A stretch of 39,462 nucleotides of DNA, from NCBI GenBank assembly GCA_039932125.1, contig JBDTQP010000001.1, forward strand, positions 1 through 39,462. The letters run 5' to 3'. This document shows, piece by piece, positions 1-39,462 of the stretch. Numbering within the stretch: the stretch's first letter is position 1; every line of letters begins with the position of its first letter. The position numbers and the translations under genes were made by a program. The notes below the pieces were generated by a model. That model did no database searches, was not told the DNA's origin, and saw only the letters and a program-made list of their open reading frames with translations. Origin of the DNA: Gemmatimonadota bacterium. GTDB lineage: Bacteria; Gemmatimonadota; Gemmatimonadetes; Gemmatimonadales; GWC2-71-9.

Positions 1-73
1 AACAGCACATGTTGAGCGGAAACGCATTTCACACGCGACGAGCGATACATCAAGCGCACAGCGTGCGTCCGCC

Positions 74-96
74 TTACCGCTTACCGCTTACCGCTT
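74..96. repeat. Tandem heptamer (TTACCGC) x3 plus a partial fourth copy, spanning the stop codon and last codons of purQ
   Basis: Read directly: ttaccgc at 74-80, 81-87 and 88-94, then tt. On the minus strand this reads gcg gta agc ggt aag cgg taa (AVSGKR*). Confidence 0.9.
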
Positions 97-772
97 GCGG
101 GTCAAGCTGAAAGAAACCCAGTCCATCAACTGGTCCGACCGTGGCATCGGTGACGCGATCAGGATGGGGCATGAGGCCGACCACATTGCCGGACGCGCTG
201 CAAATGCCAGCGATCGCGTTCATGGATCCGTTGGGGTTCTCCTCACCGCTCGCCGGCGACCCGTCGGGGGCCGCATAACGCACGACGACCCGCCCTTCGT
301 TCTCAAGCTCTTGCAAGGTCGCGGCATCGGCCGTGTAGCGCCCATCGCCGTGTGCGACGGGGAGCCTGATGATCTGGCCTGGTTCGTACGACGAGGTAAA
401 TGGTGTGTCAGTCCGCTCGACCCGGAGATGTACCGGCCGGGAGACGTAAGTGAGTCGCTGATTCCGCATCAGGGCGCCTGGCAACAGGTGCGCCTCGCAG
501 AGAATCTGGAACCCGTTGCAGATGCCGAGTACCGGTCCGCCTTCGGCAGCAAAGCGCTGCACCGCTTCCATGATCGGGCTGAACCGGGCGATGGCCCCGG
601 ATCGCAGGTAATCACCATAGCTGAAGCCACCAGGAAGTACGACAAAGTCCGGCTTCTGCAAGTCGGTGTCGCGATGCCATACAAAATAGGATTCGCTTCC
701 CGCCCGTCGTGCCGAGTAGAGGGAGTCGAAATCGCAATTACTGCCAGGAAACCGAACCACGGCGACTCTCAT
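74..772 (-). CDS. purQ: Phosphoribosylformylglycinamidine synthase, glutaminase subunit PurQ
   Basis: 232 aa with ATG at 770-772. Class-I amidotransferase motifs are present: MRVAVVRFPGSNCD, GICNGFQIL (nucleophile Cys) and MPHPDR. It lies immediately downstream of purS. Confidence 0.9.
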   Translation of the reverse strand: MRVAVVRFPGSNCDFDSLYSARRAGSESYFVWHRDTDLQKPDFVVLPGGFSYGDYLRSGAIARFSPIMEAVQRFAAEGGPVLGICNGFQILCEAHLLPGALMRNQRLTYVSRPVHLRVERTDTPFTSSYEPGQIIRLPVAHGDGRYTADAATLQELENEGRVVVRYAAPDGSPASGEENPNGSMNAIAGICSASGNVVGLMPHPDRVTDATVGPVDGLGFFQLDPQAVSGKR

Positions 773-830
773 TGAGATCCTTATCGGGCGAATCGCTGAT
801 CGCTTCGCATTTCAGCACTCAGACTTGATA

Positions 831-1082
831 CTACTGTTCCTCGATCTGAACCTGGTAATCCTCGGTCACCGGATTGGCCAGGAGCTTATCACACATCTGG
901 CGTACCCGCTGCTCGGCCTCCGAGCGAGAGCCTGCTTTCACTTCCACTTCAATGGCCTTGCCGATTCGCACGTTGGCTGCTTCTGAGAAACCAAGAGCGG
1001 TCAGGGCGTGTTCCACAGCCTGGCCCTGGGGGTCGAGCAGGCCAGTGCGAGGAACAACGCGAATGTGAGCGCGGAAGGTCAC
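831..1082 (-). CDS. purS: FGAM synthase subunit PurS
   Basis: 83 aa with a GTG start at 1080-1082. Small PurS-like protein (LLDPQGQAVEHAL, NPVTEDY) in the canonical position before purQ. Confidence 0.85.
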   Translation of the reverse strand: MTFRAHIRVVPRTGLLDPQGQAVEHALTALGFSEAANVRIGKAIEVEVKAGSRSEAEQRVRQMCDKLLANPVTEDYQVQIEEQ

Positions 1083-1085
1083 GAC

Positions 1086-1973
1086 CTATTCCTTGCGGCG
1101 GTCTGCGAGTCGCCGCGATTCAGTGAATTCTCTTACGTCAGTATCCATGATGGGTTCGTCACCCGGGTCCTCGTCCAGCACGTCCTCATCGTTGGCATCG
1201 TCCGACTGCTCCGGGCGCTCCAGCAGGCCGAGCGCCGTGGATCGAAGCAGGCCAAATGTCATGTAAATCATCCCCAGAGGGAAAAAGACATAGGCAGGGA
1301 ACAGAATACCGCCGACCAGCAGGGCGATGTTAAAGGCGGTGCCCAGCAGGCCCTTGAAGCTCCGGAAACCAATCCCCGGGAATTTGGGATAGCGGACATT
1401 GCTCACCATCAGTGAAGACAGCAGCAGAATCAGGATGACGAGCCCCTGCTTCTGGAAATTCAGGTACGCGATCGATGCCTGATACCAGGGCGTCTGGCTG
1501 AAGGCGTAGTACGTCGCCAGTGTCATTCCCGCCGATGGACTCGGCAAACCTACGAACCAGTTGGAGTGGGGCTTGCCGTGAGCGATGATGTTGAACCGGG
1601 CGAGCCGAGCGGTCACCGCGACAACGTAGATGTAGCAGATTACCCACCCGAAGCGCCCAGTCGTCTGGAATTCCAGGAAGTACATGAAAATGGCAGGCGC
1701 CACGCCGAACGAAATACAATCCACCAGGGAATCCAGCTCGGCGCCGAAACGGGTGCCGGCGTTTGCCCGCCGCGCGATCCGACCGTCCAGCATGTCGAGG
1801 ATGCCGGCGAAGACGAGAAACCATCCGGCCCAGATGAAGTTGCCCTGGGCGGCACTCACCATCGACCAGAATCCAAAGAACAGGTTGCCCAGCGTGAACG
1901 CACTGGGCATGACAACGACCACCCCGCGCATGTTGGGGCGGCGGAAGCGCGGGCGCCGGGGAATCAGGCCCAT
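1086..1973 (-). CDS. pssA: CDP-diacylglycerol--serine O-phosphatidyltransferase (CDP-alcohol phosphatidyltransferase family)
   Basis: Carries the family motif DMLDGRIARRANAGTRFGAELDSLVDCISFG (D-x2-DG-x2-AR...G-x3-D-x3-D) and several hydrophobic helices. The ATG at 1971-1973 overlaps the psd stop by 10 nt; an alternative Met lies at 1931. Confidence 0.85.
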   Translation of the reverse strand: MGLIPRRPRFRRPNMRGVVVVMPSAFTLGNLFFGFWSMVSAAQGNFIWAGWFLVFAGILDMLDGRIARRANAGTRFGAELDSLVDCISFGVAPAIFMYFLEFQTTGRFGWVICYIYVVAVTARLARFNIIAHGKPHSNWFVGLPSPSAGMTLATYYAFSQTPWYQASIAYLNFQKQGLVILILLLSSLMVSNVRYPKFPGIGFRSFKGLLGTAFNIALLVGGILFPAYVFFPLGMIYMTFGLLRSTALGLLERPEQSDDANDEDVLDEDPGDEPIMDTDVREFTESRRLADRRKE

Positions 1974-2593
1974 TCGGCGATAACGGTAATGCCGGCCACC
2001 GTACGATCTCCTTCCTTCACCAGCACCCGGGCGGTTGGCGGGATGAAGACATCGACTCGGGATCCGAAGCGAATCATGCCGAGCCGCTCACCCTGGGTGA
2101 CCTCGCGGCCGACGTCATGATCGGTGACAATGCGTCGTGCGATGAGCCCGGCGATCTGCCGGACAAGAATCTTTCCCTGCGCCGTGGCAAGTCCCACGGA
2201 GGACTGCTCGTTTTCCAGGCTCGCCTTTTCCGCGGCGGCGTTGACAAACTTGCCGGGATTGTAATGGCGATACGTGATCTTTCCAGTCGAGGGATAGCGA
2301 TTCACGTGACAATCGAACACGTTCATGAAGATTGAAATCCGGACGGCCTCGGCATCGTGAAACGCCGGCTCGTGCGCCTTCAGAATGCTCACCACTTTGC
2401 CATCCGCAGGCGCGATGATCAGCCGCTCGCCCCGATCTCCCTCGCGGACCGGATCCCGGAAGAACGCCACGACCCAGACCGCAATCGGCAGCCAGAGGAG
2501 GGCGAACCACCAGTAACGGGTGAAGAGAAGCACCACCAGAATCACCAGGGCCGCGACGATGAACCAGCGGCCTTCCGGAGCGGTGCGAATCAC
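1964..2593 (-). CDS. psd: Phosphatidylserine decarboxylase proenzyme, short form
   Basis: N-terminal TM helix and C-terminal GMIRFGSRVDV with the Gly-Ser self-cleavage (pyruvoyl) site. Adjacent to pssA. Start refined to the GTG at 2591-2593, which overlaps the purC TGA (GTGA). The ORF-track start at 2707 would overlap purC by 118 nt. Confidence 0.8.
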   Translation of the reverse strand: MIRTAPEGRWFIVAALVILVVLLFTRYWWFALLWLPIAVWVVAFFRDPVREGDRGERLIIAPADGKVVSILKAHEPAFHDAEAVRISIFMNVFDCHVNRYPSTGKITYRHYNPGKFVNAAAEKASLENEQSSVGLATAQGKILVRQIAGLIARRIVTDHDVGREVTQGERLGMIRFGSRVDVFIPPTARVLVKEGDRTVAGITVIAEWA

Positions 2594-3510
2594 GCATCCT
2601 CCGGCAGATCGGTCCCGGTAATCCGCCGATAGGCATCGAGGTACCTGATGCTCGTGGCGTCGACAATCTCGTCGGGCAGGGTGGGCGGCGGAGCCTCGCC
2701 ATTCCACTGACCGGCTTTCTTGAGCCCCGCGAGATAGTCACGCAGCGGCTGTTTATCGAAACTCGGCTGGCCGGTTCCTTCCTGGTATCTGTCTGCCGGC
2801 CAGAATCGCGATGAGTCGGGTGTCAGGACTTCGTCGATGAGCCGCAGCACGCCGTTTCCATCAAAGCCAAATTCGAATTTCGTGTCGGCGATGATGATTC
2901 CCCGCGTCGCAGCGTGATCCCGCCCGGCAGTGTAGACCTTGAAGCTCGCGTCCTGAAGCCGCGAGGCAACATCATTGCCCAGCGCATCTGCCACGGCCCG
3001 GAAGGTGACGTTGATGTCGTGTCCCTCTTCGGCTTTCGTCGCTGGAGAGAAGATCGGCGGATCGAGGCGCGAACTTTCTCTGAGTCCTTCCTTCAGTGGC
3101 TCCCCGGCGAGGGTCCCCTTGTCCCGGTACTCGGCCCATGCCGACCCGGTGATATACCCGCGGATGACGCACTCGAATGGCACCGGATTCGTGCGGATGG
3201 AGAGCATCGCGCGGCCGGCAAGCTGATCACGATAGTCTGCCAGTGCGGGAATGCGCTCGATGATGGCCGAGGTGCTGCTCGTGACGAAGTGTGAAGGGAT
3301 CACATCCTTCAGCTTCTCGAACCAGAAGGCGCTGATCTGGGTCAGTACGGCGCCTTTTCGCGGAATGGCCTGGTCCATCACGATGTCGAACGCGCTCACC
3401 CGGTCGCTGGCGACGAGGAGCAGGTGATCGCGATCTACCTCATAGACCTCACGGACTTTGCCGCGGCGAAGCAGGGGAAGCGGAAGCTGACTGCGGACGA
3501 GAGTATTCAT
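2590..3510 (-). CDS. purC: Phosphoribosylaminoimidazole-succinocarboxamide (SAICAR) synthase
   Basis: 306 aa, long-type PurC (GKVREVY, ASDRVSAFD, IADTKFEFG). The start overlaps the purB stop as ATGA (3507-3510). Confidence 0.9.
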   Translation of the reverse strand: MNTLVRSQLPLPLLRRGKVREVYEVDRDHLLLVASDRVSAFDIVMDQAIPRKGAVLTQISAFWFEKLKDVIPSHFVTSSTSAIIERIPALADYRDQLAGRAMLSIRTNPVPFECVIRGYITGSAWAEYRDKGTLAGEPLKEGLRESSRLDPPIFSPATKAEEGHDINVTFRAVADALGNDVASRLQDASFKVYTAGRDHAATRGIIIADTKFEFGFDGNGVLRLIDEVLTPDSSRFWPADRYQEGTGQPSFDKQPLRDYLAGLKKAGQWNGEAPPPTLPDEIVDATSIRYLDAYRRITGTDLPEDA

Positions 3511-4946
3511 ACGGTGACCTGTGCGGTTTCTGCCTGACCGGCGTGAGGACGGGCGCGGTGAATGAGTGGATGAATGAATTCATCGAGGAACTCGGTGACC
3601 TGTGCCGGAGCCCTTCCCGTGTATTTGAGGGGTTCCAGTTCCTGCCGCAGCGTTTTTGCGGGAACCTTTGCAAAGGCTGGGTCCTGCTCGAGACATTCGA
3701 GGAGGTTGTTGGCTTCGCCCCGGCTCACGGCGGCCGCGCAGGTCATGCTGTGCTGGCGAACGACCTCATGCAGCGACTGACGGTCCCCGCCGGCTTCCAC
3801 GCCGAGCATGAGCCATCGTTCGGTGGCCATGAACGGCATCTGTTCGTTCACATTCCGGCGGATGACATCTTCTCGGACTTCGATCCCGGCGGCAATGTTC
3901 GTCGCCAGAATGAGAATGGCATCCACGGCGAGGAACGCTTCGGGTAAGGTAAGTCGCCGATTGGCGCTGTCATCGAGCGTGCGCTCGAGCCACTGAGTCG
4001 CCACCGTGTACGCCGGATTCGCCTGCAGGGAGATTACGAATCGCGCGAGACCGCTGATCCGCTCCGCCCGCATGGGGTTCCGTTTATAGGCCATTGCGCT
4101 GGAGCCGATCTGCTCCGACTCGAACGGTTCGAGCAGCTCGCCTTCGTGCTGCAGCAGCCGCATATCGTTGGCCATCTTGGCCGCTGACTGGGCTATGCCG
4201 CTCAGCACGTCCACGATGTGGCTGTCGGCTTTACGGGTGTAGGTCTGCCCGGTCACCGGGTAGAGATGGGAGAATCCCATCCGCTGCGCGACCTGGCGAT
4301 CCAGCTCGCGCACTTTGGCGTCGTCGCCGTGGAATAGTTCGAGAAAAGAAGCCTGCGTCCCGGTTGTCCCTTTGCAGCCTCGTAGCCGCATACTGTCCAG
4401 GCGATACACCATGTCTTCCACGTCGAGCGCGAAATCCAGCATCCAGAGTGTCGCGCGTTTGCCTACGGTCGTGAGCTGGGCCGGCTGAAAATGGGTGTAC
4501 GCCAGGCAGGGAATATTGCGGCTGCGGAGGGCGAAGTTCTCCAGCGCTTCGAGGACGGCAATAAGGCGGCCGAGGATGAGCTTCATCCCCGCTCGCATGA
4601 CGATCAGGTCGGCATTGTCCGCAACGAAGGCACTGGTTGCGCCAAGGTGGAGAAATGGCCTCGCATTCGGAGCCTGGTCACCGAAGGTATGCACATGCGC
4701 CATGACATCGTGCCGAAAGCGTCGCTCGTACTTCGCCGCGAGCGCCAGATCGACATCGTCGAGGTGGGCCCGCATCTCCGCAAAGGCTTCGTCCGGGATG
4801 ACCAGGCCCAGCTCTCGTTCCGATTCGGCCAGGGCGAGCCAGAGCCGGCGCCAGGTGCCGATCCGGTGCCGGTCGCCCCAGATGTGCTGCATCGCGGGGG
4901 ACGAATAACGCGTGCCCAGGGGCGATCGGTATCCGTCTTCGCTCAT
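3507..4946 (-). CDS. purB: Adenylosuccinate lyase
   Basis: 479 aa with the fumarate-lyase superfamily signature GSSAMAYKRNP, in a pur-gene context. The start overlaps the upstream gene's stop as ATGA (4943-4946). Confidence 0.9.
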   Translation of the reverse strand: MSEDGYRSPLGTRYSSPAMQHIWGDRHRIGTWRRLWLALAESERELGLVIPDEAFAEMRAHLDDVDLALAAKYERRFRHDVMAHVHTFGDQAPNARPFLHLGATSAFVADNADLIVMRAGMKLILGRLIAVLEALENFALRSRNIPCLAYTHFQPAQLTTVGKRATLWMLDFALDVEDMVYRLDSMRLRGCKGTTGTQASFLELFHGDDAKVRELDRQVAQRMGFSHLYPVTGQTYTRKADSHIVDVLSGIAQSAAKMANDMRLLQHEGELLEPFESEQIGSSAMAYKRNPMRAERISGLARFVISLQANPAYTVATQWLERTLDDSANRRLTLPEAFLAVDAILILATNIAAGIEVREDVIRRNVNEQMPFMATERWLMLGVEAGGDRQSLHEVVRQHSMTCAAAVSRGEANNLLECLEQDPAFAKVPAKTLRQELEPLKYTGRAPAQVTEFLDEFIHPLIHRARPHAGQAETAQVTV

Positions 4947-6412
4947 CGGAACACCAGGTCGGTGAAGGCATACTGCCCGGCGCGCTCGATGTGGACTCTG
5001 ATCGGCTGACGCTGAGGCGCGGTGCTGAAAATCTGCCCCACATCCTCGGCCCGCCGGATCATTGTGCGATTCACGGCTAGAATCACATCGCCGCTACGAA
5101 GGCCGGTTGCCTGGGCGATCTGCGACGTGATCCGGAAGATGAGCGCTCCCTGGTCACTCCGAAGTCCCCGTTCGGCCCGGACGCCAGGCGTCACGGTGAT
5201 GAGATCAATACCGCGAAGAACGCTGACCTTCTCCGAGGTGACCGTGGGCAGGTCGCCGGTCACAATGAGACGATCCGTGACCGTACTCCCCTGGCGCAGT
5301 CGCAGGCGCACGGAATCGCCGACGTGCAGATCCAGCTTCACGGCTTCCCAGTCGAGAAAGTTACGCAGCTTCCGGCCGTTCGCCTCGACGAGCACGTCTC
5401 GCGGATTGATCTGCGCCCGAGCCGCTGGACCGCCTGGCGCTACGCTGACCACCACCACACCGCCCTGGGCTTTCCAGTCGGCCATACTCTCCGCGCCCGC
5501 CACCTCGAGTCCAACCCACGCCCGCCGTACCTCTCCGTTGCGCACGATCTCATCGGCGACTCGCATGGCGCGCTCGATCGGAATGGCAAAGCCGAGTCCC
5601 ACGGAGCCACCCGTCGACGAGAAAATCGACGAGTTCACTCCGATGATCTCACCCAGGCTGTTCGCCAGCGGCCCGCCGGAGTTTCCAGGATTGATCGCCG
5701 CGTCGGTCTGGATCATGTCGAGATACAAACCAGCCTGGTCGCGGGTGGGGAGAATGTTACGGCCGCTGGCGCTGATGACGCCCGCCGTTACCGTCGGCTC
5801 GGAGTTGCCGAGGAGGAATGCGAATGGATTGCCGAGAGCGACAACCCACTCGCCGATGAGCAGGTCGCGGCTTCGCCCGATCCGGGCCGTTGGAAGACCA
5901 GCGCGCTCTACCTTGAGCACCGCGATGTCAGTGATGGGATCTTCGCCGAGCACCCTGGCGGGGAGGTCCGTGCCATCGCGCAGGGTGACGATCACCCGCT
6001 CGGCACCGGCGACGACGTGCTGGTTCGTGATGATCACCCCATCCGCGCGGATGATGAATCCGGTGCCGCCAACCGGGACCAGCTGCTCCTGGGTCTGCGG
6101 GATGAAGAAGTCGAACATCGACGGCGTTTCGACCTGTCGGCGCGTCATCGCGTTGATGCTGACCACGGAGGGACCAACCTGGCTTGCGGCGTCTACGATT
6201 GCCGTACGGCGGGAAGTATCGAGAGCGGCGTTGCGTTCAGCAGTCTGGGTGGCCGCATCGGCCCGCAGAACAAACCCCGCATCCTTCGGCCCACTCTTGC
6301 AGGCGCTCGCGAACAGCAGAAGCAGGGCCGGGAGGATCCGCAGTCGTTCGACGAAATGGCCTGCCAGCTGCTCGTGTCTGTTCACGTGACCTCGTGCGGG
6401 TCGATGAAGCAC
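4943..6412 (-). CDS. htrA: HtrA/DegP-family periplasmic serine protease with two PDZ-like C-terminal regions
   Basis: Catalytic triad context: TNQHVV (His), DIAVLKV (Asp), GNSGGPL (Ser). N-terminal hydrophobic signal ends in LLLFASAC, a possible lipobox. The start is uncertain because it overlaps the truA 3' end by 31 nt. Confidence 0.85.
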   Translation of the reverse strand: MLHRPARGHVNRHEQLAGHFVERLRILPALLLLFASACKSGPKDAGFVLRADAATQTAERNAALDTSRRTAIVDAASQVGPSVVSINAMTRRQVETPSMFDFFIPQTQEQLVPVGGTGFIIRADGVIITNQHVVAGAERVIVTLRDGTDLPARVLGEDPITDIAVLKVERAGLPTARIGRSRDLLIGEWVVALGNPFAFLLGNSEPTVTAGVISASGRNILPTRDQAGLYLDMIQTDAAINPGNSGGPLANSLGEIIGVNSSIFSSTGGSVGLGFAIPIERAMRVADEIVRNGEVRRAWVGLEVAGAESMADWKAQGGVVVVSVAPGGPAARAQINPRDVLVEANGRKLRNFLDWEAVKLDLHVGDSVRLRLRQGSTVTDRLIVTGDLPTVTSEKVSVLRGIDLITVTPGVRAERGLRSDQGALIFRITSQIAQATGLRSGDVILAVNRTMIRRAEDVGQIFSTAPQRQPIRVHIERAGQYAFTDLVFR

Positions 6413-7164
6413 GCCTTCGGATACTCGGCGGCAATGAAGTAGAGTCCCTCTGGAGGGGCGGGAGGACTCGTTCCATTGTTGTCCGATCGGGCCAGCAGCA
6501 CTTGCATATCGGCAACCGGCCTTCGTCCCAGGCCGATATCGACCATGGTCCCGACGAGAAATCGCACCATGTGATGCAGGAACCGGTCGGCTTCAATTTC
6601 GAAGCGAACGCCGGCGCCGTCGGGCCGATCGGTCCAGCGCGCGACGCGCACATCACAACGGTAATGCGGCTTGGCCTCGCCCTTCGCGGCGAAGGCGCGA
6701 AAATCGTGAAGACCAGTCAGTGCTCCCGCGGCTTCGGCGAGGGCCTCGCGATCGAGCGCGCGACCGAGAGACCATTCGTATGGATGACGGAAAGGCGATG
6801 CCGATGCTTCATCCGTCCCGATCAGAAAATGATAACGCCGGGCCAGCGCGCTCTTGCGAGCATGGAAGCCCAGCATCATTTCGTGCATACGTTCGATCCA
6901 GCAGTCCTCGGGAAGCAGCGCATTGAGCGCGCGTCGCAGGGGTTCGCTGGTCCATCTGGCCGGAAGCGTGAGGCTTACCCCCATTCCCCTGGCATGCACG
7001 CCGGCGTCCGTCCGTCCCGCCGCGAACACTGGAACCCGCGATCCACACAAGCGCTCGAGCACCGTTTCAAACTCGCCCTGGATTGATCGTCCGACTTTCT
7101 GGCGCTGCCATCCCACGAAATCGCTTCCATTGAACTGAAGTATCGCGAGAAATGTTCGGCTCAC
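6382..7164 (-). CDS. truA: tRNA pseudouridine(38-40) synthase
   Basis: 260 aa with a GTG start at 7162-7164. Contains the TruA catalytic motif AGRTDAGVHA and the N-terminal FNGSDFVGWQRQ. Confidence 0.9.
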   Translation of the reverse strand: MSRTFLAILQFNGSDFVGWQRQKVGRSIQGEFETVLERLCGSRVPVFAAGRTDAGVHARGMGVSLTLPARWTSEPLRRALNALLPEDCWIERMHEMMLGFHARKSALARRYHFLIGTDEASASPFRHPYEWSLGRALDREALAEAAGALTGLHDFRAFAAKGEAKPHYRCDVRVARWTDRPDGAGVRFEIEADRFLHHMVRFLVGTMVDIGLGRRPVADMQVLLARSDNNGTSPPAPPEGLYFIAAEYPKACFIDPHEVT

Positions 7165-7446
7165 GGGCGCAATCTAGCCCGGTTGATGGTCGCATTCAAG
7201 CCACGCAAACCATTGATTGCTCAGACATTAGAGGCGTCAATCGAGGAGCCACGATCGGCCGGCAACGGTCACTCCTGGAGGTCCTTCCGGGAGGGCCAGT
7301 ATCGACATTCGAGCATGTCGTGCCTCTGTCATTCGGATCACCACATCGCCCTGATTCCATTATCTTCGGACATCCCTTTCACGTGCATGCCAGGCCGGTG
7401 AGCCTTGGAATCCTCACTCCCTGCTCAACGCCCGCCATCAGGTTCT

Positions 7447-8499
7447 ATGACGTCGCAGGTACCTTCATCAGCCTTGTCGGAAGCTATTCGCATTCTGGCC
7501 GGAGGCCGTTCACTTTCCCGGGCAGAATCTCGAGGCGCTTTTGATGTGCTGATGGAAGGAAAGGCCGACCCCTCGGAGGTGGAGTCGCTGCTGATAGGTC
7601 TCCGGGCCCGGGGTGAGAACGCCGACGAGGTAGCGGGCGCGGTAGACTCGCTCCGTGCGGTGATGATCACCGTCGATGCCGTACAGGACCGGCTGGTCGA
7701 TACCTGCGGGACGGGAGGGGGCGGAACGCCCACCTTTAACATCTCCTCGGCCGCAAGTTTCGTTGCGGCCGGAGCCGGTGTGCGGATCGCGAAGCATGGC
7801 AATCGGAGTCACACCACCCGTTCCGGGTCAGCGGATCTGTTCGAAGCCCTGGGCATCGACATTGGCCTGGGTCCGGAAGAGGCGAAGAAGGTTCTCGCAT
7901 CTGTCGGCCTCGTTTTCCTGTATGCTCCTCATTATCACCCTGCCATGCGTCACGTGGCACCCATTCGAAAGAAGCTTGGTGTCTCCACGATCATGAATCT
8001 TGTCGGGCCGGTGGCCAACCCCGCCCACGTCGAGCGGCAGGTCATGGGCGTGTTCGAGAACTCCCGTGGGCCGGTCGTCGCTGAGGCACTGCGGCAGCTG
8101 AATCGAAAGCATGCGCTTGTCATGCACGCCCGGGCCGGGATGGATGAGATCAGTCCCGCGGGTGAAACCGAGGTGTGGGAAGTCAGGTCCGACCAGGTCA
8201 CGACCTGGATGCTGGACCCGAAAACTCTGGGACTCGAGTGTGCGGACCTGACCGCGCTCGCCGGCGGCAGCCCAGCTGAGAATGCGATTCGTACGGAACG
8301 GCTCCTGATGGGTGATGCGGGTGACGAAGCGGGCAGGTGCGCGGTGCTGCTCAATGCCGCGGCTGCGATCTATGTCTCGGAAGATGGCTTGTCGCTCGAG
8401 ATGGCGGCCGAACGGGCCAGGGACTCTCTGGCGAGTGGCGCCGCCGGCCGGGTACTGCTGGACCTGCGTCGTGCTGCGCCAGCGGGCTTGCCAGGATAG
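7447..8499 (+). CDS. trpD: Anthranilate phosphoribosyltransferase
   Basis: Carries DTCGTGGGGTPTFNISSAASFVAAGAGVRIAKHGNRS, the glycine-rich PRPP loop with KHGN. Start placed at ATG 7447 (MTSQVPSSALSEAIRIL). The ORF-track TTG at 7405 is the alternative. Confidence 0.9.
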   Translation: MTSQVPSSALSEAIRILAGGRSLSRAESRGAFDVLMEGKADPSEVESLLIGLRARGENADEVAGAVDSLRAVMITVDAVQDRLVDTCGTGGGGTPTFNISSAASFVAAGAGVRIAKHGNRSHTTRSGSADLFEALGIDIGLGPEEAKKVLASVGLVFLYAPHYHPAMRHVAPIRKKLGVSTIMNLVGPVANPAHVERQVMGVFENSRGPVVAEALRQLNRKHALVMHARAGMDEISPAGETEVWEVRSDQVTTWMLDPKTLGLECADLTALAGGSPAENAIRTERLLMGDAGDEAGRCAVLLNAAAAIYVSEDGLSLEMAAERARDSLASGAAGRVLLDLRRAAPAGLPG

Positions 8500-8514
8500 T
8501 GATCGCGCTGGCGC

Positions 8515-9123
8515 TCAGTATTTCCGGATGACACCAACCACGACACCCTGGATGAGGACATCCCTTTCCTGAAAACGCATGGGTTGCATCGTTTCGTTGG
8601 CTGGCTGGAGGCGGATCCACCCACCGGGTTCACGATAAAACTTCTTAACGGTTGCTTCACTACCGTTCACCAGGGCGATAACCATTTCGCCATTTTCGGC
8701 CGAATTACGGCCATGCACGACAACATAGTCTCCATCGATGATATGCTCGTCGACCATCGAGGTTCCCTGCACCTTGAGGGCATAGTTAGGCCCGCGTCGC
8801 GGCAGGAGCTGATCGGGAACCGACAGCGTCTCCTCGTGCATGAGCGATTCTATGGGAGTACCGGCCGCGACCTTTCCGAGGATAGGAATCTCGGTGGCCC
8901 CCGACTGTCCCCGTGGGGGGAGAACCTCAATGGACCGGCTCTCGTTGTGGGTGCGGTGGATGTATCCCTTCCGCTCCAGGTTGGTGAGATGCTCGTGTAC
9001 CGTGGCCAGCGACTGAAATTCGAAGTGTTCAGCGATTTCCTCGAAGCTGGGCGCATACCCGTTGTCGGCGATATACGTCTGCAGATATATCAGAATTTCG
9101 CTTTGCCGTTTGGTGAGAGGCAT
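8515..9123 (-). CDS. lexA: LexA repressor (SOS regulator, S24 peptidase)
   Basis: Winged-helix N-terminus (MPLTKRQSEILIYLQ...YAPSFEEIA), Ala-Gly cleavage site in GKVAAGTPIE, catalytic Ser in VQGTSM and Lys in ATVKKFY. Start refined to ATG 9121-9123, preceded by GGAGA. The 26-codon upstream extension in the ORF track is rejected. Confidence 0.9.
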   Translation of the reverse strand: MPLTKRQSEILIYLQTYIADNGYAPSFEEIAEHFEFQSLATVHEHLTNLERKGYIHRTHNESRSIEVLPPRGQSGATEIPILGKVAAGTPIESLMHEETLSVPDQLLPRRGPNYALKVQGTSMVDEHIIDGDYVVVHGRNSAENGEMVIALVNGSEATVKKFYREPGGWIRLQPANETMQPMRFQERDVLIQGVVVGVIRKY

Positions 9124-9143
9124 AGATCCGTCTCCGGGGTTGA

Positions 9144-9185
9144 CCGAATGGAAGCCGAAGCATATTACCCGAATGGCCACCGAAG
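9144..9185. promoter_or_regulatory. Two 17-nt direct repeats (CCGAATGG-N3-CCGAAG), candidate LexA operator pair in the lexA/trpC divergent region
   Basis: Copy 1 is 9144-9160 (ccgaatggaagccgaag) and copy 2 is 9169-9185 (ccgaatggccaccgaag), identical at 14 of 17 positions. Each holds two CGAA half-sites 11 bp apart (CGAA-N7-CGAA). No other comparable repeat was seen in the 71-bp intergenic region. Confidence 0.35.
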
Positions 9186-9190
9186 AGCAA
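9162..9190 (-). promoter_or_regulatory. Putative sigma70-type lexA promoter: -35 TTGCTC, 17-nt spacer, -10 TAATAT
   Basis: The minus strand reads TTGCTC (9190-9185), TTCGGTGGCCATTCGGG, TAATAT (9167-9162). This predicts a 5' UTR of about 30 nt with GGAGA before the ATG. Repeat copy 2 fills the spacer and copy 1 covers the predicted start site. Confidence 0.35.
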
Positions 9191-9194
9191 GGGG

Positions 9195-9983
9195 ATGACA
9201 CAGCCGACGCTCGACACCATCCTCGAGGAAACCCGACAACGGCTTCCTTTACTACGGGAATGCCGGGAACAGTTCGAAGAGGCCGCCGCCCACCGGCCTT
9301 CTCCTTCTTCTTTCCGCCGCGCCCTACTCGGTCCCACTCTGGGGTTGATCGCCGAGATCAAGCGTCGTTCGCCTTCCGCCGGTCGGATCGCGGACCTCGA
9401 TCCGGTTACCCATGCGCGTGCGTATGCTGATGGTGGGGCGAGTGCGATTTCGGTGCTTACGAATGAGCCCTTTTTCGGAGGATCCCTTGCCGATCTCACC
9501 CAGGTAAGCCGGGCGGTTCCAACTCCGCTGCTCAGGAAGGATTTCATTCTCGACGAGATTCAGATTCTCGAAGCTCGATCCGCGGGAGCAGCCGCCGTGC
9601 TTCTCATCGTTCGAGCCCTGAGCGGCGGGTTGCTCGCCCGGCTCATCGAAAAGACTCGCGAGATCGGCTTGGAGCCGCTGGTCGAAGTGCACACGGAAAC
9701 CGAAATTACTATGGCGTTGGAAGCGGGAGCCGATATACTTGGAGTGAATAGCCGCGACCTCCATACATTTACCATCGATACGCCCAGGGCGTGGAGCCTC
9801 TTTCCACTGATACCGGCGCATTGTGTCGCGATTGCCGAGAGCGGCATGTCCACAGTAGGCGATGTAACCGTAGCGGCCGTAGCCGGTGCCGATGCTGTTC
9901 TCGTCGGCACCGCGCTGTCGCGTCTGGCCGATCCGGGTGCCCTCGTTCGCCAGATTCGCCAGGTAGTGCGTCGTGGCCGCTAG
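9195..9983 (+). CDS. trpC: Indole-3-glycerol phosphate synthase
   Basis: 262 aa with ATG at 9195. Contains IAEIKRRSPSAG, ISVLTNEPFFGGS and GVNSRDL, typical of the IGPS TIM barrel. Confidence 0.9.
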   Translation: MTQPTLDTILEETRQRLPLLRECREQFEEAAAHRPSPSSFRRALLGPTLGLIAEIKRRSPSAGRIADLDPVTHARAYADGGASAISVLTNEPFFGGSLADLTQVSRAVPTPLLRKDFILDEIQILEARSAGAAAVLLIVRALSGGLLARLIEKTREIGLEPLVEVHTETEITMALEAGADILGVNSRDLHTFTIDTPRAWSLFPLIPAHCVAIAESGMSTVGDVTVAAVAGADAVLVGTALSRLADPGALVRQIRQVVRRGR

Positions 9984-10617
9984 CATAAAAATCTGCGGGC
10001 TCACCCAGCCCGACGATGCGGCGATTGCCGCTGGCGCCGGCGCATCATACCTCGGTGTGGTGTTTGCCAGGAGTCCACGCAGAGTCACCGCGAGTGTTGC
10101 CGAAAGCATCGTGGTTGCTGCCCGTGGTATTCCTGTCATTGGTGTGTTTGGCGGCCAGCAGGTATTCGAAATTCTACGCGTGTGCGCCGAACTCGGGCTG
10201 GCCGGAGCTCAATTGCATACGCCGTATCCCGTCTCTGTCGCCCGCCGTTTGCGCGATGCGGGTCTGCTCGTCTGGCGGGTCGGCCGGCTGGCCTTTCCGG
10301 AGGACCTTGACGGGATTGCTCTGCTCCGCGAAAGCTCGAGTGCCGTCCTGGTCGAGGCCCGCGTCCCTGATGCCTTGGGAGGAACGGGAGTATCGTTACC
10401 TTTAGACCTGGCCCGCGAGGCGCGCGCGCGCCTTCCCGGTCATCAGATGGTTCTGGCAGGCGGACTCACGGCGGAAATCGTCGCGGAAGCCATTGAAGCA
10501 GTACACCCGGACATTGTCGATGTAAGCAGCGGCGTCGAGCTCCGCCCCGGCGTCAAGGACCCTGATAGAATCATGAAGTTTATTGAGGCAGTGCTTGGTC
10601 ATCAGCCTTCCCGCTGA
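9973..10617 (+). CDS. trpF: Phosphoribosylanthranilate isomerase
   Basis: 214 aa with a GTG start that overlaps trpC by 11 nt. Has the N-terminal IKICGLT motif, C-terminal DVSSGVE and trp context. Confidence 0.85.
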
Positions 10618-11797
10618 ACGTTCCGACGCGGGCCGATTCGGCGCATACGGCGGACGGTACGTCCCCGAGACGCTGATCGCGGCACTGGATGAGCTGGCCG
10701 CTCTCTATGACAGTGTGCGAGCGGATGCCGCGTTCTGGAATGAGTATCATGACATTCTGGCCTCATTTGTGGGACGGCCTTCACCACTCACCGAGGCGGC
10801 GGGCCTCAGTGAATATCTCGGCTGCCGACTCTTCCTCAAACGGGAAGATCTGAACCATACTGGCGCGCACAAGATCAACAATACGGTGGGCCAGGCTCTT
10901 CTTGCCCGTCGCATGGGGAAAAAGCGAATCATTGCCGAGACGGGGGCGGGGCAGCATGGCGTCGCGACGGCGACGATCTGCGCGCGATTCGGCCTGGAAT
11001 GCGTGGTGTACATGGGCGCCGAGGATACCGAGCGCCAGCGGCTCAATGTGTTTCGGATGCAGTTGCTCGGTGCGAGGGTGGTTCCTGTCGAATCTGGCAC
11101 TCGCACGCTCAAGGATGCGACCAATGAAGCGTTGCGTGACTGGGTCACCAATGTTCCGACGACCCATTACATCATCGGCTCCGTTGTAGGTCCTGATCCC
11201 TACCCCCGCATGGTGCGGGATTTTCAATCGGTGATTGGAACCGAAGCACGGGCCCAGGTTCTGGCTCGCACAGGTCGCTTACCGGACGTGGTCACGGCAT
11301 GCGTGGGTGGCGGCTCAAATGCGATTGGACTCTTCGCGGCCTTCCTCGACGACCCCGGCGTTGATCTCGTGGGTGTTGAAGCGGCCGGTCACGGCCTCGG
11401 CACCGGCGCTCACAGCGCGTCGCTGACCGCCGGGTCGCCCGGTGTGCTGCACGGCTCGCTCAGTTACCTGCTGCAGGACGAAGATGGCCAGGTCCTGCCG
11501 GCTCACTCGGTCTCCGCGGGACTCGACTATCCTGGCGTTGGACCTGAACACAGCTTCCTCAAAGATTCCGGACGAGTCCGCTATGAAGCCGTGACCGACA
11601 GCGAAGCCCTGACCGCATTTCAGCGGGTCTGCCGCCTGGAGGGGATTATTCCCGCTCTGGAAACTGCGCACGCCTTTGCCTGGCTGGAGCGGGTACGCGG
11701 CAGCTGGAACAGGGACGCTGTGGTGCTGCTAGGTCTGAGCGGCCGGGGGGACAAAGATGTCGAACAGGTCGCGACAATGCTCGGGGGCGTCCGGTGA
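10583..11797 (+). CDS. trpB: Tryptophan synthase beta chain
   Basis: [15 protein letters not shown], the PLP-lysine motif HTGAHKINN and [11 protein letters not shown] start at 10583 or 10595, overlapping the trpF 3' end. Confidence 0.92.
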
Positions 11798-13515
11798 GTG
11801 AGCCGACTATGAGCCCCACGGTTCTTCCGACGGTCCAGGTCGAGGAGCTGATCAAGACCATGGTCAAGGCGCTTCGCGCCTTTCAGATGTATCTGCCGAA
11901 CAATCCGATTTATCAGAAGGCGCACAGCAACATCATGAACGCGTTCAAGCCAGTATGGGAGAGCGTTGATGAGCTGGTGCTGTCTATCGTGGAGACAGAC
12001 TTCGTCTGGGAGGAGCTGGTCGTTTACCACCAGCCCGGCAAGAATGAGAGCATGGCCTGGACGTTGTACAAGGATGGCATGCGCGTGCTCACGTTCAAGC
12101 CTGGCGCTGAGAGGGTGGAGGTTGCCCGCTTCCTGGAGGTCGTGCAGAAGGCCCGGCTGCTCACGGCGGACGCCGATGATGATCTCAACACCCTGCTCTG
12201 GGAGATGCAGTTCGAACACATCGAATACCGCTTCACCGAGTTTCTCACCGACGCCGCATTGCTGGAATACACCGGCGAGCACGGTACCGGGCCCGCGCCC
12301 GAGGTGGTCCAGGAGCAGGTGAAGGAAGAAGTCACCGAGGCGAAATCCACGACGGAGGAAACACCGGGCCGGACCGGAATCGTCGATATGGAGGATTTCG
12401 ACTCGACCCTCTACTTCCTCGATGAAGCCGAGATCGCCTACATGGTGAGTGCCCTGGAAAAGGAATACCAGCAGGATTTCCGGAGCTCAACGCTGTACAT
12501 CCTGCTGGATCTGCTGGAGCTCCAGACCGACGACGCCGTCCGGGCCGAGCTGTTCGGCATCCTCGAGACGCTCATGCCGAACCTGCTCAATGCCGGGGAG
12601 TTCCGGTCGGTGGCCGTGATCCTCCGCGAGGTGCGGGTGATCGGTGAGCGAGCCAAGGGACTCACCGACGAGCAGCGGAAACGTCTCGACAATTTCCGGA
12701 GCCAGTTGAGTGCACCGACTGTGCTGACCCAGCTGCTCCAGGCGGTGGATGAAGCGACGGCCGCGCCTTCCGCCGATGACCTCGGCGAGCTGTTCCGGGA
12801 GCTGCGTCCTTCCTCTCTGGAGACCATTCTCGTCTGGTTGCCTCGGCTCAATTCGCCAACCATCCGCGAGCTCCTTGTCGAGGCCTCCGAGCGTCTCGCC
12901 GATGGGAGCCCCGGCGAGATTCTCCGTCTCCTGGGGCTTTCCGATTCAGAAGCGCTGGCGGGAACGATCGATCTCTGCGGACGGCTCAAGCTTCAGGGGT
13001 CGGTTCCCGGTCTGGGCTTCACCGTCAAGCACACCGAGCGGGACATCCGGCTGGCGAGCGTCAAGGCGCTGGTGGAGATCGGGACCGCGGGGGCGATGGG
13101 AACGATCGAGGGTGTACTGGATGATGCCGACCGCGAAGTCCGGATTACCGCCGTGCGCTCCCTGGGCAACCGGGGGTACAAGAACGCGCTCAAGCGAATT
13201 CAGAACGCGGTACTGAATCGGGGACTCAAGGGCGCGGACCTCACCGAACGAATTGCCTTTTTTGAAGCGTACGCCCTGATCGCTGGTACTGCCTCACTGG
13301 ATCCGCTGGCCCGGATTCTCATTCCGGGCGGGATGTTCCAACGGAAGGAGACGGCCGAGAGCCGCGCGTGCGCGGCCATAGCACTCAGTCGCCTGGGCAC
13401 GCCGGAAGCCCGGGACGTGCTGCAGCAGGTCGCCAGTGACAAGGATCTCGTCGTCCGGAACGCGGTGAATCGCGCTCTTCGAGAATCCACCAGCATTCGA
13501 GGCCCCGGACGATGA
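11794..13515 (+). CDS. HEAT-repeat protein with an N-terminal domain homologous to the N-terminus of the downstream HD-GYP protein; function unknown
   Basis: 573 aa. The C-terminal third has PBS-lyase/HEAT-like repeats ([44 protein letters not shown]) and there is an acidic central linker. GTG 11794 overlaps the trpB TGA (GTGA); ATG 11809 is the alternative start. The codon bias is GC3-rich like its neighbours. Confidence 0.7.
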
Positions 13516-15002
13516 ACGATCAGCATCGTCTCTCTTCCCGCGCCCAGGTCCCGGAAGGGGTGCCGCGGGCGAGCAGCGGGGAAGGCGCGCTCCGGCACAG
13601 CGGGCGGCAATTTCTTCTCGCGCTGTATACCGGGCTTCGCAGTCTCAAGCTTTACCCCATTGAGAATGCCACCGCGCAGAAAGCGCTTGATGACCTGCAG
13701 TCCGCCGCGGTGAGCCTGCTCGCGAGCGAGGAGGAGATCGAGCTTCGGATCTCGGGCGATTTCCTTTTCATCAACGCGACCCGTCTCCGGCTCGAGCTCG
13801 AGAACTACGCATCGTTCAGTTATATCCTGGCCACCTTTGCGTCGTTCGACATCGGAACCCTGCACGTCCGTCAGGGAGTCGAACGGCGGGAGTGGCAGAT
13901 CTTTGTCGGTCTTCTCCTCAACCTCGCGAGCATGGAGGAGAGTCCCGATAAGCTGATGACCCTGAGCGAGCGCCTGCAGAACGCCGCGGTGAGTCATATC
14001 GAGGTTGAACCCACCGTCGAGACGCAGGAACAGCTGGACGAGATAGAACGGGCCAAGGAGCTGGCGAAGCGCACCTACTCCCAGGGCGTGGCCGTCACAA
14101 AAGAGGTCGTCAACAGTGTTCGCATGGGCCGGACCGCGAGCATAAAGAAGGTGAAACGCGCGGTGCAGGCTATCGTCGACCAGGTGCTCAATAACGAGAC
14201 CTCCCTGATGGGGCTGACAACGATTCGTGATTACGACGAATATACGTTTACCCACTCGGTCAACGTCTGCATCTTTTCCGTCGCTCTTGGCCGTCGCGTG
14301 GGATTTACCCGGCTACAGCTCTACGATCTTGGGCTCGCGGCACTGATGCACGACATCGGCAAGGCGCGAATCCCCATCGAGATTCTCAACAAGACGAGCG
14401 GTCTCGACGAGAAAGAGTGGTTTGTCATCCAGGCCCATCCCTGGCTTGGCGCACTGACACTCTTCGAAATGCGCGGCTACAGCGAGATTCCCTATCGCTC
14501 GATTGTCGTGGCGCATGAGCATCATATGAAGATCGACCTCACCGGATACCCCCGGGTGGTGCGGGAACGCGAGCTGGGCCTCTTCTCGCGCATCGTGGCG
14601 GTGGCGGACGGGTTCGATGCGGCCACCACGCGCCGGTCCTACCAGAGCGTGCCGATTCAGCCCGACGAAGTGTTGCGGGAAATGTGGGAGAACCCGCGGC
14701 GCGGCTATGATCATGTCATCGTGAAAGCGCTCATCAATCTCATCGGTGTCTACCCGGTCGGGACCTGCGTCATCCTGGACACCTTTGAAGTCGCGGTTGT
14801 GTCGGCGGCGAATCCGGATCCGCAGTTTCTCAATCGGCCCCTCGTCAAGCTCGTCATCGATGCGAACGGCGCGGTCATTCCTCCACCGTCGCACGGGTAC
14901 AATCTGGCCGAGCAGGACGGGAGCGGCGCGTTCCTCCGTTCGATCGTAAAAGTCACCAATCCGGATCGCTATGGGCTCACGGTCGGCGACTATTTCGTCT
15001 GA
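13512..15002 (+). CDS. HD-GYP domain protein (putative c-di-GMP phosphodiesterase or sensor) with a divergent HHxxxDxxGYP motif
   Basis: 496 aa. Contains HSVNV...LMHDIGKARIP (HD), then AHEHHMKIDLTGYPRV (GYP) and ADGFDA. The ATG overlaps the upstream stop as ATGA (13512-13515). Confidence 0.85.
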   Translation: MNDQHRLSSRAQVPEGVPRASSGEGALRHSGRQFLLALYTGLRSLKLYPIENATAQKALDDLQSAAVSLLASEEEIELRISGDFLFINATRLRLELENYASFSYILATFASFDIGTLHVRQGVERREWQIFVGLLLNLASMEESPDKLMTLSERLQNAAVSHIEVEPTVETQEQLDEIERAKELAKRTYSQGVAVTKEVVNSVRMGRTASIKKVKRAVQAIVDQVLNNETSLMGLTTIRDYDEYTFTHSVNVCIFSVALGRRVGFTRLQLYDLGLAALMHDIGKARIPIEILNKTSGLDEKEWFVIQAHPWLGALTLFEMRGYSEIPYRSIVVAHEHHMKIDLTGYPRVVRERELGLFSRIVAVADGFDAATTRRSYQSVPIQPDEVLREMWENPRRGYDHVIVKALINLIGVYPVGTCVILDTFEVAVVSAANPDPQFLNRPLVKLVIDANGAVIPPPSHGYNLAEQDGSGAFLRSIVKVTNPDRYGLTVGDYFV

Positions 15003-15786
15003 TCCGTCGCTGACCTCCGCATGGGCGGATCTCCGGCAGCGGGGACGCACCGCTCTCATTCCCTATTGCACGGCGGGATACCCGGATTATGACGCGAGCC
15101 GCGACATGCTGCAGGCCGCTGATGAGTACGCGGACATCATCGAGGTGGGCGTCCCCTTCAGCGACCCGCTGGCCGATGGTCCAACTATTCAGCGCTCCAT
15201 CCATTCTGCGCTGGCGAAGGGGATGACCCTGCCGCGGACCCTCGAGCTGATCGAGCAGTCCAGGATGCAACACCCGGTCGTCGTCTTCAGCTATCTCAAT
15301 CCCATTCTCCACTACGGTCTCACCCGTTTTCTGCGCGATGCCTCGGCAATCGGTGTCGCCGGAGTGCTGTTGACCGATCTCCCCGCCGGCGCCGACAGCG
15401 CAATTGAATCGGAGCTTGGCGCAAGCTCGCTCGATCTCATTCGCCTGGTTGCTCCCACGACCAGCGATGCTCGGCTCAGGGAAACGGTGCGCGATGCCCG
15501 GGGTTTCATCTACCTCATTGCACGACTTGGCGTGACGGGAACGACTGCGGGTATCGATAACGGGCTCGCCGGGTCGGTCCACCGTGTGCGCGCCGCGACG
15601 TCTCTTCCGGTCGCGGTTGGATTCGGCATCGCCGACCCGGGGCAGGCGGCGCAGGTGGCCGGGCTGGCCGATGGCGTCGTCGTTGGAAGCGCGCTCGTGG
15701 AACAACTGGCGACCAGTGTCGAAGCCGGCCGGGTCCTGTTGCATGACCTGCGTGTTGCGCTCGACCGGGCGGACGGGTCCCGATGA
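14971..15786 (+). CDS. trpA: Tryptophan synthase alpha chain
   Basis: [30 protein letters not shown] and GVTG motifs. ATG 14971 overlaps the HD-GYP 3' end by 32 nt, and I saw no in-frame ATG/GTG/TTG just downstream. Confidence 0.9.
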
Positions 15787-17858
15787 ACGTTCGAACCATT
15801 CTCGAGTGGTACGCGAGGCTCCTGGTGATCGTCGGCATTTCGGTCACCCTGGCGACGGTTTCCACGGATCTCCGGTGGTCGCAACACCCGATGCTGACCC
15901 TGCTCCTTCTGGGCATGGTCATCATCCTTCGCGGCGGTCAGATCTCGCTCACGAAGTATGCGTACCTGACCCAGATCGGTGTGCCGGCCCTGCTCGGTGG
16001 CATGGTGGCCGGCCCCGGCACCGTGGCCCTCGTCCTTGGCCTTGGTGTATTTGGATCCGATCTGCTCTGGGTTCGCAAGAATACCTTCGCCTCGCTGGTC
16101 AATGCGAGCCGGGAAGTCATCGCATTCATCGCGGCCTTTGGACTCTACGCCGGGGTGCTGCAGGTTACCCGTCCCTCCCACCTCTCGCTCGATTACCTGC
16201 CGGCGGCCGTCACCCTGCTCGCGATGTACTTTTTTCTCTCGCGCGCCATGTTCTACTTCACGCTGCTCTTCCGGGACAAGCTGGAGAGCGACGAGAAGCT
16301 GGTCATCCTGCGTTACGAGCTGCTCACTTATCTGCTGACGGCGAGCGCGGTATTCGTGGTGGTTGGCGCCATGGCCACGCTGTCCACAGTGGGATGGTTT
16401 ACGGTTCTCGTGGTGGTGAGCGTCATCGGACTACTGACCAAAAAGATCCTGGAAGACGCTATTGGCGCCGAAGAGCTGAACAAGGTCCACGTTCGTGAAA
16501 AGGTGATCGCAGGAAACCTGAGCCTGCAGGACAGCTTCGCGGAAATGGAGCGCCTTGCGCACCGGCTGCTGGACTGGGGAGACATGCGGGTGTACCGGAT
16601 TGCCGGGTCCGGCGCATCGCTGATATATCGCGGCGTTTACGGCCGGGACACGAGATCCGAACCACTCTACGATGCCGAAGCCCTCCGGGCTGAGGTGCTG
16701 CGGACCGCACAGGCGCTGGTGATCCAGGACTCGTCCAAGGACCCCCGCATCACCACTCCCGATCCCCATGCCCGAAGCATTCTCATCGCTCCGCTCAAAC
16801 TGGGCGACGAGATGATCGGAACCCTGGAGCTGGAGCACCACAAGCGCCACGCGTACCGTCCGCGCGACATGGAAGCGGTGATCACCTTCGCGGGGCAGCT
16901 CGCCACCGCGATACACATCGCCGACCTGCGGCAGCCGCTGGTGGAGACGGTGGAACGCATCGGCCGGCAGGTAGAGAATTTCGGGCGTCACGCTGAGATG
17001 CTTCGGCAAACCACTCTGATCGTTGCCGCGGCTTCGCAATCCATCCGGGACGGAATGGCCGAGCAGGGAAGCGTGGTCAAGACTGGCCTGGAAACCACAA
17101 CCTCGCTCGCGGTCGCTGTCGGGGATATGGCCAGTGAAGGCGCCCAGGCAGTCAAGGCGGCCGAGAACGCGAGTGAGATTGCCGCCAACAGCCAGGTCAC
17201 CATCGGCGATGCCGTCCAACGACTCGTGCAGCTGAAAGGCGTGGTGGCGGACAGCAGCCAGCAGGTGGATGAACTCGGCAGGATCACGGGAAGAATCAAC
17301 GAATTTATTGGCTCGATCCGGGAAATTGCCGACCTCACGAACCTGATAGCGCTGAACGCCGCGATCGAGGCTGCCCGGGCGGGCAAGCAGGGGCAGGGCT
17401 TTGCTGTGGTCGCGGATGAGGTGCGCCATCTCGCCGCCCAGAGTGCCGGGGCCTCGCGCGAAGCGGCGATGTTGCTGGAGTTGATCGGGACGCAGGTCGC
17501 GAGCGTCGCTGCACTGATGCAGCGCGGCCAGCAGGTGGTCATGGGCGTCGAAGATCTGAGCGCGGCCGCGGGACGCGCGCTGACGGCCATCGTCCAGTCT
17601 ACCAAAGATGCCGGGCTGCACGGGCGCCGCATCGCCACCACTGCCGCCAGCCAGCAGCGGGCCTTCGACCAGCTTCGCTCCCAGATCGACAAGATCGCGG
17701 CCGTTGCCTGGCGCACACTGGAAGAAGCCAACGAAATGGCGAGCCGCGCGTCACAGGCCACATCGGGGCACGCCGAGATGGAACAGGCGATCCGTGATCT
17801 CGGCGCTGTCGCGAGTCACCTGCAGGATATTGCCAGGACCTTCGCGGTCGAGGGGTAG
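15783..17858 (+). CDS. Polytopic membrane (about 7-8 TM) GAF-domain methyl-accepting chemotaxis-type transducer
   Basis: 691 aa. The N-terminal ~220 aa hold 7-8 hydrophobic helices with only short loops. A GAF-like region follows ([10 protein letters not shown]...[17 protein letters not shown]). The C-terminal part has the MCP hairpin-tip signature [40 protein letters not shown]. The ATG overlaps the trpA TGA (ATGA, 15783-15786). Confidence 0.85.
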
Positions 17859-17860
17859 TT

Positions 17861-18301
17861 TTGTCGAGCGAGCGAGCGTACCTGGCCCTGGGCAGCAACC
17901 TTGGCGACCGCTCAGGTTTTCTGAGCCTCGCGCGGAATGAGTTGAGCCGGTTGCCATCCTCCCGCATTGTAGCGTTCTCTTCCATTGAAGAAACCGCGCC
18001 GCTCGGCGGCCTGGACCAGCCCGGGTATCTCAACCAGATGGTTCTCCTGGAGACGGCGCTCGAGCCCCGCGCACTGCTGGCGGCCTGCCGCTCAATCGAA
18101 CGTTCCGCGGGACGGGATCGTACCGAACGCTGGGGTTCCCGCACTCTGGACATCGACATCGTTCGCTACGGTAGGATCGTGATGGCCGGACCTGAGCTGA
18201 CGATTCCTCACCCGGGTCTCGGGAACCGTGAATTCTGGCAGCGCGAAATCGCCGAGATCGGTCGCGTGATGGCGCAGCAGGAAGGCCGGTCGCCAGTGTA
18301 G
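17861..18301 (+). CDS. folK: 2-amino-4-hydroxy-6-hydroxymethyldihydropteridine pyrophosphokinase (HPPK)
   Basis: 146 aa. TTG start 2 nt after the MCP stop, preceded by GAGGGG. Contains AYLALGSNLGDR, RWGSRTLDIDIV, LTIPHP and REF. Confidence 0.85.
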   Translation: MSSERAYLALGSNLGDRSGFLSLARNELSRLPSSRIVAFSSIEETAPLGGLDQPGYLNQMVLLETALEPRALLAACRSIERSAGRDRTERWGSRTLDIDIVRYGRIVMAGPELTIPHPGLGNREFWQREIAEIGRVMAQQEGRSPV

Positions 18302-18365
18302 ATTTGCCGCTCGCGCAAGCGGTATACCCCTGATTTCGGACACCTTCGTTTCCCCACGGAATGCG

Positions 18366-19175
18366 ATGACGGAAAAGCGACCCCGGTCGATTCTCGATCT
18401 GATCACGATGAAACGCGAAGGCAGGAAGATCGTGGTCCTGACGGCATACGATGCGCTCTTCGCCCGGCTGCTGGTGCAGGCGGAAGTAGACGTTCTGCTG
18501 GTTGGGGATTCGGTGAACCAGGTCGTCGCGGGGGCGGACACGACGCTGAGTGCCACGCTCGACCAGATGATCTATCATGGAAAGGCGGTATGCCGCGGGA
18601 GTGGCGAGGCGCTGGTTTTCATCGATCTTCCTTTTCTGACGTACCAGGTGTCCATCCCTGATGCGATTCGAAACGCCGGCCGGGTGATGCAGGAGACGGG
18701 AGCGCAGGGCGTAAAGCTGGAGGGTGGCGCTCACATGGCCCCGACCGTCCGGGCGCTGGTCGAGGTGGGAATTCCCGTGATGGGACACGTGGGTCTTACC
18801 CCGCAATCCGTGCATGCGCTCGGCGGTTATCGCGTTCAGGGCCGCGAACCCAAGGCTGCCGAGCGCATGCTGGAAGACACGAGAGCGCTGGAAACCGCGG
18901 GGGCATGCGCGATCGTCCTCGAACTGGTGCCCGCGCCACTTTCAGCCCGCATCAGTGCCGCGCTGACGGTGCCCACCATTGGCATCGGAGCAGGCGCCGG
19001 ATGCGATGGACAGGTCCTGGTCACTCCAGACATGCTGGGACTGAATGACACCTTCAGTCCCAAATTCCTGAAACACTATGCTCGCATGGCGGAGGACGTG
19101 CGTCAGGCGGCTCGATCTTTCGCGGCCGACGTTCGAAACGGCACCTATCCCGGAAACGAACACAGTTTTGATTGA
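18366..19175 (+). CDS. panB: 3-methyl-2-oxobutanoate hydroxymethyltransferase
   Basis: VVLTAYDA, LLVGDS, VKLEGG and GIPVMGHVGLTPQS motifs. Confidence 0.9.
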   Translation: MTEKRPRSILDLITMKREGRKIVVLTAYDALFARLLVQAEVDVLLVGDSVNQVVAGADTTLSATLDQMIYHGKAVCRGSGEALVFIDLPFLTYQVSIPDAIRNAGRVMQETGAQGVKLEGGAHMAPTVRALVEVGIPVMGHVGLTPQSVHALGGYRVQGREPKAAERMLEDTRALETAGACAIVLELVPAPLSARISAALTVPTIGIGAGAGCDGQVLVTPDMLGLNDTFSPKFLKHYARMAEDVRQAARSFAADVRNGTYPGNEHSFD

Positions 19176-19180
19176 GAGTC

Positions 19181-20035
19181 ATGGAAGAATTCACCTCGCC
19201 TGACCAGCTTCGGGCCTGGGTCAGGGCACGAAGAGACGAGGGCCAGCGGATTGGATTTGTCCCCACGATGGGCTTCCTCCACGAAGGACATCTGTCGCTC
19301 GTCACCGCAGCCAGGCAGCGGGGGGAAGCCATCGTCATGAGCATCTTCGTCAACCCGCTACAGTTCGGGCCCAACGAAGACCTGTCCCGCTATCCTCGTG
19401 ACCTGGAGCGGGATCGCGCGCTCGCGCAGCGTTCCGGCGTGGATGCGCTGTTCGTTCCCTCTGTCGAAACGATGTATCCCCACGGTTCGGAAACCCGCAT
19501 CATCCCGGGTGAAACCGCGTCGCGGTGGGAAGGCGCGGCGCGGCCCGGACATTTTGCGGGCGTGCTCACGGTCGTGGCCAAGCTGTTCAACCTGGTGGTT
19601 CCCGATGTCGTGTGCTTCGGACAGAAAGACATGCAGCAGGCGCTGCTCATCCGGCGGATGCTTCGGGACCTTGACTGGCCCATCGATTTCGTGATTGTAC
19701 CGACGGTGCGCGAGGCCGATGGATTGGCACTCAGCAGTCGCAACGTCTATCTCAAGAATGGTGCGCGTGAGCAGGCGCTCTCGCTGAGTCGCGCGCTGGC
19801 AAAGGCCGCGGAGTGCTGGCTGGCGGGTGAGAAGAGTGCCTCCCGAATCCGGAGTGCCATGGAAAGCGTGTTCCACATGTTTCCCGCTATCGGCGTAGAG
19901 TATATTGCGATCGCCGAACCTGAATCCATGCAACCGGTCGACACGGTCGACGCCTGGACGGTTGTTGCGGTGGCCGCCCGGGTCGGTACGACTCGCCTGA
20001 TCGACAATATCGTTCTAGGCCAGGGAGTCCGATGA
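19181..20035 (+). CDS. panC: Pantoate--beta-alanine ligase
   Basis: IGFVPTMGFLHEGHLSL (HxGH-type nucleotidyltransferase motif), FVNPLQFGPNED and FGQKD. ATG 19181 chosen; a TTG at 19172 overlapping the panB stop is the alternative. Confidence 0.9.
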   Translation: MEEFTSPDQLRAWVRARRDEGQRIGFVPTMGFLHEGHLSLVTAARQRGEAIVMSIFVNPLQFGPNEDLSRYPRDLERDRALAQRSGVDALFVPSVETMYPHGSETRIIPGETASRWEGAARPGHFAGVLTVVAKLFNLVVPDVVCFGQKDMQQALLIRRMLRDLDWPIDFVIVPTVREADGLALSSRNVYLKNGAREQALSLSRALAKAAECWLAGEKSASRIRSAMESVFHMFPAIGVEYIAIAEPESMQPVDTVDAWTVVAVAARVGTTRLIDNIVLGQGVR

Positions 20036-20165
20036 TCACTCGAGCAACCCTGCTGGCGCTCTGCACTCGCTCCACTCAGCGGCCCGGGCATTGAGCACCG
20101 GCGAGCCGCGGCAACCCAGACCCACACCGCCGGAACTCCGGCCAACGATTCCCGGGTGGGCCATC

Positions 20166-20693
20166 ATGACCGCCGAGCGGGTGGCGCATGTGCATCGCGT
20201 CGCGCTGCTCATTTCGGACTGGGCGGAAGAGCTCGGTGTTCCTGACTCTGAACGGAACCGGTGGTTGCGGGCGGCCTGGCTGCATGACGCCCTTCGTGAC
20301 GCCACGGAAGAAGACCTGGTGCGCTGGGCGCCTTCGTCGACCGGACCAGTAGAGCTCCGGCACGGGCCGGCAAGCGCGGCCCGCGCCAAGGGTGAGGGAG
20401 AGGTGGATCGCGGTGTTCTCGATGCCGTGCGGTACCACTCGGTGGGGCTGGCTGAATGGGATATGGTCGGCCGGATTCTTTACTGCGCGGATTACCTCGA
20501 GCCTGGCCGCGCGTTTGACGTGGAGCCTCGTGCTGAACTTGCCGCCCGGCTTCCCCGCGATCTTACCGGCGTGCTCCACGAAGTTGCTCGCCGGCGGCTG
20601 CTGCGACTGGTAGAAAACGCCTGGACCATCCCCGAACCTACGTATCGCTTCTGGAACAAACTGTGCGCTCGCGAATCGCGCGTATCGGGCTGA
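20166..20693 (+). CDS. YqeK-family HD-domain phosphohydrolase (putative Ap4A hydrolase)
   Basis: Collinear with Bacillus YqeK as recalled from memory: HVHRV, WLHDALR (HD), VLDAVRYHSVG and ILYCADYLEPGRAF. Start uncertain: ATG 20166 is preferred over TTG 20091, whose extension is Pro/Arg-rich. Confidence 0.7.
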   Translation: MTAERVAHVHRVALLISDWAEELGVPDSERNRWLRAAWLHDALRDATEEDLVRWAPSSTGPVELRHGPASAARAKGEGEVDRGVLDAVRYHSVGLAEWDMVGRILYCADYLEPGRAFDVEPRAELAARLPRDLTGVLHEVARRRLLRLVENAWTIPEPTYRFWNKLCARESRVSG

Positions 20694-21082
20694 TTGCCGC
20701 TGGTGCTCTTCTCCTCGTGACTGGAGTTGTGCTCGCCGCTCGTCTCAAGCGCGACCAGGTGCCCGGACACGCCTACGCTGTTCCTTCGGCTGACAATCGG
20801 ATCATCATTGAAGTCATGAACGGCACCGGCCGGCAGGGGCTGGGGAGAACTGTCACCAGGATCCTGCGGCAGCAGGGACTGGACGTTGTCCTCTTCGGCA
20901 ACGCCGACAGCACCGATTCCACTCGCATCGTGGTTCGCCGGGGAGACCGCAAGGCCGCCGAAACGGTGGCCAGAGCACTGGGGACGGGACAGGTGATCGA
21001 GCAGATCGATACGCTTCGGCGGGTTGATGTCAGCGTCATACTCGGATATGACTACAAGCCCGCAGGTGAGATCCATCCCTGA
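20663..21082 (+). CDS. Membrane-anchored LytR_C (LytR/CpsA/Psr C-terminal) domain protein
   Basis: 139 aa with a GTG start. One N-terminal TM helix (IGLIAAGALLLVTGVVLAA) followed by IIIEVMNGTGRQGLG...VDVSVILGYDY, typical of LytR_C. Confidence 0.65.
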   Translation: MRSRIARIGLIAAGALLLVTGVVLAARLKRDQVPGHAYAVPSADNRIIIEVMNGTGRQGLGRTVTRILRQQGLDVVLFGNADSTDSTRIVVRRGDRKAAETVARALGTGQVIEQIDTLRRVDVSVILGYDYKPAGEIHP

Positions 21083-21104
21083 GACGCAGGCCCGTGCTTC
21101 CGAC

Positions 21105-22412
21105 TCACCCGGGCTCGACCAATCCAATTACCAGGTCCATCACATTGGTGCCAGTCAGCCCCGGCTTGAAGAGCGCGTGCGCACTCTCAAGTGCTCGGTA
21201 GGAATCGTGCGCGGCAAGGCTATCGCCCGGGTCAAGGCCGGCCCGGCGAATCAGGCCGACCGTTTCACCATCAATGATTGCACCGGCCGCGTCGGTCGGT
21301 CCGTCACGACCATCGGTCCCTGCGGCCAGGAGAGTAATTCGACGGTTGCCGGTATCTGACAGGTGGAGGGCTGCAGCAAGTGCCAGGTGCTGGCAGCGCC
21401 CGCCCGCTCCCGGTTCGTCTTTGCTGCTGGCCGGCAGCGTGACGGTTGTCTCACCACCCCATAGGACGATGTGAGGCCGGTCGGAAGCGATGCGGTCCAG
21501 TTGCCTCGCGATCGCATGGCCCTGCCTGCCTGCATCACCAGTAAGTGTCCCGCCGATAGTTGCCTGGCATCCTGAAGATTCAGCCCGGACTCGAGCGCCT
21601 TCGAGAGCGGTATGGTTCCCGGCAATTATGGTGTAGCTGACGTTGTCGAAGATGGCATCACCGAGCTTCGGAGTTTCGGGAAGCTGGCCGGATTCAACCG
21701 CGCCGAGATATCGATCAAGCGATGGCCCGATGTGCGCGACACCCAGCGATTCCATCATTATGGCTCGCACCTCCGCCGCCAGGGTGGGGTCGGGACTCAG
21801 CGGGCCGGATCCGATACTGGCGGGTTCATCACTGGAAACATCGGAAATCGCAAAGACTCTGGTGACCGCCGGCGCGATTGCAGCCGCCATCCGTCCAGCG
21901 CTCCACCGGCTGAATCGTTTCCGAACACGATTCACGCGGTGAATATCCAGCCCCGAGCCGAGCAGGATGCGGTACAGCTCCACCAGCTCGTCCTGGGCGA
22001 CGTGATCAACTGGAGAAGCGATGAGGCTGCTCGCGCCGCCGGACAGAAGAACCCAGACCTCGTCATCCTGATTGACTGACCGAAGATATTGCTCGAGCGC
22101 TGACGCGGCCGCAAGCGAAGCGGCTCCGGGAATCGGATGGTCACCGATTACGCTTTTGATCGTCAGCCCCGGACCGGCGGCGCTTACGCCGATAGCGATG
22201 CCGCCTTCCGGCGCGCGGCCGAGGCCACCAGCAAAGTCGCATGCTGCTCGTGCCATGGAGGATGCCGCTTTTCCGATAGCAATGACATGGAGCCTTGACG
22301 GGCGTGAATCAATGATGTGTGCCAGGGCGCGAGACATCGCGCGCCCCGGCTCGACGGCCGCCACCGCCGCCCGGTAGACCTCTTCCAGCAACTCCCTCGT
22401 CGAGGTGATCAT
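21105..22412 (-). CDS. Glycerate 2-kinase / TtuD-type protein (DUF4147 + MOFRL architecture)
   Basis: 435 aa. N-terminal HVIAIGKAASSMA and LLSGGASSL. C-terminal GGETTVTL...GGRCQHLALAAA...LLAAGTDGRDGPTDAAGA and TGTNVMDL, characteristic of the MOFRL glycerate kinase family. Confidence 0.8.
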   Translation of the reverse strand: MITSTRELLEEVYRAAVAAVEPGRAMSRALAHIIDSRPSRLHVIAIGKAASSMARAACDFAGGLGRAPEGGIAIGVSAAGPGLTIKSVIGDHPIPGAASLAAASALEQYLRSVNQDDEVWVLLSGGASSLIASPVDHVAQDELVELYRILLGSGLDIHRVNRVRKRFSRWSAGRMAAAIAPAVTRVFAISDVSSDEPASIGSGPLSPDPTLAAEVRAIMMESLGVAHIGPSLDRYLGAVESGQLPETPKLGDAIFDNVSYTIIAGNHTALEGARVRAESSGCQATIGGTLTGDAGRQGHAIARQLDRIASDRPHIVLWGGETTVTLPASSKDEPGAGGRCQHLALAAALHLSDTGNRRITLLAAGTDGRDGPTDAAGAIIDGETVGLIRRAGLDPGDSLAAHDSYRALESAHALFKPGLTGTNVMDLVIGLVEPG

Positions 22413-22478
22413 GGCTCCAAGTTCCGCCCGGTCGAACCCTGAGGCAAGGGCAATGGCTCGTCACCCCGAGGTCTTTTG

Positions 22479-23459
22479 ATGCCTGCCACCGCGAAGCGTC
22501 CGGTCGTCATCGTGACGCGGCGTCTGCCTGACGCCGTGGAAAGCCGCCTGCAGGAGCTTTTCGATGTCAGACTGAATGACTCGGACAGGCCCTTCAGCGC
22601 GGAGGAGCTTGCCGAAGCCATGGGTACGGCAGATGGCGTGCTCTGTACCGTGAGCGATCCCATCACCGCGGCGATCTTTGCGGGGGGATCGCGGGTGAGA
22701 ATTCTCGCCAACTTTGGCGTCGGCTACAATCACATCGACGTGGACGCGGCGAGGCGGGCAGGCGTGGTCGTCACCAACACACCAGGGGTTCTCACCGAGG
22801 CCACGGCAGACATCGCAATCGCTCTCATGCTGATGGTCGCGCGCAGGCTGGGGGAAGGGGAGCGCGAGCTGCGAGCCGGCCAGTGGAGCGGCTGGCGACC
22901 GACTCATATGCTCGCTTCCGATGTTGCGGGGCAGATACTCGGGATTGTGGGACTGGGGAGAATCGGGAAAGCGGTCGCAAAGAGGGCCCATGCGGGCTTC
23001 GGCATGCAGGTGCTGAGCTACACTCCGCGCCCCGTGAGCGAGGCTGACGCCGCGCTGCTGGGCGTGCGTCAGGTCCGGACACTCGCCGAGCTACTCGGCG
23101 CGGCAGACTTCGTGTCGCTGCATTGTCCGGTGGCGCCGGAGACTAAGCACCTCATGAACCTGGCGAGGCTACGCCAGATGAAATCCACTGCCTATCTCAT
23201 CAACACGGCGCGAGGCGACGTGGTCGACCAGGAGGCGTTGATCAGGGTACTTGAAGAAAGAACAATCGCCGGAGCTGGCCTGGATGTGTACGAAGGCGAG
23301 CCGTCAGTTCCTGAGCCTCTCAAGCATATGGAGAACGTGGTTCTTCTCCCACACCTTGGGAGCGCCACACTGACGACACGGGAAGCGATGGGAATGAAGG
23401 CTGTTGAGAATCTGCGAAGTTACTTCGACAGCGGGGTCGCGCCGGATCGAGTTGGATGA
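22479..23459 (+). CDS. D-isomer-specific 2-hydroxyacid dehydrogenase (glyoxylate/hydroxypyruvate reductase-like)
   Basis: Rossmann motif GIVGLGRIGKAVAKRA, the catalytic region NTARGDVVD and HLGSAT. Divergent from the glycerate kinase gene. Confidence 0.85.
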   Translation: MPATAKRPVVIVTRRLPDAVESRLQELFDVRLNDSDRPFSAEELAEAMGTADGVLCTVSDPITAAIFAGGSRVRILANFGVGYNHIDVDAARRAGVVVTNTPGVLTEATADIAIALMLMVARRLGEGERELRAGQWSGWRPTHMLASDVAGQILGIVGLGRIGKAVAKRAHAGFGMQVLSYTPRPVSEADAALLGVRQVRTLAELLGAADFVSLHCPVAPETKHLMNLARLRQMKSTAYLINTARGDVVDQEALIRVLEERTIAGAGLDVYEGEPSVPEPLKHMENVVLLPHLGSATLTTREAMGMKAVENLRSYFDSGVAPDRVG

Positions 23460-23462
23460 GGA

Positions 23463-23486
23463 TGAGCGTCCGGTACCTGACGCTCA
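23463..23486. terminator. Perfect 8-bp inverted repeat (TGAGCGTC-N8-GACGCTCA) between convergent genes; possible bidirectional terminator
   Basis: Stem 23463-23470 pairs with 23479-23486 and the loop is cggtacct. It lies 4 nt after the dehydrogenase stop and 11 nt from the lipoprotein stop. There is no U-tract. Confidence 0.35.
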
Positions 23487-23496
23487 CCCATCCCGG

Positions 23497-23943
23497 CTAT
23501 TTGATCATAAACTCCTGGCTTCCCGCGACCCGTCCGTTCAGCATCACCTCAACCCGGTACTTACCCATGGGCCAGGCGCTGGGCTTGGTAATGTGAAATT
23601 CGGTGACGGCATCGCTCATGGGCGAAATTGAGCGCGAGGTCGAGTCTACGACCTGGCCGTCCTCGAAGCTCCAGCGTGCGACCAGGGTGGCAGGACCTGT
23701 CCCGCTCGTCGCAACCGATGCGTAAATCGTGTCTCTTCGCGCAAACTCGGTCCCGGAGCCGGTCACCCGCATATCAGAACCAACCGAGCGGCCGACGTCA
23801 ACCGAGTTCACCTGGACTGCCTGGGCCTGGCTCATCGTGGTTGAATCCGCGGCCGGTACATTGGCCTCTTTTTTGTTGCATCCAGCGGTCGCGATAACCG
23901 CAATGGCCAGCATACTCATCACATTTCCTGTGGTGTTTCTCAT
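23497..23943 (-). CDS. Small lipoprotein of unknown function
   Basis: Signal peptide with lipobox IATAGC. ATG 23943 is preceded by GGAGG. The mature part is beta-rich, with no motif I recognise. Confidence 0.6.
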   Translation of the reverse strand: MRNTTGNVMSMLAIAVIATAGCNKKEANVPAADSTTMSQAQAVQVNSVDVGRSVGSDMRVTGSGTEFARRDTIYASVATSGTGPATLVARWSFEDGQVVDSTSRSISPMSDAVTEFHITKPSAWPMGKYRVEVMLNGRVAGSQEFMIK

Positions 23944-24012
23944 CAAATTCCTCCAGTGGAGCGTAACGGTGGTCGGTTCACGGGTCAGAGTCGTCTCGCA
24001 CCTCCTGCCGCC

Positions 24013-24267
24013 TCAGTCCGGGATGTTCAGGACCTGGCCCGGATGAATGAGGTCGGGATTGCTGATCGTCTTTCGGTTCGCCTCATAAATGCGCGGCCAG
24101 AGGCTCGCATCGCCGAGCAGGTGCCTGGCAATTTTTGAAAGGCTGTCGCCTTTGACGACCGTGTATGTTCGCGCCTGCGAAGGTGCGCCGGGAGTATCCG
24201 GTGCGGTCGAGCTGGAACCTGACTGGACATCAGAGAAATCCGCTTTTGGCCTGGTGAAGTCCGACAT
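24013..24267 (-). CDS. LysM domain protein
   Basis: 84 aa. The C-terminal YTVVKGDSLSKIARHLLGD...YEANRKTISNPDLIHPGQVLNIP is a canonical LysM fold signature. No signal peptide. Confidence 0.75.
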   Translation of the reverse strand: MSDFTRPKADFSDVQSGSSSTAPDTPGAPSQARTYTVVKGDSLSKIARHLLGDASLWPRIYEANRKTISNPDLIHPGQVLNIPD

Positions 24268-24451
24268 TCGGAGCCTTTCTTCCGGCAGGATTCGGTTGAA
24301 ATACCTGAGATTATTTTTCGATTCTGGACCGCTGAAGCTATCGCTGGGTGCTGGACCACCCTATTGTTGGGTATTCGGCAGCCGGGCACAGTGATGGGGC
24401 TCACCCATCATTGCCTTCCAACGACATCGGCCTCTTTTCCAGGGAAGCGCG

Positions 24452-25192
24452 TTGATTTCAGCCAACCGGTTCTACCCGGCACTGTTTTCTGTGTTAATCC
24501 TTCTGCTCGGAGTCACGCAGCGGGTGGAGGCCCAGGGGTGCGCTCCAGCGATGGGCAGCAGCCGTATCAATGTGCTCAGCACCAGCGAGAAAGCCGCAGG
24601 CTGGCGGCTTCTTTTTGATGGTGAATCAACGAAGGGATGGCGGGGCTATAGGAAGACGGCCGCACCCGCCGGCTGGAGAGTGGTGGATGGCGCACTCACG
24701 AGGGTCGCGGAAGCTGGTGACCTGGTCACCGAGGAGGAGTTTGGAAACTTCGAGCTCTCGCTTGAGTGGAAAATCATAACCGGCGGAAACAGTGGGGTGC
24801 TATATCGGGTTAGCGAGGCGGCCGATGCGAGCTACGAAACCGGTCCGGAAATGCAGGTGCTCGATGATGCGAACCATCCGGACGGGCAATCTCGCGCGAC
24901 TGCGGCCGGATCAGCATTCGGCCTTTATCCGGCACCAGCCGGCGTCGTGCGTCCGGCGGGACAATGGAACTCGGTCCGGATCGTCGTCACTGGAAACTCA
25001 GTCGAGCACTGGCTCAACGACGTGAAGGTCGTCAGCTATCAGTTGGGCAGTCCCGAATGGTCCGCCAGAGTAGCGGCCAGCAAGTTCCATCAGTGGCCGG
25101 GATACGGGCGGGCCACCCGAGGATACATCGCCCTGCAGGACCACGAAGCACGGGTATCCTTCCGAAACATCAAGATCCGGGTGCTCCCATGA
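24452..25192 (+). CDS. Secreted DUF1080 (3-keto-disaccharide hydrolase family) protein
   Basis: Sec signal ([19 protein letters not shown]). Family landmarks: [51 protein letters not shown] and [17 protein letters not shown]. Confidence 0.8.
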
Positions 25193-26388
25193 GCGGCATT
25201 CGCCTCAGACTCTCCACCATGATGTTCCTCCAGTACTTCATCTGGGGAGTCTGGTTCGTCACCATGGGGACGTACCTTCTGCAGACGCTCAAATTCACCG
25301 GCCAGCAGGTCGGGCTGGCGTACGGAGCAACCGCCATCGCCGCACTGGTCTCGCCGTTCTTTATCGGGATTGTGGCCGATCGCTTCTTCGCTTCGGAGAA
25401 GCTGCTTGCGGGGCTTCACCTGGCCGGGGGCGTCGCGATGTGGTTTCTCTCCACCCGCACGACGTTCGGGTCTTTCTATCCGGTCCTGATTCTCTACGCG
25501 CTCTGTTACATGCCCACGTTGTCACTTACCAATTCCGTTGCGTTTCACCATGTCGAAGATCCCGGCAAGGATTTCCCGCTGATCCGGGTACTCGGCACGA
25601 TCGGCTGGATCGCTGCCGGTATTCTCGTGGGCAAGGTGCTCCATGCCGATGCGCTCGCGACGCCGATGCGGGTTGCGGCCGGAGCATCCATCGTCATGGG
25701 GATGTTCTCGTTTGTCCTCCCGCACACGCCGCCCCGGTCCGCTGGAGCTCCGTTCAGTGTTCGCGATGCGCTGGGCCTTGATGCCCTGCAGCTCCTCCGC
25801 GACCGGTCGTTTCTCATCTTCGTGATCGGATCGTTTCTCCTCTGCGTGCCGCTTCAGTTTTACTACAGCTTCGCCAATGCCTTCCTGAACGAGATCAGGG
25901 CTCCGGACCCCGCGTTCATCCAGACATTCGGCCAGATGTCGGAGATCGCCTTCATGCTGGCGCTGCCGTTCCTGCTTCGGCGTTACGGGATAAAGGTGAT
26001 CATGCTGGCCGGCATGCTGGCGTGGTCCCTTCGCTACTTCGCGTTTGGATACGGGAATAGCGGCACCGGAATGTGGCTCATCTATCTTGGCATCATCCTG
26101 CACGGCATCTGTTACGACTTTTTTTTCGTGAGCGGGCAGATCTACACCGACCAGCGGGCCGGCCCCCGTATTCGCGCCGCCGCCCAGGGTTTCCTCAACT
26201 TCGTCACCAATGGTCTCGGCTATTTCGCAGGCGCCATTATCTCGGGACGCGTGGTGGAAGCGAATACACTGGGTGAGGGTGTGCACGACTGGCGGCAGAT
26301 CTGGATCGTGCCCGCCATAGGGGCGGCCGTCATTTTCCTGATCTTCGCGGTTCTGTTCCGCCCAAGGGCGGTAGCGCAGGGGAGCTGA
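25189..26388 (+). CDS. MFS permease of the nucleoside:H+ symporter (NupG/XapB/YegT-like) family
   Basis: The N-terminus [33 protein letters not shown]...IVADRF parallels NupG as recalled from memory, with about 12 TM helices. ATG 25189 overlaps the DUF1080 TGA (ATGA). The longer ORF-track start at 24964 is rejected. Confidence 0.85.
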
Positions 26389-26459
26389 TGATGCCGGCTG
26401 GGTCTCGTTTACAGGGGCACTGAGAACATGCGCAATCACAATGCTGCACGAGGTCGCTC

Positions 26460-28079
26460 GTGATCCTGGAGGCACTGTTGCTCCTCGCGATGACAGGCGG
26501 GCCGGATGATCCGCCTGACATCTCGATCATTCCACGCCCGGTGAGTGTCAGCGCCGCGACGGGTGATTTTCTGCTGACGCCCCTCACGGTCATCTGGACC
26601 GATTCGGCGTCTCAGGGTCTCGGGCGGCAGCTCTCGGATTATCTCCGGCCCGCCACCGGCTATCCGTTCGATGTCCGAGTGGGCCCCCCGACCGGCAGCG
26701 CGATTGTGCTCGAGCGGGACAGCTCGCTCCGGCAGCTGGGGCCCGAAGGGTATCGTCTCGCGGTCCAGGACAACCGGGTGACCATCACCGCTCCGGAAGA
26801 CGCGGGCATATTCTACGGCCTCCAGAGTCTCCGCCAGCTGCTCCCGCCGGCGATTTTCCGGAGCGCCCCCGTCATGGGAGTAGCCTGGATCGCGCCCGCC
26901 GTGTTGATCGAAGATTATCCACGATTCGCCTGGCGGGGCGCGCACCTCGATGTCTGCCGGCATTTCATGCCCAAGGAGTTCGTCAAGAAATACATCGATC
27001 TCCTGGCGCTCCAGAAACTCAACTCCTTTCACTGGCACCTGACCGAGGACCAGGGATGGAGAATCGAGATCAAACGATATCCACGGCTGACGCAGGTAGG
27101 CGCCTGGCGGAAGCAGACGCTGGTCGGCCGGGCCACCGAGGACCAGAGCCGCTGGGTCTTCGATGGCCAGCCGCATGGCGGCTTCTACACCCAGGATGAC
27201 ATCCGGGAAATCGTCGCGTACGCCAGGGACCGATATATCAATATCGTCCCCGAGATCGAGATGCCGGGGCATTCCCAGGCCGCCATCGCGGCCTATCCAG
27301 AGCTGGGTGTCACCGGCGACACCGTCGATGTCTGGACCTCCTGGGGCGTCACGGCGACCATCATGAATGTCGAAGAGAGCACCATCACCTTCATGCAGAA
27401 TGTGCTGTCGGAGGTGATGGAGCTTTTCCCCGGGCCATTCATTCACATCGGCGGCGACGAGGCACTGAAGCGGCAGTGGCAGACCAACGCACGCGTGCAG
27501 CAGCGGATGCGCGAACTGCATATCAAGGATGAAGACGCGTTACAGAGCTGGTTTATCCATCGCATGGATACTTTCCTGAACGCTCACGGGCGTAGACTGG
27601 TCGGCTGGGATGAGATCCTGCAGGGCGGACTGGCCCCAAACGCGACGGTCATGTCATGGCGGGGCGTGAGCGGAGGAATCACCGCGGCACGGGCGGGGCA
27701 CGACGTCGTCATGGCACCTGGGAGTCACACCTATCTCGACCACTATCAGTCTCGCGACCGGTCGAGCGAACCACTGGCAATCGGGGGCTTCACGCCTCTC
27801 GATACCGTCTATGCTTTCGATCCCATGCCTCCGACGCTCGAGCCCGAGTTCCGCAAGCACATCCTGGGCGCCCAGGCCCAGGTCTGGACCGAATACATCA
27901 AGGATCCCAAGCAGGTCGAGTACATGGCGTTTCCCCGGATGATCGCGCTCGCCGAGGCGCTGTGGACGCCAGTCGACCGAAAAAACTTCCCCGATTTCCT
28001 GGTCCGTCTGAGACCGGAGCTGGAGCGCCTGGGCATCCTGGATGTAAATTATCGGCCGCTCGATCGGCCGCTTCCGTAA
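26460..28079 (+). CDS. GH20 beta-N-acetylhexosaminidase
   Basis: HLDVCRHF, NSFHWHLTEDQGWRIEIKRYP, the catalytic pair in HIGGDE, and VMSWRG. GTG start with only a weak N-terminal hydrophobic stretch. Confidence 0.9.
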   Translation: MILEALLLLAMTGGPDDPPDISIIPRPVSVSAATGDFLLTPLTVIWTDSASQGLGRQLSDYLRPATGYPFDVRVGPPTGSAIVLERDSSLRQLGPEGYRLAVQDNRVTITAPEDAGIFYGLQSLRQLLPPAIFRSAPVMGVAWIAPAVLIEDYPRFAWRGAHLDVCRHFMPKEFVKKYIDLLALQKLNSFHWHLTEDQGWRIEIKRYPRLTQVGAWRKQTLVGRATEDQSRWVFDGQPHGGFYTQDDIREIVAYARDRYINIVPEIEMPGHSQAAIAAYPELGVTGDTVDVWTSWGVTATIMNVEESTITFMQNVLSEVMELFPGPFIHIGGDEALKRQWQTNARVQQRMRELHIKDEDALQSWFIHRMDTFLNAHGRRLVGWDEILQGGLAPNATVMSWRGVSGGITAARAGHDVVMAPGSHTYLDHYQSRDRSSEPLAIGGFTPLDTVYAFDPMPPTLEPEFRKHILGAQAQVWTEYIKDPKQVEYMAFPRMIALAEALWTPVDRKNFPDFLVRLRPELERLGILDVNYRPLDRPLP

Positions 28080-28116
28080 AGGGCAGCTGGGCGTCAATGA
28101 TGGGCGACGGGTGGAT

Positions 28117-29373
28117 CTAGCGCCTGGTCGTGCCCGGCTGCCACGTGCCCCGCGCCACCGCAGGCACAAAACTCTCAAGTCCACGAGGCGGAAACTCAAC
28201 CGTCTTTCCGGTCTCAGCCGCCATGTATCCCGCCATGAGAATTCTAACCACTTCGTAGCCATCCTCGAACGTCAGGCGGGGCTCCTCTTTCCCCAGGAAG
28301 GCGCGGACAAAATGCCGGTTCTCGGCCTCGTAGCCGTAGGCGGCGGCTTCATTGGGAACCACGGGCATCAATCCCATCTCGGCATTCTGTTTCTCCACCA
28401 GGTCCTCGCCTGATTTTCCTTTTACCTCTCTACTGAAGAATAAATTGAGCTCGCTTTGCAGCGAGTTCCAGCTCATCGAATACTCCGGCCCCAGGAGCTC
28501 GGCTGAGAGCCGGAGCCCGGCCCCCACATAACTCCACGACGTGCTCGCCTCCGCCATGAGGGGCGTGCCGTTCTCATCTTCCAACTCGAGCGAGAGGCTG
28601 GCAAAATCCTCCGAGGGATGTTTCGTGTAGTCAATCTCTTTCCCCATGGTCTTACTCAGCTTCTTCGCGTACTCGGGCCGGCTCCACTTCAGGCTCGCGA
28701 TCCGCGCGCTCAAGCGCACCGGCCGAATCGACGAACGGGGAGCCCCGGGCGGTGTCAGCAGAAAGCGCACGACCTCGACCGAGTGGCACATCATGTCGTT
28801 GAGCACGCCGCCACCCTGGAGGTTCCCCTGCCAGAACCACGGCATGTGTGGGCCACTGTGCTCCTCGGCGGCTCGCGCCAGGTAAGGCCTCCCGGTCAGG
28901 GCGGCGCCACGAGCCCAGATGATGTCCCGGCCCCGGGTGACCGCGGGAGCGAAGAGCTGATTCTCCAGGTAGCCGGTCTTGAGTCCGACACGCTTGACGA
29001 GGGCCATGACCCGCTTGGCCTCGGCGACGTTTCTGGCGAGCGGCTTCTCGCTCGCGAGGCCTCGAAGCTCGCCGCGACCGCGCTCGATGGTGTCGACGAT
29101 CTCTTCCACATTCTCGATGCGGGCCTGATTGGGACCGCAGAGCCAGATCGCGTTTATGGCCGGATCGGCGACCATGTCCGCAATGGAGGCGTAGGCCCTG
29201 GTCTTGCCGAGGTCGAGGCCGCGGGCAAATGCGGCAGTGTCAGCCGCACGGCGAGCGTTCGGGCTCCAGACGCCCAGCACATCGGCATCGCGGACCGCGG
29301 TGAAAGACTGCATATGAAAACGGGTGATGAATCCGGAGCCGATGAAACCGACGCCCAGCCGCTGTTCGGACAT
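28117..29373 (-). CDS. Gfo/Idh/MocA-family NAD(P)-dependent oxidoreductase, cytoplasmic
   Basis: N-terminal Rossmann GVGFIGSGFITRFH and an EKPLA motif. 418 aa with no signal peptide. Confidence 0.85.
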   Translation of the reverse strand: MSEQRLGVGFIGSGFITRFHMQSFTAVRDADVLGVWSPNARRAADTAAFARGLDLGKTRAYASIADMVADPAINAIWLCGPNQARIENVEEIVDTIERGRGELRGLASEKPLARNVAEAKRVMALVKRVGLKTGYLENQLFAPAVTRGRDIIWARGAALTGRPYLARAAEEHSGPHMPWFWQGNLQGGGVLNDMMCHSVEVVRFLLTPPGAPRSSIRPVRLSARIASLKWSRPEYAKKLSKTMGKEIDYTKHPSEDFASLSLELEDENGTPLMAEASTSWSYVGAGLRLSAELLGPEYSMSWNSLQSELNLFFSREVKGKSGEDLVEKQNAEMGLMPVVPNEAAAYGYEAENRHFVRAFLGKEEPRLTFEDGYEVVRILMAGYMAAETGKTVEFPPRGLESFVPAVARGTWQPGTTRR

Positions 29374-29424
29374 AGTGTCTCGTGAAGAAGTCAGAGAGTG
29401 TCTGCCGGGACTCGCCAGGCAAAC

Positions 29425-30030
29425 TCAGGAATAGCTGACGCCCAGCTTGGCGAGCGCTTCGGGAGGACACCCATTCCATTCGGTCACGAAGGTGTTGCCT
29501 TTGTACTGAAGGTCTTCGACACCCAACTTGCTGGAGAAGAAGGCGGACGCCGTCATGTCCCGGAACCGGCTGAAGAAGGCGACGCCATGGCTCAGTTCCG
29601 GCCGGGCTTTCTCCGGCCAGGCGAGATCGTCGGCCAGGCTGGCCCGCTCAGCGGGAGTTGAGTCTACGAAGGCCTTGCCGAACCGGTGATGACATTCGTT
29701 GTCGATCCAGGCAAGTCCGCCACGAACAGCTACCTGGCTATCCGGTCGATCGTTCAACATGAAATCCATGAACTCGGGCGCGCCCGATTCCGTGGCGCTG
29801 CCGGATCGCTCGTCCCTCGGAATGATAAGATCCGCCAGCGCCGAGACCGTTGCATACTCGTGCGCCGTGAAAAATGCAGGCTCGTAGGGGAGACCAGTTT
29901 CAGCGGCGGTCTTCCGGACCCCGGTCACGAAGTCCCGCGCGCGAACGATCGACTCCGGCTTCCAATTGAGTGCCGTCAGCGGCGTCAGCGCCATCAACCC
30001 GAGGATTTCGCGCCTGGTGGGCTCAGTCAT
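29425..30030 (-). CDS. Tat-signal small subunit of a FAD-dehydrogenase complex (gluconate 2-dehydrogenase subunit 3 family)
   Basis: Start refined to ATG 30028-30030 (MTEPTRREILGLMAL, twin-arginine motif). Has the F..HEY..V.ALADLIIP signature shared with the second small subunit at 35449-36009. Confidence 0.75.
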   Translation of the reverse strand: MTEPTRREILGLMALTPLTALNWKPESIVRARDFVTGVRKTAAETGLPYEPAFFTAHEYATVSALADLIIPRDERSGSATESGAPEFMDFMLNDRPDSQVAVRGGLAWIDNECHHRFGKAFVDSTPAERASLADDLAWPEKARPELSHGVAFFSRFRDMTASAFFSSKLGVEDLQYKGNTFVTEWNGCPPEALAKLGVSYS

Positions 30031-30116
30031 GTCCGATACTCCTGGTTGTTGTTCACGCTCACGCTGGGATACGCACTCTGCGACATGCGTTGCAGCGAGT
30101 CTGGTGAATCCATGAG

Positions 30117-31805
30117 CTAGATACTTCCGGCTTTGCGCTGGGAGACGATGTACTCGCTCGTCCGCATCGCAAGCGCGAGAATGGTCCACGTGGGGTTCTT
30201 GTCTGCCTGGGAGACAAAAGGTCCGCCATCGGTAACGAAGAGATTCTTCACCTCGTGAGCCTGGCAGTACTTGTTGAGCACCGACGATCCCGGGTTGTTA
30301 CCCATGCGAACCACACCGAGCTCGTGAATGATGCTCCCGCCATTCGCGATGCCATAGCCATGATCCGCGGACGGCATCGGGTCGAACACCTTGCCACCCA
30401 TTTCGGCGATCAGTGACCGGAACGTCTCCTGCATGTGCTTCACCTGCTTATACTCGTAGTCGCTCCACTTCCAGTGAAAACGGAGCACTGGTATGCCCCA
30501 GCGATCCACCACATTGGAGTCAATCTCGCAGTAGGAGTTTTCGTTGGGGATCATTTCGCCGCGGCCGGAGAAGCCGACGGTCGCGCCGTAGTATTTGCGG
30601 TATTGATTCTTGAGCGAAGCCCCGTACCCGCCGCCCTCAGGGTATTCCTGGATGCCACCCATAAAGCCGTACGCCGGCGGATACAATCCGCCCCACACCT
30701 CTATGTGATAGCCCCGCGGAAAATCGAGCGTCTTGTTGTCTACCCACCACGGCATGTAGACGTGGTTGCCGCCGGTGCCATCCTCGTTGTGGGGGACATG
30801 GTCCATCATTGCGGGTATGAAACCGGCGACATCGGTGCCGGTCGTATCCGTGAGGTACTTCCCGACCACCCCGCTCCCATTGGCCAGGCCCTGCGGAAAA
30901 CGCGAGGAGCGTGAGTTGAGCAGCAGGCGAGCTGTCTCACATGCGCTGGCCGCCAGCACGACGATTTTCGCGTCCACATGGATGTCTTCTCCGGTCGCCT
31001 TGTCGATATAGGAGACACCGGTGGCGAGCCCCCGTGCATCGGTGGTGACCTCTCGCGCCATGGCGCCCGTGACCAGGGTCAGTTTCCCGGTTGCCCTGGC
31101 TGGTGGGATCAGCACATTGGTCGAAGAAAAATTGGAGTTGGTCTTGCAGCCGCGGCCGCACTGGCCGCAATAATGGCAAGCGGGCCGGCCATTATGCGGC
31201 TGGGTGAGAATCGAAAGCCGGCCGGGAATGCAGGTCACCTTGAGTTTGTCGGCCGCTTTCTTGACCAGGAGCTCGTAGCAGCGCGGCCTCGGTGCGGGCA
31301 GAAAATGCCCATCGGGCTCGTTGAAGATCCCTTCCTTGCTCCCATAGATCCCGATGAGGTCATCGATGCGATCGTAATAGGGCTTGATCTCATCGTAGGT
31401 GATCGGCCAGTCGTCCCCCAGTCCATCGAGGCTCTTCCGGCGAAAGTCATTGGGGCCAAACCGGAGCGAAATACGTCCCCAGTGGTTTGTCCGCCCCCCC
31501 AGCATGCGCACACGGAACCAGTCGAACTTCTCACCCGGGGCCCGAGTATAGGGCTCGCCGGGGAGCGACCATCCACCGAGTCCGGCGTCGAACTCGCCGA
31601 AGTTCTGGGCCGGGGTTGACGCGCCACGGCGCGGCGATTCATACGGCCACATGAGCATCGTGGAATCCGTGGTATTGTCCCACATCTGGCCGGCTTCGAG
31701 CATGATGACGTCGGCACCAGCTTCCGTGAGTACCTTGGCCGCCATGCCGCCGCCGGCGCCGGAACCAACAATACAGACGTCATAGGTCTTTGAACGTGCG
31801 CGCAT
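30117..31805 (-). CDS. GMC-family FAD-dependent oxidoreductase, catalytic subunit (copy 1)
   Basis: N-terminal FAD fold YDVCIVGSGAGGGMAAKVL, Cys cluster CHYCGQCGRGC (31146-31178) and C-terminal GMC His region IIHELGVVRMG. No signal peptide. Confidence 0.85.
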   Translation of the reverse strand: MRARSKTYDVCIVGSGAGGGMAAKVLTEAGADVIMLEAGQMWDNTTDSTMLMWPYESPRRGASTPAQNFGEFDAGLGGWSLPGEPYTRAPGEKFDWFRVRMLGGRTNHWGRISLRFGPNDFRRKSLDGLGDDWPITYDEIKPYYDRIDDLIGIYGSKEGIFNEPDGHFLPAPRPRCYELLVKKAADKLKVTCIPGRLSILTQPHNGRPACHYCGQCGRGCKTNSNFSSTNVLIPPARATGKLTLVTGAMAREVTTDARGLATGVSYIDKATGEDIHVDAKIVVLAASACETARLLLNSRSSRFPQGLANGSGVVGKYLTDTTGTDVAGFIPAMMDHVPHNEDGTGGNHVYMPWWVDNKTLDFPRGYHIEVWGGLYPPAYGFMGGIQEYPEGGGYGASLKNQYRKYYGATVGFSGRGEMIPNENSYCEIDSNVVDRWGIPVLRFHWKWSDYEYKQVKHMQETFRSLIAEMGGKVFDPMPSADHGYGIANGGSIIHELGVVRMGNNPGSSVLNKYCQAHEVKNLFVTDGGPFVSQADKNPTWTILALAMRTSEYIVSQRKAGSI

Positions 31806-31879
31806 CTGGGTCCTTGAAGTGTGCTAATGAGTCAGGCTGGCTTCGATTGCCGATTATCCTTCATCTTCGCCCCGCCGCG

Positions 31880-32740
31880 CTACCTCTCACAAATCTCCAC
31901 TGCCTCCCGGAGCGAGGTCAACGGTTCCTTTGTCGGCATGAACTCGTGCGCCAGGTAGCCGGTAAAACCGGTTGCCGAGATGGCGCGGGCAACGGCGCTG
32001 TAGTTGAGCTCCTGGGTGCCGTCGATTTCGTGGCGACCGGGAACTCCGCCGGTGTGGTAGTGACCGATGAAGGCGGCGTTGTCCCGGATGGTGCGGATCA
32101 CGTCACCTTCCATGATCTGCATGTGGTAAATATCGTAGAGGAGCTTGATGCGAGGCGAGTCGATCGCCTTGAGCACAGCGACGCCGAATGCGGTGTGGTC
32201 TCCCATGTAATCGGCATGATCAACCTTGCTGTTGAGCAGCTCGACGCAGATCGTAACTCCCAGCTCTTCTGCTGCGGGTGCGATCTGGCGGAGGCCGGCA
32301 ACGCAGTTGCCGATTCCTTCCGCATCGCTCCGGCCTCGCCGGTTCCCGAACATGGTTATGACGTTCGGCACTCCCGCGCGCGCGGCCCTGGGAAGCGTCG
32401 CTTCGAGTTCTTTCAGTAACATTGGGTGATTCGCCCGATCGTTGAACCCCGTCGCGATAAAGTCGTCACGCCTGGCCGGATAGCCCATGGAGCAGACGAG
32501 CCCCGCGTCGGCAACGACAGGCCATTCATCCGGTTGAAGCAAGTCGATCGCGGCGAGGCCCATCGCCTTGGCCCGCCGGGCGAACTCCGGCAGAGGTATG
32601 GACTCGAAAGGCCACCGCGAAACCGACTGCCTGAATCCTGGCGGCGCAATCGAATGGGCTCCGGCTGATGGGTGGCCGAGCCGTGAGCCAGCGAGTGCGG
32701 CGGCGGAGGCCAGCATCATGTCCCGTCGTGTCATGGTCAT
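31880..32740 (-). CDS. Tat-exported TIM-barrel enzyme, hydroxypyruvate-isomerase-like (xylose isomerase-like fold)
   Basis: Start refined to ATG 32740 (MTMTRRDMMLASAAALAG, twin-arginine). CVELLN and LLYDIYHMQIMEGD...GHYHTGGVPGRHEIDGTQELNY parallel the Hyi family. Confidence 0.8.
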   Translation of the reverse strand: MTMTRRDMMLASAAALAGSRLGHPSAGAHSIAPPGFRQSVSRWPFESIPLPEFARRAKAMGLAAIDLLQPDEWPVVADAGLVCSMGYPARRDDFIATGFNDRANHPMLLKELEATLPRAARAGVPNVITMFGNRRGRSDAEGIGNCVAGLRQIAPAAEELGVTICVELLNSKVDHADYMGDHTAFGVAVLKAIDSPRIKLLYDIYHMQIMEGDVIRTIRDNAAFIGHYHTGGVPGRHEIDGTQELNYSAVARAISATGFTGYLAHEFMPTKEPLTSLREAVEICER

Positions 32741-32795
32741 GCTGCCATCGCGCGGGGCGGCGAATCGGCGATCAGACTGGGCGGAAACACGCGGT

Positions 32796-33638
32796 TCAGA
32801 ACTCCAGCCGCCGGAGATAGCGATAACTCGCGCTGATCGAGTCAAATGGCGAAGCAGGCTCGTCATGCTCCACGAAATAATGCTTGATGCCGGCAGCTTC
32901 ACTCTGGGCAAAGATCCGCCGGAAGTCGATGTCGCCTGCGCCGACGTCCACCATGGGTTGTGGCGCGCCGCGCTTCAGGTCCTTGACATGAACCATCGGA
33001 AACCGGCCCGGGTACTGGCGGAAGTAGGTGAACGGATCACCACCCGCGAGCGTGAGCCAGTAGAGATCCATTTCCAGCTTGACCATGGCGGGGTCGGTGC
33101 GCTGCAGGAGCATGTCAAAGGGGACTTTGCCATCGATGGGAACGAACTCGAAATTGTGATTGTGGTACGCGAAGGTGAGGCCTGCCCGCCGGGTTTCTTC
33201 TCCTGCCCGGTTGAACTTGTCGGCGATCCGTTTCCAGTCATCCATGGTTCGGCGGGCTTCTTCAGGCGTCCAGGCAATCACCACGTATTCGTGCCCGATC
33301 GACCGGGCACGGTCCAGCACGCGCGACCAGCCGTCTCCCAGCTCCTCGAATGCCATGTGACCGGAAGGGGCGCTCAGTCCCAGTCCATCGAGGATGGTCC
33401 GGATCTGTTCCGGCGAGCGATCGAAGTAGCCGGCGAACTCCACCTCTTTATACCCGATCTCGGCGACACGCGCGAGCGTGCCTTCGAGATCGCGCGCCAT
33501 CTCCGCTCGTACGGTATACAGCTGCACGCCAATCCGTTCGAGGGTGCGCGGGTACCTGGTGGGCCAGCTCCATCGGGGGAGCATTGTGGCGGCGAGAGCG
33601 CCGGTTCCGGTCCGCACAAAGGTTCGTCGTGAGGTCAT
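32796..33638 (-). CDS. Tat-exported sugar phosphate isomerase/epimerase-like TIM-barrel enzyme
   Basis: Start refined to ATG 33638 (MTSRRTFVRTGTGALAATML, twin-arginine). IGVQLYTVR, FAYHNHNFEF, LEMDLYW and VHVKD are typical of the AP-endonuclease-2/xylose-isomerase-like family. Confidence 0.8.
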   Translation of the reverse strand: MTSRRTFVRTGTGALAATMLPRWSWPTRYPRTLERIGVQLYTVRAEMARDLEGTLARVAEIGYKEVEFAGYFDRSPEQIRTILDGLGLSAPSGHMAFEELGDGWSRVLDRARSIGHEYVVIAWTPEEARRTMDDWKRIADKFNRAGEETRRAGLTFAYHNHNFEFVPIDGKVPFDMLLQRTDPAMVKLEMDLYWLTLAGGDPFTYFRQYPGRFPMVHVKDLKRGAPQPMVDVGAGDIDFRRIFAQSEAAGIKHYFVEHDEPASPFDSISASYRYLRRLEF

Positions 33639-33708
33639 GAGTCCTCGATCACAGGGCTGGGTACGCTGTCGTGAATCCCTCTCGCCCACGGGATTCCGTG
33701 TAGACTAA

Positions 33709-35394
33709 CTACAGCTCGTTCCGTTTCATCTGGTCGACCGAATAGGCGACCGCGCGAGCGGTGAGTGCCATATAAGTTATTGACGGGTTCTGATTGGCCG
33801 AGGAGGTCATGCAGGCGCCATCGGTCACGAACAGATTTTTCACGTCGTGTGCCTGGTTGTGGCTGTTCAGGACCGAGGTGCGAGGGTTCCGGCCCATCCG
33901 TGCAGTCCCCATCTCATGGATCGTGAGTCCCGGCGGGTTGTCATCCACGTGAGCGACCACGTCCTTGACGCCGGTGGCTTCGAGCATCTCGGCCGCCGTG
34001 ACCGACATATCCTGGAGCAACTTCCGCTCGTTGTCGCTCCACTCACAGTGAATTCGCAAAGCCGGTACGCCCCAGGCGTCCACCTGGTGTTCATCAATCT
34101 CTACATAATTGGTGGGGCGCGGAAGGCACTCACCGAATCCGTAGAAGCTGAAGCCCCAGCCGCCCGGGGTCCGCAGGGCCGTCTTGAAATCTTTGCCGAA
34201 GCCGGGCATATCGTTGCCCCGTCCCCAGCCATCCTGCCAGCCGCCTCCCTGGAAGGCATAGCCCCGAAGGAAATCAGGATGCTGCCGGTTCACATTTTGG
34301 AAACGTGGAATGTAGATCCCGTTCGGGCGACGGCCAGCGGAGTTTGCCTCCCTGATATCCGGCAACCGGCCGTGGGCACCACCACCCATGCAGTGGTCCA
34401 TCAGGTTTCGGCCCAGTTCACCGCTCGAGTTTGCCAGTCCGTCCGGGAAGCGTGGTGTTCTGGAATTGAGCAGAATCCTGGTGGATTCCAGCGCGGACGC
34501 ACAGAGGAAAACCACCCGGGCGGAGAAGACCGTCTCCTCTTTTGTCCGGGCGTCAATGACACGCACGCCGCTGGCGCGTCCCCTGGCCTCATCGTAAAGG
34601 ACGCTGTGCACGACGCTCCACGGGCGTAGCGTCAGCCGGCCAGTAGCCGCGGCGGCGGGAAGGGTGACTCCAAGGCTGTTGAAATAGGAGAAGGTGATGC
34701 ACCCACGCTCGCACGGACCGCAGTAGTGACACGGCGCGCGCCCGCCGTGGGCCTGAGTGAGGATGGCACAACGGCCGATCGTCAGTACTCGCTCACCGTC
34801 GAATTGTCCCGCGAGCCGCTCGCGAACCGCTTTCTCCGCACAGTTGAGAGCCATGGGCGGGAGGAACTGGCCGTCCGGAAGCTGGGGAAGACCGAGCCGC
34901 TCACCGCTGATGCCGATGAACTGCTCGACGTAATCGTACCATGGAGCGATGTCCGCGTACCGAATGGGCCAGTCCACGCCGAAACCATCTCGCGAGTTTG
35001 CTTCGAAATCGAGATCACTCCAGCGATAGACCTGGCGTCCCCACATGATGGACCGCCCGCCAACCTGCCGGCCTCGAATCCAGTGAAAAGGCTGCGTCTT
35101 GTCGAACGTGTACGGATTGTCCCGGTCGTTCACAAAGAACTTGCCACTCCACTCATCGCAGGCGTAGCAGTGCTTCTGAATGAACTGATCCCGTTCCAAT
35201 GCGATGCGGTCGCCGAACCCCTGGTAGTGCAGCTGCCAGGGCTGCACGTGCTCGACAAAGTCGGTTCCGGGATCGATCGGACCGCCGGCTTCGAGGACCA
35301 GCGTTCGCAGGCCTTTTTCCGTCAGCTCTTTCGCAGCCCAGCCGCCGCTGATTCCGGAACCGACGACGATCGCGTCAAATGAGTCATTTCGCAT
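33709..35394 (-). CDS. GMC-family FAD-dependent oxidoreductase, catalytic subunit (copy 2)
   Basis: FDAIVVGSGISGGWAAKEL, Cys cluster CHYCGPCERGC (34699-34731) and TIHEMGTARMG. No signal peptide. Paralogous to 30117-31805. Confidence 0.85.
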   Translation of the reverse strand: MRNDSFDAIVVGSGISGGWAAKELTEKGLRTLVLEAGGPIDPGTDFVEHVQPWQLHYQGFGDRIALERDQFIQKHCYACDEWSGKFFVNDRDNPYTFDKTQPFHWIRGRQVGGRSIMWGRQVYRWSDLDFEANSRDGFGVDWPIRYADIAPWYDYVEQFIGISGERLGLPQLPDGQFLPPMALNCAEKAVRERLAGQFDGERVLTIGRCAILTQAHGGRAPCHYCGPCERGCITFSYFNSLGVTLPAAAATGRLTLRPWSVVHSVLYDEARGRASGVRVIDARTKEETVFSARVVFLCASALESTRILLNSRTPRFPDGLANSSGELGRNLMDHCMGGGAHGRLPDIREANSAGRRPNGIYIPRFQNVNRQHPDFLRGYAFQGGGWQDGWGRGNDMPGFGKDFKTALRTPGGWGFSFYGFGECLPRPTNYVEIDEHQVDAWGVPALRIHCEWSDNERKLLQDMSVTAAEMLEATGVKDVVAHVDDNPPGLTIHEMGTARMGRNPRTSVLNSHNQAHDVKNLFVTDGACMTSSANQNPSITYMALTARAVAYSVDQMKRNEL

Positions 35395-35448
35395 TGGACA
35401 TCAGACTCCCAGCGAACTGGAGTGGGGAACGGTGGCGTGGTGCAGACC

Positions 35449-36009
35449 TCATGGCCGCGAACAGGGATCGTAGCGTCCGGGGATGACCTGGTAGTGCAGC
35501 TCCCTGGTCATGCCGATCTCAGAGGTGTAGTAGCCGTACAGGGTCAGGCCCTTGATGCGGTGAAAGAAGTTGTTGTCGAGTTTACCGTTTTGCGCCCGGA
35601 GGAGGGAAACCTCATCGTCCAGAATCTGAAGCAGCCTGGTCTGATCGGCTTCGCTGCCGCTCACAAAATCCCGGCCGGAGTCCTGGTTGCTTCTGGCATC
35701 CAGGTCGGCGAGGCCCGCCATGAAACGGTCCCGGTCTGGCGCCGTGTACCACTCTCCCACAATGATGGCGATAAACCCGGGAACCCCGGCTTCGAGTGCG
35801 CCAGGCGTATCGGTTGCCGGGATGATCAGGTCTGTCACCCGGCCCACCGTATCGAACTGATGCGGAGTGAATGGCCCTCGACCATTTCCCGGCGGCATGC
35901 GAGCATTGATCGCCTGGCCTCTGGCGAAAAGCTGGTCCGCTGTCATCGAGCTCAGGCCAGCACTTCCTACCAGCGATCCCAGCAATTGCACGAGATCTCG
36001 ACGGTTCAT
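35449..36009 (-). CDS. Tat-signal small subunit (gluconate 2-dehydrogenase subunit 3 family), copy 2
   Basis: MNRRDLVQLLGSLVGSAGL (twin-arginine) and F..HQF..V..VTDLIIP. Confidence 0.75.
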   Translation of the reverse strand: MNRRDLVQLLGSLVGSAGLSSMTADQLFARGQAINARMPPGNGRGPFTPHQFDTVGRVTDLIIPATDTPGALEAGVPGFIAIIVGEWYTAPDRDRFMAGLADLDARSNQDSGRDFVSGSEADQTRLLQILDDEVSLLRAQNGKLDNNFFHRIKGLTLYGYYTSEIGMTRELHYQVIPGRYDPCSRP

Positions 36010-36025
36010 CTACCCTCGCGAAAGT

Positions 36026-36049
36026 GGCGATGTTTCATGCAACATCGCC
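36026..36049 (-). terminator. Perfect 9-bp stem / 6-nt loop hairpin between dinB-like gene and the sugar-oxidation operon (terminator or regulatory hairpin)
   Basis: GGCGATGTT (36026-36034) pairs with AACATCGCC (36041-36049). On the transcribed minus strand it is followed by ACTTTCGCGAGGGTAG and then the ATG of the small subunit. Confidence 0.4.
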
Positions 36050-36113
36050 CATCCGGGAGCCGGACGCCAGATGGTCGCGATGAACCACCGTCATCATCGA
36101 TTCCCTCCGCCGT

Positions 36114-36599
36114 TCAGGAAGGCTTACTCTGGCGGACGGCCGCTGGACTTCCGCGCACAAATCCGATGTAATCGGTGGGAGCCGGGGCCACCCCGCCGCG
36201 CCGCATCGCCAGGGCGATCTGCCCCCGGTGGTAAGCTCCGTGCAACGCCACATGCAGCAGGATATCCTGGATGGTAGATCGGAAATCTCTACCCGCCGAG
36301 TTGCGATAGTCCACCAGACGCTGGTCATCGTCCCCGGCGAGTCTCCCGATGAAATCGACAAATCCCCGGTGATTCTCCATCGCCAGGGCGGCGCACTGGT
36401 CGAGCGTGAGGGACGGCCATACGGCGACCGACGCCTTCTCGTCCCGTAGCCGGGCAAGCCAGACATGCTCGGCGCCGAGGATGTGCGCGAACAGCTCGAG
36501 GCAGGCGGGTTCGATGGTATCCGAGCCGCGTAACACAGCCAGGACTTCCAGGTCGGCCCACTCCGTGTGGGCAAAGAGTTTCAGGTATTGTTGAATCAT
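36114..36599 (-). CDS. DinB-family (DinB_2-like) metal-dependent protein
   Basis: 161 aa, four-helix-bundle type pattern with FAHTEWAD, HILGAEHVW and LLHVALHGAYHRGQI (His triad). Confidence 0.8.
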   Translation of the reverse strand: MIQQYLKLFAHTEWADLEVLAVLRGSDTIEPACLELFAHILGAEHVWLARLRDEKASVAVWPSLTLDQCAALAMENHRGFVDFIGRLAGDDDQRLVDYRNSAGRDFRSTIQDILLHVALHGAYHRGQIALAMRRGGVAPAPTDYIGFVRGSPAAVRQSKPS

Positions 36600-36864
36600 G
36601 ACGATAGAGGAGAAGCGTGTAGGAATCGACTCGCAAGGTGCCCCGGATTGTATCTCCCGATCACCTGGCTTGCAAAATATTCATCGGATCTCTGTTGTCG
36701 ATTTGTCATCGATGTCACCTATATTCCCGGCTCACTTCGTTGCTGAATTCGGGATACCCGGCTAACGATGCTGTTGCCGGCCCATGAGAGCTAACTGTCA
36801 CGTTTTCCTGGTCGTGGGATCGAAAGAGCGCATAACCGGGATGGACCTGTGACTGGAACCGGAC

Positions 36865-37896
36865 ATGAGTGGTATGCATAACGACCCCAAGGTCGCCAGA
36901 ATCCTCATCGTGGACGATGAGCAGGGAAATGTTGACGTGCTCACCCGCATGCTCCAGGCAGCTGGATACTCCAATGTTCGCGGTACCACGAATTCGACCG
37001 AAGCACGTCCGCTGGTACAGGAGTTTGATCCCGATCTCATTCTGCTTGATCTGAGCATGCCCATCATGGACGGTTTTGCGGTCCTTGAGCAGCTCAGCCC
37101 GCTCATGCCGGACGATACCTACCTGCCGATTCTGATTCTCACCGGCGACATGCGATTCGAAGCCCGCCAGCGGGCGCTGTCCAGTGGGGCCAAGGATTTC
37201 ATCCTCAAGCCCTTCGACATGACCGAGGTCCTGCTCCGGATCGAGAACCTGCTGGAAACGAGATTTCTCTACCTGCTGCTGCAGGAGCAGAATCAGAACC
37301 TCGAGTTCCGGGTGGCGGCCCGGACGAGGGAGTTGGAGGAAGCGCGAGTGGAAGTACTGCAGCGGCTCTCTGAAGCGGCGGAGTATCGCGACGATGAGAC
37401 CGGGCAGCACACCAGGCGCGTAGCTTCACTCGCCGTGGCGATCGGGCGGGGAATGGGACTCGATCACGCTACGCTTGAACTGCTGCGATGGTCCTCCCCG
37501 CTCCACGATGTCGGGAAGATCGGTATCCCCGATTCCATTCTCCTCAAGCCGGGCCGGCTGACGGAGGACGAGATGGACGTGATGAAAACGCATACAACGA
37601 TTGGCGCCCGGATCCTCATGGGGGGACAGTCTCCGCTTATCCAAATGGCGGAGACCATTGCCCTCAATCACCACGAGTGGTGGGATGGAACCGGCTACCC
37701 AGGTGGCGTGAAGGGCGACGCGATTCCGCTCGAGGCTCGCCTGGTTGCGGTCGCCGACGTCTATGATGCGCTGACTCACGCCCGACCCTACCGAGCGGCG
37801 TGGTCCCTTGAAGAGACCAGGGTTGAGATCCTCAGCGGGTCCGGATTTCACTTTGATCCGGTTGTTGTTGACGTCTTCCTCGAGCTTCCGGGGTAA
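36865..37896 (+). CDS. Response regulator with receiver + HD-GYP output domain (RpfG-like c-di-GMP phosphodiesterase)
   Basis: Receiver: ILIVDDE, the phospho-acceptor context DLILLDLSMPIMDG and ILKPF. Output: HTRRV, LHDVGKIGIP and the canonical HHEWWDGTGYPGG. Confidence 0.9.
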   Translation: MSGMHNDPKVARILIVDDEQGNVDVLTRMLQAAGYSNVRGTTNSTEARPLVQEFDPDLILLDLSMPIMDGFAVLEQLSPLMPDDTYLPILILTGDMRFEARQRALSSGAKDFILKPFDMTEVLLRIENLLETRFLYLLLQEQNQNLEFRVAARTRELEEARVEVLQRLSEAAEYRDDETGQHTRRVASLAVAIGRGMGLDHATLELLRWSSPLHDVGKIGIPDSILLKPGRLTEDEMDVMKTHTTIGARILMGGQSPLIQMAETIALNHHEWWDGTGYPGGVKGDAIPLEARLVAVADVYDALTHARPYRAAWSLEETRVEILSGSGFHFDPVVVDVFLELPG

Positions 37897-38129
37897 GCGT
37901 CCAGAGGCCCCTGCGGGGGAATTGTGCCGAGGTTGTACCACAGTGTAGGTGCTGCACGACAGACCGCCTCAACACCCCGTTTGCCTGCCGCAATAAGCTT
38001 CTGTGGTTTCAGGATTTACATGTGGCCATTCATCCCGGTCTGACCCGATATCTGGCCCGTCACGTGCTGAATGATGGCAGACTACGCTTTTCGTGGGTTC
38101 TGAGCAGACCTTGCACCTTTGGAGTTCGC

Positions 38130-39462
38130 ATGGAGATGCGCCGGTATTTCCGCCTGTTTCCGCTCATCGTTGCCTGGGCCCTGGCGTCGTGTACCGACAC
38201 CAGCATGGACCCCACCTCCGGAGGCTCGCAGGTCAGTTTCTCGATTTTCTCGGGAAACAACCAGGTCGGCCAGGCCGGGGCCGAGCTTGCGCTGCCGCTC
38301 AAGGTGCTGGCAACTGACGTCAACAGTCAGCCGCTGCAGAACCAGATCGTCAATTTCGTGGTGACCGCCGGCGGCGGCAGTGTGTTCGCCGGGACTGCCC
38401 TCACGGACGTGAATGGTATTGCGGCGGAAATCTGGCGCATGGGCACGGTTGCGGGCGTACCGCAGGCAATCGAAGTTCGCGCCGTCGCCGCCGATGGCAC
38501 CAAGCAGGTGTTTGGCGTCTTCAACGCCAGCGTAGTGGCCGCGAGTCCCGATACAATCGTAATTCAAGCCGGCAACGGCCAGACCGGGGCACCCGGTCAG
38601 GCGCTTCCGATTAACCCATCGGTACGCGTGGCGGACCAGTACGGCAATCCTGTTCTGAATCAGTCGGTCACATTCTCGGTTGCTGGTGGCGGTGGTTCGG
38701 TCACCGGTTCGCCGGCTTCAACCAACGCCCAGGGCATCGCGACGGTCGGAAGCTGGACGCTTGGCGCAATTGCTGGAATCAACATGCTCACGGCTACCGC
38801 TGCCGGTCTGCCGTCGAAGCCGGTGACCTTCACGGCGAACTCGCAGCCGGTCGCGCAGCCGGAACTGTCGCTCTCGACCGCGCCATCTTCGACCGTGGCG
38901 AACGGCGTTCCCTTCGGGCAGCCTGCCGTTATCCAGCTGCTCGGACCGAACGCGGGTCCACCGCTCCAGCAGGCCGGCGTGCCGGTGACCGTGGCGATCC
39001 AAAGTGGCGGTGGGACACTTGGTGGAACATTGACGGTCTCGACTGACGCCAATGGGCAGGCGACCTTTACGAACCTGACTATTTCGGGCACGGTCGGGCA
39101 GCGGACATTGAGCTTCACTTCGCCGGGCTACGTCCCGGTTCTTTCCTCGACCATCGATGTCACGGCCGGTTCCGCAGCAATGGTCAGCGTGAACGACGGG
39201 GACAACCAGTCGGCCAACGCTGGCGCATCGGTTGGCGTTGCTCCCTCGGTGCTGGTCCTCGATGGGAGCGGCAATCCGGTAGCCGGCGCCATGGTAACAT
39301 TCACACTCGGCAGCGGCGGCGGCAGCGTCACCGGTGCGGTCCAGGTGACGGATGCGCAGGGCGTCGCCCGTGTCGGCGACTGGACGCTCGGCTCGGCCAG
39401 CGGTGCTAACTCGCTGACCGCAACCGTGAGCGGAACCGGGATCACCGGTAACCCGGTGACAT
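38130..39462 (+). CDS. Lipoprotein with tandem bacterial Ig-like (Big_1/invasin-type) repeats, 3'-truncated by the window end
   Basis: Not in the ORF track because it is open-ended. My translation from ATG 38130 gives MEMRRYFRLFPLIVAWALASC (lipobox LASC) followed by at least 4 modules of about 95 aa. Examples: GNGQTGAPGQALP...VTFSVAGGGGSVTG...AQGIATVGSWTLG and GDNQSANAGASVG...VTFTLGSGGGSVTG...AQGVARVGDWTLG. The frame is open for 444 codons to position 39462. Confidence 0.75.
   Translation, partial: MEMRRYFRLFPLIVAWALASCTDTSMDPTSGGSQVSFSIFSGNNQVGQAGAELALPLKVLATDVNSQPLQNQIVNFVVTAGGGSVFAGTALTDVNGIAAEIWRMGTVAGVPQAIEVRAVAADGTKQVFGVFNASVVAASPDTIVIQAGNGQTGAPGQALPINPSVRVADQYGNPVLNQSVTFSVAGGGGSVTGSPASTNAQGIATVGSWTLGAIAGINMLTATAAGLPSKPVTFTANSQPVAQPELSLSTAPSSTVANGVPFGQPAVIQLLGPNAGPPLQQAGVPVTVAIQSGGGTLGGTLTVSTDANGQATFTNLTISGTVGQRTLSFTSPGYVPVLSSTIDVTAGSAAMVSVNDGDNQSANAGASVGVAPSVLVLDGSGNPVAGAMVTFTLGSGGGSVTGAVQVTDAQGVARVGDWTLGSASGANSLTATVSGTGITGNPVT

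Follow-up and report, generated by a model that had tools for sequence, protein, structure and literature searches.

A HEAT-repeat/HD-GYP gene cassette separates trpB from trpA in Gemmatimonadota

The window, a 39,462-nt stretch of a metagenome-assembled Gemmatimonadota contig, carries a tightly packed gene string in the order lexA / trpC-trpF-trpB-HEAT-HD-GYP-trpA-MCP-folK-panB-panC-HD-LytR_C, which is co-directional after lexA and extends beyond folK to panB, panC, a small HD-domain gene (HD2) and a LytR_C gene (Table 1). All proteins of the string have strong family matches and hundreds of full-length homologs. The trpB and trpA genes are normally adjacent and translationally coupled. Here, as in about 70 relatives, trpA does not directly follow trpB: the 3,173 nt between the trpB stop and the trpA start (11798-14970) hold two genes encoding a HEAT-repeat and an HD-GYP protein. 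ORFs and domain matches agree with the preliminary description on this split, and the GAF and MCPsignal matches bear out the receptor gene that it placed after trpA. The trpB product is of the TrpB1 type, as the TrpB2 model scores just 166.7 bits, against 618.9 bits for TIGR00263. A 204-residue ORF at 8584-9198 (+), between trpD and trpC, was discarded as a shadow of the minus-strand lexA; the co-directional string therefore begins at trpC. The trpD gene is set apart from trpC by lexA (convergent/divergent).

Table 1 Features of the lexA to LytR_C region of the window.
Feature	Coordinates	Strand	Evidence or remarks
lexA	8515-~9123	-	Pfam LexA_DNA_bind and Peptidase_S24; divergent from trpC
CCGAA direct-repeat array	9144-9184	+	Four repeats, two CCGAA-N6-CCGAA pairs; fills the 71-nt lexA/trpC intergenic region
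trpC (indole-3-glycerol phosphate synthase)	9195-9983	+	Pfam IGPS, 240 bits; NCBIfam NF001377, 261.2 bits (cutoff 260)
trpF (PRA isomerase)	9973-10617	+	Pfam PRAI
trpB (tryptophan synthase beta, TrpB1 type)	10583-11797	+	TIGR00263, 618.9 bits (cutoff 392.45)
HEAT protein, 573 aa	11794-13515	+	Pfam HEAT_2, 55.3 bits
N-domain of HEAT protein	11830-12234	+	hhalign paralogue of the HD-GYP protein N-domain
Predicted HD-GYP phosphodiesterase, 496 aa	13512-15002	+	Pfam HD_5, 63.2 bits (cutoff 27.2); HD, 45.1 bits (cutoff 22)
trpA (tryptophan synthase alpha)	14971-15786	+	TIGR00262, 219.8 bits (cutoff 102.35)
7TM-GAF-MCP receptor, 691 aa	15783-17858	+	Pfam GAF; MCPsignal, 105.5 bits (cutoff 34.6)
folK (HPPK)	17861-18301	+	TTG start; TIGR01498, 117.8 bits (cutoff 54.1)
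panB	18366-19175	+	Pfam Pantoate_transf
panC	19172-20035	+	Pfam Pantoate_ligase
HD2 (small HD-domain protein)	20091-20693	+	Pfam HD
LytR_C protein	20663-21082	+	Pfam LytR_C

The junctions are as first described. ORF checks place a GTGA shared by the trpB stop and the HEAT start at 11794-11797, an ATGA shared by the HEAT stop and the HD-GYP start at 13512-13515, the trpA ATG (14971) 32 nt within the 3' end of the HD-GYP gene (15002), an ATGA shared by the trpA stop and the MCP start at 15783-15786, and the folK TTG (17861) 2 nt past the MCP stop (17858). The NCBI annotation of the HEAT protein is 568 residues long, implying a start at ATG 11809. Among the 73 relative loci compared, GTGA or ATGA at the trpB stop is kept in 58 and the start abuts the stop in 13, and many of these loci have no nearby ATG for the HEAT gene, so that the GTG overlapping the trpB stop seems the better start call. 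Junction spacing is kept among relatives; the HD-GYP/trpA overlap, for instance, measures 8-32 nt in 71 of 72 loci. The preliminary description classed such overlaps as of the translational-coupling type, but they are not peculiar to these junctions. Unrelated neighbours overlap as often (htrA/purB by 4 nt in 43/48 loci, truA/htrA in 52/53), and overlap alone thus does not demonstrate a functional device. Internal promoter-like or terminator-like sites were not in excess in simple scans, which makes a shared transcript from trpC to folK plausible.

In nearly all related loci, lexA lies on the minus strand directly upstream of trpC or of the HEAT gene. The CCGAA array in the gap is kept in about 65 loci. 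The CCGAA-N6-CCGAA pattern has two matches in the window, both in the lexA/trpC gap, where 0.13 would be expected in the window, and 144 of its 151 occurrences in 1.6 Mb of loci fall no more than 150 nt from the lexA start. The array may act as a LexA operator or as a shared control region; the literature searched yielded no Gemmatimonadota LexA motif.

The HEAT protein consists of an alpha/beta N-domain (residues 13-147), a disordered linker (150-209) and an alpha-solenoid (210-567). In its AF2 model (mean pLDDT 79.5), the solenoid is predicted at pLDDT 85-95, and Foldseek matches the model to alphaRep/HEAT solenoids (E ~3e-6). The HD-GYP protein comprises an N-domain (24-167), a linker helix, the catalytic domain (~236-400) and a conserved C-terminal tail (401-496). 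The two N-domains, of about 130 residues each, are paralogous. Alignment of HEAT residues 16-144 with HD-GYP residues 31-164 by hhalign gives a probability of 97.7% (E = 1.4e-12) and a score of 80.8, whereas none of 40 shuffles scored above 15.9; the HD-GYP protein HMM matches HEAT N-domains directly, and both AF2 N-domains have the identical alpha-alpha-beta-beta-beta-alpha-beta-alpha-alpha-beta topology. The shared domain has no Pfam family or PDB sequence match, and no ligand-binding fold was recognised in it.

The catalytic domain matches PDB HD-GYP relatives at E = 1e-23 to 1e-8, among them V-cGAP3 (5z7c), PmGH (4mcw), PA4781 (4r8z) and Bd1817 (3TM8). Residues H248, H280-D281, H309, H337-H338 and D366, together with G345-Y346-P347, align with PmGH and V-cGAP3; these metal ligands and the GYP motif are invariant in a 21-sequence alignment and at least 98% conserved in 75 sequences, across which the motifs HDIGK, HHMKIDLTGYP and ADGFDAATTRRSY are kept. 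As judged from the alignments, the catalytic motifs are intact, although the AF2 model of this domain is poor (mean pLDDT 54.8). The closest relative in the PDB, 5z7c, is specific for cGAMP, and the substrate would be c-di-GMP or cGAMP.

Hydropathy and the tip motif divide the MCP protein into about seven TM helices (1-220), a GAF domain (~240-385) and an MCP signalling domain with its hairpin tip at ~525-534, within a 15-residue tip sequence at ~520-534. The tip is 83% conserved, against about 50% in the remainder. A regex search for the methylation consensus ([ASTG][ASTG]xx[EQ][EQ]xx[ASTG][ASTG]) gave no match, and the C-terminus (...FAVEG) lacks a CheR-binding pentapeptide; both are adaptation features, which are not needed for membership of the MCP family. 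No che genes occur within the 39-kb window.

A synteny survey revealed the trpB-HEAT-HD-GYP-trpA order, followed by the MCP gene, in some 70 Gemmatimonadales genomes at species level; two deeper Gemmatimonadota loci (L087 and L090) show trpCFB-HEAT-HD-trpA and lack the MCP gene. The preliminary description named an insertion confined to one genome, without conserved synteny, as a refuting condition, and this condition does not hold: the cassette keeps its place between trpB and trpA throughout the Gemmatimonadota sampled, to HD-GYP identities as low as about 42%, and the layout is real, old and conserved. The HD2 and LytR_C pair trails the cassette in all sampled Gemmatimonadota contexts, HD2 homologs (E = 1e-39) lying directly behind it in L087, after trpA, and in L089. 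Gemmatimonadales loci have folK downstream; in L090, folB-folK takes this place. Trp genes have been lost repeatedly from Gemmatimonadales loci. At least five polyphyletic loci (L078, L007, L006, L046 and L069) carry no trp gene and retain intact HEAT, HD-GYP and MCP genes; in L088 and L089 the cassette is likewise intact and no trp genes are present at the locus. Together with the generic nature of the overlaps, these loci speak against any necessary bond with tryptophan synthase.

The HEAT and HD-GYP pair also occurs in Zixibacteria-like, Myxococcota, Deltaproteobacteria and Actinomycetota contigs. A HEAT gene lies immediately upstream of the HD-GYP gene in all 44 outgroup loci from metagenomes but in none of 16 generic HD-GYP controls, and the same holds in nine of nine divergent contexts. 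The two genes form an overlapping pair in several phyla, and the HEAT proteins of the outgroups are homologous over their full length. The core unit is this gene pair, not the trp genes, and the cassette is autonomous. In an outgroup-rooted NJ tree, the state outside Gemmatimonadota is the pair only, the trp-embedded state is basal in Gemmatimonadota and the gain of the MCP gene maps to the Gemmatimonadales stem; the NJ trees carry no support values, and the polarity of insertion versus recruitment rests on parsimony.

On balance, we lean towards an account in which a pre-existing HEAT/HD-GYP cassette entered an ancestral trpCFBA operon and was retained there by overlaps, with a function independent of the neighbouring trp genes. 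Entry most likely took place early in Gemmatimonadota evolution. The cassette would have stayed put because every junction overlaps, so that rearrangement would break translation or expression of essential neighbours. Its expression may be chained to that of the trp genes by a shared promoter region near lexA and by the serial start/stop overlaps, presumably on a single transcript. The HD-GYP protein is predicted to hydrolyse a cyclic dinucleotide (c-di-GMP or cGAMP), with the HEAT protein possibly serving it alone as a scaffold or regulatory subunit. That the two proteins form a heterodimer through their homologous N-domains is suggested by the paralogy and the strict pairing of the genes. 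The 7TM-GAF-MCP gene would have joined later, after trpA, on the Gemmatimonadales stem, its membrane-embedded product probably providing sensory input or array localisation.

Alternatively, the cassette might be tied to tryptophan or chorismate-branch metabolism, its placement between trpB and trpA being selected rather than accidental. The N-domains or the MCP GAF domain would then sense anthranilate, indole, IGP, Trp, chorismate or pABA, and the metabolite would set phosphodiesterase activity, thereby coupling precursor supply to second-messenger state. We consider this unlikely, though it has evidence of its own. The Trp/indole-linked module of the preliminary description agrees with the conserved trpB/trpA embedding; it sits poorly with a cassette that stands without trp genes in other phyla, in the five trp-less Gemmatimonadales loci and in L088 and L089. 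The Actinomycetota-like contig L139 provides a second trp embedding, of different arrangement, in which trpF-HEAT-HD-GYP converges on trpE-G-D-C-A. In eight loci of another clade, the HEAT gene has as its divergent neighbour a TrpE/PabB-family gene, accompanied by a class-IV aminotransferase gene. These two contexts make a link of the cassette to Trp or chorismate-branch metabolism possible, as would the fol genes downstream. A trp/pab neighbourhood is found in 3 of 7-18 independent clades, for which a rough, naive binomial P is ~4e-4 to 2e-2, a post hoc estimate for a loosely defined category that ignores multiple testing. Against the link stand the clade-mates of L139 (L140 and L141), which have no trp neighbours, and most outgroup clades, whose neighbours are unrelated (for example TatC, Rrf2/IscS, PAS kinases and carboxylesterase). 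The generic overlaps and an N-domain without a recognised ligand-binding fold also weigh against it. The trp-cluster placement in L139 and the TrpE/PabB adjacency are left unexplained when the cassette is read purely as a frozen hitch-hiker.

It is more doubtful that the locus encodes one chemosensory unit, in which the 7TM-GAF-MCP receptor has the HEAT and HD-GYP proteins as its dedicated output and the trp genes are mere passengers. The three genes do occur together in all sufficiently long Gemmatimonadales loci, trp-less ones included, where the HD-GYP and MCP genes are adjacent (gaps of -17 to 76 nt), and the hairpin tip is highly conserved. However, the MCP gene is confined to Gemmatimonadales loci: it is missing from the deep loci (L087, L089, L090) and from every one of the 50+ outgroup cassettes, beside which no 7TM-GAF homolog is found. 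The cassette therefore works without the MCP protein, which is a later Gemmatimonadales addition. In addition, the canonical tip suggests ordinary CheA/CheW coupling rather than a private output, and the window offers no che genes. That the split is an artefact of MAG misassembly or of spurious ORFs, as the metagenomic origin of the contig and frameshifts in some related long-read MAGs (L025, L035) might suggest, is refuted by the recurrence of the same order, with kept junction spacing, in about 70 assemblies that were made independently, in different projects and with different technologies, and by the strong family matches of all the proteins.

Split trp operons have a precedent. PMC2395257, citing Xie et al. 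2003, describes a trpF-trpB-X-trpA arrangement in Burkholderia, in certain Flavobacterium and in a single contig from the Sargasso Sea, the trp sub-operon being intact apart from X; the function of the Burkholderia-type X and its relation to Trp synthesis are given there as undefined, and whether it is a "moron" or a helper is debated, a question that the present insert raises in equal measure. In line with the preliminary description, which knew of no system with this layout, we found no account of HEAT/HD-GYP genes between trpB and trpA in the literature searched; non-trp genes at this position as such are known (PMC2395257). The likeness to the Burkholderia-type split is one of gene order, with a taxon-conserved, same-strand, non-trp insert. 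In the Gemmatimonadota, the insert is instead formed by two large genes (3.2 kb) and is a signalling cassette that also occurs independently in other phyla; trpA is followed by the MCP gene as a third signalling gene, and all junctions overlap.

The HD-GYP protein resembles RpfG, PmGH (4MCW), PA4781 (4R8Z), V-cGAP3 (5Z7C) and Bd1817 (3TM8) in having all His/Asp ligands and the GYP motif. Unlike these enzymes, it has no REC, GAF or DUF3391 sensor domain, and features an undescribed N-domain, a second copy of which is found in the HEAT-solenoid partner that is invariably encoded alongside.

In the Wsp chemosensory pathway, which has a c-di-GMP output, the MCP WspA signals to the diguanylate cyclase WspR. 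Here, too, an MCP-family receptor is encoded alongside a predicted c-di-GMP-metabolising enzyme, but the locus has no CheA, CheW or response-regulator genes, the enzyme is a predicted phosphodiesterase without REC, and the MCP gene is a late, lineage-specific arrival. Conserved strings of genes of mixed function are known as "uber-operons". The present string resembles them in that pur, htrA, truA, trp, fol and pan genes follow one another in fixed order, with overlapping junctions, phylum-wide; it differs from them in that it splits the trpB-trpA pair.

Open reading frame listing, direct reading and searches against Pfam and NCBIfam confirmed the ORFs, their order and the overlap coordinates of the preliminary description, in which the genes of a HEAT-repeat protein (573 residues) and an HD-GYP protein (496 residues) lie between trpB and trpA and are followed by the gene of a 7TM-GAF-MCP receptor, hereafter MCP. 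The 496-residue protein carries HD_5/HD domains, the 691-residue receptor carries GAF and MCPsignal domains (Pfam/NCBIfam), and TrpB is of the TrpB1, i.e., TrpA-binding, type (NCBIfam TIGR00263). The window is a 39,462-bp contig from a Gemmatimonadota MAG, and the HEAT protein is identical to an NCBI entry under that phylum. NCBI places the start of the HEAT protein at the ATG at 11809. The start overlapping trpB is favoured because relatives keep GTGA/ATGA or an abutting GTG, often with no ATG nearby. A 204-residue ORF between trpD and trpC (8584-9198, plus strand) matches no family and is a shadow of the minus-strand lexA gene; the co-directional string therefore begins at trpC. Past folK, the string runs on through panB, panC and the genes of a small HD protein (HD2) and a LytR_C protein.

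Genes of the trpB-folK string and the divergent lexA gene in the window
Feature	Coordinates	Strand	Evidence or junction
trpB	10583-11797	+	ORF listing and direct reading; TIGR00263, 618.9 bits (cutoff 392)
HEAT protein gene	11794-13515	+	start overlaps trpB stop at GTGA
HD-GYP protein gene	13512-15002	+	start overlaps HEAT stop at ATGA
trpA	14971-15786	+	32-nt overlap with HD-GYP gene; passes TrpA equivalog model
MCP gene	15783-17858	+	start overlaps trpA stop at ATGA
folK	17861-18301	+	2 nt past MCP stop
lexA	8515-9123	-	LexA_DNA_bind and Peptidase_S24

The arrangement of HEAT and HD-GYP genes between trpB and trpA proved to be spread far more widely than the window. Context look-ups of HEAT homologs at 54-62% identity revealed an identical gene order, and the best 80 of the 363 stretches encoding a relative, obtained by scanning GTDB species representatives, are all from Gemmatimonadota. 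According to tblastn synteny, the order purB(-) htrA(-) truA(-) trpD lexA(-) trpC trpF trpB HEAT HD trpA MCP folK panB panC HD2 is near-universal in loci that are long enough. The spacing at the trpB/HEAT junction is -4 in 58 of 74 loci and 0 in 13 others, and the HEAT/HD junction has a spacing of -4 in 76/82 loci. The HD/trpA spacing ranges from -8 to -32 in all but one of 72 loci (71/72), while -4 is found at the trpA/MCP and MCP/folK junctions in 45/64 and 40/66 loci, respectively. Conservation of both order and junction spacing indicates that the layout is real and old, and not an assembly artefact. No obvious internal promoters or terminators were detected in the string of the window by simple scans for sigma-70 sites (2 found, 2.9 expected) and intrinsic terminators (12 found, 9.0 expected), which are at background and carry little weight for this phylum.

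In bacteria, few gene pairs lie side by side with translational coupling as consistently as trpB and trpA. The alpha2-beta2 tryptophan synthase is presumably still made despite their 3.2-kb separation across the phylum, and the gap is a natural test of how stoichiometry is kept up through serial coupling. The overlaps, in themselves, are no evidence for a functional device, as overlap is the default junction in these genomes. For instance, purC, purB, htrA and truA (2590-7164, minus strand) are functionally unrelated, yet overlap one another in the window; among the compared loci, these unrelated neighbours, taken as controls, show a 4-nt htrA/purB overlap in 43/48 cases and a truA/htrA overlap in 52/53.

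The HD2 and LytR_C genes trail the HEAT/HD-GYP pair in every Gemmatimonadota context sampled (20091-21082 in the window; 10275-11347 and 10491-11506 in the deep Gemmatimonadota loci L087 and L089, respectively), and in L089 they directly follow the HD-GYP gene. One member of the small-HD cluster has been named YqeK-like by JGI, and a database protein of 682 residues (P0421) is annotated as a fusion of the HD-GYP protein with the small HD protein.

Five flank-complete loci (L078, L007, L006, L046 and L069; L007 and L001 are the same contig) have lost trpD, trpC, trpB and trpA and read purB htrA truA lexA HEAT HD MCP folK and onward. The HEAT, HD-GYP and MCP genes are full length in all five, and the trp genes are dispensable at this locus. 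L006, the closest trp-less relative, whose HEAT protein is 75% identical to that of the window, is the only one to keep trpF; there, full-length trpF alone is retained and lexA is inverted onto the plus strand (8476-9961). In a neighbour-joining (NJ) tree of HEAT and HD-GYP sequences, the trp-less loci are scattered among trp-bearing kin, which implies at least four independent trp losses.

The core unit is the HEAT/HD-GYP pair itself. When the HD-GYP protein was searched exhaustively against 1.84 billion representatives, 2,122 clusters (50% identity) were retrieved at E <= 1e-30. Many matches are full-length (about 485 residues), down to 31% identity, and named members are from Zixibacteria, Myxococcota, Deltaproteobacteria, Longimicrobiales, Thermoleophilia and other Actinomycetota. 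In nine of nine divergent contexts, the flanks of which differ and are unrelated between loci, a HEAT gene of 552-590 residues lies immediately upstream of the HD-GYP gene, overlapping or abutting it, and encodes a full-length homolog of the HEAT protein of the window (E = 2e-22 to 1e-107). An outgroup-centred metagenome scan, queried with a three-sequence outgroup alignment since an eight-sequence one was too divergent, located a HEAT-family gene upstream of every full-length family member whose contig reached far enough (44 of 44, of which 37 passed a strict filter and 7, apparent exceptions due to the gap filter, were rescued on inspection), and of none of 16 generic HD-GYP-only matches used as a control.

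The settings of this cassette differ from locus to locus. Among the deep Gemmatimonadota loci, L087 and L090 feature trpCFB-HEAT-HD-trpA without MCP, L089 has lexA and HEAT-HD-HD2-LytR_C with trp genes absent, and L088 carries the pair at an unrelated place. In the Myxococcota locus L086, the cassette has a divergent diadenylate cyclase (DAC) gene upstream (5245-6132, minus strand), and a 759-residue protein with no Pfam match is encoded 2 nt downstream of the cassette. In one outgroup clade (L105, L109, L114, L115, L118, L124 and L149), a TatC-family gene is found two genes upstream in the same orientation, and a small ORF (about 90 residues) separates it from the HEAT gene; this neighbourhood is a different conserved setting with no obvious Trp link. 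An outgroup-rooted NJ tree, which has no support values and is indicative only, has the pair-only state outside the phylum, embedding among trp genes at the base of Gemmatimonadota, and the gain of MCP on the Gemmatimonadales stem. By parsimony, this placement favours an order of events in which an older cassette would have been inserted into an ancestral trpCFBA operon, MCP would have been added afterwards, and trp genes would have been lost repeatedly.

The MCP receptor has about seven N-terminal transmembrane helices without a periplasmic domain, followed by GAF and a signalling domain; the tip of the latter is canonical and 83% conserved, versus about 50% elsewhere in the protein. Sequence scans of the receptor detected neither a consensus methylation site nor a C-terminal pentapeptide. 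Neither the 436-residue GAF protein of L087 nor the 759-residue protein of L086 is a 7TM-GAF counterpart, as they have no similarity to it. The absence of MCP from L025 and L035 is only apparent, as these long-read assemblies are frameshifted. In several long-read MAGs (Microflora Danica "MFD" bins), frameshifts split MCP and many other genes (L025, 13975-16033; L035, throughout), and they are probably sequencing errors rather than pseudogenes.

Among the three signalling proteins, conservation is highest in HD-GYP (about 70% identity order-wide, 80% in the catalytic domain). Its catalytic motifs (H248, HDIGK, H309, HHMKIDLTGYP and ADGFDAATTRRSY) are all conserved and align with those of V-cGAP3 (5z7c, E = 3e-23) and PmGH (4mcw, E = 4e-17). 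By sequence, the predicted catalytic subunit truly belongs to the HD-GYP family, and its best structural relative is a cGAMP-specific enzyme. The structural model of the protein is poor overall (mean pLDDT 54.8), except for an N-domain (residues 24-167) at pLDDT 80-90; a fold search against PDB with this model returned nothing significant, and the linker helix matches DUF3391 weakly (E = 0.039). A second HD-GYP gene of the classical RpfG type (REC and HD_5, 343 residues) is located 19 kb downstream in the window (36865-37896, plus strand), indicating that the genome has several HD-GYP enzymes.

The AF2 model of the HEAT protein (mean pLDDT 79.5) comprises an alpha/beta N-domain (13-147), a disordered linker (150-209) and an alpha-solenoid (210-567). 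Foldseek matched it to generic alphaRep/HEAT solenoids only, so that no fold class was found for the N-domain. The N-domain models of HEAT and HD-GYP proteins have a common topology (alpha-alpha-beta-beta-beta-alpha-beta-alpha-alpha-beta), and the HD-GYP HMM matches HEAT N-domains directly. Profile-profile comparison of diverse N-domain sequences (hhalign) gave a probability of 97.7%, E = 1.4e-12 and a score of 80.8 across 129 columns, whereas 40 column shuffles scored 15.9 at most; an earlier comparison with shallower, Gemmatimonadales-only profiles (P = 0.0045) was suggestive at most. Neither Pfam scans of 14 diverse N-domains nor a PDB profile search with their alignment identified a family. 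Because the two proteins are always co-encoded and have this private N-domain in common, they are most simply explained as partners that would pair through it. The inputs of HD-GYP enzymes are poorly understood, and such a complex, if it forms, would be a new regulatory architecture for them.

The preliminary description had suggested that the inserted genes may form a Trp-linked signalling module, an interpretation that is supported in part. It is plausible that the cassette is co-expressed with the trp genes, and this arrangement is conserved. The autonomy of the cassette and the recurrent trp losses at this locus contradict any obligatory link, functional or physical, with tryptophan synthase. 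A Pfam flank census of 147 proteins from 47 dereplicated non-Gemmatimonadota loci ranked TatC (7), Chorismate_bind with Anth_synt_I_N (6), Rrf2 (6) and PAS kinases (5) at the top. In eight loci of one clade (L093, L094, L097-L101 and L108), a chorismate-binding gene divergently adjoins HEAT, often paired with a class-IV aminotransferase gene of PabC/IlvE type; its product scores just below the TrpE cutoff and approximately at the PabB-clade2 cutoff. An Rrf2 regulator gene lies downstream of the cassette in L093, L094, L099 and L101, and in L093 an isc-type Fe-S operon comes after it. Members of this clade keep the synteny. In the outgroup locus L139 (3438-12265), the nearest named relatives of which are Thermoleophilia and other Actinomycetota, trpF-HEAT-HD-GYP on one strand converges on trpE-trpG-trpD-trpC-trpA on the other. 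Here, HD-GYP and trpA overlap by 73 nt at their 3' ends, trpC runs straight into trpA, and trpB is absent from the 13 kb of contig examined. L139 falls in a separate deep clade of the cassette tree, the other members of which, L140 and L141, are flanked by carboxylesterase and MFS genes.

Counted by clade rather than by locus, a Trp-pathway or TrpE/PabB neighbour occurs in 3 of about 7-18 independent clades (naive binomial P 4e-4 to 2e-2, with the category widened post hoc and P uncorrected for multiple categories). This apparent enrichment is a lead worth testing, not a result, and the recurrent trp and TrpE/PabB neighbours provide a concrete hypothesis for the input signal of the cassette. 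A looser link to chorismate-branch metabolism seems to us rather unlikely. We consider it unlikely that the cassette is a widespread two-subunit cyclic-dinucleotide phosphodiesterase, the N-domain of which would sense an intermediate between chorismate and anthranilate, pABA or tryptophan, or indole or Trp, and that the Gemmatimonadota trpB/trpA, Actinomycetota-like trp-cluster and TrpE/PabB placements would reflect that function. If this sensing reading were true, second-messenger signalling would be coupled to the supply of aromatic and folate precursors in bacteria of at least three lineages.

Four CCGAA direct repeats (9144-9184), which make up two GAAN-N7-GAAN pairs, take up nearly all of the divergent lexA/trpC intergenic region (9124-9194, 71 nt). 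The array is kept in about 65 loci and stays beside lexA in trp-less ones; 144 of its 151 occurrences in 1.6 Mb are no more than 150 nt from a lexA start. The array resembles the alphaproteobacterial direct-repeat LexA box and is a candidate for the LexA operator of Gemmatimonadota; as such, it would place the trpC-to-folK string under SOS control. No description of a Gemmatimonadetes LexA motif was found in the literature searched.

Nothing relevant to Gemmatimonadetes trp operons, or to HD-GYP with HEAT (with or without MCP), was found in the literature searched, and neither a HEAT/HD-GYP pair nor the layout is described there. The analysis is chiefly of value for defining a widespread, uncharacterised HEAT and HD-GYP module with a new shared N-terminal domain, and for a concrete hypothesis on the input of this module. 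Non-trp genes inside trpB-trpA are already documented; new here are the kind of genes inserted, conservation of the insert at the level of a phylum and the addition of MCP at a later stage. All known Burkholderia carry a non-trp gene between trpB and trpA (F-B-X-A), the same position is filled in some Flavobacterium and in one Sargasso Sea contig, and whether the Burkholderia-type insert is a "moron" or a helper gene has been debated (PMC2395257). The Gemmatimonadota arrangement resembles F-B-X-A in having a non-trp insert at this position and in raising the same moron/helper question. In contrast, its insert is a two-gene signalling cassette that has a private shared domain, occurs in multiple phyla, is conserved at the phylum level and was later joined by MCP.

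Follow-up and report, generated by a model that had tools for sequence, protein, structure and literature searches.

A putative 3-keto-glycoside cleavage cluster from a soil or rhizosphere Gemmatimonadales bacterium

The window (the whole stretch of DNA analysed, 39,462 nucleotides, obtained from rhizosphere and soil metagenomes) contains a cluster of ten genes by which a Gemmatimonadales bacterium of soil and rhizosphere probably cuts glycosidic bonds via the 3-keto route, i.e., by oxidation, elimination, hydration, and reduction; we give this reading a probability of about 0.7. The cluster is most likely a local version of the pathway known from Agrobacterium, Caulobacter, and Bacteroides, and not a new type of system. 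The original prediction had regarded this combination of families as uncharacterised as a unit, which is incorrect: the Agrobacterium operon coding for GlycDH, a Tat subunit, OGE, HYD, and a Gfo enzyme has been described and partly reconstituted (Bitter et al., 2023, PMC10628242), and the Caulobacter lacABC genes have been tied to DUF1080, TIM barrel, and Gfo genes by fitness data (Liu, 2021, PMC8121099; Price, 2022, PMC9007349). Compared with the known pathway, the local features are a second clade of GMC enzymes, a four-cysteine motif, a hydroxypyruvate-isomerase-like TIM barrel exported by Tat, and a link to a GH20 hexosaminidase and an NHS-family permease that recurs elsewhere; the cluster also contains neither an AtHYD homologue nor a cytochrome c. 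The core of the prediction, a periplasmic oxidation, beta-elimination, hydration, and reduction started by a flavoprotein, holds up by homology and fits every testable sequence feature, namely the 47% identity of GMC1 to GlycDH, the AtOGE and BT1 residues of TIM1, a BT2-type DUF1080 protein, a cytoplasmic Gfo enzyme, and a permease 49% identical to that of a Xanthomonas G3DH/OGE/HYD cluster.

Organization of the cluster

The open reading frames of all ten genes were checked at their coordinates and placed in Pfam families (Table 1). These analyses, together with motif checks, bore out the gene families, the signal-peptide pattern, and the ATGA overlap at 25189-25192, in which the stop of the DUF1080 gene and the start of the MFS gene are translationally coupled. 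The plus- and minus-strand gene sets converge, with 37 nt between their stops, which rules out a common promoter; nor is co-regulation of the two sets to be assumed. Two separable modules are joined in the cluster: module A consists of sm1-GMC1-TIM1(-TIM2), and module B of GMC2-sm2-Gfo with the DUF1080 protein, the NHS permease, and often GH20. In related loci, each module occurs apart from the other. It is doubtful that the DinB-family gene belongs to the unit; among related loci, it was syntenic with the cluster in L021 only. Within the region, sigma-70-like matches occurred solely upstream of this gene, in a number not above that of shuffled sequences. A search for RNA runs returned none.

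Table 1. Genes of the cluster and the adjoining DinB-family gene.
Gene or product	Coordinates	Strand	Family and N-terminal features
DUF1080 protein	24452..25192	+	PF06439 (3-keto-disaccharide hydrolase), E 6.5e-54, full model; Sec-type signal peptide
MFS permease, nucleoside:H+ symporter (NHS) family	25189..26388	+	PF03825, E 6.6e-125
GH20 beta-N-acetylhexosaminidase	26460..28079	+	PF00728, E 3e-123; N-terminal domain PF02838
Gfo/Idh/MocA NAD(P)-dependent oxidoreductase	28117..29373	-	PF01408, PF02894, PF22725; no signal peptide
sm2, small subunit 2 (gluconate 2-dehydrogenase subunit 3 family)	29425..30030	-	PF13618, E 3e-30; TRREIL
GMC2, FAD + Fe-S catalytic subunit	30117..31805	-	GMC_oxred_N/C
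TIM2, hydroxypyruvate-isomerase-like TIM barrel	31880..32740	-	PF01261; MTMTRRDMM
TIM1, xylose-isomerase-like TIM barrel	32796..33638	-	PF01261; MTSRRTFV
GMC1, FAD + Fe-S catalytic subunit	33709..35394	-	GlycDH homology
sm1, small subunit 1	35449..36009	-	PF13618, E 4.9e-34; MNRRDLV
DinB-family gene	36114..36599	-	PF05163, E 1.5e-13; 105 nt upstream of sm1, same strand

GMC dehydrogenases and their putative export partners

GMC1 is probably an orthologue of the glycoside 3-dehydrogenase GlycDH/G3DH. It showed 46.6% identity over 564 residues (full length; E 7e-163, 467 bits) to the characterised GlycDH of Rhizobium sp. GIN611, in a comparison with the sequence obtained by OCR from Supplementary Table 6 of Bitter et al. 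GMC1 is also 49-50% identical to GMC enzymes of Xanthomonas and Ketogulonicigenium, which are themselves 73-74% identical to GlycDH and are encoded beside orthologues of AtOGE (57-60%) and AtHYD (71%). It contains the motif CHYCGPCERGC and conserves His493 and Asn536. GMC2 would represent a second clade of glycoside-3-dehydrogenase-like enzymes, sister to that of GMC1, and this function is proposed as a candidate. It is 40% identical to GMC1 and only 30% to GlycDH, and more similar to GMC enzymes of Hymenobacter (58%) and Pseudoalteromonas (47%); no characterised member of its clade was identified. GMC2 carries the motif CHYCGQCGRGC and conserves the His/Asn catalytic pair. The closest structures to GMC1 (BcGDH, E 1e-31) and GMC2 (BcGDH alpha, E 4e-44; FDH, E 2e-38) indicate that both belong to the Fe-S dehydrogenase-complex type, whereas oxidases had been proposed. 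Both enzymes depend on an electron acceptor, and the cluster has no gene for one.

Both GMC enzymes lack a signal peptide and start straight at the FAD-binding GxGxxG motif. The twin-arginine motif was found in 76/78 orthologues of sm1, 15/16 of sm2, 40/42 of TIM1, and 27/29 of TIM2, against a background rate of 21/82 in the regions upstream of GMC genes. Neither sm1 nor sm2 matched any PDB sequence. The distribution of export signals suggests that sm1 and sm2 act as hitch-hiker export partners of GMC1 and GMC2, respectively, so that the Tat system would carry each GMC enzyme across the membrane loaded with FAD and its Fe-S cluster, piggy-backed on its twin-arginine small subunit. Once in the periplasm, GMC1 and GMC2 would attack glycosides at the non-reducing-end sugar, oxidising its C3 hydroxyl, and pass the electrons to an acceptor for which the cluster has no gene.

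Proposed cleavage, hydration, uptake, and reduction

The two TIM barrels had been taken for a duplicated lyase/isomerase set, a view that did not survive comparison: TIM1 and TIM2 gave no similarity by BLAST and are assigned to unrelated subfamilies, with TIM1 as the only lyase homologue. TIM1, a Tat-exported protein, is a candidate 3-keto-beta-O-glycoside 1,2-lyase (beta-eliminase) of the AtOGE/BT2156 type. It is homologous to the 3-keto-beta-glycoside lyases AtOGE and BT1/AL1, with PDB matches to 8TCD/8TCS/8TCT (E 1e-31) and AtOGE (8BVK, E 1.5e-25). His134 and His189 of AtOGE are kept, and alignment to 8TCD/8TCS matched the metal-site and catalytic residues of BT1/AL1 (H-x-H, D..W, His, Glu) by residue type. 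For Tat-exported TIM2, the candidate functions are keto-sugar epimerase/isomerase or glycal hydratase. It matched the TIGR03234 and OtnI models weakly, and its PDB matches were 3NGF (E 2e-14) and YcjR (6WN6, E 6e-7). The Foldseek neighbours of its AlphaFold model (pLDDT 82) were 3NGF, 4OVX, YcjR, ketose 3-epimerases, and DgpB-C, and E167/D203/H229/E266 are invariant. TIM2 is 43-45% identical to a Tat "TIM barrel protein" whose gene immediately precedes that of the Xanthomonas G3DH, and a 76% identical homologue in Gemmatirosa does not adjoin a GMC gene.

On a rival reading, no glycosidic bond is cleaved. Each GMC/small-subunit pair might be a periplasmic respiratory dehydrogenase acting on free sugars, polyols, or sugar acids, such as gluconate 2-dehydrogenase, fructose dehydrogenase, or FAD-glucose dehydrogenase, and the TIM barrels might merely isomerise keto-sugars. 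The nearest solved structures (BcGDH and fructose dehydrogenase), the "gluconate 2-dehydrogenase subunit 3" Pfam family of the small subunits, and the likeness of TIM2 to ketose epimerases and hydroxypyruvate isomerase are in its favour, as are the many GMC1 loci with no lyase gene nearby (about half of the full-flank GMC1 loci had no partner family within 10 kb). We nevertheless consider it improbable: GMC1 is far nearer to GlycDH than to BcGDH/FDH (about 110 bits), the catalytic residues of 3-keto-glycoside lyases are kept in TIM1, linkage to DUF1080 recurs, and no c-type cytochrome gene was found anywhere in the 39 kb, although a cytochrome c subunit is a constant part of those complexes.

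The DUF1080 protein is a candidate periplasmic 3-keto-alpha-glycoside 1,2-lyase/2-hydroxy-3-keto-glycal hydratase of the BT2/AL2 type. The original prediction gave the family name, 3-keto-disaccharide hydrolase, whereas DUF1080 enzymes are nowadays described as lyase/hydratases. Its N-terminus, ending before QG, is Sec-like. Its PDB matches were 4JQT (E 3e-55) and 8TDA/8TDE (E 4e-36), and it is 39% identical to the DUF1080 protein encoded in the Pseudoalteromonas GMC operon. The sequence contains E-x-Q (PEMQ) and Q-x-H (LQDH) motifs that may correspond to Glu164/Gln166 and Gln273/His275 of BT2.

Under the 3-keto route, oxidation at C3 would acidify the C2 proton and allow 1,2-elimination of the aglycone or the remaining glycan, with TIM1, as a metal-dependent lyase of the AtOGE/BT1 type, acting on beta-linked substrates and the DUF1080 protein, as a BT2-type lyase, on alpha-linked ones. 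The resulting 2-hydroxy-3-keto-glycal would then be hydrated, probably by the DUF1080 protein and/or TIM2; since no AtHYD-type hydratase gene occurs in the cluster, this step is proposed by analogy with BT2. Several observations weigh against the route as a whole: the low identity of GMC2 to GlycDH, the distant relationships of the Gfo enzyme, the missing AtHYD-type hydratase and c-type cytochrome, the convergence of the two strands, the GMC1 loci without partner families, and the solitary TIM2 homologue of Gemmatirosa.

The MFS permease is the candidate importer of the keto-sugar or the keto-glycal. Its score of 405 bits falls short of the 446 bits that NCBIfam sets for nucleoside permeases, and it is 48-49% identical to a "nucleoside permease" whose gene, in the G3DH cluster of Xanthomonas sacchari, is flanked by the AtHYD-like gene and the Gfo gene. 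In the cytoplasm, the Gfo/Idh/MocA enzyme would reduce the keto-sugar to an ordinary hexose. Its candidate role as a 3-keto-sugar reductase is suggested by gene context and by the Gfo reductase of Agrobacterium; it contains the EKP and GGG..D...H motifs, but no characterised keto-sugar reductase is a close relative, and its PDB relatives are distant as well (KanD2, 6JW6, E 1e-15; levoglucosan dehydrogenase, 6A3F, E 6e-8). GH20, with the GGDE catalytic pair in its sequence, appears to be a conventional exo-glycosidase recurring with the cluster in this lineage and would remove beta-HexNAc caps that block or accompany the substrates. Its N-terminus (MILEALLLLAMTGG) is weakly signal-like, with an in-frame stop just upstream; a Sec signal is clear in its 65% identical counterpart in L009, an orthologue.

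The same chemistry might serve rhizosphere plant small-molecule glycosides (phenolic or flavonoid O-glycosides, possibly C-glycosides) instead of glycans or disaccharides, combining deglycosylation or detoxification of plant secondary metabolites with carbon scavenging from them. Compounds of this kind are what the nearest characterised relatives work on: GlycDH accepts phlorizin, puerarin, and nothofagin for oxidation, and the activity of AtOGE in cleaving 3-keto-phlorizin is 235 U/mg. The rhizosphere metagenome origin and the presence of DgpB-C among the structural neighbours of TIM2 are also consistent with this substrate range. It is nonetheless rather unlikely. AtOGE cleaves 3-keto-cellobiose too, so its family is not limited to aryl glycosides, and it does not cleave C-glycosides; none of the ten genes codes for a C-C-cleaving second subunit of the DgpC/CarC type; and the recurrent GH20, together with GH27 in L009, points to glycan-type substrates.

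Synteny in other genomes

Lack of synteny elsewhere had been named beforehand as grounds for rejecting the pathway; synteny was found in genome, metagenome, and proteobacterial loci. Across 160 related loci and annotated proteobacterial records, the families of the cluster recur as neighbours in different gene orders, which indicates a grouping beyond chance. The same gene kit, differently arranged, was found in Gemmatimonadota, Acidobacteriota, Xanthomonas, and Pseudoalteromonas. The Xanthomonas cluster has every family of the window, including the NHS permease and the Tat hydroxypyruvate-isomerase-like TIM barrel, and Pseudoalteromonas has a single operon (Gfo-TIM-MFS-DUF1080-GMC-small-TIM) that holds its GMC2 relative. 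Regarding module A, sm1 adjoined GMC1 in 78/80 genome loci, and TIM1 was the commonest neighbour of the pair (17/37 full-flank loci). For module B, GMC2 adjoined sm2 in all 27 metagenome loci with enough flank, with Gfo next after sm2 in 23 of them. The whole seven-gene minus-strand run was present in L002, L009, L011, and L037, and rearranged in L003.

These data also bear on whether two unrelated operons lie side by side in the window, the plus-strand DUF1080-MFS-GH20 genes serving HexNAc/chitobiose or nucleoside uptake and the minus-strand genes an independent G3DH pathway. The convergent strands, which preclude a shared promoter, the nucleoside:H+ symporter family of the permease, and the arrangement of GH20 after MFS, absent from all other loci compared, would agree with incidental adjacency. 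This is very improbable, however, given that at least 15 loci have the DUF1080-MFS pair as a neighbour of sm1-GMC1 or GMC2-sm2-Gfo, in three orientations (divergent, convergent, and same-strand, the last including the operons of L145 and L147), that an orthologous permease gene lies inside the Xanthomonas cluster, that the permease scores under the curated nucleoside threshold, and that about 10 loci have a GH20 orthologue after Gfo-DUF1080, all on one strand. The hint that GH20 belongs with the cluster, originally drawn from one adjacency, proved better founded: GH20 orthologues (52-67% identity) adjoin the GMC2 module in 13/80 metagenome loci, in several arrangements, and also in L009. The L009 locus carries a GH27 gene as well.

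Organization and export signals of the gene cluster

The ten genes of the cluster form two convergent sets whose stops lie 37 nt apart (table). The minus-strand set codes for two small subunits (sm1 and sm2), two GMC dehydrogenases (GMC1 and GMC2), two TIM barrel proteins (TIM1 and TIM2), and an oxidoreductase of the Gfo/Idh/MocA family (Gfo). A twin-arginine motif was kept in the orthologues of sm1 (76/78), sm2 (15/16), TIM1 (40/42), and TIM2 (27/29), the control giving 21/82, and the N-termini of both GMC proteins begin at the FAD-binding motif GxGxxG. The genes, families, layout, and signals described in the original prediction were borne out in every particular, including ORFs, Pfam assignments, the ATGA overlap, and the Tat motifs. 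Scanning 23300-36900 for promoters and terminators gave matches no more numerous than in shuffled sequences, and was uninformative on operon structure.

Genes of the cluster (minus-strand genes in transcription order) and other features of the window
Feature	Strand	Position	Family or match	Remarks
Whole cluster		24452-36009		Ten genes
DUF1080 protein	+	24452-25192	PF06439, E 6.5e-54, model positions 1-187 of 187	Sec-type signal
MFS permease, nucleoside:H+ symporter (NHS) family	+	25189-26388	PF03825, E 6.6e-125	ATG overlaps DUF1080 stop as ATGA
GH20 hexosaminidase	+	26460-28079	E 3e-123	GTG start
sm1	-	35449-36009	PF13618, E 5e-34	Twin-arginine motif at N-terminus
GMC1	-	33709-35394	PF00732 and PF05199	Signal peptide absent
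Cys-rich site of GMC1	-	34699-34731		Residues 222-232
TIM1	-	32796-33638	PF01261	Twin-arginine motif at N-terminus
TIM2	-	31880-32740	PF01261; hydroxypyruvate-isomerase-like (NCBIfam)	Twin-arginine motif at N-terminus
GMC2	-	30117-31805	PF00732 and PF05199	Signal peptide absent
Cys-rich site of GMC2	-	31144-31176
sm2	-	29425-30030	PF13618, E 3e-30	Twin-arginine motif at N-terminus
Gfo	-	28117-29373	Gfo/Idh/MocA	Signal peptide absent
Tryptophan operon		10583-17858
trpB		10583-11797
HEAT-repeat protein		11794-13515
HD/HD-GYP-type domain protein		13512-15002
trpA		14971-15786
GAF-domain methyl-accepting chemotaxis protein		15783-17858
Glycerate kinase (DUF4147/MOFRL) and D-2-hydroxyacid dehydrogenase		21105-23459		Divergent pair
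Gap ahead of DUF1080		23460-24451		About 1 kb
ORF in gap	-	23497-23946	No Pfam match
ORF in gap	-	24027-24404	No Pfam match
DinB-family gene	-	36114-36599		105 nt upstream of sm1
Response-regulator/HD-GYP gene		36865-37896		Divergent

Predicted functions of the encoded proteins

The best PDB matches of both GMC proteins were the Burkholderia cepacia glucose dehydrogenase (BcGDH; 6A2U) and the G. japonicus fructose dehydrogenase (FDH; 7W2J), and the C-terminal His/Asn catalytic pair (His493 and Asn536) was invariant in the GMC alignment. GMC1 showed 46.6% identity over 564 residues (E 7e-163) to GlycDH, the glycoside 3-dehydrogenase of Rhizobium sp. GIN611, a value slightly underestimated since the sequences of GlycDH and of the lyase AtOGE and hydratase AtHYD were obtained by OCR from Supplementary Table 6 of PMC10628242. 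GMC2 was 29.8% identical to GlycDH, and the two GMC proteins shared 40% identity. In sequence, a genuine glycoside 3-dehydrogenase is a far closer relative of GMC1 than BcGDH or FDH is; GMC1 would be an orthologue of the characterised enzyme, and C3 regioselectivity is predicted for it. GMC2 appears to belong to a second GMC clade, in which no characterised member was identified. Comparison of sm1 and sm2 with the PDB, solved gamma subunits included, gave no match up to E 1.

The nearest annotated relative of GMC2 (58% identity) is encoded, together with its own small subunit, on the Hymenobacter volaticus plasmid NZ_CP095068 (locus L081, 39065-58789). The surrounding genes are of the SusC/SusD polysaccharide utilisation type and include a GH92 alpha-mannosidase and LacI-type regulators, with no TIM or DUF1080 gene nearby. 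This polysaccharide-utilisation context hints at complex glycans as substrates of the GMC2 clade.

Both GMC proteins contain a Cys-rich site where BcGDH has its 3Fe-4S cluster. In GMC1, the invariant residues C222, C228, and C232 match this BcGDH site in the alignment, and C225 is a fourth Cys. The resulting four-Cys motif CxxCxxCxxxC was found in both window proteins, in nearly all orthologues from Gemmatimonadota and Acidobacteriota, and in the Hymenobacter enzyme, as against the three-Cys motif C-x5-C-x3-C of GlycDH and the Xanthomonas, Ketogulonicigenium, and Pseudoalteromonas enzymes; BcGDH has three Cys plus the adjacent Cys213. This last residue, which in BcGDH forms a disulphide bond to the small subunit, is replaced by His in the window proteins. 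As judged from the motif, the four-Cys site may hold a 4Fe-4S instead of a 3Fe-4S cluster.

No CxxCH haem-binding motif was present in any window ORF of at least 60 aa, and a coding-like ORF with this motif lay within 2.5 kb of the cluster in only 10/160 related loci. Hardly any of these 160 loci had a credible gene for a cytochrome c close to the GMC genes; the Xanthomonas cluster has one. A putative cytochrome ORF beside sm1 in L008, L118, and L148 was discarded, its translation being Ser/Arg-rich and implausible as a protein.

TIM1 matched structures 8TCD/8TCS/8TCT with E 1e-31 and AtOGE (8BVK) with E 1.5e-25, the coverage spanning residues 35-275 of 280, and was 27% identical to the AtOGE sequence (E 2e-27). 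The two histidines of AtOGE mutated in PMC10628242, His134 and His189, are kept in TIM1. Its segments YHNH, EMDLYW, MVHVKD, and FVEHD line up with their counterparts in 8BVK and 8TCD, and it contains the residue types of the 3-keto-glycoside lyases BT1/AL1 (His-x-His, Asp...Trp, His, and the catalytic Glu). TIM1 is a homologue of 3-keto-O-glycoside beta-eliminases over the whole barrel, and elimination activity is predicted for it.

TIM2 showed no BLAST similarity to TIM1. Its AlphaFold model (pLDDT 82) had several about equally close neighbours, namely hydroxypyruvate-isomerase-like proteins, the 3-keto-D-glucoside 4-epimerase YcjR, ketose 3-epimerases, and DgpB-C, and its E/D/H/E metal site was invariant. 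With neighbours mixing isomerases, epimerases, and DgpB-C, the modelled fold did not decide its function. DgpB-C is only a distant fold neighbour of the model, and none of the ten genes codes for the second subunit, a small beta subunit, of a C-glycoside deglycosidase of the DgpB-DgpC/CarB-CarC type. AtHYD is a 350-aa TIM barrel, and a search of the window by tblastn with three of its orthologues (71% to AtHYD) yielded no more than marginal cross-hits, which fell on TIM1 and TIM2 (E 1e-4 or weaker). Gemmatirosa kalamazoonensis was considered as a cultured model for the link between TIM2 and GMC genes, and was dropped when its TIM2 homologue (76% identity) was found to have no adjacent GMC gene.

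The DUF1080 protein, with a single PF06439 domain and a Sec-like N-terminus, matched the structures 8TDA/8TDE, of the type of the DUF1080 lyase/hydratases BT2/AL2, with E 4e-36. It is a homologue of BT2/AL2, the likeness being at the whole-sequence level, and lyase/hydratase activity is predicted for it. The permease falls in the Pfam NHS family and, with 405 bits against TIGR00889 (cut-off 446), is by sequence no equivalog of the nucleoside permeases NupG/XapB. Gfo contains both the Rossmann NAD-binding and the C-terminal catalytic domains; its best PDB relatives are distant (6JW6, E 1e-15), and it shares about 27% identity over about 110 N-terminal residues with its counterpart in the Xanthomonas sacchari cluster, used here in place of the Agrobacterium enzyme.

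The GH20 protein starts with a short uncharged hydrophobic N-terminus (MILEALLLLAMTGG), an in-frame TGA lying 12 codons upstream (26391-26500). Its orthologue in locus L009 (65% identity) has a clear Sec signal (MIRLPASACLAVLLAVPAGASA). The signal peptide of the window GH20 may be degraded, or the protein may be localised differently. In L009, GH20 is followed at 19533-20675 by an apparent GH27 alpha-galactosidase/alpha-N-acetylgalactosaminidase, recognised only from an N-terminal sequence motif.

In L002, L003, L009, L037, L080, and numerous loci among L086-L165, Gfo is directly followed by a DUF1080 gene of a second subtype, and often GH20 comes next on that strand. This subtype is 50-57% identical to the DUF1080 of the Xanthomonas cluster and only about 30% to that of the window. 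The window lacks this subtype and carries GH20 on the other strand, and therefore a local rearrangement with loss of one DUF1080 gene is suggested.

Linkage in related loci and comparison with described systems

Relatives of the module were numerous, at least 596 being confirmed in each collection scan. In genome loci centred on GMC1, sm1 and GMC1 were adjacent in 78/80 cases. The full seven-gene run was present in L002, L009, L011, and L037, and in a rearranged order in L003. Among the 37 GMC1 loci flanked on each side by 8 kb or more, TIM1-type genes were found in 17, TIM2-type genes in 12, DUF1080 in 11, and Gfo in 8, and about half of the full-flank loci had no partner family within 10 kb. 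The metagenome loci centred on GMC2 numbered 80, 27 of them with enough flank; in these 27, sm2 was the next gene in all and Gfo followed in 23, and X-type DUF1080 (12), P-type DUF1080 (6), the NHS permease (11), and GH20 (7) were also present. From the GMC1-centred genome loci GH20 had seemed unconserved, a view overturned by the GH20 orthologues (52-67% identity) found in several arrangements in 13/80 of the GMC2-centred loci. The position of the DUF1080-permease pair also varied: it was divergent and upstream of sm1-GMC1 in L018, L069, and L071, convergent after Gfo in L011, L097, L117, and others, and on the same strand as GMC2-sm2-Gfo in L145 and L147. Two modules can be distinguished, Module A (sm1-GMC1-TIM1, with or without TIM2) and Module B (GMC2-sm2-Gfo plus DUF1080, the permease, and often GH20). 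Since each also occurs alone and the pair takes varied positions, the window cluster is a fusion of the two.

The combination of families had been put forward as uncharacterised as a unit, a claim that does not hold, since an Agrobacterium operon and a Caulobacter lacABC/DUF1080 cluster have already been published. The Agrobacterium tumefaciens operon codes for GlycDH, a Tat subunit, OGE, HYD, and Gfo; AtOGE has been characterised, and 3-keto-phlorizin was converted to glucose in one pot with AtOGE, AtHYD, Gfo, and NADH (Bitter et al., 2023; PMC10628242). In Caulobacter, DUF1080, TIM, and Gfo genes lie in a cluster with lacABC, have fitness phenotypes in common with it, and are tied by fitness data to growth on lactose, salicin, and raffinose, and LacA-like and DUF1080 genes are co-located in several phyla (Liu, 2021, PMC8121099; Price, 2022, PMC9007349). 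For the TIM and DUF1080 families, lyase and hydratase activities have been assigned (Nasseri et al., bioRxiv 10.1101/2024.03.25.586180).

The window cluster shares with the Agrobacterium operon, compared through the orthologous clusters of Ketogulonicigenium, Xanthomonas, and Halomonas, a GMC protein with a Tat small subunit, a xylose-isomerase-like TIM lyase, a Gfo/Idh/MocA gene, and the overall logic of oxidation, elimination, hydration, and reduction. It differs in lacking an AtHYD homologue, in having a second GMC/small subunit pair of another clade, an extra Tat-exported hydroxypyruvate-isomerase-like TIM protein, DUF1080, the NHS permease, and GH20, in its four instead of three Cys, and in coming from a different phylum. 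The Caulobacter crescentus lacABC cluster, compared from published descriptions of lacABC and not from the LacA sequence, likewise combines a periplasmic FAD 3-dehydrogenase with signal-peptide DUF1080 proteins, a TIM barrel, and Gfo genes, and carries BT2156-59 homologues. However, LacABC is bound to the membrane and requires three components, whereas the window enzymes have two subunits and no cytochrome c. In Bacteroides thetaiotaomicron BT2156-2160 and Alistipes AL1-5, the homologues of TIM1 and DUF1080 are BT1/AL1 (3-keto-beta-glucoside 1,2-lyase) and BT2/AL2 (3-keto-alpha-glucoside lyase and glycal hydratase), with periplasmic lyases and one cytosolic oxidoreductase as in the window. Oxidation in those systems relies on a Gfo/Idh/MocA enzyme that is exported by Tat, holds its NAD tightly, and has no net outlet for electrons, whereas that of the window relies on an FAD/Fe-S GMC dehydrogenase, whose electrons must reach a respiratory acceptor. 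BcGDH and FDH resemble the window enzymes in their signal-less catalytic subunit, Tat hitch-hiker small subunit, and Fe-S site position, but a cytochrome c subunit with three haems also belongs to their complexes, their 3Fe-4S site is of the C-x5-C-x3-C type, and they oxidise free sugars, not glycosides at C3.

Two annotated but unstudied clusters from other phyla have a similar gene content. That of Xanthomonas sacchari (NZ_CP010410) has the same families except GH20: a GMC protein orthologous to GlycDH (50% to GMC1, 73% to GlycDH), an AtOGE orthologue, DUF1080, Gfo, a 'nucleoside permease' (49% to the window permease), and a Tat 'TIM barrel protein' (43-45% to TIM2). The Pseudoalteromonas shioyasakiensis operon (NZ_CP077771) reads Gfo-TIM-MFS-DUF1080-GMC-small-TIM, its GMC protein being 47% identical to GMC2 and its DUF1080 39% to that of the window. 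Unlike the window, both carry a cytoplasmic AtHYD-type TIM protein, one GMC/small subunit pair each, and no GH20, and the Xanthomonas cluster has a small cytochrome c as well as a LacI regulator. In the proteobacterial clusters, OGE, DUF1080, and the hydroxypyruvate-isomerase-like TIM proteins have signal peptides, the AtHYD-like TIM protein and Gfo have none, and a permease gene lies in between. Since the signal-peptide split is the same, the window follows the compartment logic of these clusters. What sets the window apart from the described clusters is the second GMC clade, TIM2, the lack of AtHYD and cytochrome c, the four-Cys motif, and the recurrent NHS permease and GH20. From these differences in gene content and sequence, the cluster would be a local version of the published pathway.

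By analogy with the published enzymology, each FAD/Fe-S GMC dehydrogenase would be exported by Tat together with its small subunit and would oxidise glycosides at C3 in the periplasm. Elimination at C1-C2 (1,2-elimination) would be carried out by TIM1 on beta-linked and by DUF1080 on alpha-linked substrates, and hydration of the glycal formed would probably fall to DUF1080 and/or TIM2. Uptake would go through the NHS-type permease, and Gfo would then carry out a reduction with NAD(P)H in the cytoplasm; GH20 would remove HexNAc caps. That the Gemmatimonadota/Acidobacteriota version constitutes a distinct, cytochrome-less form of this pathway, with four-Cys dehydrogenases, a new Module B specificity, an NHS keto-sugar transporter, and TIM2 replacing AtHYD, is a tentative reading to which we give about one chance in four. 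Under it, the two-subunit dehydrogenases would possibly hold [4Fe-4S] instead of [3Fe-4S], and Module B, in which the GMC2 clade is combined with cytoplasmic Gfo, DUF1080, the NHS permease, and GH20, could be specific for a new kind of substrate, for example glycosides that are alpha-linked or contain HexNAc. A 3-keto-sugar or keto-glycal could be what the NHS-family permease transports, no transporter of such a compound having been found described in the literature searched on the pathway. In the periplasm, the Tat-exported TIM2 could act as a new type of epimerase on 3-keto-glycosides or as a glycal hydratase replacing AtHYD.

If the assignment of the cluster to the 3-keto route is right, non-Koshland 3-keto glycoside cleavage, studied so far in Agrobacterium, Caulobacter, and gut Bacteroidota, would extend to Gemmatimonadota and Acidobacteriota, abundant and poorly cultivated soil phyla in which this module is clearly widespread. 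Some of the glycoside turnover in the rhizosphere would then send electrons directly to respiration, invisible to CAZyme-based annotation. The cluster does not overturn current understanding; it supplies, from sequence only, concrete candidates for the keto-sugar importer, the periplasmic AtHYD substitute, and the electron acceptor of the FAD-type pathway.

Genomic surroundings of the cluster

The genes outside the cluster are of the housekeeping type (pur, trp, pan, and fol genes, glycerate kinase, and 2-hydroxyacid dehydrogenase), and composition is uniform across the window. Its nearest relatives are Gemmatimonadales MAGs, with GMC1 77-79% identical, and its sequence is present in DNA runs from rhizosphere and soil metagenomes; a search for RNA runs found none.

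The gap ahead of DUF1080 contains only the two minus-strand ORFs listed in the table. No regulator gene was evident for either operon; the proteobacterial clusters carry LacI or AraC regulators. On the other side, the DinB-family gene lies on the same strand as sm1, and one close relative (L021) shows synteny of the response-regulator/HD-GYP gene with sm1-GMC1-TIM1.

The divergent pair of glycerate kinase and D-2-hydroxyacid dehydrogenase, located just upstream of the cluster, was considered as partners of TIM2 and rejected, TIM2 being Tat-exported. Since the pair is syntenic in no related locus, it is probably unrelated to TIM2. Further away, the tryptophan operon is interrupted between trpB and trpA by the HEAT-repeat and HD/HD-GYP-type genes, with overlapping starts and stops, and the chemotaxis protein gene follows directly after trpA, also overlapping.
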